Of a DNA stretch of 64,000 nt, positions 1 through 64,000 are shown one piece after another. Source of the DNA: Lingula anatina (Eukaryota; Animalia; Brachiopoda); assembly GCA_051362555.1 (NCBI GenBank), contig CM120644.1, positions 22,342,534-22,406,533 on the forward strand, written 5' to 3'. Every line of letters starts with the position of its first letter. Position 1 is the first letter of the stretch. The notes under the pieces were generated by a model. That model searched no databases. It was not told the DNA's origin and worked only from the letters and a program-made list of their open reading frames with translations. A program made the position numbers and the translations under genes.

Positions 1-594
1 GACATGAAAGGACCCACACTGGAGAAAAACCATTCAAATGTCAGTATTGTGATAAGAGTTTTAGTGTCAAAAGTGCATGTGTACAACATGAAAGGAACCA
101 CACTGGAGAAAAACCATTCAAATGTCAGTATTGCCAAAAGTGCTTTAGAGTTAAACAAACGTGTACCCAACATGAAAACACTCACAATGGGGGAAAAAAA
201 ATTTAAATGCCAGTATTGTGAAAAGTGTTTTATTGAAAAACAGTGTTGTGTAGAACATGAAAAAACTCACACTGACCAAAAATTATTCAAATGCCTGCAT
301 TGTGAAAAAAGTTTTAGCGTCAAAAATAAATGTGAACAACATGATATGATTCATGCCTTCTCAGACTATAAAAAGGAATTTGAAGAAGCGGATAATAGGA
401 CAGTGGTTTCACTACAGTCTATAAAAAAGGAATTCCAAGATGATTATATGCCACATGGGCCAAAAGTAGAGATGGAAGCTTATACAGAATCTGAAGTCAA
501 AATTAAGTTAAATGATGACAATGCTCCAGACGTGAGACCTGAGATCTATCCAGTAGCAATGTTTAGAAATGTGTTTGCAGACAATGATTATTGA
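1..594 (+). pseudogene. 3' part of C2H2 zinc-finger gene A, truncated by the window start, with an apparent +1 frameshift at about 189-201
   Basis: Fingers (HTGEKPFKCQYC) read in frame 3 up to the G5A8 run at 189-201. They then continue in frame 1 (ORF 4..594) to the shared tail PEIYPVAMFRNVFAD. The paralogous finger has 12 nt here versus 13 nt. Confidence 0.75.
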
Positions 595-862
595 TGAATG
601 ATAATATAATAAAAAAAATAGACATTGAGCACATGAAGAAAGTTTTTTTTAATTTTAATTATTTAATTGGGAGTTGTGTTTAAAGATGTTTTTGAGACAG
701 TTATTTTAACTGAAAACTGGTGCATGCATTCATGGAGACTGCATTAGTAATTATATTTATGACTGAAAACACGTCTGCCAGTACATGCATTCATGGAATA
801 TTTCTGGAACTTGACTACCTTAATTGCATGTGGATGGGTCATTTACAGAGACTGTCTACATA

Positions 863-1406
863 CCAGGGTTGATTGATAAGTAGTGAGCCTCATATAGAAG
901 GGGTACACATTTTACAAGTATTTTTCTTTATTTTTCAACATAGTCTCCTTGAGTATCTATACACTTTTGCCAGCGAGTTTTGAGAGCATCTATGCCACTT
1001 TTATAGAAGCTCTTCTCTTGGCCGTTCAGAAACCCCTCCACTTCACGTATGATGTCATCATCTGACACAAAGTGAGTACCTGAAATGGCCTTTTTCAATT
1101 TGGGAAATAGATAGTAGTCAGAGGGAGCAAGATCAGGTGAATAAGGTGGATGTTCTATCAGTTCAAAGCCACACTCTTTGATTGTAGCCATGGCAATGAC
1201 AGACTTGTGAGCTGGGGCATTGTCCTGGAGGAACAGTACACCTTTCCTGAGCTTTCCGCTGCCTCGTAGACATAAACTAACCAAATGACACCAAACTTCG
1301 GCTACATATGTATACCTTTAAATAGTCAGGGAATAGAAGGGCTGAAAAGGGATATCCCTGCTTAACCCCTTCCACACGAAGCTCACTACTTATCAATCAA
1401 CCCTCG
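863..1406 (-). mobile_element. Internally deleted mariner (DD34D) element, copy 1
   Basis: TIRs of about 28 bp, C(C/G)AGGGTTGATTGATAAGTAGTGAGC, flanked by TA on both sides. ORF 928..1284(-) carries LQDNAPAH and HPPYSPDLAPSDYYLF. The empty site is visible in paralogous units at about 5540 and 15995. Confidence 0.95.
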
Positions 1407-1899
1407 TATATCAGACACTTTACTGACTGAAGAAGTAAAATTCTTCTGTTGGCCTGCATGAAGAGCAGAAAAAGGGGGAACACTTTGTTCTGATCTTCCA
1501 AAGATTACTTTTTTAAGAAATCTGAATGCTCCCTCTGCAGCCTTTGACTGTGCAATTTCATTTTTATACTAGTATATTGCATAATATGGCAGACCATCTA
1601 TGGTTACGTAATAAAACAAAACATACTTTGAAATGAAATATTATCTTCCAAGTGTACTTTTTAAGAAATATATAAATAAAAAAATTAGAAATGCGCCCTC
1701 TGCAGCCTTTGACTGTGCAATTTCATATGTATATATATTGCATAATATGGCAGACCATCTATGGTTATGTAATAAAACAAAACATACTTTGAAATAAAAT
1801 ATGATTTTATTAATAATGTATCTTTGTACTTTATTGCATCAAAGAGTTTTAAATGAAAATGAAGCATCCTTTATGTGCCACCCGTAATTAATTAATTAG

Positions 1900-1962
<63 letters not shown>

Positions 1963-2684
1963 TTTTTCAGTTATGCAATTCATTAACTTGCAATGGTGGC
2001 AGTTAAAGTTAAGGAATTTAAAGTTTTCATTGCATCTACCAGTAATAGAAAAGCAAGCTAGGAATGCTAGAAACCGTAGTCCGCTTCCCTTTACTTTGTA
2101 CAGATGACATTTGTCCTAAATACTAATGTGGCTTGTCTTGACTAATAGCATCGAACACGAGTTCCTTACCCTTTTCACTGACACCATTGGCTCTTTGTAA
2201 CACAGTTAAAGCCAGTGAAATGATTCTTTTACGGTTGTAAGCGGAAAGGATCAGATACCATCTCTGAAATTTACTGAAGGATGTTTCCGAGGGGAATCCG
2301 ATGAGATTGCAATGCTTCGTTCACATTAAGTTCACTTCATCTTCACGAACTGTTACCTTAAAAACAATTCATTCCGAGCAGTTGTTGTTTATACCCCCAG
2401 GGGAGCTTTGTGTCATTCATCACTGTGATCAAACATCAGGTCTTGTTTTTTTACCCTCATTTCTTCGTTGTTCGCAAAAGCAGGTGCATGTACTTCGACT
2501 TCAAAGATTTTTTTTTTCACTTTGCTGAACAGTAGAACAACAGAAAAGCTTTATTGGTGGAAGTAAAGTCATCCATGAGTAGCACTACATATACATGGAC
2601 CTGCAGAAACCAGGGTGCATATTCTTAACTAAGTGAAGAGCTACAACACAGATGTAGATGATTTGATACGTCAATGAAAAGTCA

Positions 2685-5273
2685 ATGAAAAGGAATGAAA
2701 TGGCTGGCATTAGAGAAAAACCTTTCAAATGCCAGTATTGTGAAAAGAGTTTTAGTGTCAAAAGAGCATGTGTACGACATGAAAGGACCCACACTGGAGA
2801 AAAACCATTCAAATGCCAGTATTGTGAAAAGAGCTTTAGTTTTGAAAGAGCTTGCAAACGACATGAAATGATCCACACTGGAGAAAAACCATTCAAATGC
2901 CAGTATTGTGAAAAAAGCTTTACTGTCAGAGATAAATGTAAACAACATGAAATGATCCACACTGGAGAAAGACCATTTAAATGTCAGTATTGTGAAAAAG
3001 GTTTTATTGAAAAACGGAATTGTATGCAGCACGAAAGGACCCACACTGGAGAAAAACCATTCAAATGTCAGTATTGCGAAAAATGCTTTAGCGTTAAACA
3101 AAGGTGTACACAACATGAAAACACTCACACTGGGGAAAAAACATTTAAATGCCAGTATTGTGAAAAGTGTTTTAGTATTAAACAGAGTTATATACAGCAT
3201 GAAATAAACCACACTAGAGAAAAACCATTCAAATGCCAGTATTGTGAAAAAAACTTTTCTTTCAAAAGTCAATGTAAATTTCATGAAATGATTCACAATG
3301 GAGATAAGCCATTCAAATGTCGGTATTGTGGAAAGAGTTACATTTCTGAAAACACTTGTAAAAAACATGAACGGATACACACTGGAGAAAAGCCATTCAA
3401 ATGCCAGTATTGTGAAAAGTGTTTTGGTGACAAAAGCACATGTAAACAACATGAAATGATTCACAGTGGAGAAAAACCATTCAAATGCCAGTACTGTGAA
3501 AAAAGTTTCACTTGCAAAAGTCAGTGTAAACAACATGAAATGGTTCACACTGGAGAAAAGCCATTCAAATGCCAGTATTGTAATAAGAGTTTTAGGGTCA
3601 AAAGAACATGTACAAGACATGAAATGATCCACATTGGAAAAAAACCATTCAAATGCCAGTACTGTGAAAAGAGTTTTATTATTAAACAGAATTGTAAACG
3701 ACATGAAGTGACCCACAATATTGAAAACTCATTTAAATGCCAGTATTGTAAAAAGAGCTATAGTAATGAAAGATCTTGCAAACGACATGAAATGATCCAC
3801 ACCGGAGAAAAACTATTCAAATGCCAGTATTGTGAAAAAAGCTTTACTGTCAGAGATAAATGTAAACGACATGAAATGATCCACACTGGCGAAAAACCAT
3901 ATAAATGTCAGTATTGTGAAAAATGTTTTAGTGTTAAAGCAATAATAACTCTTCCTTTGAGATTCAAAATTCCGCAAGAAATACATTGTAAACAACGCCT
4001 GGAAATATATTCTGTTGCATTTTCCCACTAAAACGACTGTTATTGTAGTAAAACTAAAATCTGTGCTTGTCACTTGGGCTTTCGATGCTTTCTTCGCGGT
4101 CGACAAGTGCATCCGTTGCTAATGACGTAATGGTGTCACGCGGATTCTCGCGTTCATTCGAGACCAAAATAACATGGCGGGAAACCCTCAGACGTAAGTT
4201 GCGAGTTTTTTACAGTGCGTCGGATAACGAAAAGCCCGGAATTGCACACATTGTAGATATAAATGCATTTTGAGCAAAAAAGACGAATATATCTTATGAA
4301 TCTTATAATATTGTTATATAGTGTTGTTGTCTGCTTTTCCCGCGGTTTTAAGTAGGTCACTAGAAACTATCGCTCGATACGAGAGGGCTCCGTCAGTTAA
4401 AATCTCTTAAGAGATTTTAACAAAAAACCGTACGTTTAGGAAAAAAACCCTGGATTAACTTTGAATGCAGGAATGGGGTCGTTGACCATTGGTAAGTACG
4501 GGAAAATTGCCGTTTTTTCCAGGAAAATCGTATTTTTGGCCAAAACGAAGAGTTATTATGACTTTAAAGATAAGTGTACACAACATGAAAGGACCCACAT
4601 TGGAGAAAAACTATTCAAATGTCAATATTGTGAAAAGTGTTTTAGTGTTAAGCATAAGTGTACACAACATGAAAGGACCCACACTGGAGAAAAGCCATTC
4701 AAATGCCAGTACTGTGAAAAGAGTTTTACTTTCAAAAGTCACTGTAAACAACATGAAATGGTTCACACTGGAGAAAAGCCATTCAAATGCCAGTATTGTG
4801 ATAAGAGTTTTAGTGCCAAAAGAACATGTATAAAACACGGAATAATTCACAGTAGAGAAAAACCATTCAAATGTCAGTATTGTGAAAAAGGTTTTACTGA
4901 AAAACAAAGTTGTATAGAAGATGAAAAAACTCACACTGACAAAAAATTATTCAAATGCCTACATTGTGAAAAAAGATTTAGTGTCAAAAATAAATGTGAA
5001 CAACATAAAATGATTAACACTGGGGTTTCATCTCCGCCTATAAAAAAGGAACCTCAAGAAGAGGATAATCCGTATACGACAATGGTTTCACTACAGTCTA
5101 TAAAAAAGGAATTCAAAGATGATTATATGCCACATGGGACAAAAGTAGAGATGGAAGCTTATACAGAAACCAAAGTCAAAGTCGAGTTAAATGATGACAA
5201 TGCTCCAGACGTGAGACCTGAGATCTATCCAGTAGCAATGTTTAGAAATGTATTTGCAGACACTGACGATTGA
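2685..5273 (+). pseudogene. C2H2 zinc-finger gene B (20 fingers), disrupted by a 626-bp TTAA element
   Basis: Joining 2685-3937 to 4568-5273 gives a near copy of intact gene D (13851..15725) with one extra finger. Confidence 0.92.
3938..4563. mobile_element. 626-bp non-autonomous Kolobok-type DNA transposon
   Basis: TTAA TSD at 3934-3937 and 4564-4567, AG...CT termini, and imperfect TIR AGCAATAATAACTCTTC / AGTCATAATAACTCTTC. The empty site GTGTTAAAGATAAG is in gene D at about 15097. Confidence 0.85.
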
Positions 5274-5679
5274 CATCTGATAATATAATATTTAAGAAAT
5301 AGACATTGAGCACAAGAAGAAAGTTCTTTATTTTAATTATTTGATTGGGAGTTATGTTTAAAGATGTTTTTGAGACAGTTATTCTAACTGAAAACTGGTG
5401 CATGCATTCATGGAGACTGCATTAGTTATTATATATATATATGACTGAAAACGGGTCTGCCAGTTCATGCATTCATGGAATATTTCTGGAACTTGACCAT
5501 GTTTAATTGCATGTGGATGGGTCATATACAGAGACTGTCTATATATGTCAGATACTTTATTGACTTAAGAAGTAAGATTCTTCTGTTGGCCTGCATGGAG
5601 AACAGAAAAAGGGAGAAAACTTCCAAAGAGTGCCTTTTTAAGAAATCTGAACGCTCCCCCTGCAGCCTTTGACTGTGCA

Positions 5680-5733
<54 letters not shown>

Positions 5734-6146
5734 TATATGGCAGACCATCTATGGTTATGTAATAAAACAAAACATACTTTGAAATAAAATATGATTTTAT
5801 TAATAATCTGTACTTTACTGCTTCAAAGTGTTTTAAATGAAAATTAAGCATCCTTTATATGCCACCAACAATTAATTAATTAGCAGACACACACACACAT
5901 TTTTTTTTTCAGTTATTCAATTCATTGACTTGCAATGATGGCAATTAAAGTTAAGGAATCTAAATTTTCATTGCATCTACCTGTAATAGAAAAGCAAGCT
6001 AGGAATGCTAGAAACCGTAGTCCGCTTCCCTTTACTTTGTACAGATGACATTCGTCCTAAATGCTTATGTGGCTTGTCTTGGATATCATAAGACGAATAG
6101 CATCGAACACGAGTCCCTTACCCTTTCCACAGACACACAGTTGAAG

Positions 6147-9100
6147 CAAGGAGTTATAACAGAAGGAGATTACACGCAAGCCTTTCTATTGTCCGATGTC
6201 TGTTACGGTGGGCGGAGCTAGCAACGGGGGGCCTCCGGTCTCAAGGTTTCGTCTGCGTCGCTCTCCTCCGCTTGGAGATAAATTTCATATGCGTTATTTC
6301 GCGTTAGAATTCGAGATCAGTAATGTCAAAGCGCCGTTGTATGCTGACGATTTTTTTCACAGGTAATTATTTGGACGATGTGCTGGAAGGGAACGATATC
6401 ATAGAAAGCGATTATAAGGTGGTGACTGAGGATGGTCGCCATGAGCTTTTTTTAATCGGTGATAGATGGCTTTTTTATGGCACAACCCGGTGAAAAATCA
6501 CCAAGGAGAAGTCAAAAGAAAACGTCCCAACTGTGGTTTGTGAAAATGACGTTCAAGTGAACGTCTGTCCTCACTGCCAAAGGACATAATATTAATACAT
6601 TAACGTTTGGACCCTCCTGCCCTTGGGTCCCATAAACATATACATTGTGACAGTGCCTACGCTTTGTGTCTGGTTTTAAATTTCTTAAAGTATTTTTTCT
6701 CTCACTCGGTATAATTTTAATATTATAATGCATTTAATTAAAATTTTAATCCAAGGTTGAGGCAATGCCACGACAAGTCAGTTTACTGAATACTCGTTAT
6801 AAATTTCTTTATCTTGGAAATTTCCCTTTTTTTCAGGATTATTTGACACGTACTAACACTGTTCATATTTGTCGGTAAACAAGTGCACAGTGCTTTACAT
6901 TAAGAATAATTTTTATTCATTCATAAATATATTTATGTACAAAATATATCAGAAATTTTAGTATTCACCGAGTTCTTTAAAGTGAAACAAATAAAGATGA
7001 GAATATTGAATTTCAAACTATTATTTACTATATTAACTTAAAATATCTTTTAAGTCAACTCTATACTCAAGCACTCTATACTCTATACTCATGAAAGTAG
7101 CATCTGTGAGTAAAACCATTTTATTATATCAATAGAAGAACAAAAACAAAAATTTTACACATAAGCAGTAATAAATGAAGTCATAAGAATGATTAAGTTG
7201 CTACAGTTTTCCAGTTTTATGCAGTCTATGATGGCATTTTTTTCAACCGTGCAAATAGAAATAATTATATTCTTTTTTATCTGACTTGCTGATACCAGTC
7301 TGAGCCAGATACTATTCCACTTACAGGCCAGCAAGGTCTGAGAATCTAATGGGCCGAATGAAAAAAAAATCCTAGAAGATAAAGTGGTTAATTCTTACAA
7401 ATAGGATGAAAAACATGGGATTTTCAAAAGGTTATTATAGATCAAGACAACACTTAGTAAGAACATTTATAAAATGTAACAGCTGAAAAAATTAACTGGT
7501 AAGTAAGCAGTAAGTGACTGCTTTAAAGAAATTTCACTGAAACAGAAATTTCACTGGCAATCAGGTAGACTGTTATACCATGGCACTCAACAATTTATAT
7601 ATAGGTTTTGAATTTTTTTCCACGCAACAGTAACATAAAATTTATGTCCACTTTTGCAATGTATAGAGTCAGTTAGGTGACTGACAATATTTTAAAATGT
7701 CATAAAGGAGCACTATTAATTTAATGCAATCTCTGTTGGCCAGTCTTATCCAGTTTCTTCTCCAAAAAGGACAACTCAAGTGAGAATTTCTTCAGGGCCT
7801 TTTCTTCTGCCTTGCTAATGCCATGCCACTCAGAAAAGAGAGAAACCTGTAGGTTAGAAAAAAAAACATAATAATAGCATTATGAACTACTAGTATCCAT
7901 GTAGACATTATGGAATTATGCAGTGAAGTTTAATGTGTCTTGTTATGACTTGACTGAAATAATGTTCATCTTAGGCATTATGACAAAAGTAACTTACCCC
8001 AGACACACTGACCTCCTTTTTTCATTGACATATTTTAATTTTTTCCAGCCTGACCATAATTCATATATTCAATGCAGCCTTCTCCCATATCTATAATAGA
8101 AAAAAAACTTGAGTAGTGTTAAGATATGCATGTCAAATCCATTATCAATTTTGAGAGAATTTCTGTTTCAACACTACAAGATGAAATATTTAATTTCAAG
8201 TAATGAATAAACCTTAATAGAGTTCTATTCTTTTGTAACCACCAAGGCAAAGCTTCTTTCTTAAAATGAACTGAAACATCCAAGCTTGCCACCTAACATG
8301 CCAAAGTAGTGAAGTATAATTTAAGTAGAGAAGCAAGTACCCCTTAATTATAGAGGTGTCTTACACAATAAGGTGTGTCTTACACACCTCGACTCAAAGA
8401 GAGATGTGTAGTGAGATAACAGGTAAAGTAATTGGTGGAGCCTAGGTGAACTTAAAACCTTAAGACTTTAAATTAAGAAGCACCAGGATTTATGTGTTCT
8501 TTTTTCAAAGGTTTAATATGAATTAAAACATATATATGTAAAAAGAAGACTAAATAAGTTAAAAAATAACTATACCAAAGACACTGTGAAATCAAACTTC
8601 CTGTTAGACCGCCATGATGGAAAATGCTGGGTGGAGGCAAAATTTTCCAGTCAAAAAAACTGAGCACTTTACTTTAACAACAAAGTTACCACTCCAAAGC
8701 CACCCACCATGGTGAGAAGAAAAATGATGACCAACTGTCATGATAAGTCTTTTTAGATTTAGACATGAAAAAGGTAAAGGCCAAAATGGTACATTTACCC
8801 ATAACACTAGAGTAAAAAATTGGTATTCTGAACAAATCGGGTTATTTTTCTCAAGAAATATTGGAGCAGTATCCATGCAATATATACCACGCCACGACCA
8901 AGATGTTCAAGAATCTAAACACACCAAATTTTTATATAATCTTGCATTTGAAAAGTACAAAAAGCGGTAAGGCTTTTGGCCGTAACAAGCGTAACACTTT
9001 TTGATCGGAACTCATGAAAATTGTCAATTGTCGTATCCAAGCTAGACCACATGTAAAATCGCAAAAAAAAAAACAATACTGCTCAAGCAAGTGTGTTGCA

Positions 9101-9776
9101 CACATAACAATTAGTTAAATTTTATGACTGTCATGTGACACAAGTTTCAAAAAGTAGGAGGAAAATGTCTTTTGGAGTAATTTTTTTTCGAAATATTAAC
9201 AAGATGGCGGCTTAAGCATCTGCTTGTTATTCGGCTACTGAAAGTGCACCTAAGTTTTATTCTTTGCTATTGCCACAAATTACTTAACAATTGCAACTGT
9301 ATAAAGACCAAACTTTCTTCATCTGATACTATATTTATAGGCACTTGTTATGAGTGGGAAATATTTTTCGTGCAATATTTATTCTCCACACACCACCTCG
9401 CGAGATCAACGTGTAGCTGGACACTTACACAGTGAGACCCTACGACATAAAAGTTGACATTTATCTTCATATTTCGTGTAGTTATGCATTTAAAAGCACT
9501 TACCTGTTTTTTGAAAACCTTGTCCAACGTAATATCATATAAATTCTGTATTTCTCTCATTTTTTAGAAACTTCGGACTCCGTTTCTGTTTCTGTCCTCA
9601 AAAATCAACAGACGAAGGCACAGATACTAACAAACGAGATTTAAACGAGAGTAGCAATTAAGCGTAACAGAGATAGGCATCCATTGTTCTCTGGGTTCTA
9701 TTCATTCCGACCAATGAGAGACCGTAATACGGGCTCCGCCCCCACGCGTGTAATCTCCTTCTGTTATAACTCCTTG
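6147..9776. mobile_element. 3,630-bp non-autonomous TIR element, P-superfamily-like
   Basis: Perfect 31-bp TIR CAAGGAGTTATAACAGAAGGAGATTACACGC and 7-bp TSD GTTGAAG (6140-6146, 9777-9783). The empty site CACAGTTGAAGCCAGTG is at about 17561-17577. There is no transposase ORF. The superfamily is inferred from the CAA...TTG termini and TSD size. Confidence 0.8.
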
Positions 9777-10465
9777 GTTGAAGCCAGTGAAATGGTTATT
9801 TTACTTTTGTAAGCGGAAAGGGTCGGATACCATCTTGGGAATTTACTGAAGGGGAATCCGATGAGATTGCAACGCTTTGTTTACATTAAGTTCACTTCAT
9901 CTTAACGAACAGTTACCTTAAAAACAATTCGTTCCGAGCAGTTGATGTTTATACCCCCAGGGGAGCTTTGTGTCATTCATCACAGTCATCAAACACCAGT
10001 TTTTTTTTTTTTTTACCCTCATTTCTTCGTTGTTCGCAAAAGCAGGTACATGTACTTCGACTCCAAAGACTTTTTTCACTTTGCTGAACAGTAAAACAAC
10101 AGAAAAGCTGTTTATTGGTGGAAATAAAGGTGGTATTATAACAAGAAAACCAGGAATTAAAATGTGAATAATTGAAGTAAATGTTTTAAAAATAAAAGGA
10201 GCTACCGCCGTAGTACTGGCTTTTCATGATTGCATACCACACTTAGAGAACAGATGTCTTTTTTGTATCAAGATGTTCAGGAGCAGCAGCAGCACTTATA
10301 GTTTTCGCCATGAAGAAAGGAGACGGACACCTTCCAGATCTGTGACAAGTCATCCATAAGTAACACTACATATACATGGACCTGCAGAAACCAGGGTGCA
10401 TATTCTTAACAAAGTGAAGAGCAACAACATGAATGTAGGTGATTTGATACATTAGTGAAAAGTTG

Positions 10466-11836
10466 ATGAAAAGGAATGAAATGGCTGGCATTGGAGAAAA
10501 ATCATTCAAATGCCAGTATTGTGAAAAGAGTTTTAGTTTTGAAAGTTCTTGCAAACACCATGAAATGATCCACACTGGTGAAAAACCGTATAAATGTCAG
10601 AATTGCAAAAAAGGTTTTATTGGAAAATGGCATTGTATGCAGCACGAAAGGACCCACACTGGAGAAAAACCATTCAAATGTCAGTATTGTGAAAAATGTT
10701 TTCCTGTCAAAAGCTATTGTAGGAAACATGAAATGATTCACACTGGAGAAAAACCATTCAAATGCCAGTATTGTGAAAAAAGTTTTACTGTCAAAAGCTA
10801 TTGTATAAAACATGAAATGATTCACACTGGAGAAAAACCATTCAAATGCCAGTACTGTGAAAAGCGTTTTACTTTCAAAAGTCTGTGTAAACAACATTTA
10901 ATAGTTCACACTGGAGAAAAGCCATTCAAATGCCAGTATTGTGATAAGAGTTTTAGTCACAAAAGAACATGTATAAAACATGAAAAGATTCATAGCGGTG
11001 AAAAACCATTCAAATGCCAGTACTGTGTAAAGAGTTTTACTTTCAAAAGTCAGTGTAAACAACATGAAATGGTTCACACTGGAGAAAAGCCATTCAAATG
11101 CCAGTTTTGTGAAAAGAGTTTTACTTGCAAAAGTCGGTGTAAACAACATGAAATGATTCACACTGGAGAAATGCCATTCAAATGCCAGTATTGTGATAAG
11201 AGTTTTAGTGTCAAAAGCGCACGTGTACGACATGAAAGGACCCACACTGGAGAAAAACCATTCAAATGTCAGTATTGTGAAAAGTGTTTTAATGTTAAAC
11301 ATAAGTGTACACAGTATGAAATGATTCACACTGGAGAAAAGCCATTCAAATGCCAGTATTGTGATAAGAGTTTTAGTGTCAAAAGAACATGTATAAAACA
11401 TGAAATGATTCACAGTAGAGAAAAACCATTCAAATGTCAGTATTGTGAAAAAGGTTTTATTGAAAAACAATGTTGTATAGAACATGAAAAAACTCACACT
11501 GACCAAAAATTATTCAAATGCCTGCATTGTGAAAAAAGTTTTGGTGTCAAAAATAAATGTGAACAACATAAAATGATTAACACTGGGGTTTCATCTCCGC
11601 CTATGAAAAAGGAACCTCAAGAAGAGGATAATCCGTATATGACAATGGTTTCACTACAGTCTATAAAAAAGGAATTCAAAGATGATTATATGCCACATGG
11701 GCCAAAAGTAGAGATGGAAGCTTATACAGAAACCAAAGTCAAAGTCGAGTTAAATGATGACGATGCTCCAGACGTGAGACCTGAGATCTATCCAGTAGCC
11801 ATGTTTAGAAATGTGTTTGCAGACACTGATCAGTGA
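10466..11836 (+). CDS. C2H2 zinc-finger gene C (13 fingers plus acidic tail). Upstream exons are possible.
   Basis: Uninterrupted ORF of 28-aa C-x2-C-x12-H-x3-H repeats with TGEKPF linkers. Confidence 0.9.
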   Translation: MKRNEMAGIGEKSFKCQYCEKSFSFESSCKHHEMIHTGEKPYKCQNCKKGFIGKWHCMQHERTHTGEKPFKCQYCEKCFPVKSYCRKHEMIHTGEKPFKCQYCEKSFTVKSYCIKHEMIHTGEKPFKCQYCEKRFTFKSLCKQHLIVHTGEKPFKCQYCDKSFSHKRTCIKHEKIHSGEKPFKCQYCVKSFTFKSQCKQHEMVHTGEKPFKCQFCEKSFTCKSRCKQHEMIHTGEMPFKCQYCDKSFSVKSARVRHERTHTGEKPFKCQYCEKCFNVKHKCTQYEMIHTGEKPFKCQYCDKSFSVKRTCIKHEMIHSREKPFKCQYCEKGFIEKQCCIEHEKTHTDQKLFKCLHCEKSFGVKNKCEQHKMINTGVSSPPMKKEPQEEDNPYMTMVSLQSIKKEFKDDYMPHGPKVEMEAYTETKVKVELNDDDAPDVRPEIYPVAMFRNVFADTDQ

Positions 11837-12106
11837 TGATTGATGAATGATAATATAATAAAAAATAGACATTGAGCACATGAAGAAAGTTCTTTATTTT
11901 AATTATTTGATTGGGAATTATGTTTAAAGATGTTTTGGAGACAGTTATTTTAACTGAAAACTGGTGCATGCATTCATGGAGACTGTATTAGTTATTATAT
12001 TTATGACTGAAAACAGGTCTGCCAGGACATGCATTCATTGAATATTTCTGGAACTTGACTACCTTAATTGCATGTGGATGGGTCATTTACAGAGACTGTC
12101 TACATA

Positions 12107-12643
12107 CCAGGGTTGATTGATAAGTAGTGAGCCTCATATAGAAGGGGTACACATTTTACAAGTATTTTTCTTTATTTTTCAACATGGCCTCCTTGAATAT
12201 CTATACACTTTTGCCAGCAAGTTTTGAGAGCCTCTATGCCACTTTTATAGAAGCCCCTCTCTTGGCTGTTCACAAACCCTCTACTTCACGTATGATGTCA
12301 TCATCTGACACAAAGTGAGTACCTGAAAGGGCCTTTTTCAATTTGGGAAATAGATAATAGTCAGAGGGAGGAAGATCAGGCAAATAAGGTGGATGTTCTA
12401 TCAGTTCAAAGCCACACTCGTTGATTGCAGCCACGGCAATTACAGACTTGTGAGCAAGAGCATTGTCCTGGAGGAACAGTACACCTTTCCTGAGCTTTCC
12501 GCTGCCTCGTGGACATAGACTAACCAAATGACACCAAACTTCGGCTACACACCTTTAAATAGTCAGGGAATAGAAGAGCTGAAAAGGGATATCCCTGCTT
12601 AACCCCTTCCACACAAGGCTCACTACTTATCAATTAACCCTCG
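12107..12643 (-). mobile_element. Deleted mariner element, copy 2 (frameshifted transposase fragment)
   Basis: Same TIRs, TA flanks and position 3' of a ZF gene as copy 1. ORF 12270..12527(-). Confidence 0.93.
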
Positions 12644-13850
12644 TATATCAGACACTTTATTGACTGAAGGAGAAGTAAAATTCTTCTGTTGGCCTGCATG
12701 GAGAACAGAAAAAGGGGGAAAACTTTGTTCTGATCTTCCAAAGATTACTTTTTTAAGAAATCTGAATGCTCCCTCTGCAGCCTTTGACTGTGCAATTTCA
12801 TATATATATATATTGCATAATATGGCAGACCATCTATGGTTATGTAATAAAACGAAACATTCTTTGAAATAAAATATGATTATTAATAGTGTGTCTTTGT
12901 ACTTTACTGCATCAAAATATTGTCAGTTATTCAATTCATTAACTTGCAATGATGGCACTTAAAGTTAAGGAAAATAAATTTTTATAGCATCTACCTGTAA
13001 TAGAAAAGCAAGCTAGGGATGCTAGAAACCGTAGTTCGTTTCCCCTTACTTTGTACAGATGACATTCGTCCAATATGCTAATGTGGCTTGTCTTGGGTAT
13101 CAATAGACGAATAGCATCGAACACGAGTCTCTTACCCTTTTCACTGACACCATTGGTAACACAGTTGAAGCCAGTGAAATGATTCTTTTACGGTTGTAAG
13201 CGGAAAGGGTCAGATACCATCTCTAAAATTTACTGAAGGATGTTTCCGAGGGGAATCAGCTGAGATTGCAACGCTTCGTTCACATTAAGTTCACTTCATC
13301 TTCACGAACAGTTGCCTTAAAAACAATTCATTTTGAGCAGTTGTTGTTTATACCCCAGGGGAGCTTTGTGTCATTCATCACTGTGATCAAACATCAGATC
13401 TTGTTTTTTTTACCCTCATTTCTTCGTTGTTCGCAAAAGCAGGTGCATGTACTTGACTTCAAAGATTTTTTCACTTTGCTGAACAGTAGAACAATGGAAA
13501 TAAAGGTGGTATTATAACAAGAAAACCAGGAATTAAAATGTGAATAATTGAAGTATAAGTTTAAAAAAAAAAAAAAATTAAAGGAGCTACAACCGCAGTA
13601 CTGGCTTTTTGTGAATGCATACCACACTATGAGAACAGATGTCTTTCTTGTTACAAGACGTTCAGGAGCAGCAGCAGCACTTATTGTTAACGCCATGAAG
13701 AAAGGAGAGAGACGCCTGCTAGTTCTGTGACAAGTCATCCATGAGTAACACTACATATACATGGACCTGCAGAAACCACGGTGCATATTCTTAACTAAGT
13801 GGAGAGCAACAACACAGATGTAGATGATTTGATACGTCAATGAAAAGTCG

Positions 13851-15725
13851 ATGAAAAGGAATGAAATGGCTGGCATTAGAGAAAAACCTTTCAAATGCCA
13901 GTATTGTGAAAAGAGTTTTAGTGTCAAAAGAGCATGTGTACGACATGAAAGGACCCACACTGGAGAAAAACCATTCAAATGCCAGTATTGTGAAAAGAGC
14001 TTTAGTTTTGAAAGAGCTTGCAAACGACATGAAATGATCCACACTGGAGAAAAACCATTCAAATGCCAGTATTGTGAAAAAAGCTTTACTGTCAGAGATA
14101 AATGTAAACAACATGAAATGATCCACACTGGAGAAAGACCATTTAAATGTCAGTATTGTGAAAAAGGTTTTATTGAAAAACGGAATTGTATGCAGCACGA
14201 AAGGACCCACACTGGAGAAAAACCATTCAAATGTCAGTATTGCGAAAAATGCTTTAGCGTTAAACAAAGGTGTACACAACATGAAAACACTCACACTGGG
14301 GAAAAAACATTTAAATGCCAGTATTGTGAAAAGTGTTTTAGTATTAAACAGAGTTATATACAGCATGAAATAAACCACACTAGAGAAAAACCATTCAAAT
14401 GCCAGTATTGTGAAAAAAATTTTTCTTTCAAAAGTCAATGTAAATTTCATGAAATGATTCACAATGGAGATAAGCCATTCAAATGTCGGTATTGTGGAAA
14501 GAGTTACATTTCTGAAAACACTTGTAAAAAACATGAACGGATACACACTGGAGAAAAGCCATTCAAATGCCAGTATTGTGAAAAGTGTTTTGGTGACAAA
14601 AGCACATGTAAACAACATGAAATGATTCACAGTGGAGAAAAACCATTCAAATGCCAGTACTGTGAAAAAAGTTTCACTTGCAAAAGTCAGTGTAAACAAC
14701 ATGAAATGGTTCACACTGGAGAAAAGCCATTCAAATGCCAGTATTGTAATAAGAGTTTTAGGGTCAAAAGAACATGTACAAGACATGAAATGATCCACAT
14801 TGGAAAAAAACCATTCAAATGCCAGTACTGTGAAAAGAGTTTTATTATTAAACAGAATTGTAAACGACACGAAGTGACCCACAATATTGAAAACTCATTT
14901 AAATGCCAGTATTGTAAAAAGAGCTATAGTAATGAAAGATCTTGCAAACGACATGAAATGATCCACACCGGAGAAAAACTATTCAAATGCCAGTATTGTG
15001 AAAAAAGCTTTACTGTCAGAGATAAATGTAAACGACATGAAATGATCCACACTGGCGAAAAACCATATAAATGTCAGTATTGTGAAAAATGTTTTAGTGT
15101 TAAAGATAAGTGTACACAACATGAAAGGACCCACACTGGAGAAAAACTATTCAAATGTCAATATTGTGAAAAGTGTTTTAGTGTTAAACATAAGTGTACA
15201 CAACATGAAAGGACCCACACTGGAGAAAAGCCATTCAAATGCCAGTATTGTGATAAGAGTTTTAGTGCCAAAAGAACATGTATAAAACACGAAATAATTC
15301 ACAGTAGAGAAAAACCATTCAAATGTCAGTATTGTGAAAAAGGTTTTACTGAAAAACAAAGTTGTATAGAAGATAAAAAAACTCACACTGACAAAAAATT
15401 ATTCAAATGCCTACATTGTGAAAAAAGTTTTAGTGTCAAAAATAAATGTGAACAACATAAAATGATTAACACTGGGGTTTCATCTCCGCCTATAAAAAAG
15501 GAACCTCAAGAAGAGGATAATCCGTATACGACAATGGTTTCACTACAGTCTATAAAAAAGGAATTCCAAGATGATTATATGCCACATGGGACAAAAGTAG
15601 AGATGGAAGCTTATACAGAAACCAAAGTCAAAGTCGAGTTAAATGATGACAATGCTCCAGACGTGAGACCTGAGATCTATCCAGTAGCAATGTTTAGAAA
15701 TGTATTTGCAGATACTGACAATTGA
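13851..15725 (+). CDS. C2H2 zinc-finger gene D (19 fingers, last two degenerate, plus acidic tail)
   Basis: Intact 624-aa ORF and near-identical paralog of gene B. Confidence 0.92.
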   Translation: MKRNEMAGIREKPFKCQYCEKSFSVKRACVRHERTHTGEKPFKCQYCEKSFSFERACKRHEMIHTGEKPFKCQYCEKSFTVRDKCKQHEMIHTGERPFKCQYCEKGFIEKRNCMQHERTHTGEKPFKCQYCEKCFSVKQRCTQHENTHTGEKTFKCQYCEKCFSIKQSYIQHEINHTREKPFKCQYCEKNFSFKSQCKFHEMIHNGDKPFKCRYCGKSYISENTCKKHERIHTGEKPFKCQYCEKCFGDKSTCKQHEMIHSGEKPFKCQYCEKSFTCKSQCKQHEMVHTGEKPFKCQYCNKSFRVKRTCTRHEMIHIGKKPFKCQYCEKSFIIKQNCKRHEVTHNIENSFKCQYCKKSYSNERSCKRHEMIHTGEKLFKCQYCEKSFTVRDKCKRHEMIHTGEKPYKCQYCEKCFSVKDKCTQHERTHTGEKLFKCQYCEKCFSVKHKCTQHERTHTGEKPFKCQYCDKSFSAKRTCIKHEIIHSREKPFKCQYCEKGFTEKQSCIEDKKTHTDKKLFKCLHCEKSFSVKNKCEQHKMINTGVSSPPIKKEPQEEDNPYTTMVSLQSIKKEFQDDYMPHGTKVEMEAYTETKVKVELNDDNAPDVRPEIYPVAMFRNVFADTDN

Positions 15726-16384
15726 CATCTGATAATATAATATTTAAGTAATAGACATTGAGCACAAGAAGAAAGTTCTTTATTTTAATTATTTGATTGG
15801 GAGTTATGTTTAAAGATGTTTTGGAGACAGTTATTCTAACTGAAAACTGGTGCATGCATTCATGGAGACTGCATTAGTTATTATATATATATATGACTGA
15901 AAACAGGTCTGCCAGTTCATGCATTCATGGAATATTTCTGGAACTTGACCATGTTTAATTGCATGTGGATGGGTCATATACAGAGACTGTCTATATATGT
16001 CAGATACTTTATTGACTTAAGAAGTAAGATTCTTCTGTTGGCCTGCATGGAGAACAGAAAAAGGGGGAAAACTTCCAAAGAGTGCCTTTTTAAGAAATCT
16101 GAACGCTCCCCCTGCAGCCTTTGACTGTGCAATTTCATATATATATATATATATATATCACGTTATATGGCAGACCATCTATGGTTATGTAATAAAACAA
16201 AACATACTTTGAAATAAAATATGATTTTATTAATAATCTGTACTTTACTGCTTCAAAGTGTTTTAAATGAAAATTAAGCATCCTTTATATGCCACCAACA
16301 ATTAATTAATTAGCAGACACACACACACATTTTTTTTTTCAGTTATTCAATTCATTGACTTGCAATGATGGCAATTAAAGTTAA

Positions 16385-17375
16385 AGACAGTCTCAGTGGG
16401 TTAGATTAATGTATAGAAGCAGGTTCTATGTAAAACTTTGATCAGATTTGTGTTTTGTGAGATTGTTTATTATTATATTTATAAGTCTGGGTCACAAAAG
16501 TCCTGTTAAGACAACTAGAATAAAGAATTAGAAAACGAAAACTATTTATCATGATTTCGGAGCACAGCCAGAAGTACTTCCGGCTCAAGGTCACGACCTC
16601 GAATTTCCCACGCTTACGACCAATCACAGCAGGCTTCAGTCAGAATGAGATAGACGTCACGACTACACAGCGAAACTTGTCAGACATGTAAGTGCCGCCT
16701 GTCCATCTTTTCGGTACATGTACCGATCAAAAACAGAAAACGTAAAGCCCAAAACGCTCTTATACACGTAACCAACTTTGTGTGAGCACAAATATTGTCA
16801 TTTATTGTGAACAGGATAATATGATAATCAGACACACTTGAGACCTGTGAAGCACATACTCACGTGTCGAGGAGTAGTTTCGCCATTGCCTCGTATGTGA
16901 GTCCTAACTCAGCTTTAAGTGTCCTCCACCGCCCCACCTCCCTCCCAACATACACAGTCTGAGTGCTTCTTCGTCTGTCTCTAATTTTCTTTCGTATCTT
17001 TCGAACTGGAGTGGCTATTTTCTTTCGTCCCCTCTGGTCGCTCTCCTCTTCAAACTTGACGCGCGTCTGAGCCATGTTTGCTGTTTTGGCGCCAAATAGT
17101 AACATCCGGGTCTCAGCCGTAGTACTTCATTCATAGTAAACCGCGAGACTTAGCGAGAAATTGCGCGTTCTGAAGCCGTACTGTGAGGTGGTAGCTGAGT
17201 ATTTAAGACGAGTCGTCTTTTATTATTTAATGGAACTTAAAAACGGTATTAGGTAGCTTCATTTTCTGAACGGTTTTGGATAGGATATACCTTGGTCATT
17301 ATGGGGAAAATGGTGAGATTTCCAGGAAAATTCATTTTCGTGCTATTTTAAGGGTTTAACGCGCTGAGACTGTCT
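16385..17375. mobile_element. 991-bp Kolobok-type non-autonomous element carrying a short ORF
   Basis: TTAA TSD at 16381-16384 and 17376-17379. TIR AGACAGTCTCAG is perfect over 12 bp and 18/21 when extended. The empty site AAAGTTAAGGAATC is at about 5947-5960. Confidence 0.88.
16860..17075 (-). CDS. Short basic ORF or first exon inside the 991-bp element
   Basis: ATG in AACATGG context. The 71-aa product is basic and ends TVYVGREVGRWRTLKAELGLTYEAMAKLLLD at a GTGAGT donor-like site. Confidence 0.5.
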   Translation of the reverse strand: MAQTRVKFEEESDQRGRKKIATPVRKIRKKIRDRRRSTQTVYVGREVGRWRTLKAELGLTYEAMAKLLLDT

Positions 17376-18989
17376 TTAAGGAATCTAAATTTTCATTGCA
17401 TCTACCTGTAATAGAAAAGCAAGCTAGGAATGCTAGAAACCGTAGTCCGCTTCCCTTTACTTTGTACAGATGACATTCGTCCTAAATGCTTATGTGGCTT
17501 GTCTTGGATATCATAAGACGAATAGCATCGAACACGAGTCCCTTACCCTTTCCACAGACACACAGTTGAAGCCAGTGAAATGGTTATTTTACTTTTGTAA
17601 GCGGAAAGGGTCGGATACCATCTTGGGAATTTACTGAAGGGGAATCCGATGAGATTGCAACGCTTTGTTTACATTAAGTTCACTTTATCTTAACGAACAG
17701 TTACCTTAAAAACAATTCGTTCCGAGCAGTTGATGTTTATACCCCCAGGGGAGCTTTGTGTCATTCATCACAGTCATCAAACACCAGTTTTTTTTTTTTT
17801 TTTACCCTCATTTCTTCGTTGTTCGCAAAAGCAGGTACATGTACTTCGACTTCAAAGACTTTTTTCACTTTGCTGAACAGTAAAACAACAGAAAAGCTGT
17901 TTATTGGTGGAAATAAAGGTGGTATTATAACAAGAAAACCAGGAATTAAAATGTGAATAATTGAAGTAAATGTTTTAAAAATAAAAGGAGCTACCGCCGT
18001 AGTACTGGCTTTTCATGATTGCATACCACACTTAGAGAACAGATGTCTTTTTTGTATCAAGATGTTCAGGAGCAGCAGCAGCACTTATAGTTTTCGCCAT
18101 GAAGAAAGGAGACGGACACCTTCCAGATCTGTGACTAGTCATCCATGAGTAACACTACATATACATGGACCTGCAGAAACCAGGGTGCATATTCTTAACA
18201 AAGTGAAGAGCAACAACATGAATGTAGGTGATTTGATACATTAGTGAAAAGTTGATGAAAAGGAATGAAATGGCTGGCATTGGAGAAAAATCATTCAAAT
18301 GCCAGTATTGTGAAAAGAGTTTTAGTTTTGAAAGTTCTTGCAAACACCATGAAATGATCCACACTGGTGAAAAACTGTATAAATGTCAGAATTGCAAAAA
18401 AGGTTTTATTGGAAAATGGCATTGTATGCAGCACGAAAGGACCCACACTGGAGAAAAACCATTCAAATGTCAGTATTGTGAAAAATGTTTTCCTGTCAAA
18501 AGCTATTGTAGGAAACATCCCGCACAAAAATGCAGTAGTATCGAAGTAGCAAAGAAGCATTAACGCAGTAGTGGTGTGGAGCATATTTGCAGTAGAAATG
18601 CAGTAGAGCCTACTGCAATTCTACTTCAAAAATTACATAGGGTTGTACAGCGGAGGAGCATTAATGCAGTAGATTCGCAGCATGATTGAAGCGTGTTTCA
18701 AATATGCTAATTAGCTACCAAATCTACTCCGATGCAGTAGAGATAAAGCATTACGTTTATGCTGCACTGCATTATGCGCATCGGATACTTCAAAGATACT
18801 CAACAGAGGTAGATTTGAGGTATAAAGCAAAAAGCATGATGCTCGCACACTGCTCTGCGGAGGTAGATTTGGAGCATATTAAAATATTTTATTTGAATGT
18901 GTTATAATTTTACATCGTTCGCTGTCTTAATTACTTCTTACATTATAATTCTCACGGCAAAAATATTAAAATATATATGAGAAAAAAGC

Positions 18990-19835
18990 AACCCTCGCGG
19001 AGGTAGATTTTCAGTATATGAGAAAAAATTATGCTCGAGTACTGCTCCGCAGAGGTAGTTTTGGAGTATATGAGAAAAATCAATGCCCGTGTTATGCTTC
19101 GCGTTGGTTGATTTGGAGTATATGAGAAATAAACAATGCTCGCGTGCTGCTGCTCGGAGGTAGATCTGTAGTATATGAAAAAAAGGTATGCTCGAGTACT
19201 GCTCCGCGGAAGTAGTTTTGGAGTATATGAGAAATAAACAATGCTCGCGTGCTGCTGCTCGGAGGTAGATCTGTAGTATATGAAAAAAAGGTATGCTCGA
19301 GTACTGCTCCGCGGAAGTAGTTTTGGAGTATATGACAAAGAAAGCAATGCTCGCGTTATGCTTCGCAGTGGTAGATTTGGAGTATATGATTAATAATGCT
19401 CGCGTTATGCTCCGTGGAGGTAGATTTGGAGTATATGAAAAAAAAGCAATGCTCGCGTGCTGCTGCGCGGAAGTAGTTTTGGGGTATATGAGAAAGATAT
19501 CAATGCTCGCGTTATGCTTCGCGGTGGTAGATTTGGAGTATATGAGAAATAAATAATTCTCGCGTACTGCTCCGCGGAAGTAGATTTGGAGTATATATGA
19601 GAAAGATAGCAGTGCTCGCGTTATGCTTCGCGGTGGTAGATTTGGAGTATATGAGAAATAAACAATGCTCGCGTACTGGTCCAATTGAGGTAAATTTGGA
19701 GTATATGAGAAAGAGAGCAATACTCGCCTTCTGCTTCGCAGTAGTAGATTTGGAGTATATGAAAAAAAAACATGCTCGCGTACTGCTTCGCGGAGGTAGA
19801 TTTGGAGTACATGAAAAAAATGCTCGTGTACTGCT
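18990..19835 (+). repeat. Left subterminal tandem array, 52-53-bp unit, about 16 copies
   Basis: Unit approximately ATGCTCGCGTTATGCTTCGCGGTGGTAGATTTGGAGTATATGAGAAATAAACA, with starts at 19031, 19083, 19136, 19188 and onward. Locally it is organised as 105-bp dimers. Confidence 0.92.
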
Positions 19836-20165
19836 CATAAAAAAGACAGATTGAAGTTTCTTATCGTTTATTAAATACTGTTTTATACAAAATTTCACTT
19901 TAAAAAGACAGATTGTGAATATGATTTTTCTTGGTACATCAACCTTCTCCTTATAAGTGTGATCTGATCTGGTCCTAAAAGTAAAAAAAAAGTTCTGATA
20001 AGTTGATTGTTTTTTTTTTTTTTTCTGGGAATTCTTTAACTGAAATAGCAATCAAGATAATAAATAACAGCTTTTACCACTATGACTTTCATTAAGTGTT
20101 GAAAAATATTTTTTTTTTGTGAATAAAGGTTAGATAACAGCTCAAAACACACACCTATTGTTCTC

Positions 20166-21509
20166 TCATGGCAGATATCCCATCCATTCATTGTCTTCTG
20201 TGTCTTCACATGGGCTGCTACAAATAAAATAAAAACAATTGGAATCACAATTCCAGTACGTTTGATTGTTTTTTTTTTGTTCTATAATAGCAGCCAATAT
20301 ATTTAAAGCCACCTTTTACAACACTGCCTTTCATTAAGTTTTTTTATAAAAAGTGAGTACATATATACACACCTTTTTGTTTTTCTTGCTTTGCAGGAAA
20401 ATGCTGTAATTTTGCAGGCTATGGCCTGCCGCAGTTTGCCTGGGGTGGCTGGACTGCTTTGCGAACAGGTGTCTGAAACATACAATAAATCAAACAGATT
20501 AAGAAAAATTATATGTCGTTAATACTATATCTTTCACTTGCAACACTTGCTAATTAAAAAAAAAAACGATTCTTAACCAACATGTTTCCATTACTTTAAG
20601 GGTGTACATGCACTCAGACTATAAAAGTAGGTCACAAGTTATTTACCTATTATAGCTTTAATTATCCTGGGATTCAGCTGCTTTTTCCCCTCAGTAGAGC
20701 TAGTTAGAGTGCAGTTAGCCAGTTCTTCTCTGCTGAAGAAAACTGACATCAGCAGCCTAGCCGTCCTCAAACCATGTTGCACACTACCTTTCTTCACCTT
20801 CCCAGGTTTGAAACAAGAAACAAGGTCCGGGCGAGGAATATATACCGAACTGCCTGGGACCAGCTCAACCATCTAGTGAAAAGACATAATCATAAAAATG
20901 ATTTAAACTAATTGTACATACAAAACACATCTACAAATTAAGCAGAAAGGCACAAGATGGGTATGATAAATTTAATTAAACAACAAATCCCCAGGAATGT
21001 TGGATAGTGACATTTTACTTATCATCAAAGAGAAACACAAGCACCAAAGAATACATGGGCTAAAATAAAATTAACAATGACACATGACAATGGACATACT
21101 ATAAACAAGTTAGTATAATTATTAAAACACATACCTTGTATTTTTCTCCAATTTCCTTTGGTAAGAGACCTGGCCTGGGAATTTCATAATCATCCTCTGC
21201 AAACAAACACAAAATATATATTCCTTGTTTAGTATTTAAACTGGTACTCCATTCCATATGACCAGATTTCTGTTTTATAAGTTTAGTTATTAAAGCTTGT
21301 TATAAAAGCTGTTCTACTAACCTCAATTTTCTGGTATGTACACCGCATAATTTACATAAAGTTCATTTAGCAAGTTTGGCACTATTTAACAAGCATCATG
21401 CATGGGCAGTGCAGTGCTTTTTAAACTAGATTGACATGACAGTATGACACTAGTTTTAAATATGCTGTTTCCTGGAACATCTATTTAAGTAAAAGTTGTA
21501 ATATTAAGA

Positions 21510-21540
<31 letters not shown>

Positions 21541-24500
21541 CGAATACAAAAATAAAAAAAATTAAAAAAATATCTGTAAAACAACCTACCTATGAATTTA
21601 ATATGCTCCAATTGCTTTATTTTTTCCTGCAGTTTTTCCACCTCTGGAAATACAAGAAGCATAATTAAAATTTCAACAGTCGGGTTTATGGCTCGCACCA
21701 CCCCAAACTTTGATAATATGCTTTAAAGGATTGATACTAAAATATTAGGTTCAATATGTTTGCCACTCCACTTTCAAGGCCACAAATTACTATCAGAAAA
21801 AAATATATGTTGACATCGGCTACTTCCATTTCAAAATGCCTTAGGTACACTTAGACGATGGTCCAAGCTATTGCTCATAAAACAATTATTGAGTGCATTT
21901 TATTTAATATTTAATGCATTTGTGTTTGAGGTGTTTTAGTTAATAGTTTACTCAAATGGCTTGAAGTTATTGAAGCATCGAAGTTATACTCACCACACTT
22001 CAAACGCCTACAATTATCACAATCAGTACTTCTGGAAGTACAAATCATAACAATGGTTATTCATCCATATTACACCAATGGCTCACTATAAAAATCCAAC
22101 ACAATTACATTTTTGCTATTTTGTTGGTGGCACATTTAATGCCCTTACATATAATTGAAGAGATGTTCCCTTTTTGTTGTTGTTGGTTTTAATCTTTAGT
22201 AGCCTTATAATCATTTTAGAAATCACATCTCACCTTTGAGTCTCTTTGTTCATTTCACTTCTCTCCTCATCTCTGAAAATCATGACAAATTTTATTAATA
22301 ACTGAAATCTCTACAATATTGTGTCAATAGCAATTGTATTTTGGGTCTATATTGGCATGTTTGTCAGATGATGACAAAGGGAAATGTCTTCTGAAAAAAA
22401 AATTGTAATAGGGATGGAAAAATTTACCATATATTCTTTACCTTTAAAAATTCATAGCACAGTTATCTGTATGAGACTCAATTAACTAGTTATTATTGTA
22501 AAAAACAATATATGAATTTGTTACCTGAACTGTTGCCTTGGTTGTTTCTGGGCAATCTTGGGGTAGCCCTTAGCATTACAAGCTCTGCAAGTAATAAAAT
22601 GACATTATAAATATACCAGCACAGTAGCTATTGACACAATAGGAAATACACATCCAATCAGTCTTGATACCAAACTACTGACATACAAATAACACACCTG
22701 GATTACAGCAATTACATGCTTCTATTTTTATGCTGTTGTTTATCCAAAATTAAATCAAGATATTTACAACTTTTTAGTAACTTATCAAAATCTTGATCAG
22801 CAAAAATAAAACAGTAAAATTACTGATCATTTATACATAACATCACGTATTCTAACAGTAACTTACACAGTCCCCGCTCCGTCCAAAGACCTATACCTAT
22901 ATGAGAAAAAAGGGACGACTCTTTGAAGTGATCCTTTACTCAAATTTTAATGGCAAAAATGGAAGGACCGAATTGAGATACAAGACTGCAAATGTAATCA
23001 AGACAAATCTCAATCATAACAATAAAATAAATAATATTTATTTTAAATTGTCTACTACTACATATAAAGTTACTTACAAAGTCTCTTCTTCATCAGAAAA
23101 ATCTCCCAGCACCAAATCATATCTAAAATGTAGAAAAGTATTAAGTATTAGTTATTTTAAAGTATACCAGCAAAAATACGAAGATAGGATGACTCTCATA
23201 CACCTCATGTTTTAGGTAATGTTTGTGAGCATGTAAATTGTAACTTTAAAATATCAGGCGTGTTAACACTTTATCTTACACAATTCAACCCCAAAACTTT
23301 CTTACAAGCTCATGACAATACAATTTAAAGGTGAAAACTCACTCCACATCCCCTTCAGATTCTTGCCCAGCATTTCCTGCATTCCTTGTTTCTGATGATA
23401 TAGGCTCTGAGAATAAACACATACATGTTAAAGGAACAATGATTAAGAAAAATTCTCTGCATCTCTTCTATGTACACGTCTAATCCTTTGCAAACCCAAT
23501 TACATTTGAAACATTATGAATTTTTGGGGTTTTATTTCTTCTCACAAACCCTTGACCATCTGTCCAGCACATGTGAAATAAACATGCAATTTAATAAACT
23601 TAATGAATTTTGAGAATTTCATTTTTGATAAAATTACCTGTTTTCTTTCTATTTCCTGTTGTTTCACTCTCTCTATTAGCTTTTTCTTGATCACTCTCCT
23701 CGTCATTCCTTGTTATTCTAAAATTAATGGCAACTTTTTATCTATTATTATCTAATTAATGCAAATGTGTTTATCTGTTTGTCCTGACAATTATATTTCT
23801 CACGAAGGCAGTTTCTCTTCCTGCATTTATTTTCATTAGTAAATGGGTTTTCTCAATATTAATTCTATGATACACTTTGTTCTATTTTTATCAAGTTCAA
23901 CTCCTAATACCTCTGAAACTCCAAATCGAATTGGGCTTCCAGACTTTCAAATTTTCTCCTCCTGGCTTCTCTTCTTTTCTCTGCTAGTTCTTTCCTTTCA
24001 TCAATCTTCCTTTTTTTTGCTTCCTTTTTCTCTGATGCAGGTACTATAATAAACACAGAGATAGATTTTACACTTCTGTAAAAGAACAGTTAAGGTATTC
24101 ATGAAGCATTTCTAAAAAGAAATACCCCTATGCATTTTCTTTGGGAGTATGTATAATTTCTATTCTTCATCGTCTATATATGGTGGTTTTGGAATTTATT
24201 CCCCCTACATTTCTTCACATGAAAAATAATATTTTACATCCAATAAAATAGTTCAAAATTATACATAAAACGACATTTCGAAACATTACCTGGTGTCTTT
24301 TTATTTGGTCTTGTTGGTGGCTCTGAAAGTTAAGGTTAACACTGTACTTATAAGTACCTAAAAAACGAACTGATTTATAAATAAATGGCAGAGTGATTAA
24401 TTAATTGTAATTATCATTTTTGAATTTCATTTTAGTCTGGCACAATTCTCTGAACTAATGGATTGCTACATATTAATTGCTTAGGTGCATACAATCAACA

Positions 24501-25526
24501 GTTCAACATGTGACCTGATCCTCCTGTGGCCAGAAAAAATAAGTGAGGACAAATACATTTTTGAGTGTCATCTGACATGGCCTTAACTGTCATAAAAATA
24601 TCTAAGTACTGTATGGTTAACAAATGTAATCCTACAAATAAATGACACAATATGTATCTATGAGAGAAAAAAGATCTTTCTGGAAGCATTTCTTACCTTT
24701 ATTTTCTTTCTGCCCAGAAGTCAAATTTCTCAAAATCTTCCTCATATCTGCATCATTTGCTGAAAAAAAAGTGAAGAAATTTCAGTATTCCAAATACAGA
24801 CCTCCATTTTACCTTAGCCAAACCAACAAACATCTTACATTATCACATTTTCCAACCGTCTAGTCTTATAAACATGTAGGTGACATCTAATAAATCCAAC
24901 TGTTGTAAAGTCATATATGTCAAGCTTTTATTCTCCAATCCGGTGCCGCTGAATATTGCGCAAAAGGCTACAGCGCAACACCAGTCAATAATCTTGAAAA
25001 AATGAATGCAGATGCAAATGAACAAAGAGAACGGCCATTCCCTAGAAAATACACTAGCCAGCATGGAGGCTGAACAGACAATAAACATGTTGTGTCGATT
25101 TGTTAAGTCGTATCAATGATATTGATTATAAAGTAATTTATATACAATTGTTAATCGCCCTATTTTGTTGGTAAAACCGTTCCGTGTTATCACGTCGGGT
25201 TTCCAAGATGGCGGACGACTAATGGGTTTCAAGAAACATTTTTTTAGACATGCCACCAAAGTGTGGGTCTTAACATTTTACAAACCTTAGTGTAGGAAGC
25301 ATGTTGTCCATCTCAGCAGGAAAATTAATAAGATAACGAAAAACTTACCTCCTATATGCAATATCCTAGCGGGATAGTCTCCTGGAAAGCCCCGGCACTT
25401 AGCATGTATTATCTGGCCAATTTTATACTTCTCCAAGTCTATTCTTGGTCTTGCGATGGACAGTAGGGTGATAATATCTATTGGCGAATTGTCCTCCTGC
25501 CACTCCACTATAGCGTGTGTCACCAT
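20166..25526 (-). CDS. BEN-domain protein of the transposon (16 exons, about 420 aa)
   Basis: Phase-consistent GT-AG exons start near 25526, 24759, 24322, 24043, 23717, 23406, 23122, 22896, 22584, 22272, 22031, 21643, 21197, 20872, 20476 and 20217, giving one open frame to TGA at 20166-20168. The C-terminal segment TARLLMSVFFSREELANCTLT...KKQLNPRIIKAII...KLRQAIACK is BEN-like and is preceded by a coiled coil (VEKLQEKIKQLE). Confidence 0.8.
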
Positions 25527-28500
25527 GTTGGTATAACTTTTTCAACTTTACTCCGACCGTATCTACTATCTGAACTCGCCGTTGGTCTTCGAAATAACAA
25601 CCAGATTAAATTCATGTGCGCCTCGTTTTTATATGGAGACAACCAATCATGTGGCAACTGCGTCTCGATCTAATCACATGACGCCTCTTAGCTTCTTTAT
25701 TGTTACGCAATAAAGGCCATCTTATCTGGCGATCAATGCGACTTAATTGTCCTTACGGGAATTTAATAAGAAGAATTAAGTTATTTACCTGTCACACTAG
25801 TAGGCCTACTATAACAGGTAAATGCCCGAAATATGTGATGTAAGACAGGGAGTGAGGTACAAAATCTTGGAAATAATTTGCACAATGTGATCGTACTTTA
25901 TACAGGGAATTTTAATTATCTTTAAAAATCATGCATCAAAGTCAAAATAAACACGTCTTAATTGAAAATTGTCGCACAAAGATATACAAGACGGCCATAA
26001 TTGGGAATCGAGATAAGGGAGGTGTTATATACCTGTCACACCAGTACTTTTACAGGTAAATGCCAGAAATAGAGACTTGACCATCTTGGCAGCTCACCTG
26101 ACACTTGGATTTACACTTAGTAGGCGAGCTTGAGGGGACCTTTTAAAATTGTACGCACAGATTTTCAAAATTCCCAGCTACGGCTTAATGCACAGATAAA
26201 ATTAAAAGTGCCAAATATCATAGCTCAGTTTTCATCAGTAATAAAATCATCTGTTAAAGTAAAATACATTCCGGAAATTTAATTAATTTCCATTACATTA
26301 TTTCAGCCCGAACTAACGCTTTTTCTAGGATTGGGGTACAGGCTGTCAAAAATGGGGGGGGGGGGGGGGGAGTGGATAAAATGAAAAAAAAAATATTAAA
26401 AAAAAATAAAAAAAATTCAATGGGGAGGGAGGGTTACAAATAAGTAGTTTCGTCTTGACGGAATAACAGCGTGCACTAAATATTAAAGAAGTACCATTCA
26501 ACTGGGACGCATCATAAAAGCTGGACATGTCAAATTACTTTAAGATTTTTTTTTACAATTTCCACTGCCGCTCCGACAAGCTAAGACAAAGTTTAATTAT
26601 TTGCTTTTAATTGAAAAAAATGCCTCACTAGCCACCCTATTACTTTGGAGGGCTAAGCTGGAACAAGCCCATGTAAAATTCTTTGACGCTTCGCAGGAAA
26701 AATCTATTGTCATTTGTTTCTCTGGCTCGTTGTATAGCCCGATCTTCAGATTTTATCTAATGCCCCCAGGTCTGCTGGAACTGCTCTTTGAAAATAACGC
26801 ACAGACAGATTTTTACCTGAGATATATCAATTCAATTCAGCGAGAGCACGTTCGATACTTTCAAGACAAAAGCTACCAGAGAGCCGAAGGGCTCTTAACC
26901 TTCTAATAAAGAAGTAAAGGAAGTTCAGCTAGATTGACGATTAAAATAGGACTGTTGAAAGGAACTAGTATTGTTTACCTCAGTTGTGTGAAAGCAAACG
27001 AGAAGGGGGGTCAGAACATTGGTGCATATATAAATTATACAGAGGATTTGTACATTCAGATGACGTAAACGTACCATGTAGGTCTATTTCTTGAAAAAAC
27101 ACAGAATTTATAGAGAATATTATCATGGTTGGCCCAAAAAATTGCTCGCACAGTGCATTCGTGCGTATGCCTGGTTACACCCATGGGGGGGGGGAGTCGG
27201 CAGACCTCTCCCCCCCTCATCTTCTTCAAATGATCTTGGATCCGCCCCTGTAACCCAATTAAAATAAGTCAATATAACCGGCTGATGTTGGAATCTACGA
27301 TCCACAACTTGATAGAAAAAGGCATTTCTTTCTCATTTAAATTCTTTACTGGAAAATCTTTCGGCATTATTTTTACTTAAGTTTGGAGGTGTTGTAGAAC
27401 ATAGCCTATACTTGTACATAGGTAAAAATATGATTCATTGTACCACACGAAGCTTCATCTTAGTGCAAAAGAAAGAAACCTGTCTTTTGACCCGGGCGTA
27501 AAATAAACTTTCTTTTTATGTCTGCATGAGAAACGTGAAAGAGTTCGCTATAAAGTTATACCACAGTCGCAAGGATTAAAAATGCACTGTTGCATTCATC
27601 ATAGTCAACGAGTAACTTTGAGCGAGGTCGCCATTGGCTTAAACCCGGGGAGGTTTTGAAAAGCCATGACACCAGTGAGACCATAATTCCTAGATGATAT
27701 TCGGTTATGAGACTACCAGCTAGACATTGTATGAGAGGTCATAATACAAATGCACAGCAATAAGGTCCTGTATTTCAGTCACGACCCTCAGCTCCTAATT
27801 GATAAAATCGTGTAGCTCACATTCGGCCTTCATACTCAGTACGTGCCTTGCTTACAAACAACAAACTTAATATAAACCTAGGAAAGAGATTCCTCGAACA
27901 CGTAATTAGGGGTTTGCTGTTCCTGCAGCTTCATTAAGCATCAGTGTTGTGAACTATTTTCTACATATTTAAAAAAGCATAAATGTATATTCTCCTTAGT
28001 TAAGCTCAATCATATATTGGCAACATTAAACCATAACCTTCTTCGAAAACGTATGTAAGTAAAAATAACGATTGCATTGCTTGTCTGGAAGCATTTGTTT
28101 TTAAGATGAAGTTGTGGTTGAAGAAGGAGGTCCATTTCTGTAATTTATTGTTCATGTGTAGATTCCATTTATCGAGATTTATAAAATATTTTAAGAATAA
28201 AAAAACGAGTCAAATGAATATAAAGGGTGGCGCACGTAATCTCACAACAATGGGGTGGAGGAGAGGTTATATATAAATATATAATTACACGCATCTAGGT
28301 GTCAAATATGTTGTTTACAACAGTCTCTCCCTGTTCACGGTTGATGACGCTGAGATTTACAGTGTGAATCAATGATTAGATCTATCTGAGCATCGCCGAC
28401 AGGGAACTGTACATCAAAGAATGGTACTTAAGATTCGATTAATAGATAAGAGTGGTGTGTGGCTAAGTTTACTATGACACCTTGAAATCATAAACAGTAC

Positions 28501-29264
28501 GACAGGTACATTTCAGGTGACTGAAACGGAAGCAACCTAGCTACGCAAATTCTCATCTTTTGAGGTTTATTTTCCCTACACATTTCGTCATAGAATCGAT
28601 TTAGTTTGGTTAGCTCAAAATGATCCTTAGCTAAGGTTTATAGTAGATAAGTAAATCATACCGTTTCAAACAAAGCCACAATTCCTATTTCTTCTAAATA
28701 GGCATCGTGTTCTGTCTATTTCGTACAAGAGTTTTACGATTATGGGAACAAATGGGAAAGGTGCAAAGTTTTTTTTTATTAAAGTCTGCTGTCACAAAAT
28801 TTTAAAAAATCCACAATGAACGCTTACAAGTACTATAGAAGAACAATGTTCCTTTAAACAGTCGCAGTAAATAACTAAAACTAGATAATTAAGTTATTCG
28901 TAACATGCTCAAAGATGAAAGCTCTTCGTTGTGCGGAATAATAAAATAAAGGCGTCTTGTTAAAAGCAGTCTTTTAGATTATCTTAGTGAAGTCCTTGCT
29001 ACAGTAATGTCCAGTTAACAGGTAAAAAGGGCGCACTTCCCTCCTTATATACCAGTGGGTGCTGGAAAATTAAAGATTACTTCTGACCAATGACAGTCGG
29101 TCTACCCCAGTGACTCCTCCCGCACCCTACTCCAACCCACCCTACCCTACCCTACTACTTACCTGTACGCAAAATTATTGCCACAAGTTTAGTTGGACTA
29201 TTTTAAGCATTGCACAGGGATTTACAGCACTTGTGTTTGGTATCTTCGAGATAAGATATTTGGC

Positions 29265-30052
29265 ATGGCTGGACAAAGGAAAAGTATGAAAGGTGCATAC
29301 ACCGGTCTATCACGGACAACTAAGTGGAGAAAAAAAATTAACAAACACGGCGTCCCTGAACAGATAGCACCACCCTCATGCACAACTGACACATTGAGTT
29401 CAGAATATGCAGACATCGTTGATTTTGAAGATGTGCACGAGGTTTTGCCTCAGTCTGATGAGTTGACAGAGAGTGAGCAACCGCACGAATTCGACGACGT
29501 ACAAACTGACGAAGATAAGCCATTGTATGAGGGATGCGGTCTTACTGTAGCCAGTAGCATGTTACTTATAGTCACCTTCGCTTTACGACACAACTTAACC
29601 GGAGTCGCGTTAAGTGACTTGCTTGCTTTGATAGAAATTCACTGCCTGGCCGATAATCTTTGTCGCAGCACGATGTCGATGTATAGACAATTCTTCCAGA
29701 CACTAAAGACACCGCTCATTTTCAATTACTATTGCGAAAGTTGTTATATGGATTTAGGACTCTCCCAGCCGGATGGATGTTCAAACTGCAATGGCACCGT
29801 GAAACATTTTCTGAAGATTCCGACTGGGAACCAGTTGGAAAAAATTCTAAGCGGTAAGTGATTTTTTTAAAAAATCAATAGAGTCTACTATTTTGTCGGT
29901 TAATTATACGGGTTTAGGCCTATATAGTTCGAGTTTGTCTACTGGTATGTGAATATCATTGGTAAACTTAGTTTGTAGATTTAAACTAGGTCTAATCCAG
30001 ATTTAATGAAAGTGCAATGTGTCACGCTTCGTTATCGTGCAATTATTTTATT

Positions 30053-30099
<47 letters not shown>

Positions 30100-30943
30100 T
30101 AATCCTGTTTTACAAGTGTTAAAAAATTGCTTGTTGATCAAGGTTAGCCAGATAATATTCCAAAATTGACCCCTCTGTCATTAAATCTCTGAGAGTATTT
30201 AAAAAAATCAGAATTTTTAGCTTCTAATTGGCTTTCGATTAGACCTTCGATTAGCTGTTTAGGCTCACGGCATTCTTGCGCACTCTTGTGATATTCTTCA
30301 GAAAAAAAAAAATCAAGACGAGGACATGGCATTTCGTGAACGATCGTTTATTAATAATGAACACAAAAAGAAGATGATTAATGTTTATTTTGTTAGTACA
30401 TTGGGTGGTTAAATTTGATGCTGATATAAGATCTAAGTAACAACAATAATTTAGCTCGTCTTGGATCGTCTTGGTCTGTAATGGTCAAAAAGTATAAACT
30501 AAAGCGGCGATATATCATTTAACTTTTATGTCAAATTTCAGCACAGTTTAAAGATTATGACATCGTGTGTAAAAGAAGGTGCGGTAATACGAATTATTTT
30601 TCTTAAATATGTGCTCCCAGCTAACAAAAGAGTTGCGTTTGAAAAATGTTTTCAAGGAAGCTGTTGAAATAAGCACTGTTCAGGGCTATTCCGTGGTATA
30701 TTTTTTGGTGGCGTTTTGGTTAGGCATGCCATTGGCACTTCAAAAGAAATTAAAAGAAATATAATAATGGTATGTCCACTAACGAAATGTTTGCCCTAGG
30801 TTAATAAGTTATATCAATGCAAACCCTACAATAGCAAAGGGAAAAGTCATGGTAGCTTAACTGTTAATTTTAATATTAATCCTCCAGTATGTGTTGGAAT
30901 CTAATTTTCAAAATGTAGGGCACGGTGGATAGCCCATACCGTG

Positions 30944-30985
<42 letters not shown>

Positions 30986-33900
30986 GTTTGGAAGGACATT
31001 TGACCCTTCAGGTGAACATATTAAAAAAAGTTGAAAGACATTTCTTTAATATTTATTCCTCTGTATCGAAGTTATATTTAAGCAAAAACTTAGGTAAAAT
31101 AAAAGTTACTTAAAAATTATGTAATATAATAAATAATTAGCATCTCAGCAGGACGTGAAATGGACATGGAATTTTAACTTTTAGCTTTAACACCAAAGCT
31201 CTGTCTGTGGAGATATTTTTAAAGTCGGATACATCTTTAAATAGTATTTCGGACATGAAAGAGGTAATCTAACCACATTTATTCATTATATACAATAAAG
31301 TGTTTAAATTAAAATAACTTCAAAAGTATTCATTCAAATGAAGTGTTTCACAGTTTAGAAATTCTTTTATATATGATGCATTTTAATTAAAATTATCTTG
31401 AAAGACATAAGGGTTGATGCATTGGTCACCTGACCTCTTATAGTCCAATCAAAATGCCTCATGTCATCCCAGTGCTAGGTTTCATGTTTAATGCTTATAT
31501 AATTTAATTCAATTTCTCATTGAAGTAGTTCTAAGCAAATTTTTTTTATATCTTGTTTGCTCAGCATGTTTGAGGATATTATGAAGTTATAAGTTGTTAG
31601 CTTTTGTAGTTACTAGTACTGAGAAAATCATCTTGGAAGGACAAATTGATATGAATCCATTATTTTATAATCAAATACATATGAATCTAACGCACTTGAC
31701 TAAATGTAAGAGAGAAGTTATATTTAATGTATATAGCCTTTATTGTTTAAAATGATCACTATTATGAAAAATATATCAAAAATACCACGGAATGACCCTG
31801 ATGTTTATCCTCCAAGAAGTAATGAACACAATATTACTTTATTAAGTATAACCTGTTTATCACTTTTTGTTACCATCAGTCCAAAAATAATAAAATCCAT
31901 GGTGTCAGTTGTCAGCTTAACCTAACCCCAATCTCTAATGAACCGCTAGGTGGAGAACAAACAGCACAAAGCTCTTGCAGCCCATACAGTTTGTAAATTT
32001 ATTTCATCATATATTATTACAGTTTATAGAACCTGCTGGTTACATTTATCAGAATAACATTAACAGTGTAGAACATTGGGAAAGCTTTCTCCTAATGTTT
32101 ACAGACAGTTTAAAATAGTGGCAACATTATCAATATATTCTGTTTTAGCTGGGGCAAAATCACATCAAATTTTTATGGCAAACTTTTTTATTTTGGTATC
32201 CCTTTAAAGTTTTAAAAATACTTTGTTGGTTTTTAAATCTTTTTTTAAGTAGACTACCTTTAAGAAGTTACTATTAAAATGGCTCATGACCCTTTTATTT
32301 TTTACAATTTTTAGAATAATTTTCTAAATTTAGGTTCATGTCATTATTTTTGTGGGCAACATTAGGCCTACATACTTCTAAATAAATTTACATGCACAAA
32401 TTCACTTTTTAGGACCAGATGTTCTTCAAGAACTAAAACAAACCAAAGAAAGCTTACGACATCGAGATGGGTCTATAAGGGATGTGTATGACGGTCAACT
32501 TTACAAAGACCATTTCAACACCTCTGGATATTTTCAAGGTTTGTACAGAAAACTTCATTGTATAGAATTATTGTACTGTATTTTACTCATGATTGTTTTG
32601 AATTTAGAAGGTCTTTTAAAAATCAGACCTGAGATAATCTGCCCCCTGGCTGTCACTGTCATTGGTTAAACTAGGAAGCCACTGCATAAAACCAAGTAAA
32701 TTAATATAAATATGTATATGTAATACTAATATGTATTTTCAGGATGTTCCAGTGAGCTCAATGAGCTACATTTATCCTTACAAGTGAACACTGATGGAGC
32801 AGCTTTATTCCGTTCATCAAAGTTTAGTGTGTGGCCACTGTATGCTGTGATCAATGAGTTACCCCCTAAGAAAAGGTATGACATGATTAATCATCAAGAT
32901 TTACTCCACTCAAAATGCAAACACAATAAAAAGGGGAAAAGTTAAAAAAAAAACACCTAAGAGTGAAATATGCATCAGAAGAAAACGTTCCTATACATAA
33001 TTTAAAATCACAAAAAATTATTTGTATATGAAATTTGCTGTGTTATTACTGCATAAAATTGGACTATAGAGAAGCCTATTTTTTGTTTTTTATTCAGTCC
33101 TTCTTGTGACATAACCAAAATGACCTACAGTTGCCATTGAGGAAAAAGTGTCAATTGTTTAAGTCAGTAATTAATTGCCTGGTATTGTAAAGCAAATCTT
33201 GTACCTTACTTATGGTCTGTTAATTTCAGTACCACCAGGATTACATTTAATTTAAAATGTTTATGTGAAAGAGACACCCTTGCTTAAATCTAGTATTAAA
33301 CAATGAGCACCTGCATTATTGAGCATGTGGAATTATTCAAGTATGTTATTAGGGCTTTGATCCTACAATCTAAAAATATATTTTATGTCCTATTTCTGCT
33401 TTGCTTTCTTAGGTACACTAGAGATAACAGGTTGTTTCTTGGCTTATGGTTTGGTTATCAGAAACCAAATATGAAACTTTTCCTGGGATCTTTGTTGAAT
33501 GAATTCCATTCATTATTTGAAGGTATTTATAACCATCTTAATGCTATTTCGCTTATCAAATCCATAGTTGTAATATATACAGCAATATATAGTATTACAT
33601 CTCAAAAATTGGTTTCATGTACATCAGGCTTTTTTGTTTGTTCATAATAGAGATATGAGGTATAGATAAGTTTGGTTTAAACCCTTTTACAGATGCTGCA
33701 AACACACTCATAAATCTGACTTTAGTGGTACCGCACTAGGGTATTTAACATGACAAACATTTAATAAGGCTGGCATTTCATTATTATTATTTTTCACATT
33801 CTAATAAATAAATGATTTTCAGTTTCAGTGAAGTACTTGGCATGAGTTAATTATTTTTTGTTTATATTTAAGGTGTGAGCATGACCATCACTTCTGTACC

Positions 33901-35368
33901 AACAAAAGTGCGCGCCATCATAATTTCATCAGTAGCAGATGCTCCTGCACGATGTCTCATGAGTGAAATGGTGCAGTTTAATGGAAACTTTGGGTGCCCA
34001 TGTTGTTATAGCAGAGGTGAAACTTGTTTTTTAAGTGAGCGTGGAAAATCACACATCTATCCTTTTGAAACTGACCAAGAATCAGGCCATGCACAGACTC
34101 GAACACATAAGGATACGCTGAAATATGCTGCTGAGGTTGAGAGAAACTATTTGAATGGAAAGCGTAGAGAAGTGCAACCAATAATGGGTGTCAAAGGAGT
34201 GTCTATGATGTCATTTTTGCCTAAATTTGATATTATTAGAGGCCAGAGTATTGATTATATGCATTGCGTTCTTCTCGGTTTAGTGAAAATGATGATCTCT
34301 TTATGGGTCGGAGCAGACACAAGGAATGAAAAATGGTCACTATATTCTATGATCGAGACAGTGAACATGAGATTGAAAAACATGGCCCCAAACAGACTCA
34401 TTTCCCGCATGCCTAGAGGAATTGATAATTTTGGAGACTGGAAGGCATCTGAGTTTCGTACCTTTCTCATATTTTATTCATTGCCTGTTTTGTATGATAT
34501 ACTCCCACCAGAATTTCTTGCTCATTTTACTCATTTGGTCATAGGAACTTATTTACTTCTTAAGTCTTGCATAATGAAAAATGACTTAGACAAAGCAAGT
34601 TACCATTTCAAAAAATTCAATATAGGTTTAGATAAACTTTATGGAGAAAGGTACTGTACGTTTAATGCGCATTCTTTACTACATTTGGTTTCAAAAGTCA
34701 AAGATCTGGGTCCACTGTGGGCCCACAGCTGTTTTTTTTATGAAAGCTTGAATGGCGACCTCAGGAAGCAGTTTCACGGCACTCAGCAAGCAGAAATGCA
34801 AATCGTCACTGCGGTTTGCATACAGCAGAAATTACCTCAGCTTATTGAAAAAGAGAAGGATGGTGCCGTGCAGGCCCTGCTGCAACAAATGACAAAGCGG
34901 TCAAGTTTAAAATTTTCAGGCCGTATAGGGAATGCGTCTCACATACTAGGACCTAGTTCTGATTTTGTACCTCCCACTTATATTGCCCACATTTTGACAA
35001 GAATTGTTGGTGCGGTTTTTAAGTGTGCAAAATTTTTAAGAGTTTACCAGAAAGGATTTGTTTTTTGCAGCAAGTCGTACAAGGCAGTAAAAAAAAGAAA
35101 TTCCTTTACTGCAAAGTGGGAAGAGGGCTTTTGTGAAATTCAATATTTTATCAAATGCGGTGCTGTTAATGGTTACAGATATTTTGCAATTATTAAAGAA
35201 CTGAATGAATGTAGTGAAAATTTATTTCTGTCATGTCATATTAAGAAAGTTATTTCTGGGAAAATTAAAGTTATAGATATTAGCCAGTTAGAAGAACCGT
35301 TAATGTATATGTGTAGTGATTCTAAACAATTTGTGGCTCAATTCCCTAATTTTGTAGAGAAAGATTAG
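29265..35368 (+). CDS. EnSpm/CACTA-type DDE transposase (Transposase_21/DUF4218-like), 5 exons, 817 aa
   Basis: Exons 29265-29853, 32413-32538, 32743-32875, 33413-33522 and 33873-35368 splice in frame (2454 nt). Motifs: DVYDGQLY, LQVNTDG..LFRSSKFSVWP..INELPP, ADAPAR, GCPCC, IDYMHCVLLG, WKASEFR, NAHSLLHL, GPLWAHSCFFYESLNG. Confidence 0.92.
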
Positions 35369-35756
35369 TAGTTGTAGTTATATCTTACTGGCAGTTTTTT
35401 TTTTTTTTAATTTATTATTATTATTTTTTTGCAATTTGTTTATTCACTTGGTTAAGAGTATTTTGTTAACGTATTATGAGGTCTTACACTTGTTGAAAAA
35501 CTCTATCTGTGAGCATATTCCGGTATAAGTAAACAAGTAAACTAACTATTTACAATAAATAGTAGTGCTCATCTAAGATTGCACAGTATGAAACCTCTGT
35601 CGTTTCTTTTTACTTTTCTGGATGATTGACGTTCAAAGGGACAACAGTATTTAAATGAATTGCATAGGCCAATTCTATTCATTATTAGAAAGTCTCCGAA
35701 GTTTGTAAGACAAAATTGAAGATGATCGAGCGTGAATAAGTAGACTGAACACGCCG

Positions 35757-36915
35757 ATCATTTAAGCAATGTTTTTGCAGTTGATTTGCAGTAGTAACCT
35801 TTTCCCCAACAAAACGACAAAGTTCTCGTAGTAGAATTGAAGTATATAGAAACGCGCCAATTATTTAAGCAATGTTTTTGCAGTAGTAACCTTTTCCCCA
35901 ACAAAACGACAAAGTTCTCGTAGTAGAATTGAAGTAGATAGAAACGCGCTTATCATTTAAGCAATGTTTTTGCAGTAGATTTGCAGTAGTAACCTTTTCC
36001 CCAACAAAACGACAATGTTCTCGTAGTAGAATTGAAGTAGATAGAAACGCGACGATCATTTAAGCAATGTTTTTGCAGTAGATTTGCAGTAGTAACCTTT
36101 TCCCCAACAAAACGACAAAGTTCTCGTAGTAGAATTGAAGTAGATAGAAACGCGCTTATCATTTTAGCAATGTTTTTGCAGTAGATTTGCAGTAGTAACC
36201 TTTTCCCCAACAAAACGACAAAGTTCTCATAGGAGAATTGAAGTAGACTGAACACGCCGATCATTTAAGCAATGTTTTTGCAGTAGATTTGCAGTAGTAA
36301 CCTTTTCCCCAACAAAACGACAAAGTTCTCGTAGTAGAATTGAAGTAGATAGAAACGCGCTTATCATTTAAGCAATGTTTTTGCAGTAGATTTGCAGTAG
36401 TAACCTTTTCCCCAACAAAACGACAAAGTTCACGTAGTAGAATTGAAGTAGATAGAAACGAGCCGATCATTTAAGCAATGTTTTTGCAGTAGATTTGCAG
36501 TAGTAACCTTTTCCCCAACTAAACGACAAAGTTCTCGTAGTAGAATTGAAGTAGATAGAAACGCGCCGATCATTTAAGCAATGTTTTTGCAGTAGATTTG
36601 CAGTAGTAACCTTTTCCCCAACAAAACGACAAAGTTCTCGTAGTAGAATTGAAGTAGACTGAACACGCCGATCATTTTAGCAATGTTTTTGCAGTAGATT
36701 TGCAGTAGTAACCTTTTCCCCAACAAAACGACAAAGTTCTCGTAGTAGAATTGAAGTAGATAGAAACGCGCTTATCATTTTAGCAATGTTTTTGCAGTAG
36801 ATTTGCAGTAGTAACCTTTTCCCCAACTAAACGACAAAGTTCTCGTAGTAGAATTGAAGTAGATAGAAACGCGACGATCATTTAAGCAATGTTTTTGCAG
36901 TAGATTTGCAGTAGG
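35757..36915 (+). repeat. Right subterminal tandem array, 102-103-bp unit, about 11 copies
   Basis: Unit ATCATTTAAGCAATGTTTTTGCAGTAGATTTGCAGTAGTAACCTTTTCCCCAACAAAACGACAAAGTTCTCGTAGTAGAATTGAAGTAGATAGAAACGCG..., with starts at 36055, 36158, 36260, 36363 and onward. Confidence 0.95.
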
Positions 36916-38655
36916 ATTGAAATGCCATAAAAGCGACAGACTCAGAGCAGTAGAAACGAAGCAAACCAATGGTTATTAAACCAAGCTGCTTAATTTCTAC
37001 TTCGATATGAAGTATATTTAAAGTAGAAGACTGCTATCGTAACGCATGCTACTTCGAAACTGCTGCACGCAGAGTAGAAATGCAGTATTGTACTACTGCG
37101 GCGAAGCATTATGCTTCCTTTCTACTGTGATTTTATGAAGCATGGTTGCAGTAGAATGCTACTTCTGGGAAGTATATACTGCATCCATACCTCAAATCGA
37201 AGCAGATTTGAGGCATGCTTGCAGCGTAATTGCAGTAGTCTACTGCGCTGGAGCATCTACTGCGTTTTCGTGCGGGATGAAATGATTCACACTGGAGAAA
37301 AACCATTCAAATGCCAGTATTGTGAAAAAAGTTTTACTGTCAAAAGCTATTGTATAAAACATGAAATGATTCACACTGGAGAAAAACCATTCAAATGCCA
37401 GTACTGTGAAAAGCGTTTTACTTTCAAAAGTCTGTGTAAACAACATTTAATAGTTCACACTGGAGAAAAGCCATTCAAATGCCAGTATTGTGATAAGAGT
37501 TTTAGTCACAAAAGAACATGTATAAAACATGAAAAGATTCATAGCGGAGAAAAACCATTCAAATGCCAGTACTGTGTAAAGAGTTTTACTTTCAAAAGTC
37601 AGTGTAAACAACATGAAATGGTTCACACTGGAGAAAAGCCATTCAAATGCCAGTTTTGTGAAAAGAGTTTTACTTGCAAAAGTCGGTGTAAACAACATGA
37701 AATGATTCACACTGGAGAAATGCCATTCAAATGCCAGTATTGTGATAAGAGTTTTAGTGTCAAAAGCGCACGTGTACGACATGAAAGGACCCACACTGGA
37801 GAAAAACCATTCAAATGTCAGTATTGTGAAAAGTGTTTTAATGTTAAACATAAGTGTACACAGCATGAAATGATTCACACTGGAGAAAAGCCATTCAAAT
37901 GCCAGTATTGTGATAAGAGTTTTAGTGTCAAAAGAACATGTATAAAACATGAAATGATTCACAGTAGAGAAAAACCATTCAAATGTCAGTATTGTGAAAA
38001 AGGTTTTATTGAAAAACAATGTTGTATAGAACATGAAAAAACTCACACTGACCAAAAATTATTCAAATGCCTGCATTGTGAAAAAAGTTTTAGTGTCAAA
38101 AATAAATGTGAACAACATAAAATGATTAACACTGGGGTTTCATCTCTGCCTATGAAAAAGGAACCTCAAGAAGAGGATAATCTGTATATGACAATGGTTT
38201 CACTACAGTCTATAAAAATGGAATTCAAAGATGATTATATGCCACATGGGACAAAAGTAGAGATGGAAGCTTATACAGAAACCAAAGTCAAAGTCGAGTT
38301 AAATGATGACAATGCTCCAGACGTGAGACCTGAGATCTATCCAGTAGCAATGTTTAGAAATGTGTTTGCAGACACTGATCAGTGATGATTGATGAATGAT
38401 AATATAATAAAAAATATACATTGAGCACATGAAGAAAGTTCTTTATTTTAATTATTTGATTGGGAATTATGTTTAAAGATGTTTTGGAGACAGTTATTTT
38501 AACTGAAAACTGGTGCATGCATTCATGGAGACTGTATTAGTTATTATATTTATGACTGAAAACAGGTCTGCCAGGACATGCATTCATTGAATATTTCTGG
38601 AACTTGACTACCTTAATTGCATGTGGATGGGTCATTTACAGAGACTGTCTACATA

Positions 38656-39192
38656 CCAGGGTTGATTGATAAGTAGTGAGCCTCATATAGAAGGGGTACA
38701 CATTTTACAAGTATTTTTCTTTATTTTTCAACATGGCCTCCTTGAATATCTATACACTTTTGCCAGCAAGTTTTGAGAGCCTCTATGCCACTTTTATAGA
38801 AGCCCCTCTCTTGGCTGTTCACAAACCCTCTACTTCACGTATGATGTCATCATCTGACACAAAGTGAGTACCTGAAAGGGCCTTTTTCAATTTGGGAAAT
38901 AGATAATAGTCAGAGGGAGGAAGATCAGGCAAATAAGGTGGATGTTCTATCAGTTCAAAGCCACACTCGTTGATTGCAGCCACGGCAATTACAGACTTGT
39001 GAGCAAGAGCATTGTCCTGGAGGAACAGTACACCTTTCCTGAGCTTTCCGCTGCCTCGTGGACATAGACTAACCAAATGACACCAAACTTCGGCTACACA
39101 CCTTTAAATAGTCAGGGAATAGAAGAGCTGAAAAGGGATATCCCTGCTTAACCCCTTCCACACAAGGCTCACTACTTATCAATTAACCCTCG
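38656..39192 (-). mobile_element. Deleted mariner element, copy 3 (essentially identical to copy 2)
   Basis: Same TIRs and the same 85-aa fragment as 12270..12527, at an offset of 26,549 bp. Confidence 0.93.
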
Positions 39193-39343
39193 TATATCAG
39201 ACACTTTATTGACTGAAGGAGAAGTAAAATTCTTCTGTTGGCCTGCATGGAGAACAGAAAAAGGGGGAAAACTTTGTTCTGATCTTCCAAAGATTACTTT
39301 TTTAAGAAATCTGAATGCTCCCTCTGCAGCCTTTGACTGTGCA

Positions 39344-39390
<47 letters not shown>

Positions 39391-40423
39391 CATAATATGG
39401 CAGACCATCTATGGTTATGTAATAAAACGAAACATTCTTTGAAATAAAATATGATTATTAATAGTGTGTCTTTGTACTTTACTGCATCAAAATATTGTCA
39501 GTTATTCAATTCATTAACTTGCAATGATGGCACTAAAAGTTAAGGAAAATAAATTTTTTATAGCATCTACCTGTAATAGAAAAGCAAGCTAGGGATGCTA
39601 GAAACCGTAGTTCGTTTCCCCTTACTTTGTACAGATGACATTCGTCCAATATGCTAATGTGGCTTGTCTTGGGTATCAATAGACGAATAGCATCGAACAC
39701 GAGTCTCTTACCCTTTTCACTGACACCATTGGTAACACAGTTGAAGCCAGTGAAATGATTCTTTTACGGTTGTAAGCGGAAAGGGTCAGATACCATCTCT
39801 AAAATTTACTGAAGGATGTTTCCGAGGGGAATCAGCTGATATTGCAACGCTTCGTTCACATTAAGTTCACTTCATCTTCACGAACAGTTGCCTTAAAAAC
39901 AATTCATTCTGAGCAGTTGTTGTTTATACCCCAGGGGAGCTTTGTGTCATTCATCACTGTGATCAAACATCAGATCTTGTTTTTTTTACCCTCATTTCTT
40001 CGTTGTTCGCAAAAGCAGGTGCATGTACTTCGACTTCAAAGATTTTTTTCACTTTGCTGAACAGTAGAACACTGGAAATAAAGGTGGTATTATAACAAGA
40101 AAACCAGGAATTAAAATGTGAATAATTGAAGTATAAGTTTTTTTTTTAATTAAAGGAGCTACAACCGCAGTACTGGCTTTTTGTGAATGCATACCACACT
40201 ATGAGAACAGATGTCTTTCTTGTAACAAGACGTTCAGGAGCAGCAGCAGCACTTATTGTTAACGCCATGAAGAAAGGAGACAGACGCCTGCTAGTTCTGT
40301 GACAAGTCATCCATGAGTAACACTACATATACATGGACCTGCAGAAACCAGGGCATATATTCTAAAACTAAGTCGAGGGCAGCAACACGGATGTAGATGA
40401 TTTGATAGGTCAATGAAAAGTCG

Positions 40424-42019
40424 ATGAAAAGGAATGAAATGGCTGGCATTGGAGAAAAACCATTCAAATGCCAGTGTTGTGAAAAGAGTTTTAGTGTCAA
40501 AAGTGCATGTGTACGACATGAAAAGACCCACACTAGAGAAAAACCATTCAAATGCCAGCTTTGTAAAAAGGGTTTTAGTTTTGAAAGATATTGCAAACAA
40601 CATGAAATGATCCACACTGAAGAAAGACCATATAAATGTTGTTTTTGTGAAAAAGGTTTTAGTGTCAAAAGCACATGTAAACAACATGAAATGATTCACA
40701 CTGGAGAAAAACCATTCAAATGCCAGTATTGTGAAAAAAGCTTTATTGCCAGAGATAAATGTAAACAACATGAAATGATCCACACTGGAGAAAGACCATT
40801 TAAATGTCAGTATTGTGAAAAGTGTTTTAGTGTCAAAAGCACATGTAAACAACATGAAATGATTCACAGTGGAGAAAATCCATTTAAATGCCAGTACTGT
40901 GAAAAGAATTTTACTTTCAAAAGTCAGTGTAAACAGCATGAAATGGTTCACACTGGAGAAAAGCCATTCAAATGCCAGTATTGTGATAAGAGTTTTAGTC
41001 ACAGAGGAACATGTATAAAACATGAAATGATTCACAGTGGAGAAAAACCATTTAAATGCCAGTACTGTGAAAAGAGTTTTAATATTAAACAGAATTGTAA
41101 AAGACATGAAATGACCCACAATATCAAAAAATCATTCAAATGCCAGTATTGTAAAAAGAGCTATAGTAATGAAAGTTCTTGCAAACAACATGAAATGATC
41201 CACACTGGAGAAAAGCCATGCAAATGCCAGTATTGTGATAAGAGTTTTAGTTTCAAAAGTGCATGTGTACGACATGAAAGGATCCACACTGGAGAAAAAC
41301 CATTCAAATGTCAGTATTGTGAAAAGTGTTTTATTGAAAAACGGAAGCGCATACTGCATGAAGTGACCCACACTGGAGAAAAACCATTCAAATGCCAGTA
41401 TTGTGAAAAGAGTTTTAGTTTTGAAAGAGCTTGCAAGAAACATGAAATGATCCACACTAGAGAAAAGCCATTCAAATGCCAGTATTGTGATAAGAGTTTT
41501 AGTTTCAAAAGCACATGTGTACGACATGAAAGGACCCACACTGGAGAAAAACCATTCAAATGTCAGTATTGTGAAAAGTGTTTTATTGAAAAACGGAAGC
41601 GCATACTGCATGAAATGACCCACACTGGAGAAAAACCATTCAAATGCCAGTATTGTGAAAAAGGTTTTATTGAAAAACAAAGTTGTATAGTACATGAAAA
41701 AACTCACTCTGACCAAAAATTATTCAAATGCCTGCATTGTGAAGAAAGTTTTAGCGTCAAAAATAAATGTGAACAACATGAAATGATTCATGCCTTCTCA
41801 GCCTATAAAAAGGAATTTGAAGAAGAGGATAATAGGACAGTGGTTTCACTACAGTCTATAAAAAAAGAATTCCAAGATGGTTATATGCCACATGTTACAA
41901 AAGTAGGAACAGAATCTGAAGTCAAAATTGAGTTAAACAATGACAATGCTCCAGAAGTGAGACCTGAGATCTATCCAGTAGCAATGTTTAGAAATGTGTT
42001 TGCAGACACTGATGATTGA
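40424..42019 (+). CDS. C2H2 zinc-finger gene F (16 fingers plus acidic tail)
   Basis: Intact 531-aa ORF. Its tail is of the gene-A type (HAFS.YKKEFEE.DNRTVV). Confidence 0.92.
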   Translation: MKRNEMAGIGEKPFKCQCCEKSFSVKSACVRHEKTHTREKPFKCQLCKKGFSFERYCKQHEMIHTEERPYKCCFCEKGFSVKSTCKQHEMIHTGEKPFKCQYCEKSFIARDKCKQHEMIHTGERPFKCQYCEKCFSVKSTCKQHEMIHSGENPFKCQYCEKNFTFKSQCKQHEMVHTGEKPFKCQYCDKSFSHRGTCIKHEMIHSGEKPFKCQYCEKSFNIKQNCKRHEMTHNIKKSFKCQYCKKSYSNESSCKQHEMIHTGEKPCKCQYCDKSFSFKSACVRHERIHTGEKPFKCQYCEKCFIEKRKRILHEVTHTGEKPFKCQYCEKSFSFERACKKHEMIHTREKPFKCQYCDKSFSFKSTCVRHERTHTGEKPFKCQYCEKCFIEKRKRILHEMTHTGEKPFKCQYCEKGFIEKQSCIVHEKTHSDQKLFKCLHCEESFSVKNKCEQHEMIHAFSAYKKEFEEEDNRTVVSLQSIKKEFQDGYMPHVTKVGTESEVKIELNNDNAPEVRPEIYPVAMFRNVFADTDD

Positions 42020-43416
42020 TGAATGATAATATAATAAATAATAGACTTAGATCATGGGTATAAGATTGAAGTATAAGATTAATAATTGCATGCCTAGCAC
42101 TGAAATAGAAATGACTGAAGTAAAATCAATGAACTTTTTTCTCTTTATTTCAATTTTTTCAAAGTGTGAGTTACAGAAACTGTTTGGTAGTTAGCAGACG
42201 TTAGAATGTACGTCTATGCACTTCGGTAGCTGAATGTAAGGTGGTTTAAAGCAGAGAATAGTTTGCAAATCGATGGCAGCAAATGAAACCACATAAAAGT
42301 GGCATTTTTATAGAAAACGTAAATGGTTCAATAAAAGATACATTTTTAAACATTTGTCCTTGGGGGGGGGGGGGGGGGGGGATTTGCGAGACAATTTTTT
42401 CGTTCCGTTTGTCTGTTAATTTATTTATTAATAAAAGTTGTTAAATAATGAGTATTGACCGAATTTACTGATCTATTATCAGTTGAATCGTAATAATGCA
42501 AATTTGCTAATTAGGTAACTGAAAAATAATAACGGTGGCAATAAGAAACGGCAATAAGACCTTTCTTGGGATCAATTGCAATTATTACCAACTAAGCTAA
42601 CAAACTCCCTTTTTTTTTTCTATTGAGAAAAAATAGGCCCGGTAAAATCTGATTTCCTCAAATTTGGGGTCTGTCATCAATATCGCTTGGTTTTGCTGTC
42701 TCTGACCAAGGTCCCCTCCTCTTTTGTCGGAGTAAGTGAGTGTTTTAACAAAAAGTACATTATTAACCTGCTTAATTCACTCTTAGCAAGTCTAAAAGTT
42801 CTTAAGCAATGGTCTCCTCCGTCCATGGAGAAGAAATTGAAGTGGACAGTCAAGCCAATTGTCGGTCAATGAGAACAATAGCCACAAGCGTCATCCACTT
42901 GTGCCACAGGTTTTGTCCTTAACATTGCATGGACGCAACGCGGGCGTTGTCTTTGTGATTTAAACAGTGAGATGATTTATGCGAGATAAATTTGGCCTTT
43001 ACAAGGAATTTAATTAATTTCCCAAAGTATAACATGTCCGGGGCCGAACGCTCCCATAAAGTCAACACAGGATGAAGTAGAAGTGTCATCTGTTGATTTA
43101 TGGTTGGGTTTTTGTGGTTAAGAGGAGTGAATAACATTGTTCTTGACAAAACAGATTTTTCCCCTGGTACGTTGTTGCCACAAATTTATCTTATATCTAA
43201 AATAAATACTGAAATCTATCTCCACTCTAATGAAATAATGTCATTATTAAATGATTAAATCGACAATATGTTCACAACAGAGGGTAAAGTTTGTTGCATA
43301 AAGATGTTTTGCGTTCATTTGCATTTTTTAATTTGTGAATGACACCGAGAAAAATTGGATACATCTCTATTTAACTCTATTATAGGGCCTACTTTAATTA
43401 ATATTGCTACACAAGT

Positions 43417-43624
43417 CAGGGGCGGATTTAGGCCGTCTTCTGGGTCTTCCAGAAGACGGCCTAAATCCGCAGACCGTTTTCTGGGTCTTCCAGAAGACGG
43501 TCAGAGTTTCAAGTTTACATTGATGGGTATCGATTTTTTCTGTCGGAAGACGGTCAAAAATGGAGGATGGGTCAACAAAGTTACTTTGGAAGACCGTCAG
43601 AAAATATATTTGAATCCGCCCCTG
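43417..43624. mobile_element. 208-bp hAT-like MITE with an internal perfect hairpin
   Basis: TIR CAGGGGCGGATT / AATCCGCCCCTG, flanked by CAAGT on both sides. Perfect 22-bp inverted repeat at 43422-43470. Confidence 0.7.
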
Positions 43625-44596
43625 CAAGTGGGAGCTACGGCAGCTCAACAAGTGGAAGATAGAAATTCCTCAATTCTTCTACAGTGTATTCCTCCTCCAA
43701 AGTCAGTCTGGAATTAATGATATGTCGTTTTTATTTCTATTTTATACATGTAGACCTTTTCAATACCATAACATACACTGTGGTTCTATGAAATTAACGT
43801 CTATCAAGTGCTGACGTTGTTTCTGTGCCGGGGACAAAAAACTGCCCATTTTCAAAACTACTTTTTTTCCCCTAAGATTATCATAAATCGAGCAGTGCAT
43901 TGCCCTGTTGTATGAAACATACATCGTATAGCGTCATTGTTGCCTGGCAACCGTGATATTTTAAACACTTATCAAGGTATCCTCCTCCTTGAATATATAT
44001 TTTAATAATGTATTGCGGTGTTCATGAAAAAACGCCAATCCTTCGTTTAATATACCTGGACGCTGGATGATTTGTGAACACTTTTTTCCTACAAAGATGT
44101 AAAATGTTTATGAAAACATTCAGAAAACAACGCCTGTTATAGACTGCTCTCAGTGAAACAAATTTTATATAGGTGCCATTTGTGAAAATCTTTTCATATA
44201 TGTTTGTGTTTAGATTTCCATTGGTTTTTATCTTTTTTTTTTTTTTTTTTTTTTGCATTCGTTCATGATTAATTATATCATGCTGTGTTTTACAGTATTC
44301 TAGCTTACGACCTGCTTATGTATCTTGTCCTCCACCTTTCCTCACGTGTAAGCAAACGCGATACAAAAAAATAATAGCATGTTTTTCAAAGATCCATCAT
44401 TAAATTGTTGTCGTACAAAAGTGGTTCACCTAAAACCTACGACCTGTGCACTTACGGGGTACACTGAAGGTGAAGTTACCAAGACAACGAGACAAGCCCT
44501 AAAGCGCGCTAAATGACAAGGGCACGTGGACAGCCATAAAATACGTTCAAGTAGGAAATTGTCAAAATAAATAATGAGCTCTCTTTCTGAAACAGG

Positions 44597-44603
44597 TATA
44601 AAA
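44597..44603 (+). promoter_or_regulatory. Candidate TATA box of the secreted-protein gene
   Basis: TATAAAA 76 bp upstream of the signal-peptide ATG at 44673. Confidence 0.45.
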
Positions 44604-44672
44604 CCATAAGCATATTAAACTAATGACTCTATATCTCACCCAGTCAGTTTGGATCTTCTTCCTCTAGTAAAG

Positions 44673-47600
44673 ATGTCATCGAAATTTGGAGCGCTGTTGG
44701 TTGCCCTGATGGCAACTTTATCCTCAGTAAGCAGCGAGCCCGGTGAGTCCTCCAAGGAAGCTTAATGGTTTCTCACACTCAGTTTCTCCGCTGTTGTTGT
44801 TGTTGTGTTGTGTTTTTAAGCTAAATACTTGTTTTAACCCAGCCAATTCAATTTTTAAAAACAATTAAAACGAATCGGGTCATAATTTAAAATAGTATTT
44901 TAAAAATAAATTTTGTTTCGCAGTGTTTGCTAATCTACGTTTAGAGATGAATATACAATTGACAGCATATGTTATTTTCAAACGATTCCGAAAGAATCTG
45001 AATGCCAAGAAAAGATTGTTTCAAGAGGAAAGCTTCGAATCTTTTACTCTTGTTTTATGTTATTTCATTTATTTAATAATTTTTGACGATTTTTCTCTTT
45101 TTAGAGAAGAATTGTAGTTACTATGGCGAGTACTTGCGAGATACCAGCAACCGTTGCTATTTCTACCAGTGTGAGAGCGACCTGACCCCTATACGTCAAC
45201 GCTGTGCCCCAGGAACCACGGTGAAGGACGACTTTGTGGCCACAGAGAATGACGCCAACCCCTGCCAGGGACCGAATTTGGTAAATACTAAGGAAGCATT
45301 CACATCGAGAAGAGCCGAAGTCTTGTAAGGCCGCGACCTAAATATGGCGGAACTACATGAAGGGAAGACCGCTAATCTTTTAATGGTCTCTCCGCCTCTT
45401 ACACGCCCCCACGCATTGTCCCTCGACCGGTTGAATTGAGCTGAGATTTAATTACTGTGCTCCTGCAGGGACGACGCGTGGTGAGGATTAACAGGATTAG
45501 CGGTTTTCCTTTCATGTAGGTCCGCCATATTTAGGTCACGGCCTTACTAGACCTCGGCCCTTCTCAATGTGAATGCTCCCAAAGCCACACCCAGTCTAGG
45601 TCAATGGAACTCTGATCTTGATAAATAAATGATAAGTTAAATGTACAGTATACATCTGTAACTTTAGGTAAAGATATGATTGTTCAAAGATTTATTTAGC
45701 CAGTAAATATAATAAGAAATGCACTACACCGGGAAGCCATAAAGCTTTGTGTAAGCGTCGCTGTGTTAAAAATGTGAAGAGTTATGCGTTAGTCTGGATG
45801 ACTGGTGCTATATTTTGGCCAAATTGCTCAAAATGTGGAAAAAGCATGAAACTTGGCACAAATGTTCTTTGGTCTATACTCATTTTCAAGGGCAGTGCCC
45901 AAAATTTCAATGCGTTGCTTAGCAACCGTTGCTATGGAAGTGAATTTTCTTAGTAACAAGCTAATTTGACCTTTCTGGTCCAGTTTAAATTGTTTAGAAA
46001 TGCTAATAACTATGTTTCAGGGCATCAGAACTGTCACTTGACTATTTTAAGGCAATTAAAACCCAAATTAACCTTAACTACGATTGCTAGGCAGCATATA
46101 TTACCCTAGCAACAAGCATTTAAAGTTGCGTTAGTCTATTAAGTAAGGCAAATCTATAATACTAGCTAAGAACTACACTTTTGAGCAAGATGTTCATACT
46201 TTTAATCCAGTAAGTTGAAACAATTGTGTGATGTTTACACACATCCGATCAGAAACATTAATTACCAGTGCAGATACTTAAGGCAGCATGTTCAAAGTTA
46301 GTAACCAGCCATTTCCATGCTTTTATCACCTTACGACTCTTTATAAAACTTTGCAATAGTGAAGACGTTAAATTCTCCCTTGTATGTGCAATATACAGTG
46401 CATTTTGCCCTTGCACATTGTCAGCCTCTACATTTGCACCTACATGCACACTGGAGCAACTCTGGGCAGGTGAATAGCTTCTGGCAAATGTGTCCACAAG
46501 GGTCCACTGTTCCGCACAAGTCCAACCAGAGTGAGCACATGGTATCTGATGACATGGCACCGTAGTGCTGATTCAGATATGTTCATCTCGCAAGAATACT
46601 GTTATATTGTTGTAGAGCAGTTTTGGTGGAAGTAAGATATGGCATCTAACGGCCTTTGGGTGTGAACAGAAACTTTTGAAATTCATTGATTAACAAAAAG
46701 AATTAAAATAGAACCATGCAGGTGTACTTAAGTTACTTGGTAGAGAATAGAAACTGACAAAATGAAATACAATGTGAAAAAACTTTTTAGAAAATATTGA
46801 ACAAAATGAAAAATATCTTGGAAATCTGGTCTCTGAGAAACCTTTCAATAATAGGAAAGTCAACAGTGGTTAAACCTTTAGTATTTCTCATCTTACGTTG
46901 TGCACGTATAAACTCTCCTACCAGCCCCCCCTCCCTCAATACTTAAAAATATGCATATCATATGTAACTTTATCAGGAATGGGACAAGTTTCAAAATAAA
47001 ATGAGCAAGGGTGGCATCTGATTACAAAAATGGACGGTAAAAGGTACCGCAAAGGCCCTAAACTTTACATGGCTTAAAGACTTCTTTATGAAGAAAATAA
47101 GAGTAAGTGGAGAGCGTTTTTCTCGGCGAAATGTCAGGAATCGGTAGTAACAAAAGGTGGATTAAAAATACTAAAAGCAACTTCTTATCCCTTTTGGCAA
47201 AGATTATTGGTTCTTTGAGTGAAATTCAGGAAAATTTCAATTTAACCCCAGATGAAATCCTTTCACAACCATTATGTCAAAACTCAAAAATTGAAAGAAA
47301 TTGCAAAAACTATTTTCCATAAAAGATGGTGTAAAAATGTTTTTTTTTTACATCAATGATATTATAAATGACATATGAAATCCCCTCTGTCTAGAGGAAC
47401 TCAACAAAAAATCAACCTTAACACTAAATTTCTAGGATAATTCAGCATCCAGAAGAGCTTACCATCTGAATGGCTATCTCTTCCCATGGAAGTAAATTGA
47501 GCATAGCAATCCAAGAAATTATTGACTCAATTAAACAAGTTACCAAACCATCCAGATATTTTTTCGCAAAAAATCCTCCAAAGCCATAAAATATCACCAG

Positions 47601-49977
47601 ATAAAGGTGTAGGTGAATGGCAGACATATTTAAAAAAACCTTGAGTACTGATAATTGGGAACTAACATTTAAGAAACAGATCACAAGAAAATGAAGTTGC
47701 TCCAATTCAGAATAAATCATAGAATATTCAATACTTATGCTTATCTTATGAATTTGAGAATTTTGCAATACTGCAAGGGAAAATATTCTGTACGTTTTTT
47801 GGGATTGTCCACATGTAAAAAATGTTTGGATGTGCATCATTTGCCCCGTTAAAGATAATTTAGGTGTGGTCATTGATAGATCTGCAGAGATATTTGTATT
47901 TGGGTTTGTGCAAGCATACACTATTTATGTACCTATCTTAATAATTAAGAAGCATGTTAGTATATGTAGAATGGGAACAGAAAGATCTGGGAACAGAAGG
48001 AACTGGAGGGTATGTAAAATGCTACAGAGATATCTGTATATATATTATTAAATATATATTATTAAATATATAATGTTAAATACTTGTTGCTAGGGTAATA
48101 TGCTGCCTAGCAACTGTTGCAATGGTTTACTTGGGTTTTTAATGCCTTAAAATAGCATAGTGATAGTTCTGATGGCTTGAAACATTATTAAAAGTCTTTT
48201 AAAATCATTTTAACTGAACAAGAAAGGTCCAATTAGCTTGTTACTAAGGTAAATCACTTCCTTAGCAACGGTTGGGCACTACCCTTGAAAATGATCAGCA
48301 TAGTCCAAAGAACATTTGTGCCAAGTTTCATGCTTTTTCCACCTTTTGAGCAATTTTTGCACCAGTCATCTAGACTATTTAGGAGTTTGCGTTAAAAGGG
48401 AATATTTACAGCTGATGAATATATCGAACATTCTACTTCTCTTAAAAAGTTGGAAATTACAAATATAGTAACAGATTTATAAAACTTGGAGCAACTGTTA
48501 AACATACCCCGTACACCATCAAAAATGAACCGCTCGATTAAGAATAAGAGGTCTGATTAACTTAGGGTCATTGTAAAGGGTACTTTGATTACATGTTTTG
48601 TTATCTTGTTCCTTTGGCGAGAGAGAATCCAGAATCGAGTTTTTGAAAGGCCTAACAATGGAGATGTTTACTTTCAGCCGTGCACGTCTGACGGGACGTG
48701 GTCTGATTGGTCAGACTGGGGCGAGTGCAGCGTCACCTGTGGAAGTGGAGTGCAGAAGAGCACACGTGACTGTCTACCCGCTGGCGCTACCTGTGATGGA
48801 GACGCAATCAGAACGCAAGAATGCCGCAGAGTAACTTGCGGTAATTTACTGTTTTACAGTTAAATGGTTTTTACAGTTAATCATGACAACGATTGCCCAT
48901 TTACCAGAAACACTCTAACAAAAATGTTTTTAGAGCCTGGACTAACATGTCCCTCAGAAGATTACCGAACCGTTATCAGACTATGTCCAGAAGGATGTTG
49001 GCCATATCGAGATCAAATGACTATATTTATACTGACATAATAACATGCGTTATACTAACTTGAAATGACCAATTTTTACTAAAATTCAAATTGAAAAACC
49101 TAACAAAACTCGCTGTTGTTCACCTTAAAGCAAAATGGTGCAGTACTATTGTCACCCTCCTGTAGATACTATTTTTATACTGTCTAACGCGGCAGTGCTA
49201 GGGCATTTTTTTAACAGAGGCCAAGGCCTTATACGAGTCTCCAACTGATACTTTTTCAAAAGTCTTGATCCAACCTATTTTTGGAGGTAACTGTAGGTCG
49301 AATACATTGTCGATGTTCAAATGGTAACTGGATTGAAACGTTCTGTGTTGTGCCAACCAGGTTCATGGCTTCTTCGGCGCTTGTCCATCCTTCTTAAAAG
49401 GAAAACACTGACAATCTGGCTAGCGCTAATTATCAGACCGAGGATTAAAGTAGTTTGCAAAAGAAGTTAATTCCTTATTTTTGATATCTGGATATGTGCT
49501 TAATTGGCTGACCGGGTTGAAAACGATGAAAAAATATCAAAGAATCAGAAGGACACCCAAACATTGTTTATCGGTCTGTCAGGAGGCGGAGAGAGTGTAA
49601 CTTTATTGTCGCCGTGCAATGATCGCCATTGGTTGCTGCGATGGTACAGAAAACTAATAGCAGATTCTAACAGATTACGCAAACATCGCTGAAAGGTCGC
49701 TTTGCTTCCCAATGCTATATTATATTATATTATATTATATTATATTATATTATATTATATTATATAAGAACAAAAAAGTAATGCTCATTTTCAGACTGTT
49801 CTTCGTTGAGTTACGTTGTGTTGGACCAACAGTGGAGAAGCCTGAATTTTACTCGATTCGACGGTGGTGAGCCGAAACACTGCGACAGGGACGGATGGGC
49901 CAGTCAGTGGTATCGGTTCTCAGGGGCAGCCGGGACCAAAATGCCAAACTGGGTAAGAACCTCAGCAGGTTGTGTGT

Positions 49978-50023
<46 letters not shown>

Positions 50024-51073
50024 TGGAGGGGTTAATGTAACAATAAAATTATTCATAGAGCAAGCACATGCGATTTATACTACTACAGCTCTAATATTAC
50101 CACTGCACTGCACACAGAGTGTAACAATCGTATTGTCAACCTTTGAATGCCACTTTAAATCTGAAGTCCACACGTGGATTGTCTGTCAACATTCTTGTTC
50201 ATAAAGAGGCAGAAACTCTACCCTCTACCAGGGTGGCAGATATTTTTCGGAAAAATTGAAAAAGCCAGAGAATGAAATGACTGTCTATTTATCTAAAGAC
50301 ATATCTGTGAATATCTTGTGAAAAATCAATCCGTCGCCCTGGTAGAGGGTGCAGAAACGCCATGATTTGCCTACCCAAAGCCCAGGACTGTCAATGAGAT
50401 TTTTTCACAACCAATATCCGATCTGACTGAAACTTGGCAAGTTGGAGGAAGTCGTGACTTAAACAGAGTCCCCATACCTAGATCGATCTAACAGTTCGAA
50501 CCATCTCCAAGGGGTTTCTCGCTGAATTGCTTTCAGCTTAAACAGCTTAGATACTGTATATGGTGCACCTACTGAAGCTGCTAAACGTTAATCAATTACC
50601 TCCTGGCAGATTGATTAGGCGAGACAGACATTTAAGCCGCTTAAGTTGACAGCAATTTAGCGAGAATAATCCCCTCTGAGATAGATCGATCCATAATTAG
50701 TACGGCAGGGTCTGGGAATGGTCCCTTAAGTATCAGGTCACACGGTTTGATGACAAACTACCCAAAATTAAAAAAAAAAAAAAAGAAAAACCTATCTATT
50801 GGCCATGTCTGCATTAATTGTTCTTTACCCCCTCTGCTTATCTTTATGTAGTGCGTGCCTGACTATCAATGCGGAACCGACGCCCCAGTGTGGATAAACG
50901 GCGCTGACCCCGCACCAGAAGATGGCGCTGTCGACCGTCAGGCATGCGCACACTGGACTGGCAATTGCTGCAGGTGGTCTATGAATGTTCAAGTTCTCAA
51001 CTGCGAGGAGTACTTTCTGTACTATCTACCAGCGCCTACTGTGTGTTCGCTTGTCTATTGCGGCGAAGATTAG
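44673..51073 (+). CDS. Secreted protein: signal peptide, chitin-binding type-2 (CBM14)-like, TSP1 and uromodulin/GP2/OIT3-like D8C domains (262 aa, 5 exons)
   Basis: Exons 44673-44742, 45105-45280, 48678-48840, 49795-49952 and 50852-51073 splice in frame (789 nt). Hallmarks: MSSKFGALLVALMATLSSVSS; C..FYQC..CAPGT; WSDWSDWGECSVTCGSG; WYRFSGAAG..MP..CGTDAPVW..CAHW..CC.W..V.V.NC..YYL..C..YC. Confidence 0.85.
45292..45580. mobile_element. Palindromic MITE of about 290 bp (PIF/Harbinger-like)
   Basis: Long imperfect inverted arms starting GGAAGCATTCACAT and ending ATGTGAATGCTCCC, with TAA/AAA flanks. It lies 11 bp downstream of a splice donor. Confidence 0.7.
45790..48377 (-). mobile_element. Decayed Academ-like DNA transposon (2.6 kb) in intron 2
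   Basis: TAG...CTA termini with imperfect TIRs of about 300 bp (TAGTCT(G/A)GATGACTGGTGC...). A broken minus-strand remnant at about 46370-46670 reads LLPP..., GW..., LWTHLPEA, ELLQCACRCKC..C....CTVYC, resembling the Cys-rich C-terminus of Academ transposases. No intact TSD. Confidence 0.65.
50220..50350. mobile_element. MITE of about 130 bp with 11-bp TSD (MULE-like), copy 1
   Basis: TIR ACCCTCTACCAGGG. Flanks GCAGAAACTCT / GCAGAAACGCC. Confidence 0.72.
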
Positions 51074-52271
51074 GGTAGAACTGACTCACGACAGAAAGAA
51101 ACGATGATTATTTATTTGTGCTCATACCAGTTAAGGATGAAGACAGCGATTGTCTGCCAGGGTTATTTGATATTCTAACCGACCATAGCATACCAACATA
51201 TAGGGTATCAATTAAAAAGCTTATTTCAACAGCTGTTCATTTCTTATCATAATTTTATTGCGCAATTGTTATGTCAGTAGATGTAGCGCTCAATAGGTTT
51301 TTCCCAGAGAAATATTTAGGAAACGGTCAAAACTAATTTAACCTTCAACCCGTAAAATGTTGCATCTATTTGTTAGCTTTGTCTGGTGGAATGTCCCTGG
51401 ATTTTATTTTGCGTCACAAAATGTAATGTCAAATGTTTCAAAGCGAGAAGATGGCAAATTTTACATTGGTTAAGTTTATCAAACCAATACGTTATTACTA
51501 GGTTTATGGACATGGATGGGTGAAGAAGATTTATATACCAAAACTGTGTTATTTTTCATAATAGTGGCAGTCAACACAAGTACATTTCGAACGTGTATGG
51601 AAACACCAAAATATGTTGCTTTGTTTTATCTGATAATGCGCCACTGTGCTAAAATATTTTCTTTATAATAAACAAGCTAGGTTGACTGTTCAACCCGCCG
51701 CATCTGGTCGTCATATACCAGTTCCACTATTTAGTTTCTCGTTAAAAGTTTATCCAAGTATTCCCAATTATATCCAAGTATGCCCAAGTATAACCAATGT
51801 CTTGCACAAATGTTGTGTAAGAATATGAAGACAAAGCTGCCAGCGCCAGATAACATTGCTATGTGTTTTATCACAGAAAAAAGTGTATGTTTAACAATAT
51901 CAACACACCAAGAGTAAAAATATATCATTACAATTTGTACATTACCTATCAAAATTATGCTTATCTACCATTAATATTTTATAAGTTTGCATTTCAACCT
52001 TTATAAGGTGAATTTTATGAGGTGAAGTCGTATCACAAGTCATGAGCATGTATACAATTGTTTGGGCACTGCTAACCATCTGGCAGTCAAAGTGTATTAC
52101 ACTGCCTCTGGAACTGTTTCATTCCTCTGCGCAGCTTTTATATAAAACAATGCCGTGAATGTCGAGACGGATCACTTTCTGAAGGATCACTTATGAAGGT
52201 GACGAGCAAAGTAACGCTCACTTTGTTATCATAAAACAAAAAAACGCACATACTGCTCAGCTCGTTCAGCA

Positions 52272-55200
52272 TTACGGAATCCACTGCCCCAATTTTTTCT
52301 TTGACGTACTTTCCTGCTGTAATTTTTTCTCGATCGATTTCTCCATAAGCATCTGTACCATGACACGTGCCTTTTGAATTTTATCCTTATTTGGTAACGC
52401 CTCCACCATGTGATATCGTATGTGCTCGTGGTCTTTGATGTGATACCGACACTGCGTCAGCGGACACGTCTGTTTCTTTATCATCACCTTTCCGCCGGGT
52501 TTTGGCTGGTTTATCTCACCTTCCTGAAATGATAAAGAGGTCTTTGTTAAATGGCTGGCCAGGTCTAACGTGCACCTGTGTACGAGGCGGTGTGTTGGGT
52601 GGGTGTGGGTGACGATGGGATGAAGTGGGTGGGTGTGACTGGGTTGGGGTGGGTGGGTGTGGGTGACGATGGGATGAAGTGTGTGGTTGTGACTGGGGTG
52701 GGTGGGTGTGGGTGACGATGGGATGAAGTGGGTGGGTGTGACTGGGGTGGGTGGGTGTGGGTGACGATGGGATGAAGTGGGTGGGTGTGACTGGGGTGGG
52801 TGGGTGTGGGTGACGATGGGATGGAGTGGGTGGGTGTGACTGGGGTGGAGGGGTGTGGGTGACGGTGGGATGGAGTGGGTGGGTGTGACTGGGGTGGAGT
52901 GGGTGGTGTGACTGGGGTGGGTGGGTGTGGGTGACAATGGGATGGAGGGGGTGGGTGTGACTGGGGTGGAGGGGGTGCAGCATATTGATAAAGAGTCAGG
53001 ACGTTAAATATAATAATAGAAGTCTCAGAGCCACCAAGGGGTCCCAAAACAGGATCCCAGGTTGTAAAGATCTTGTAGAACATCTAAATTATTGCATGTA
53101 GCATTTCCCTTTATTTATTTATTCATCTGTGAGAATAACTAAGTTTGACACTACATATGGCATCGTATCTGGACAGCTGCTCCATGTACAAGAATGTGTC
53201 AATGGAGATTTAAAACGAAAAACACAGTGCAATGGGTAATAAAGACACCACTGCACAACACACTTTATAGATGCAAGCACTCTAAATAATTAAATCACAA
53301 TTGAATGAGCATTTTCTATAAATTCCTTAAAATTTGGCAATTTTAAGTGATGTTTTGTTGAAATTATCACTTGGGATAATCAAATAACTGTCATTATGCA
53401 CAACATCTTAATCGAACATTCTAAATTCAATCTAGTGCTTACTTTAATATTGTACCGCCGCAGTTGAGGCAGGGAGACCGCAGACTTGGCGTGGCGGTGG
53501 GAATTAACGCTGAACCTCTTCACCCGTTCTTCAAGGTACGAGAGAATCTTATCGCTGGTTTCCCAGTCACGAAACGCTTGCTGCTTCTCCAAAAGACGGA
53601 TCTTGTTGCGCACTATGGCGTTGAAAAACTTCAGCCCTCTTGGTCTCTTCAGACCCATGCTTGACGGGTTTTCGACTGGGTTAACTTCTAAGTCGGGCAA
53701 CAGACTATCCCTGCGTTCCGATTCCTCCGGTTGAGATTTAGCACGCTCGCGCTCCAAAGTTATTTTCTGTAAAGTCGTTATAAGATCTCTTGTAGCTTTT
53801 TCTTCCGTCTGAGGTCGCTCTTGTATCACCGGAAGAAACGGTTTCCCAGTTGTAGCCTTGGAAACCTCTGGATCGCTCATTCTGCGCATGCCTGTTACTG
53901 GAGTGCTCACTGAGCATGTTGGTGATGGTTTGGTAGCGTTAGACGGCGTTGGGCTCCCGTTGCTCTTAGCAGGCAGTTCGATAGTCGGTCTGTCAATGGC
54001 TTGGTTACCATCGGCTCCTGTGTTCACCTCCACATCACCGGTATTTGAGATTTCTCTTGGAGGTGACGTTAGACTCGGTGAATTGGACTGCTTGGTAGCC
54101 TCAGCTTGACCCTGACCTTGACCTAAATTCGTTGCACTCACGGACTCGTGTTGTTCCCCTGAAGCAGAAATCCGGGGAGAGTTTTCCACAGTGTCACTCT
54201 CCTTGGACACGAGTGGTTGATCCACTTTTGCTGCTGCGAAGATAAGATGCATGGAAGCTCTGCGCACAGCTTGCGTATTATTATCCTCTCGTTTCAACCG
54301 CTCTTGCTCCACTACCTCTTGCCTCTTACGTTCTTTCTCTGCTTGCCATTCTTGCTTGGGTTTTGACAGGAGCGTGTCAATTTCCTGCGAATGCTGCTCG
54401 AAAGTTCTCGGCTTTGGCTGCCCGGAATCAATGACACCCTTCTCCTTCATGCGTTTTATAACGTCTTTCAAGGCAGTTATGCTGCGAGGTTTACGGCTGT
54501 CCTGGCTAACGTCTTTGCGTAAAGTACTTGGAAGCATATTTTTTCTTTCCATTTTCTTTCTGTGTGCCCTGATCCCTTCCCGGCGCTTGGCTTTCTCCTC
54601 CATAATGTCTTTATAGAACACCGCACCTGGCACCATTGGTTCTATTAGCGGGGCTCTGTCCCGTACGAACCACTGAAGAAGTTTGTGTATAAGCACCTCT
54701 TTATCGGGAAGCTCCTTTGAGTTTCTTAGCGATGTCGTTTTCTTCGGTTGCGTCTCCTCTTCGTGATGCAATTTGAACGCTAGGTGGCGTAGAAGAGGTA
54801 CTTGACTCCCCTGGAGGGAGGTGACGCGCGAAATAAGCTTTGTTTCCGCGTGAAGTGTGAGCGTTTCTATCGTTGGTTTGTTTTTCTTTATGATTAGTCG
54901 CTCATATGTCTTTAAATCTAGGAGGAAAGCTTGGGTATTTGTCGTGCATATCACTGTAGCGAAGTAAGTGTCGAGATTCATAGCAATTTCAATGTCTCCA
55001 ATGATTTCTCGCTCCCGTACAAAACATAAATCCATGGATTTACCGTGGAGTTTTTTCTCTGCTGCGGCGTAACCGTCGCGCCTGCGCACTCGCACGGATT
55101 CCTGTTTTACAGTTGATTTGTTTGGGTCATCGTTGTTGGATGAATCCACCCGCTTTCTTTTTGGCCTGCAAGGAAAATGAAAAATGATGGCAATTATGTA

Positions 55201-58200
55201 GAGAAGACAACACATATCAGGCGGCTTTATCGTATGGCTTAACAGAATAAATGTTGTCTTTTCTCAAATTTGGTATTTCTGCTTACAATACAGAATGGAA
55301 AAATATATCTGTAATCTTTATAATATGCCAGATCACTTACTCAAACATTTAACAATTATTTTACGCCACTGGGCTCTTTATTTCACGCATGAAGGCTCGA
55401 TTGTTCCCCTAAAACGCTTAAGAATTGGTAAAGGAGGATCGGCTCAGAAGGCACGTCAGCTTCATATCACACATGCATTTCTCTGTCATTATAACGCCTC
55501 CATATATGCTTAACATCCAGTCATATCACATTTCTCTGCCATTAAACCTTCATATATACTTACATCCAGTCCCCGGTGTAGACGTCCGCGGAGTCCTGGA
55601 AGGGATGTCTGTCCGGGTACTGGGCCTTGTGCTTGCCTGGCTCCACCACGAACTTTGCCTGACCACTGAAAGGAAAAAAAAATATTTCTGTATAGAATAT
55701 ACAAACACCAACGGTGGCCTTCGTCATTCTTTTTGTACAGCTGTATTTTAGCAAACCAGTAAACACACCACACTTGGGGCTGCGGTGGGAACATAATGCT
55801 ATCAAGCTTCTTATAGCGTGGTGACGACTTGGTGCGTTAAGCGCTTGAGATGTCAGTCTTCAGGCTACTTTTTCCTCTGTGCTTGACCCTGATAGCCACA
55901 CCTACAGAGGTACTAGCTAGATCATATCGTTTCTTTTATAGATCTTAGTTTAGAAAAGAGTAAATAGATTTCAGTGAATTGACAAGTTTGTTCTTTATTG
56001 TACGGCGTGAACGAGTCCACGGAATAATTAATTATTAGAACAATAAAGGACTCAAGCAAAGAATTGAACGGTTTTGACTAAAAATCCCAAATACATCTTT
56101 AAAACTATACCCTCTGACATAAGGGCCCCATTAAAATTCTGTACAAAATCAGACTTTGGCGCTTTTCAACATTTTGTGACAGACTTACTAGCGCACCCTG
56201 TGGTCAGACAGCATATAACAAGGGGTCCTGTGACTTACTTCAACATGAAGTGCAGTCCTACTACAGGCTCCCCCTGGCGGACAATAGGAGTATCAAAGCT
56301 GTAGCTTTCTTTTCTGATGCTCATCTTCAGAAGACTTTGCATCTTGGGCGTCCACGTACAGAAGAAGGGGTGGTTCTCTACAAAGTCGTTTTTCTCTTTA
56401 AACTCTAGTTCTGCAGCAGCCTGGAAAATATAATGTTGTTTTGGGCAACAATTGCTTCCCCCGATGAAAGGTGCCAACTTTTACATTGAGCATTTTGATT
56501 TGAAAAGAAATCCGCGTAAGGGTACACCTAAACACGCACGCACACACGCAAGAGATTCATCAGTTTGGAAGTGAGAACAAAATGAATCAGTTGGACCTTA
56601 AGCTGCTATTTTGGCAAAATACTTTGGTTTCCGAAACCACATAAAAAGACAAAATTCTCACCTTCAAGCATCTGTTGTAAAGATCTCTGTGTATTACCAG
56701 GAAATCCGTCTCCTCGTCTGTGATGATGGACGCGTTCCTAATATTGTCCTCACTAATGAGGGCAATTTCCCCAAAGCTCTTGCCTGAACCTGAAAATTAA
56801 AATTTGACAAACAATGGTAATTGATCCGTTGAAAGCGAGTTCTTAACTTCATTCCGAAAAAAAAAGTTGTAAAACGTTCTGCTAATACATAAAATATTGA
56901 TATCACTATCAACAAAAAATCTCCTTAGGAATATTCATTAAAAGTTTTGTTAACCTGGATATCATGACACAGACACTTTTTCGGTTTTTGAATATAAAAA
57001 TATATGAATGGCGTTTCTTTCCCCCCCCCCCCCCAAAAAAAAACAAAAAAAAAAACTGTCACATCACCGCAAGGTTCTTACCAAAGGACACGATGTAGTT
57101 CCCGTACAGGCTTCTGTTCAACCGCGGCTTCTTGGGAGTTTTGGCTGCCTTTGAGGATTTGGTAGATTTGATGGATTTGGAAGATTTTGGTGGCTTTGCC
57201 GATGACTTCACGGACAGCGTGCGGTTCTTCGACTGTTTCTCTTCTTCTTCATCGTCATCTGCTTCATCATCTTCCGAAATGTCATCCCCTTCTTCATCTT
57301 CATCTTCATCTTTTTCTCCATTGTCTTCATTTTCTTCCTCCTCCTCCTCCTCCGTCACTCCCTGAGTATTGCTTTCGGTTTCGTTTTCGTCCTGTTCCAC
57401 ATTGTCTAATTCTTCAGCACTCTCGTTATGTTTTGGCTCTTCTTTTTCTTCTTTATCTTTCAAGGCGGACTCTCCCGATAAGTTTGGGTCAATATAGACT
57501 GACACGCTGCCGTTGACTATGATGTAAAAGCTGAAACAGCCATATTTTTTACATAAATACACGAGTGACTTCTAGTGAGCAAAGCGCAAATATACTACAA
57601 GACCAAAAACTCCAACAAATTATGCTACTTCCAAAAATTTACATTGTTTAAAGAAAAAGACATGGCGCATGTCTACGTGCAGACTCGCAATTATAAAAAG
57701 GTGTACACACACACGCGCGCACACACATGCACCTTTTGATTTAATTATCATAATGACTACGACAACTGTATCAAAAACGATTACCTTCTTCATAGCATTG
57801 CTAATGTGATATCTAGAACTATTATTATATACCCCAAAAACATGACCACTTCAGGACACGTGTTATAAGGAAATACTGTCTTACCACTCTCCACTCTCTC
57901 CTTGCTTTATGACCACGTGGTCTGCGGCGTTGTGCTGATAGTAGCAGTTACGTATTATGTCAACAATCACGTCTGAAAGCGAACAAATACATCAACTGTT
58001 AATACGTACATCTGGTGATAGGTCGATAATAGGACCGTTTATAAACTGTGAGCTGAAGTCAAGCATAATGGTATATCGTAATGTATTGAAATTTCCAAGA
58101 GAAATTTATCTCTTTATTTATTTATTTATTTATTTATTGCAATATAAACGTGTGGCTCTCTTGTAAGTCTGTAGCCTATTGTTCGCGAACTCGATGGCAG

Positions 58201-60014
58201 AGTATGGGGACATACATGTCCGATAGCTGTTTATTCGGGGCAGTAACTGAACCAAACTGAAAACAAGTTAGCTATGTGATCAATAATTATCGGGTTTACA
58301 GACTAGACTCTGAAAGTCATGAAAGAAAACTGATTGGAAACGGAAATGTATAAGCCTACTTTATCAGGCCCGTGGCCGGAAGGGGGGAAGGGTCTGGGGG
58401 TTCGAAGCCCCCTTTTTACCTGGAAAATGTCATCTTTGGGTAAAATTTTATCTAGGTACACGAAGGTTTCAAGGTAAAAGGCCCACAGTTTTTCAGAAAA
58501 AGTACCCCCTATTGAAATCGCTGGCTACAGGCCTGTTTGCTATCTGTTGACAAAACTACATAAAAAAATTAATAATATTAAACAAAATATTGTTGTAATT
58601 AAAAAAAAACACGATAAGTTTTTTCTCCAATTGACGAATGAACAGTATTGGCATTATATTTTTATCGTATGGAAGGCAGTTTTCTACACACCTTTTTTTC
58701 TTTCAAAGTTTTAGATGAAAATGTTATACCCCCTTTACACTGGACGGCGTCCTTTCTGCGTCCTTTCTGCGACCATGAAATTTGGCATCGCTGTGGTCTT
58801 AATAAGGAGGCACGAGCATTGATTTGGTATCAGAATGAATGCTCAATGATCGGCCAGTTGTCGGCACGTAAAGTATTATAATTCTTTAACTCTCAAATGG
58901 GGCCGAACTGCTGGACGCAGAAGGGACGCCATCCAGTGTAAAGGGGGCCTTAACGGATCTGTCTAAATTTCAGTACAACCGCTTAAAGTACAACCACTTA
59001 AAGGTTTGCCGTATCAATAACTGAATGTCAAGGGGGGCTATGTTTGAACCAGCAAGAATGTGCTGAGCCTTAGCTCCAAAACCAGGATCGAGTACATTGT
59101 GCCTGTGGGGTAGGGTGGCATTGAATATCAAAAAATATCTTTTATGGATCAATTCGTTAGATTAAAAGAATGCAGATGCCTGCGTCTTTCGGAAGTTGTC
59201 AGATTCCCGACAACATGGTTTCACAGGGCTCTCTACGCTGCCATGCTGGCACTTATCCAATACTCCATAAAAGCCAATGCTAATCTTAGTAGAAGTCAAG
59301 AGGACTTCATAATTGAAAATGACCAATTAATAAAAACCAAGAGGAAACAAAATCCAAAGAGTAAACATCATTACCGGTAGTAAAAACCTACGTGGATCAA
59401 AGTGGCACTTAAAATGTTTTCGAAAGCTCTACGATGAAAGAAAACAAAAAGTGACTTCATTGATGGCCGAACAAAGCGGTATTCATGCTAATACCATTTT
59501 CGTTTTTTTAATACTGAAATTTAACCACGATCAAGCAAAAGGCCTACAGAGCTTGTAAAGATTATAGTCATACGGGCATATTACATTTCGGCAACACGCC
59601 GAAATAAGACCGTCTCCAAGCAAGTGGTGTAAGAATTGTAGAGGCTAATACAGTTCTTTATACAAACATTCCCTCTTTACGTTTAACAATACAGATGACG
59701 TGAGAGAGACCCCTTAAATGTTTACAGAAATTGAAAATCAATCTTATAAAGTCACGAGGTGACAGGAAATATTTACACTTTTTCCACTTTCTTCTGTCTG
59801 AGAGACCCAATGGCAATTAAGTATCGCCGTTACCTGAGGACTCAATAAAAAGCATTTACGACTCGTTTTTAAGGATACAGGTCACTCTGTACGTTCTTTA
59901 TTTGTTGGTTGTGACATTTGGCGTTAATATAAGCAAGCTGAACTGATTTCGCGACATGTTTAACAGGGACCATCCAGCATATTTTGTGTAATTACTTTAC
60001 AGGGACAGTGCAAT

Positions 60015-60048
<34 letters not shown>

Positions 60049-60259
60049 GGGCTACCAAGTTGTCTGAAACACGATACCATGAAAGGAGCAAGTGAAAAAA
60101 GGTCCAACAATGTTCCAAATTTTCCGTACCTTTCTTCATGGACTGCAGAAGCTGGCTTTTCTTGCGTAACCACGGGATGATGATCTCCACCTCGTGCTGT
60201 TGCCGCTGATCAGGGCTCTTCTTGATCACATTGATCACGCGCTCGTACATCTGACTCAT
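52272..60259 (-). CDS. Cyclic nucleotide-binding domain protein (CNBD2-like), 8 coding exons
   Basis: Approximate exons: 60259-60130, 57972-57885 (DVIVDIIRNC..VIKQGESGEC), 57530-57082 (FYIIVNGSVSV), 56789-56662 (SFGEIALISEDNIRNASII), 56421-56238 (IVRQGEPV), 55666-55563, 55166-53443 (IIGDIE..YFATVIC) and 52523-52272. Two cNMP-binding domains. Confidence 0.85.
52590..52978 (+). repeat. G-rich 49-bp minisatellite (about 8 copies) in the last intron of the CNBD gene
   Basis: Unit ACTGGGGTGGGTGGGTGTGGGTGACGATGGGATGAAGTGGGTGGGTGTG, for example at 52741 and 52790. Confidence 0.9.
58365..58535. mobile_element. hAT-like MITE of about 170 bp
   Basis: Imperfect TIR CAGGCC(C/T)GT(G/A)GCC. No clear TSD. 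Confidence 0.5.
58729..58947. mobile_element. Palindromic MITE of about 220 bp
   Basis: Inverted arms CCCCCTTTACACTGGACGGCGTCCTTTCTGCGTCC / GGACGCAGAAGGGACGCCATCCAGTGTAAAGGGGG. Confidence 0.7.
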
Positions 60260-62837
60260 CTTGGCGCATGACCCGGTGGAAGAGCCTGAAGGCAAAATAA
60301 AAAGATATTGAAATAAATCAGGTGTTCTAGGGTGATGATCTGTGAATCTGTACTGCCTCATGATCTGCTTAAAATGATACAGATCATTAAAAATCTGAAT
60401 TGGTGTACCGTTTTTACGGAAGTAAAGTAACGCCAATGAAAGAAACAAGGGGGAGAAGGATGAAGTAATTGTTGCAAAATGCTTAATATAATATCTATAT
60501 AGCGTATCTGGTGCTCTTTTCTCAATACGCAAGTGACTGCCTCGTTAAATTCGTTTAATGCAAACACTTCATGCAAACAAATATTTTAGAGCTCCCCTTT
60601 TTTGCAACGAAAGTAATTCGCTGTTATTTTGGCCATTATGAAAAACAATTATGTCAACAGTTGTTTAATTCATGATCGTTCTTTAGTGGCACATTACGAC
60701 AATTGACTTCACTTCAGCACGAAAAAAATTTTCATACATTGCCTTTGAACAATCTACAGGTATGTTAGAATCACCCGCTAAAGAGCTTTGGGGACATTTA
60801 GCATTTTTCAATCTTTAGATGAGGGAGATTTTAATCTTAAAAGCATTATACTATAATTCAATGATGTAATAATTAAATAATTACAGGTATTCAGTCATTT
60901 GAAAGTCCGGCTGTGTGGCCACCAAATTCAGTGTCCCGGGACCCGTCTTCCGATTTCCTTACATTCCACACCGCGCCGCACATTTTCAATGGTAGCAACG
61001 CAGAGGACAATCTTAAGTCAGCCAATCTTATCTGAGCTTCTTATGCTGCTCATGTTAAATGTTAATTCTACAAACGATTTATGCTTTACTTTGGGCTTTA
61101 CGCGATACACTTATCACCTAATGTCTCGTGTTTTATTGTTACGGGATTTAGGCACCTAGCGTACGTTACGTCACGTTATTTGCACCCAGAAGTGCCATAA
61201 TGGAGAGAACATATCAAGTCGTGTGACTTTGAAATCCTCGAGTAAATATTTATTTTATTTGAAGTCCAGAATTTTTGCAAATAAAGCTCCCGAACACCAG
61301 AATATCTTAGGACTGAAATACTTAATGGCATTTCAAAAGTAATATTCAGTGGAAAAAAAAGGACACAGAAACGAATTGAATAGGCCTTCGCCGAAGTCTT
61401 TTATCGGAGTTTTAGACAGCTGAATCCATTATAGCCAATCCTTATATCATATACATTTGGGAAAATGATTTCTTCAAAGCTTGGCAACTATGTTGGTGTG
61501 AGTGCCTGCATTTTTTTTTTTTTGGGGGGGGGGGTTCTTTTCTTTTCTTTTTTTTTTTTTTTTTTTTTGAGGGGGGGGGGTTATGGTTTTGCGCACTATG
61601 AACACAGTCTACTACTTACTTTTAGTAGACATAAAACAGCTTGCCTACGTTGTAAATATTGTGGCTTAGAAAAGCTACTGTACCAAAGCCAGAAGCTGAG
61701 CGACGACCCCTTTTTCTTTCCTTTTTCAAAATTTCTCGCTGGAGAAATGTACACAAATATATCCAAAACAATATCCGAAAATATCCTGGAAAAAAATGCT
61801 ATCTGTGGCAGAGTGTAATGAAATCTGAACCAAGCTTGAGAAAGCCCCGCTATCCCGCATTCTTTTCTGTTGGAGAGTTGCACCCTATTCTGAATAAATA
61901 TTTTCTGTTTTCGAGACCGGCTTTTGAAATGTCTTGCTTCTCGAAATGGAAATCTTTTCTGTAGAGCTTTGATTTCGACTTAAGCTATTTATCCACCTCT
62001 GATTATGCATGCTTTTGTGATCCTCAAGTAGTTTACGTAGCGTAATACCCTGTATATTTTGTTCTCACTCGAATGTCTCTTTGTAAGGTTATAGAATATA
62101 TAATAATATGTATAACATACACAAAAAAATCAGGACTTCGGTGTGCAGGCAGTATTTTATAATATGTGGTCTGCCGCTCAATTTTGTAAAGGCCATTATT
62201 ACTAAAAAGATGCCACGAACAAGATGGGTGATGTTCTTTTCCGCAATTATATTTCAAGGTATCAAGTTAATATCTTTCTGTATAAAAGTCTATTAATGTA
62301 AATGAAAGCACTCGTGAAAGAACAATCTTACACGTCGTCAATAACTCTATTGTCGTTCTTTTGTTCCCTTTTATAGCTCTGATTTGGGCATTAAATAAAT
62401 CGGGCACAAAATCTATACTCAGCAAACTGAGGCAAGTGCAGTGTTTTTTCAACGCTTAGTCACTGTTGATTAGCGAACAACAACATTATTAGCTTGCTTG
62501 GATAATTGATGCATTTTCATAGAACGCAAATTTCCGATTTGAATAAAAAGCATGCGTTACTGTTTCGTTTGCTTTTCAGGGCTTGGGGCTGGTTGTTTTG
62601 TTACGGGGATATTTTTGTCTCTTAAACAGAAGGTTAGAAACGGCTTTGGGCGGGTTTTACCACATACAGATCAATATGTCTGTTAGAGTATATTTCTTAC
62701 GGATACACCCATGGTAGAAATAACGTTTCTGAAGACAAAACAACATTATGGTCATACTTGAATAGAATGTGTATGTAAGTGCAGCAGCTGCTGTCCAAGT
62801 TATGGCCTGTTCGTCTTTCCACAGCTAAGCATGGCCT

Positions 62838-62965
62838 ACCCTCTACCAGGGCGACAGATTGATTTTTCACAGATATTCACAGATATGTCTCAAGATAAAT
62901 AGACAGTCATCTGGTTCTCGATTTTTCCGTTTTTCTCTATATAATCTGCTTCCCTGGTAGAGGGT
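62838..62965. mobile_element. MITE of about 130 bp with 11-bp TSD (MULE-like), copy 2, inverted relative to copy 1
   Basis: TIR ACCCTCTACCAGGG. Flanks AAGCATGGCCT / AAGCATGACCT. The interior is the diverged reverse complement of 50220-50350. Confidence 0.75.
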
Positions 62966-64000
62966 AAGCATGACCTGACGCGTCGTTTTTGTTGGATTTT
63001 ACATCTTATCAAATATTTTAAATGAAACAATAACTGAAATATTTATGCTGATTTTCCATTTTTTTTATCTTCTTGATATATTAGGGGATTCCCTTACTTC
63101 AGTTACTGTATTTCTCGTCGACATATAGCCACTTATCTTCACAGTATTTTAGCGGTAACATTGTGACTATCACGACGTACCAAGATTACTACTTAAAATT
63201 CGTTAAGAACTTATTTAAGTAGTCTTACTAGTTGGAGATATTACCACATTTTTACAGGAACAAAGTATTTTATAAGTCCTTTTTACACATGACTCTGCCT
63301 ATAGTAGCATACGGTAACAAATTTTTCTAAACTGAAAAAAAAAAATAAATAAATAAGCAAGACATTACCCCTCTCCAATTTAAAGTAGAAGAAAAAAATT
63401 AAAGTCAACACCGTTAGGTCTTATAAAAGTATATTATGCACTGATTTAAGAGAATAAATCTTAATTTTAAATCAGTTATTGATTGACACGTTTTTTCTTA
63501 TGATTTAAAATAATGGCTTCTTAAAACTACCACACCCGGATTTTTATATTATAACAATATCAACAGTCTTTGAAGGCCACCTGCTATGGGGCAGTTTCAC
63601 AAATAATCTGGGTACAGAATTTGGTCTTAACTTAAAGACGAATATTTAAGGCTTCTTTTGCGACCCTAAATAAATTAGTAGCCATCCACCTATATGAATT
63701 AGTGTGAATTATTCAGAAAAAGTAAGAAATGATTAAGGTTTCATACCAATGGTTTCATAATTTTTTTAAATTAAAATCTTAAAAGTTACGATAAAATTTC
63801 TGTCAAATTTTATTGTAACAGGTCTAATGAACTTGACCCACCTTCTCACTATAAAAGCCGGTCCGTCCCTCTTGTGTCTGGGTACATTTTACACACTCAT
63901 TAGTTTGATAAGATTCTCACAACAGTTACACCTCTACCGATCTCCATGTCAACTATGTCTTATCTCTTTAAAATACTCCAGTTTAAAAATGCCCCACTTG

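Follow-up and report, generated by a model that had tools for sequence, protein, structure and literature searches.

The window analysed here, a 64,000-nucleotide stretch of the Lingula anatina contig CM120644.1, contains a complete transposable element of 18,758 bp (18.8 kb) at positions 18519-37276, which splits a plus-strand host C2H2 zinc-finger exon (18237..38385). The junctions read AT/CCCGCAC at 18519 and GTGCGGG/AT at 37276, and the two copies of the AT target-site duplication lie at 18517..18518 and 37277..37278. These exact boundaries and the ends CCCGCAC..GTGCGGG had been proposed in an earlier, sequence-only reading of this DNA and were confirmed, but its 7-bp ends belong to a longer, imperfect terminal inverted repeat of 20 bp (18519..18538, plus strand; 37257..37276, minus strand), in which 18 of the first 20 bases pair; the left copy begins with CCC and carries a GCAGTAG motif. 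Joining the flanks with a single AT gave back an open C2H2 zinc-finger frame and, in a within-window comparison, matched 60 of 60 bases of positions 10700-10759. This empty site, as that reading had also claimed, establishes the AT duplication. It lies in a zinc-finger paralog that shares 99.46% identity with the host copy across 2,976 bp; the two copies could stem from a recent tandem duplication, or one of them could be the second haplotype, placed in tandem by the assembly. Intact frames and insertion into one of two 99.5% identical copies bear only indirectly on active cut-and-paste transposition. With inverted repeats starting in CCC and a 2-bp duplication (AT), both features of animal TRC/EnSpm elements, it belongs to the EnSpm/CACTA-like ('TRC') transposons of animals, within the CMC superfamily. 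Rfam yielded no matches inside the element, and no similarity was found between its interior and the remainder of the window.

The element carries two divergent genes 3.7 kb apart, each open in its spliced model, in agreement with the sequence-only reading. The spacer between their start codons (25527..29264; 3,738 bp from ATG to ATG) is likely a bidirectional promoter region. The plus-strand gene (29265..35368) encodes a predicted transposase of 817 aa in a gene model built from the sequence, with five exons (29265-29853, 32413-32538, 32743-32875, 33413-33522, and 33873-35368), GT-AG borders at all four introns, and an open frame. Single exons of the window matched Transposase_21 (E 0.021 and 0.084) and DUF4218 (E 0.0071) below the cut-off. 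The Transposase_21 cut-off was passed by three full-length relatives, and PF02992 and/or PF06869 were present in 35 of 35 homologs (PF02992 in 33). The superfamily signature comprises a DDE triad together with CxxC and HxxxH in an insertion domain; D256, D342, E610, C361/C364, and H586/H590 were invariant among 11 aligned proteins. The fold was modeled on a colinear relative (L034), whose core resembles RAG1 (Z 16.3, rmsd 4.7, 464 aligned residues) and whose C-terminus forms a BAH-like domain (Z 9.8, rmsd 3.9, 118 aligned). The first 166 residues of this model are mostly disordered, and no match to the RAG1 nonamer-binding region was found in it. Since its alignment to RAG1 begins only at the dimerisation region, an extra end-binding domain is not apparent in the model of this relative.

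The second gene, hereafter the partner, lies on the minus strand (20154..25526) and has 15 exons with an open frame of 408 aa, arranged as a Tudor-like domain, a basic helix, a disordered linker, a CxxC motif with a coiled coil, and a BEN domain. The Tudor-like start and coiled coil of the partner, as well as the BAH-like C-terminus of the transposase, were not among the domains previously listed for this element. The gene model is backed by RNA joints, strand, and predicted structure. Alignment of four of nine same-species raw-read runs to positions 19860-22980 showed that the 3' half is spliced and transcribed: seven of the 14 introns coincide with RNA-read joints and an eighth is indicated by loose ends, the reads support the strand of the partner, and the transcript ends near 20154. 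The six 5' introns are predicted by the model. A RefSeq model of a near-identical partner copy differs from ours by 30 gap columns.

The type I BEN domain (20373..20872) is encoded by two exons (20872-20647 and 20472-20373) and was recognized by Pfam, PDB sequence, and fold. Pfam BEN (PF10523) matched with E 1.4e-5 and 25.7 bits against a cut-off of 23.2. The top Foldseek matches were Insv, NACC1, Bsg25A, BANP, and BEND6 (TM 0.6-0.8 by target); Insv and NACC1 are the nearest solved structures, and the predicted fold matches their DNA-bound BEN domains. Exon 1 (25349..25526) encodes a putative Tudor-like beta-barrel that is conserved family-wide, with individually weak Tudor matches: 19 of the best 20 PDB sequences were Tudor or PWWP proteins at weak E values of 0.48-1.6, and the structural matches were likewise weak (Foldseek E 0.35-1.6; Atlas TM ~0.5). 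When the Tudor-like alignment was used as a query for homologs, no 269-2000-aa protein was returned at E 1, which is in itself weak evidence, and an Atlas feature search with this domain gave no usable match. Among Atlas features, a chordate cluster labelled BEND6 was matched at 0.91. The partner may also resemble BEND5.

A survey of 80 related loci in 57 clusters, in which a partner was called when its exon 1 or BEN exon was found upstream at E 0.01, revealed a head-to-head partner in all 11 clusters where the sequence upstream of the transposase spans 4 kb or more, in 13 of the 17 where it spans 3 kb or more, and in 17 of the 23 where it spans 2 kb or more; a second profile added one further cluster (L010). 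All 37 partner matches were upstream and on the minus strand, and reversed decoys gave none at the same threshold. No partner was called at E 0.01 in five clusters with 2.4-4.0 kb upstream (L067, L077, L044, L055, and L047), and one cluster (L015) kept the Tudor and linker exons, with no BEN exon detected in 8.8 kb. Six of ten sister BEN exons had no Pfam BEN match and were identified by a purpose-built profile. Distances between Tudor-like exons followed those between transposases (Mantel r 0.52, p 0.0005, n=17). The corresponding correlation for BEN exons was not significant (r 0.26, p 0.07, n=11), and nearest neighbors in the two BEN and transposase comparisons agreed in 8 of 11 cases. Four unsaturated Tudor pairs of six had dN/dS of 0.08-0.10, and pN was lower than pS in four of four BEN pairs. 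As judged from these sequence comparisons, the partner is co-inherited with the transposase and under purifying selection.

These results bear on the reading that the BEN gene is a passenger, either a host gene captured once or one that is flanked by chance. Its 15 exons are host-gene-like, and many related BEN proteins lack a detectable Tudor-like start, which was present in 6 of 29 long matches. Against this, the partner occurs in the same orientation in 20 of the 57 clusters, beside transposases that share 39-57% identity with one another and with that of the window; it is under purifying selection; and sister subfamilies are present in Lingula. A one-off capture, which the sequence-only reading had named among the outcomes that would refute its proposal, is contradicted by the 11 of 11 clusters, and on the comparative evidence the passenger reading is largely refuted and highly improbable.

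Both ends of the element contain clustered repeated motifs, as do the termini of plant En/Spm elements. The left subterminal zone (18519..18994) has nine dispersed copies of (G/C)(C/A)AGTAG (seven forward, two reverse; shuffles: mean 0.19, maximum 2), and the right zone (36915..37276) has nine copies that include inverted pairs (three forward, six reverse; shuffles: mean 0.31, maximum 2). Inward of these zones lie two plus-strand tandem arrays: a CpG-rich array of 842 bp on the left (18995..19836; 52-bp unit, 16 copies) with the core GTAGATTTG, and an array of 1,167 bp on the right (35748..36914; 103-bp unit, ~11 copies) with two GCAGTAG per unit. Arrays of about 1 kb at each end had been noted before; their lengths hold, but they start 0.48 kb (left) and 0.36 kb (right) inward from the ends. 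The two units are otherwise unrelated, the GTAGATTTG core being their sole likeness (9 and 10 copies), and it runs in the same direction in both arrays rather than inverted. GCAGTAG is found in the inverted ends as well as at both termini and in the right array, with 32 copies counted forward in ends and arrays and none in the 15.8-kb interior. CGCG occurs 19 times in the left array and 8 times in the right, compared with two copies in the 15.9-kb interior and none in the terminal zones, and the CpG observed/expected ratio is 1.46 and 1.22 in the left and right arrays versus 0.37-0.78 in the interior.

Three candidate targets of the BEN domain were considered. A BEN domain that reads CATG, as NACC1 does, is a poor fit to arrays with 2 and 0 copies of this motif. 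CGCG as a family-wide motif is weakened by its absence (0 copies) downstream of L001/L003, the nearest relative of the transposase (57% identity). These loci rank first and second among 62 for downstream GCAG[TC]A density and have a putative end similar to that of the window element. GCAGTAG is a better candidate than CGCG. That NACC1, the nearest solved BEN by sequence, binds CATG counts against binding of the end repeats by the partner. Downstream motif profiles follow the transposase tree weakly (r 0.12, p 0.03, n=38), and covariation of BEN sequence and motif, a check suggested in the sequence-only reading, is inseparable from shared descent. The co-occurrence of partner and transposase was borne out. 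Among the 80 loci, whose contigs are short, no complete CCC...GGG element with a duplication was found.

The same motifs admit a different division of labor, in which the transposase alone reads GCAGTAG, while the partner regulates transcription or counters silencing by binding the CGCG arrays or the divergent promoter, outside the cutting complex. Because GCAGTAG sits within the inverted repeat that the transposase must contact, the transposase may indeed be its reader. The concentration of CGCG and the high CpG ratio in the arrays point the same way, and there are precedents in oligomeric BANP, which selects unmethylated CGCG (PMC11472053), and in TnpA, a demethylation-dependent activator (bioRxiv 10.64898/2026.08.24.746577). 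Nevertheless, the nearest sister combines a GCAGTA-type motif with a lack of downstream CGCG, and tandem amplification of one unit can by itself produce high CGCG counts. We regard this alternative as possible but doubtful.

We favor, with a probability of roughly 55%, the interpretation that the locus is a complete transposon in which a predicted cut-and-paste transposase is accompanied by a transcribed partner that binds the element's own end motifs and aids their recognition and pairing. Both genes would be driven from the 3.7-kb spacer. The coiled coil would oligomerise the partner, allowing BEN domains to engage many motif copies; BANP, which likewise combines a coiled coil with a BEN domain, is oligomeric when it binds DNA (PMC11472053), and TnpA binds the clustered motifs of Spm termini (bioRxiv 10.64898/2026.08.24.746577). 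The partner could then unite both ends with the transposase; in Harbinger, a Myb-like protein that recognizes a subterminal motif of 9 bp also binds the transposase (PMC9710019), and the basic stretch of the partner may, as in that system, take partner and transposase into the nucleus. The RAG1/Transib-like transposase would cut at the CCC ends and integrate with a 2-bp stagger. Histone marks may be read by the Tudor-like domain of the partner and the BAH-like domain of the transposase, so that binding could in addition protect the ends from silencing, as with TnpA.

Such domains are chromatin readers in solved structures, which also suits a partner that acts away from the ends, by tethering the transpososome to chosen host chromatin or by manipulating host genes, with the arrays as unrelated by-products. 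The unrelated units of the two arrays and the lack of a strong downstream array at several sister loci are consistent with this. A single insertion site is known for the window element, however, and the strong enrichment of scattered end motifs, which the nearest sister has as well, demands a protein that binds at many sites. We consider action away from the ends unlikely, and retain end binding by the partner as the working interpretation.

To our knowledge, separate DNA-binding partner genes are textbook knowledge only for plant En/Spm and PIF/Harbinger. A Tudor-BEN partner conserved across many animal EnSpm-like families would represent a third, independent solution. The pairing would make testable how animal CACTA-like elements recognize their ends and evade silencing, as well as the source of the patchily distributed BEN transcription factors, and many of the invertebrate genes annotated as 'uncharacterized BEN proteins' may in fact belong to transposons. 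The element lends itself well to experiments, having two open frames, exact ends, an expressed partner, and defined candidate motifs. NAIF1 and MADF genes were domesticated from Harbinger. More speculatively, this lineage of animal EnSpm elements may have evolved its own version of TnpA from a chromatin factor of the BEN type, and the mobile Tudor/coiled-coil/BEN gene may have been the reservoir of the domesticated BEN transcription factors and insulator proteins of animals (BEND5/6, Insv/Elba, BANP, and NACC). The BEN domain of each family would then be tuned to its own end motif, providing a natural library of BEN-DNA pairs. Our literature search turned up no description of EnSpm/CACTA elements that carry a BEN gene, while annotation in Repbase or Dfam is possible. 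BEN domains are not mentioned in the Spm preprint (supplements aside; its fig. S6 may list BEN-like accessory domains), PMC13547354, or PMC10027918, and 'transpos' is absent from the text of PMC8887127. The suggestion of an undescribed system may hold for the pairing but not for the element class, as CCC ends, a 2-bp duplication, and Transposase_21 have been known since DeMarco 2006 (PMC1636069).

That class includes SmTRC1 of Schistosoma and the TRCs of Aedes and Tribolium, with which the element shares CCC-core inverted repeats, a 2-bp duplication, Transposase_21, internal tandem repeats, and spliced genes. It differs in size (18.8 kb versus ~4.7-9.2 kb) and in having a separate divergent Tudor-BEN gene, whereas animal TRCs are described with alternatively spliced products of one unit (PMC1636069). 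With the type I BEN factors Insv, NACC1, BANP, and BEND6, the partner shares the BEN fold and, with BANP, the combination of coiled coil and BEN; those factors are fixed host genes, none of which is described as transposon-borne in the available text of the sources (PMC8887127, PMC11472053). The partner has no BTB domain and starts with a Tudor-like domain instead.

The core fold, as modeled for the transposase of L034, is common to RAG1, Transib, and ProtoRAG, from which that model departs in its unmatched nonamer-binding region and its BAH-like C-terminal domain. RAG1/Transib/ProtoRAG have a 5-bp duplication and a RAG2 partner, both absent here. Plant En/Spm elements have CACTA ends and a 3-bp duplication, also absent from this element with its CCCGCAC ends. 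The two nonetheless share the transposase superfamily, a second protein, and clustered family-specific motifs at both termini (bioRxiv 10.64898/2026.08.24.746577). The DNA-binding domain of TnpA is derived from the double helix-turn-helix of a transposase, and TnpA-like proteins are reported from flowering plants only (bioRxiv 10.64898/2026.08.24.746577), while the present partner has folded BEN and Tudor-like domains encoded by a head-to-head gene. Any likeness would therefore be convergent. The proposal of a TnpA analogue is supported as to a conserved second gene, but the partner, with its different DNA-binding domain, is an analogue at most. PIF/Harbinger elements likewise combine a transposase with a separate 300-400-aa DNA-binding protein of chromatin-factor fold, a subterminal motif, and a basic NLS-like stretch, a two-gene layout contrary to that of most other superfamilies; they differ in transposase superfamily, in a Myb/MADF rather than BEN partner, and in a 3-bp rather than 2-bp duplication (PMC9710019). 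In its separate-gene layout, the Lingula element is closer to PIF/Harbinger than to En/Spm.

The element spans 18519-37276 (18,758 bp), is flanked by AT on both sides and carries inverted ends that are identical at 18 of 20 bases. Excision in silico leaving one AT yields an open C2H2 zinc-finger frame, and the 60-base empty-site junction was found letter-perfect at 10700-10759 in a zinc-finger paralog. The exact ends and the AT target-site duplication with an empty paralog, claimed in the sequence-only reading, are thereby confirmed, as are the arrays near each end: 16 copies of a 52-bp unit at 18995-19836 and about 11 copies of a 103-bp unit at 35748-36914. Since the host zinc-finger copy and the second copy are 99.46% identical across 2,976 bp, either the insertion came after a duplication of very recent date or the assembly has placed two haplotypes in tandem; under both readings the insertion is young. 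The surrounding sequence (1-18500 and 37277-41800) consists of a cluster of tandem C2H2 zinc-finger genes with an 84-bp period and near-identical duplicated blocks (2566-3939 versus 13732-15105, 99.5% identity; 9777-12751 versus the element's flanks, 99.46% identity), a doubling that either arose by tandem duplication not long ago or stems from two haplotypes kept in the assembly. A 45-bp sequence present in inverted and direct copies (860-904, 1365-1409, 12104-12148 and 38653-38697) resembles a small non-autonomous transposon, apparently carried along by the zinc-finger duplications. Inverted repeats around 45821-48356 (63 bp at 94% and 177 bp at 81%, enclosing 2-2.4 kb) and at 45292-45580 (86 bp at 90%, enclosing 117 bp) are possibly further DNA transposons, and a G-rich minisatellite with a 49-bp unit (about 6 copies) lies at 52596-52977.

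The transposase, described earlier as intact and spliced, retains an open frame of 817 aa and has PF02992 homologs; its five exons and GT-AG introns are predicted. The last exon as query retrieved 35 longer homologs from scallop, oyster, thrips, sea bream and metagenomes, 33 of which contain PF02992, and residues D256, D342 and E610 and the CxxC and HxxxH motifs are invariant across 11 aligned proteins. The fold was modelled for metagenome locus L034, a colinear intronless relative with the same partner (265 identical residues in 764 aligned positions). This model (mean pLDDT 79.6) comprises a RAG1/Transib-like core at residues 177-735 (Z 16.3, rmsd 4.7, 464 aligned) and, at its C-terminus, a BAH-like domain (Z 9.8, rmsd 3.9, 118 aligned). 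Two transposase relatives, P0033 and P0034, are fused to a SET domain (PF00856) according to precomputed Pfam assignment. The closest named transposase relative (P0001) and a BEN relative (P0089) are Pecten maximus genes, each assigned to a contig 33.9 Mb long, and have nearby LOC numbers.

The partner gene (20154-25526, minus strand) is transcribed. Four RNA runs were aligned to 19860-22980. At least 99% likeness was seen for 133 of 138 reads in one poly(A) run and for 80 of 86 in another. These reads have a single orientation throughout, consistent with a minus-strand transcript, and show seven GT-AG joints, loose ends that extend upstream into the adjoining exon, and a transcript 3' end close to 20154. 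From the remaining two runs came 29 and 30 reads, most of them 90-95% alike, and one of these runs shares two of the introns. Many differences in these reads agree with the Lingula proteins P0037 and P0038, which indicates that sister subfamilies exist and are transcribed. Of the intact spliced BEN gene claimed previously, the open 408 aa and seven introns stand, while six 5' introns of the 15-exon model are inferred. The BEN domain itself (within 20373-20872) was correctly recognized: it scores above the Pfam cut-off, matches NACC1 and BANP in sequence and is supported by Foldseek. The BEN exon has 100% identity with a Lingula anatina RefSeq protein, which makes Lingula the probable host; the predicted fold of this near-identical protein comprises a small barrel, a long basic helix, a disordered linker, a coiled coil preceded by CxxC, and a confident BEN domain. 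The best matches of the N-terminal barrel are Tudor domains, each one weak.

An alignment of 31 transposases identified 389 relatives in metagenome contigs, and the best 80 of them, forming 57 clusters at 90% identity, were analysed. Profiles of the BEN exon and the first exon were compared with all 10,848 six-frame open stretches and reversed decoys. The first-exon profile used three hand-picked seeds, weak hits (E 0.3-0.44) at the expected position, and is circular for those three; the next round added 17 matches at E 0.004 or better, with no decoy below 0.01. Among these best 80, all 37 partner-exon matches lie on the minus strand upstream of the transposase. The co-occurrence proposed as a check was found in 19 of 57 clusters overall (both domains in seven), 17 of 23 with at least 2 kb upstream, 13 of 17 with at least 3 kb and 11 of 11 with at least 4 kb; a further partner, at L010, was found with a second profile. 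No partner exon was detected in the 2.4-4.0 kb upstream at L067, L077, L044, L055 and L047, the window's own spacer being 3.7 kb, and no BEN exon within 8.8 kb in the L015 cluster; a mariner-type insert is present at L044, and L055 gives a weak hit. At L015:3700-5333 the partner keeps Tudor-like and linker exons, with foreign-looking repeats where the BEN exon is expected, and at L026:2138-2452 (minus strand) a weak OTU-protease-like match (E 0.004) separates exons 1 and 2 of the partner. Pfam confirms 4 of 10 sister BEN exons, two above cut-off. Distances of the first exon correlate with those of the transposase (r 0.52, p 0.0005, n=17); the correlation for BEN is weak (r 0.26, p 0.07, n=11), with the same nearest neighbour in 8 of 11 cases. 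dN/dS was 0.08-0.10 for the first exon in the four unsaturated of six pairs and 0.42 for the BEN exon in the one unsaturated of four. A one-off capture of the BEN gene is rejected. Full-length Tudor-plus-BEN relatives make up 6 of 29 long hits and come from limpet, scallop, clam and a salamander; the limpet protein is identical across four accessions on three contigs, as expected of a mobile gene. The salamander protein (P0064, Pleurodeles) has this layout in a vertebrate and is a candidate for transposon context or domestication.

Two motifs are candidate binding sites for the partner. GCAGTAG is present in both inverted repeats, in both orientations in both terminal zones (18519-18994 and 36915-37276) and twice per right-array unit; with variants it reaches 9 and 9 copies in these zones (shuffle maxima 2), and it is absent from the element interior. 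The left array contains the related form G(G/A/T)GTAGATTTG. The nearest transposase in the 35-row tree, L001 (57% identity, support 100/100), and its twin L003 show the two highest GCAG[TC]A densities among 62 loci, with a putative end similar to that of the window element. The second motif, CGCG, is restricted to the two arrays, with 19 and 8 copies versus 2 inside, and was not found in L001 or L003; oligomeric BANP binds CGCG, according to PMC11472053. In other families, ACATAT marks one clade and AAGATC marks L065 and L074. ACATGT, the motif reported for the BEN domain of NAC1, occurs at L040 in 12 copies on the left, 10 on the right and 1 in between; this sister element has Tudor-like and weak BEN exons and ACATGT-rich ends at 1-560 and 6100-6840. 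Motif and transposase tree are weakly linked overall (r 0.12, p 0.03, n=38). In the favoured reading, with a probability of 0.55, the two proteins would share the work much as in Harbinger or TnpA systems: an oligomeric BEN protein would coat the end motifs and help to pair the ends for a transposase in which no further end-binding domain is apparent, perhaps also importing the transposase and shielding the ends from silencing. Its two steps, that linkage means binding and that binding leads to synapsis, are drawn from precedent. A purely regulatory partner acting on the CpG-rich arrays is a less likely alternative, and a partner that tethers the element to targets or acts on the host is less likely still.

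Animal TRC elements are marked by Transposase_21 together with CCC ends and a target duplication of 2 bp (DeMarco 2006, PMC1636069). The window element shares both end features, has Transposase_21 homologs and is a member of this animal TRC/EnSpm kind. The plant TnpD-TnpA system was rejected: its ends differ from those of the window element, and TnpA, according to Sasaki et al. (bioRxiv 10.64898/2026.08.24.746577), derives from a double helix-turn-helix of the transposase and is confined to flowering plants. A literature search, with Repbase outside its scope, turned up no paper that describes a BEN partner for animal TRC/EnSpm elements. The element and the pairing are real, and the BEN partner is an addition to the known animal TRC/EnSpm kind.
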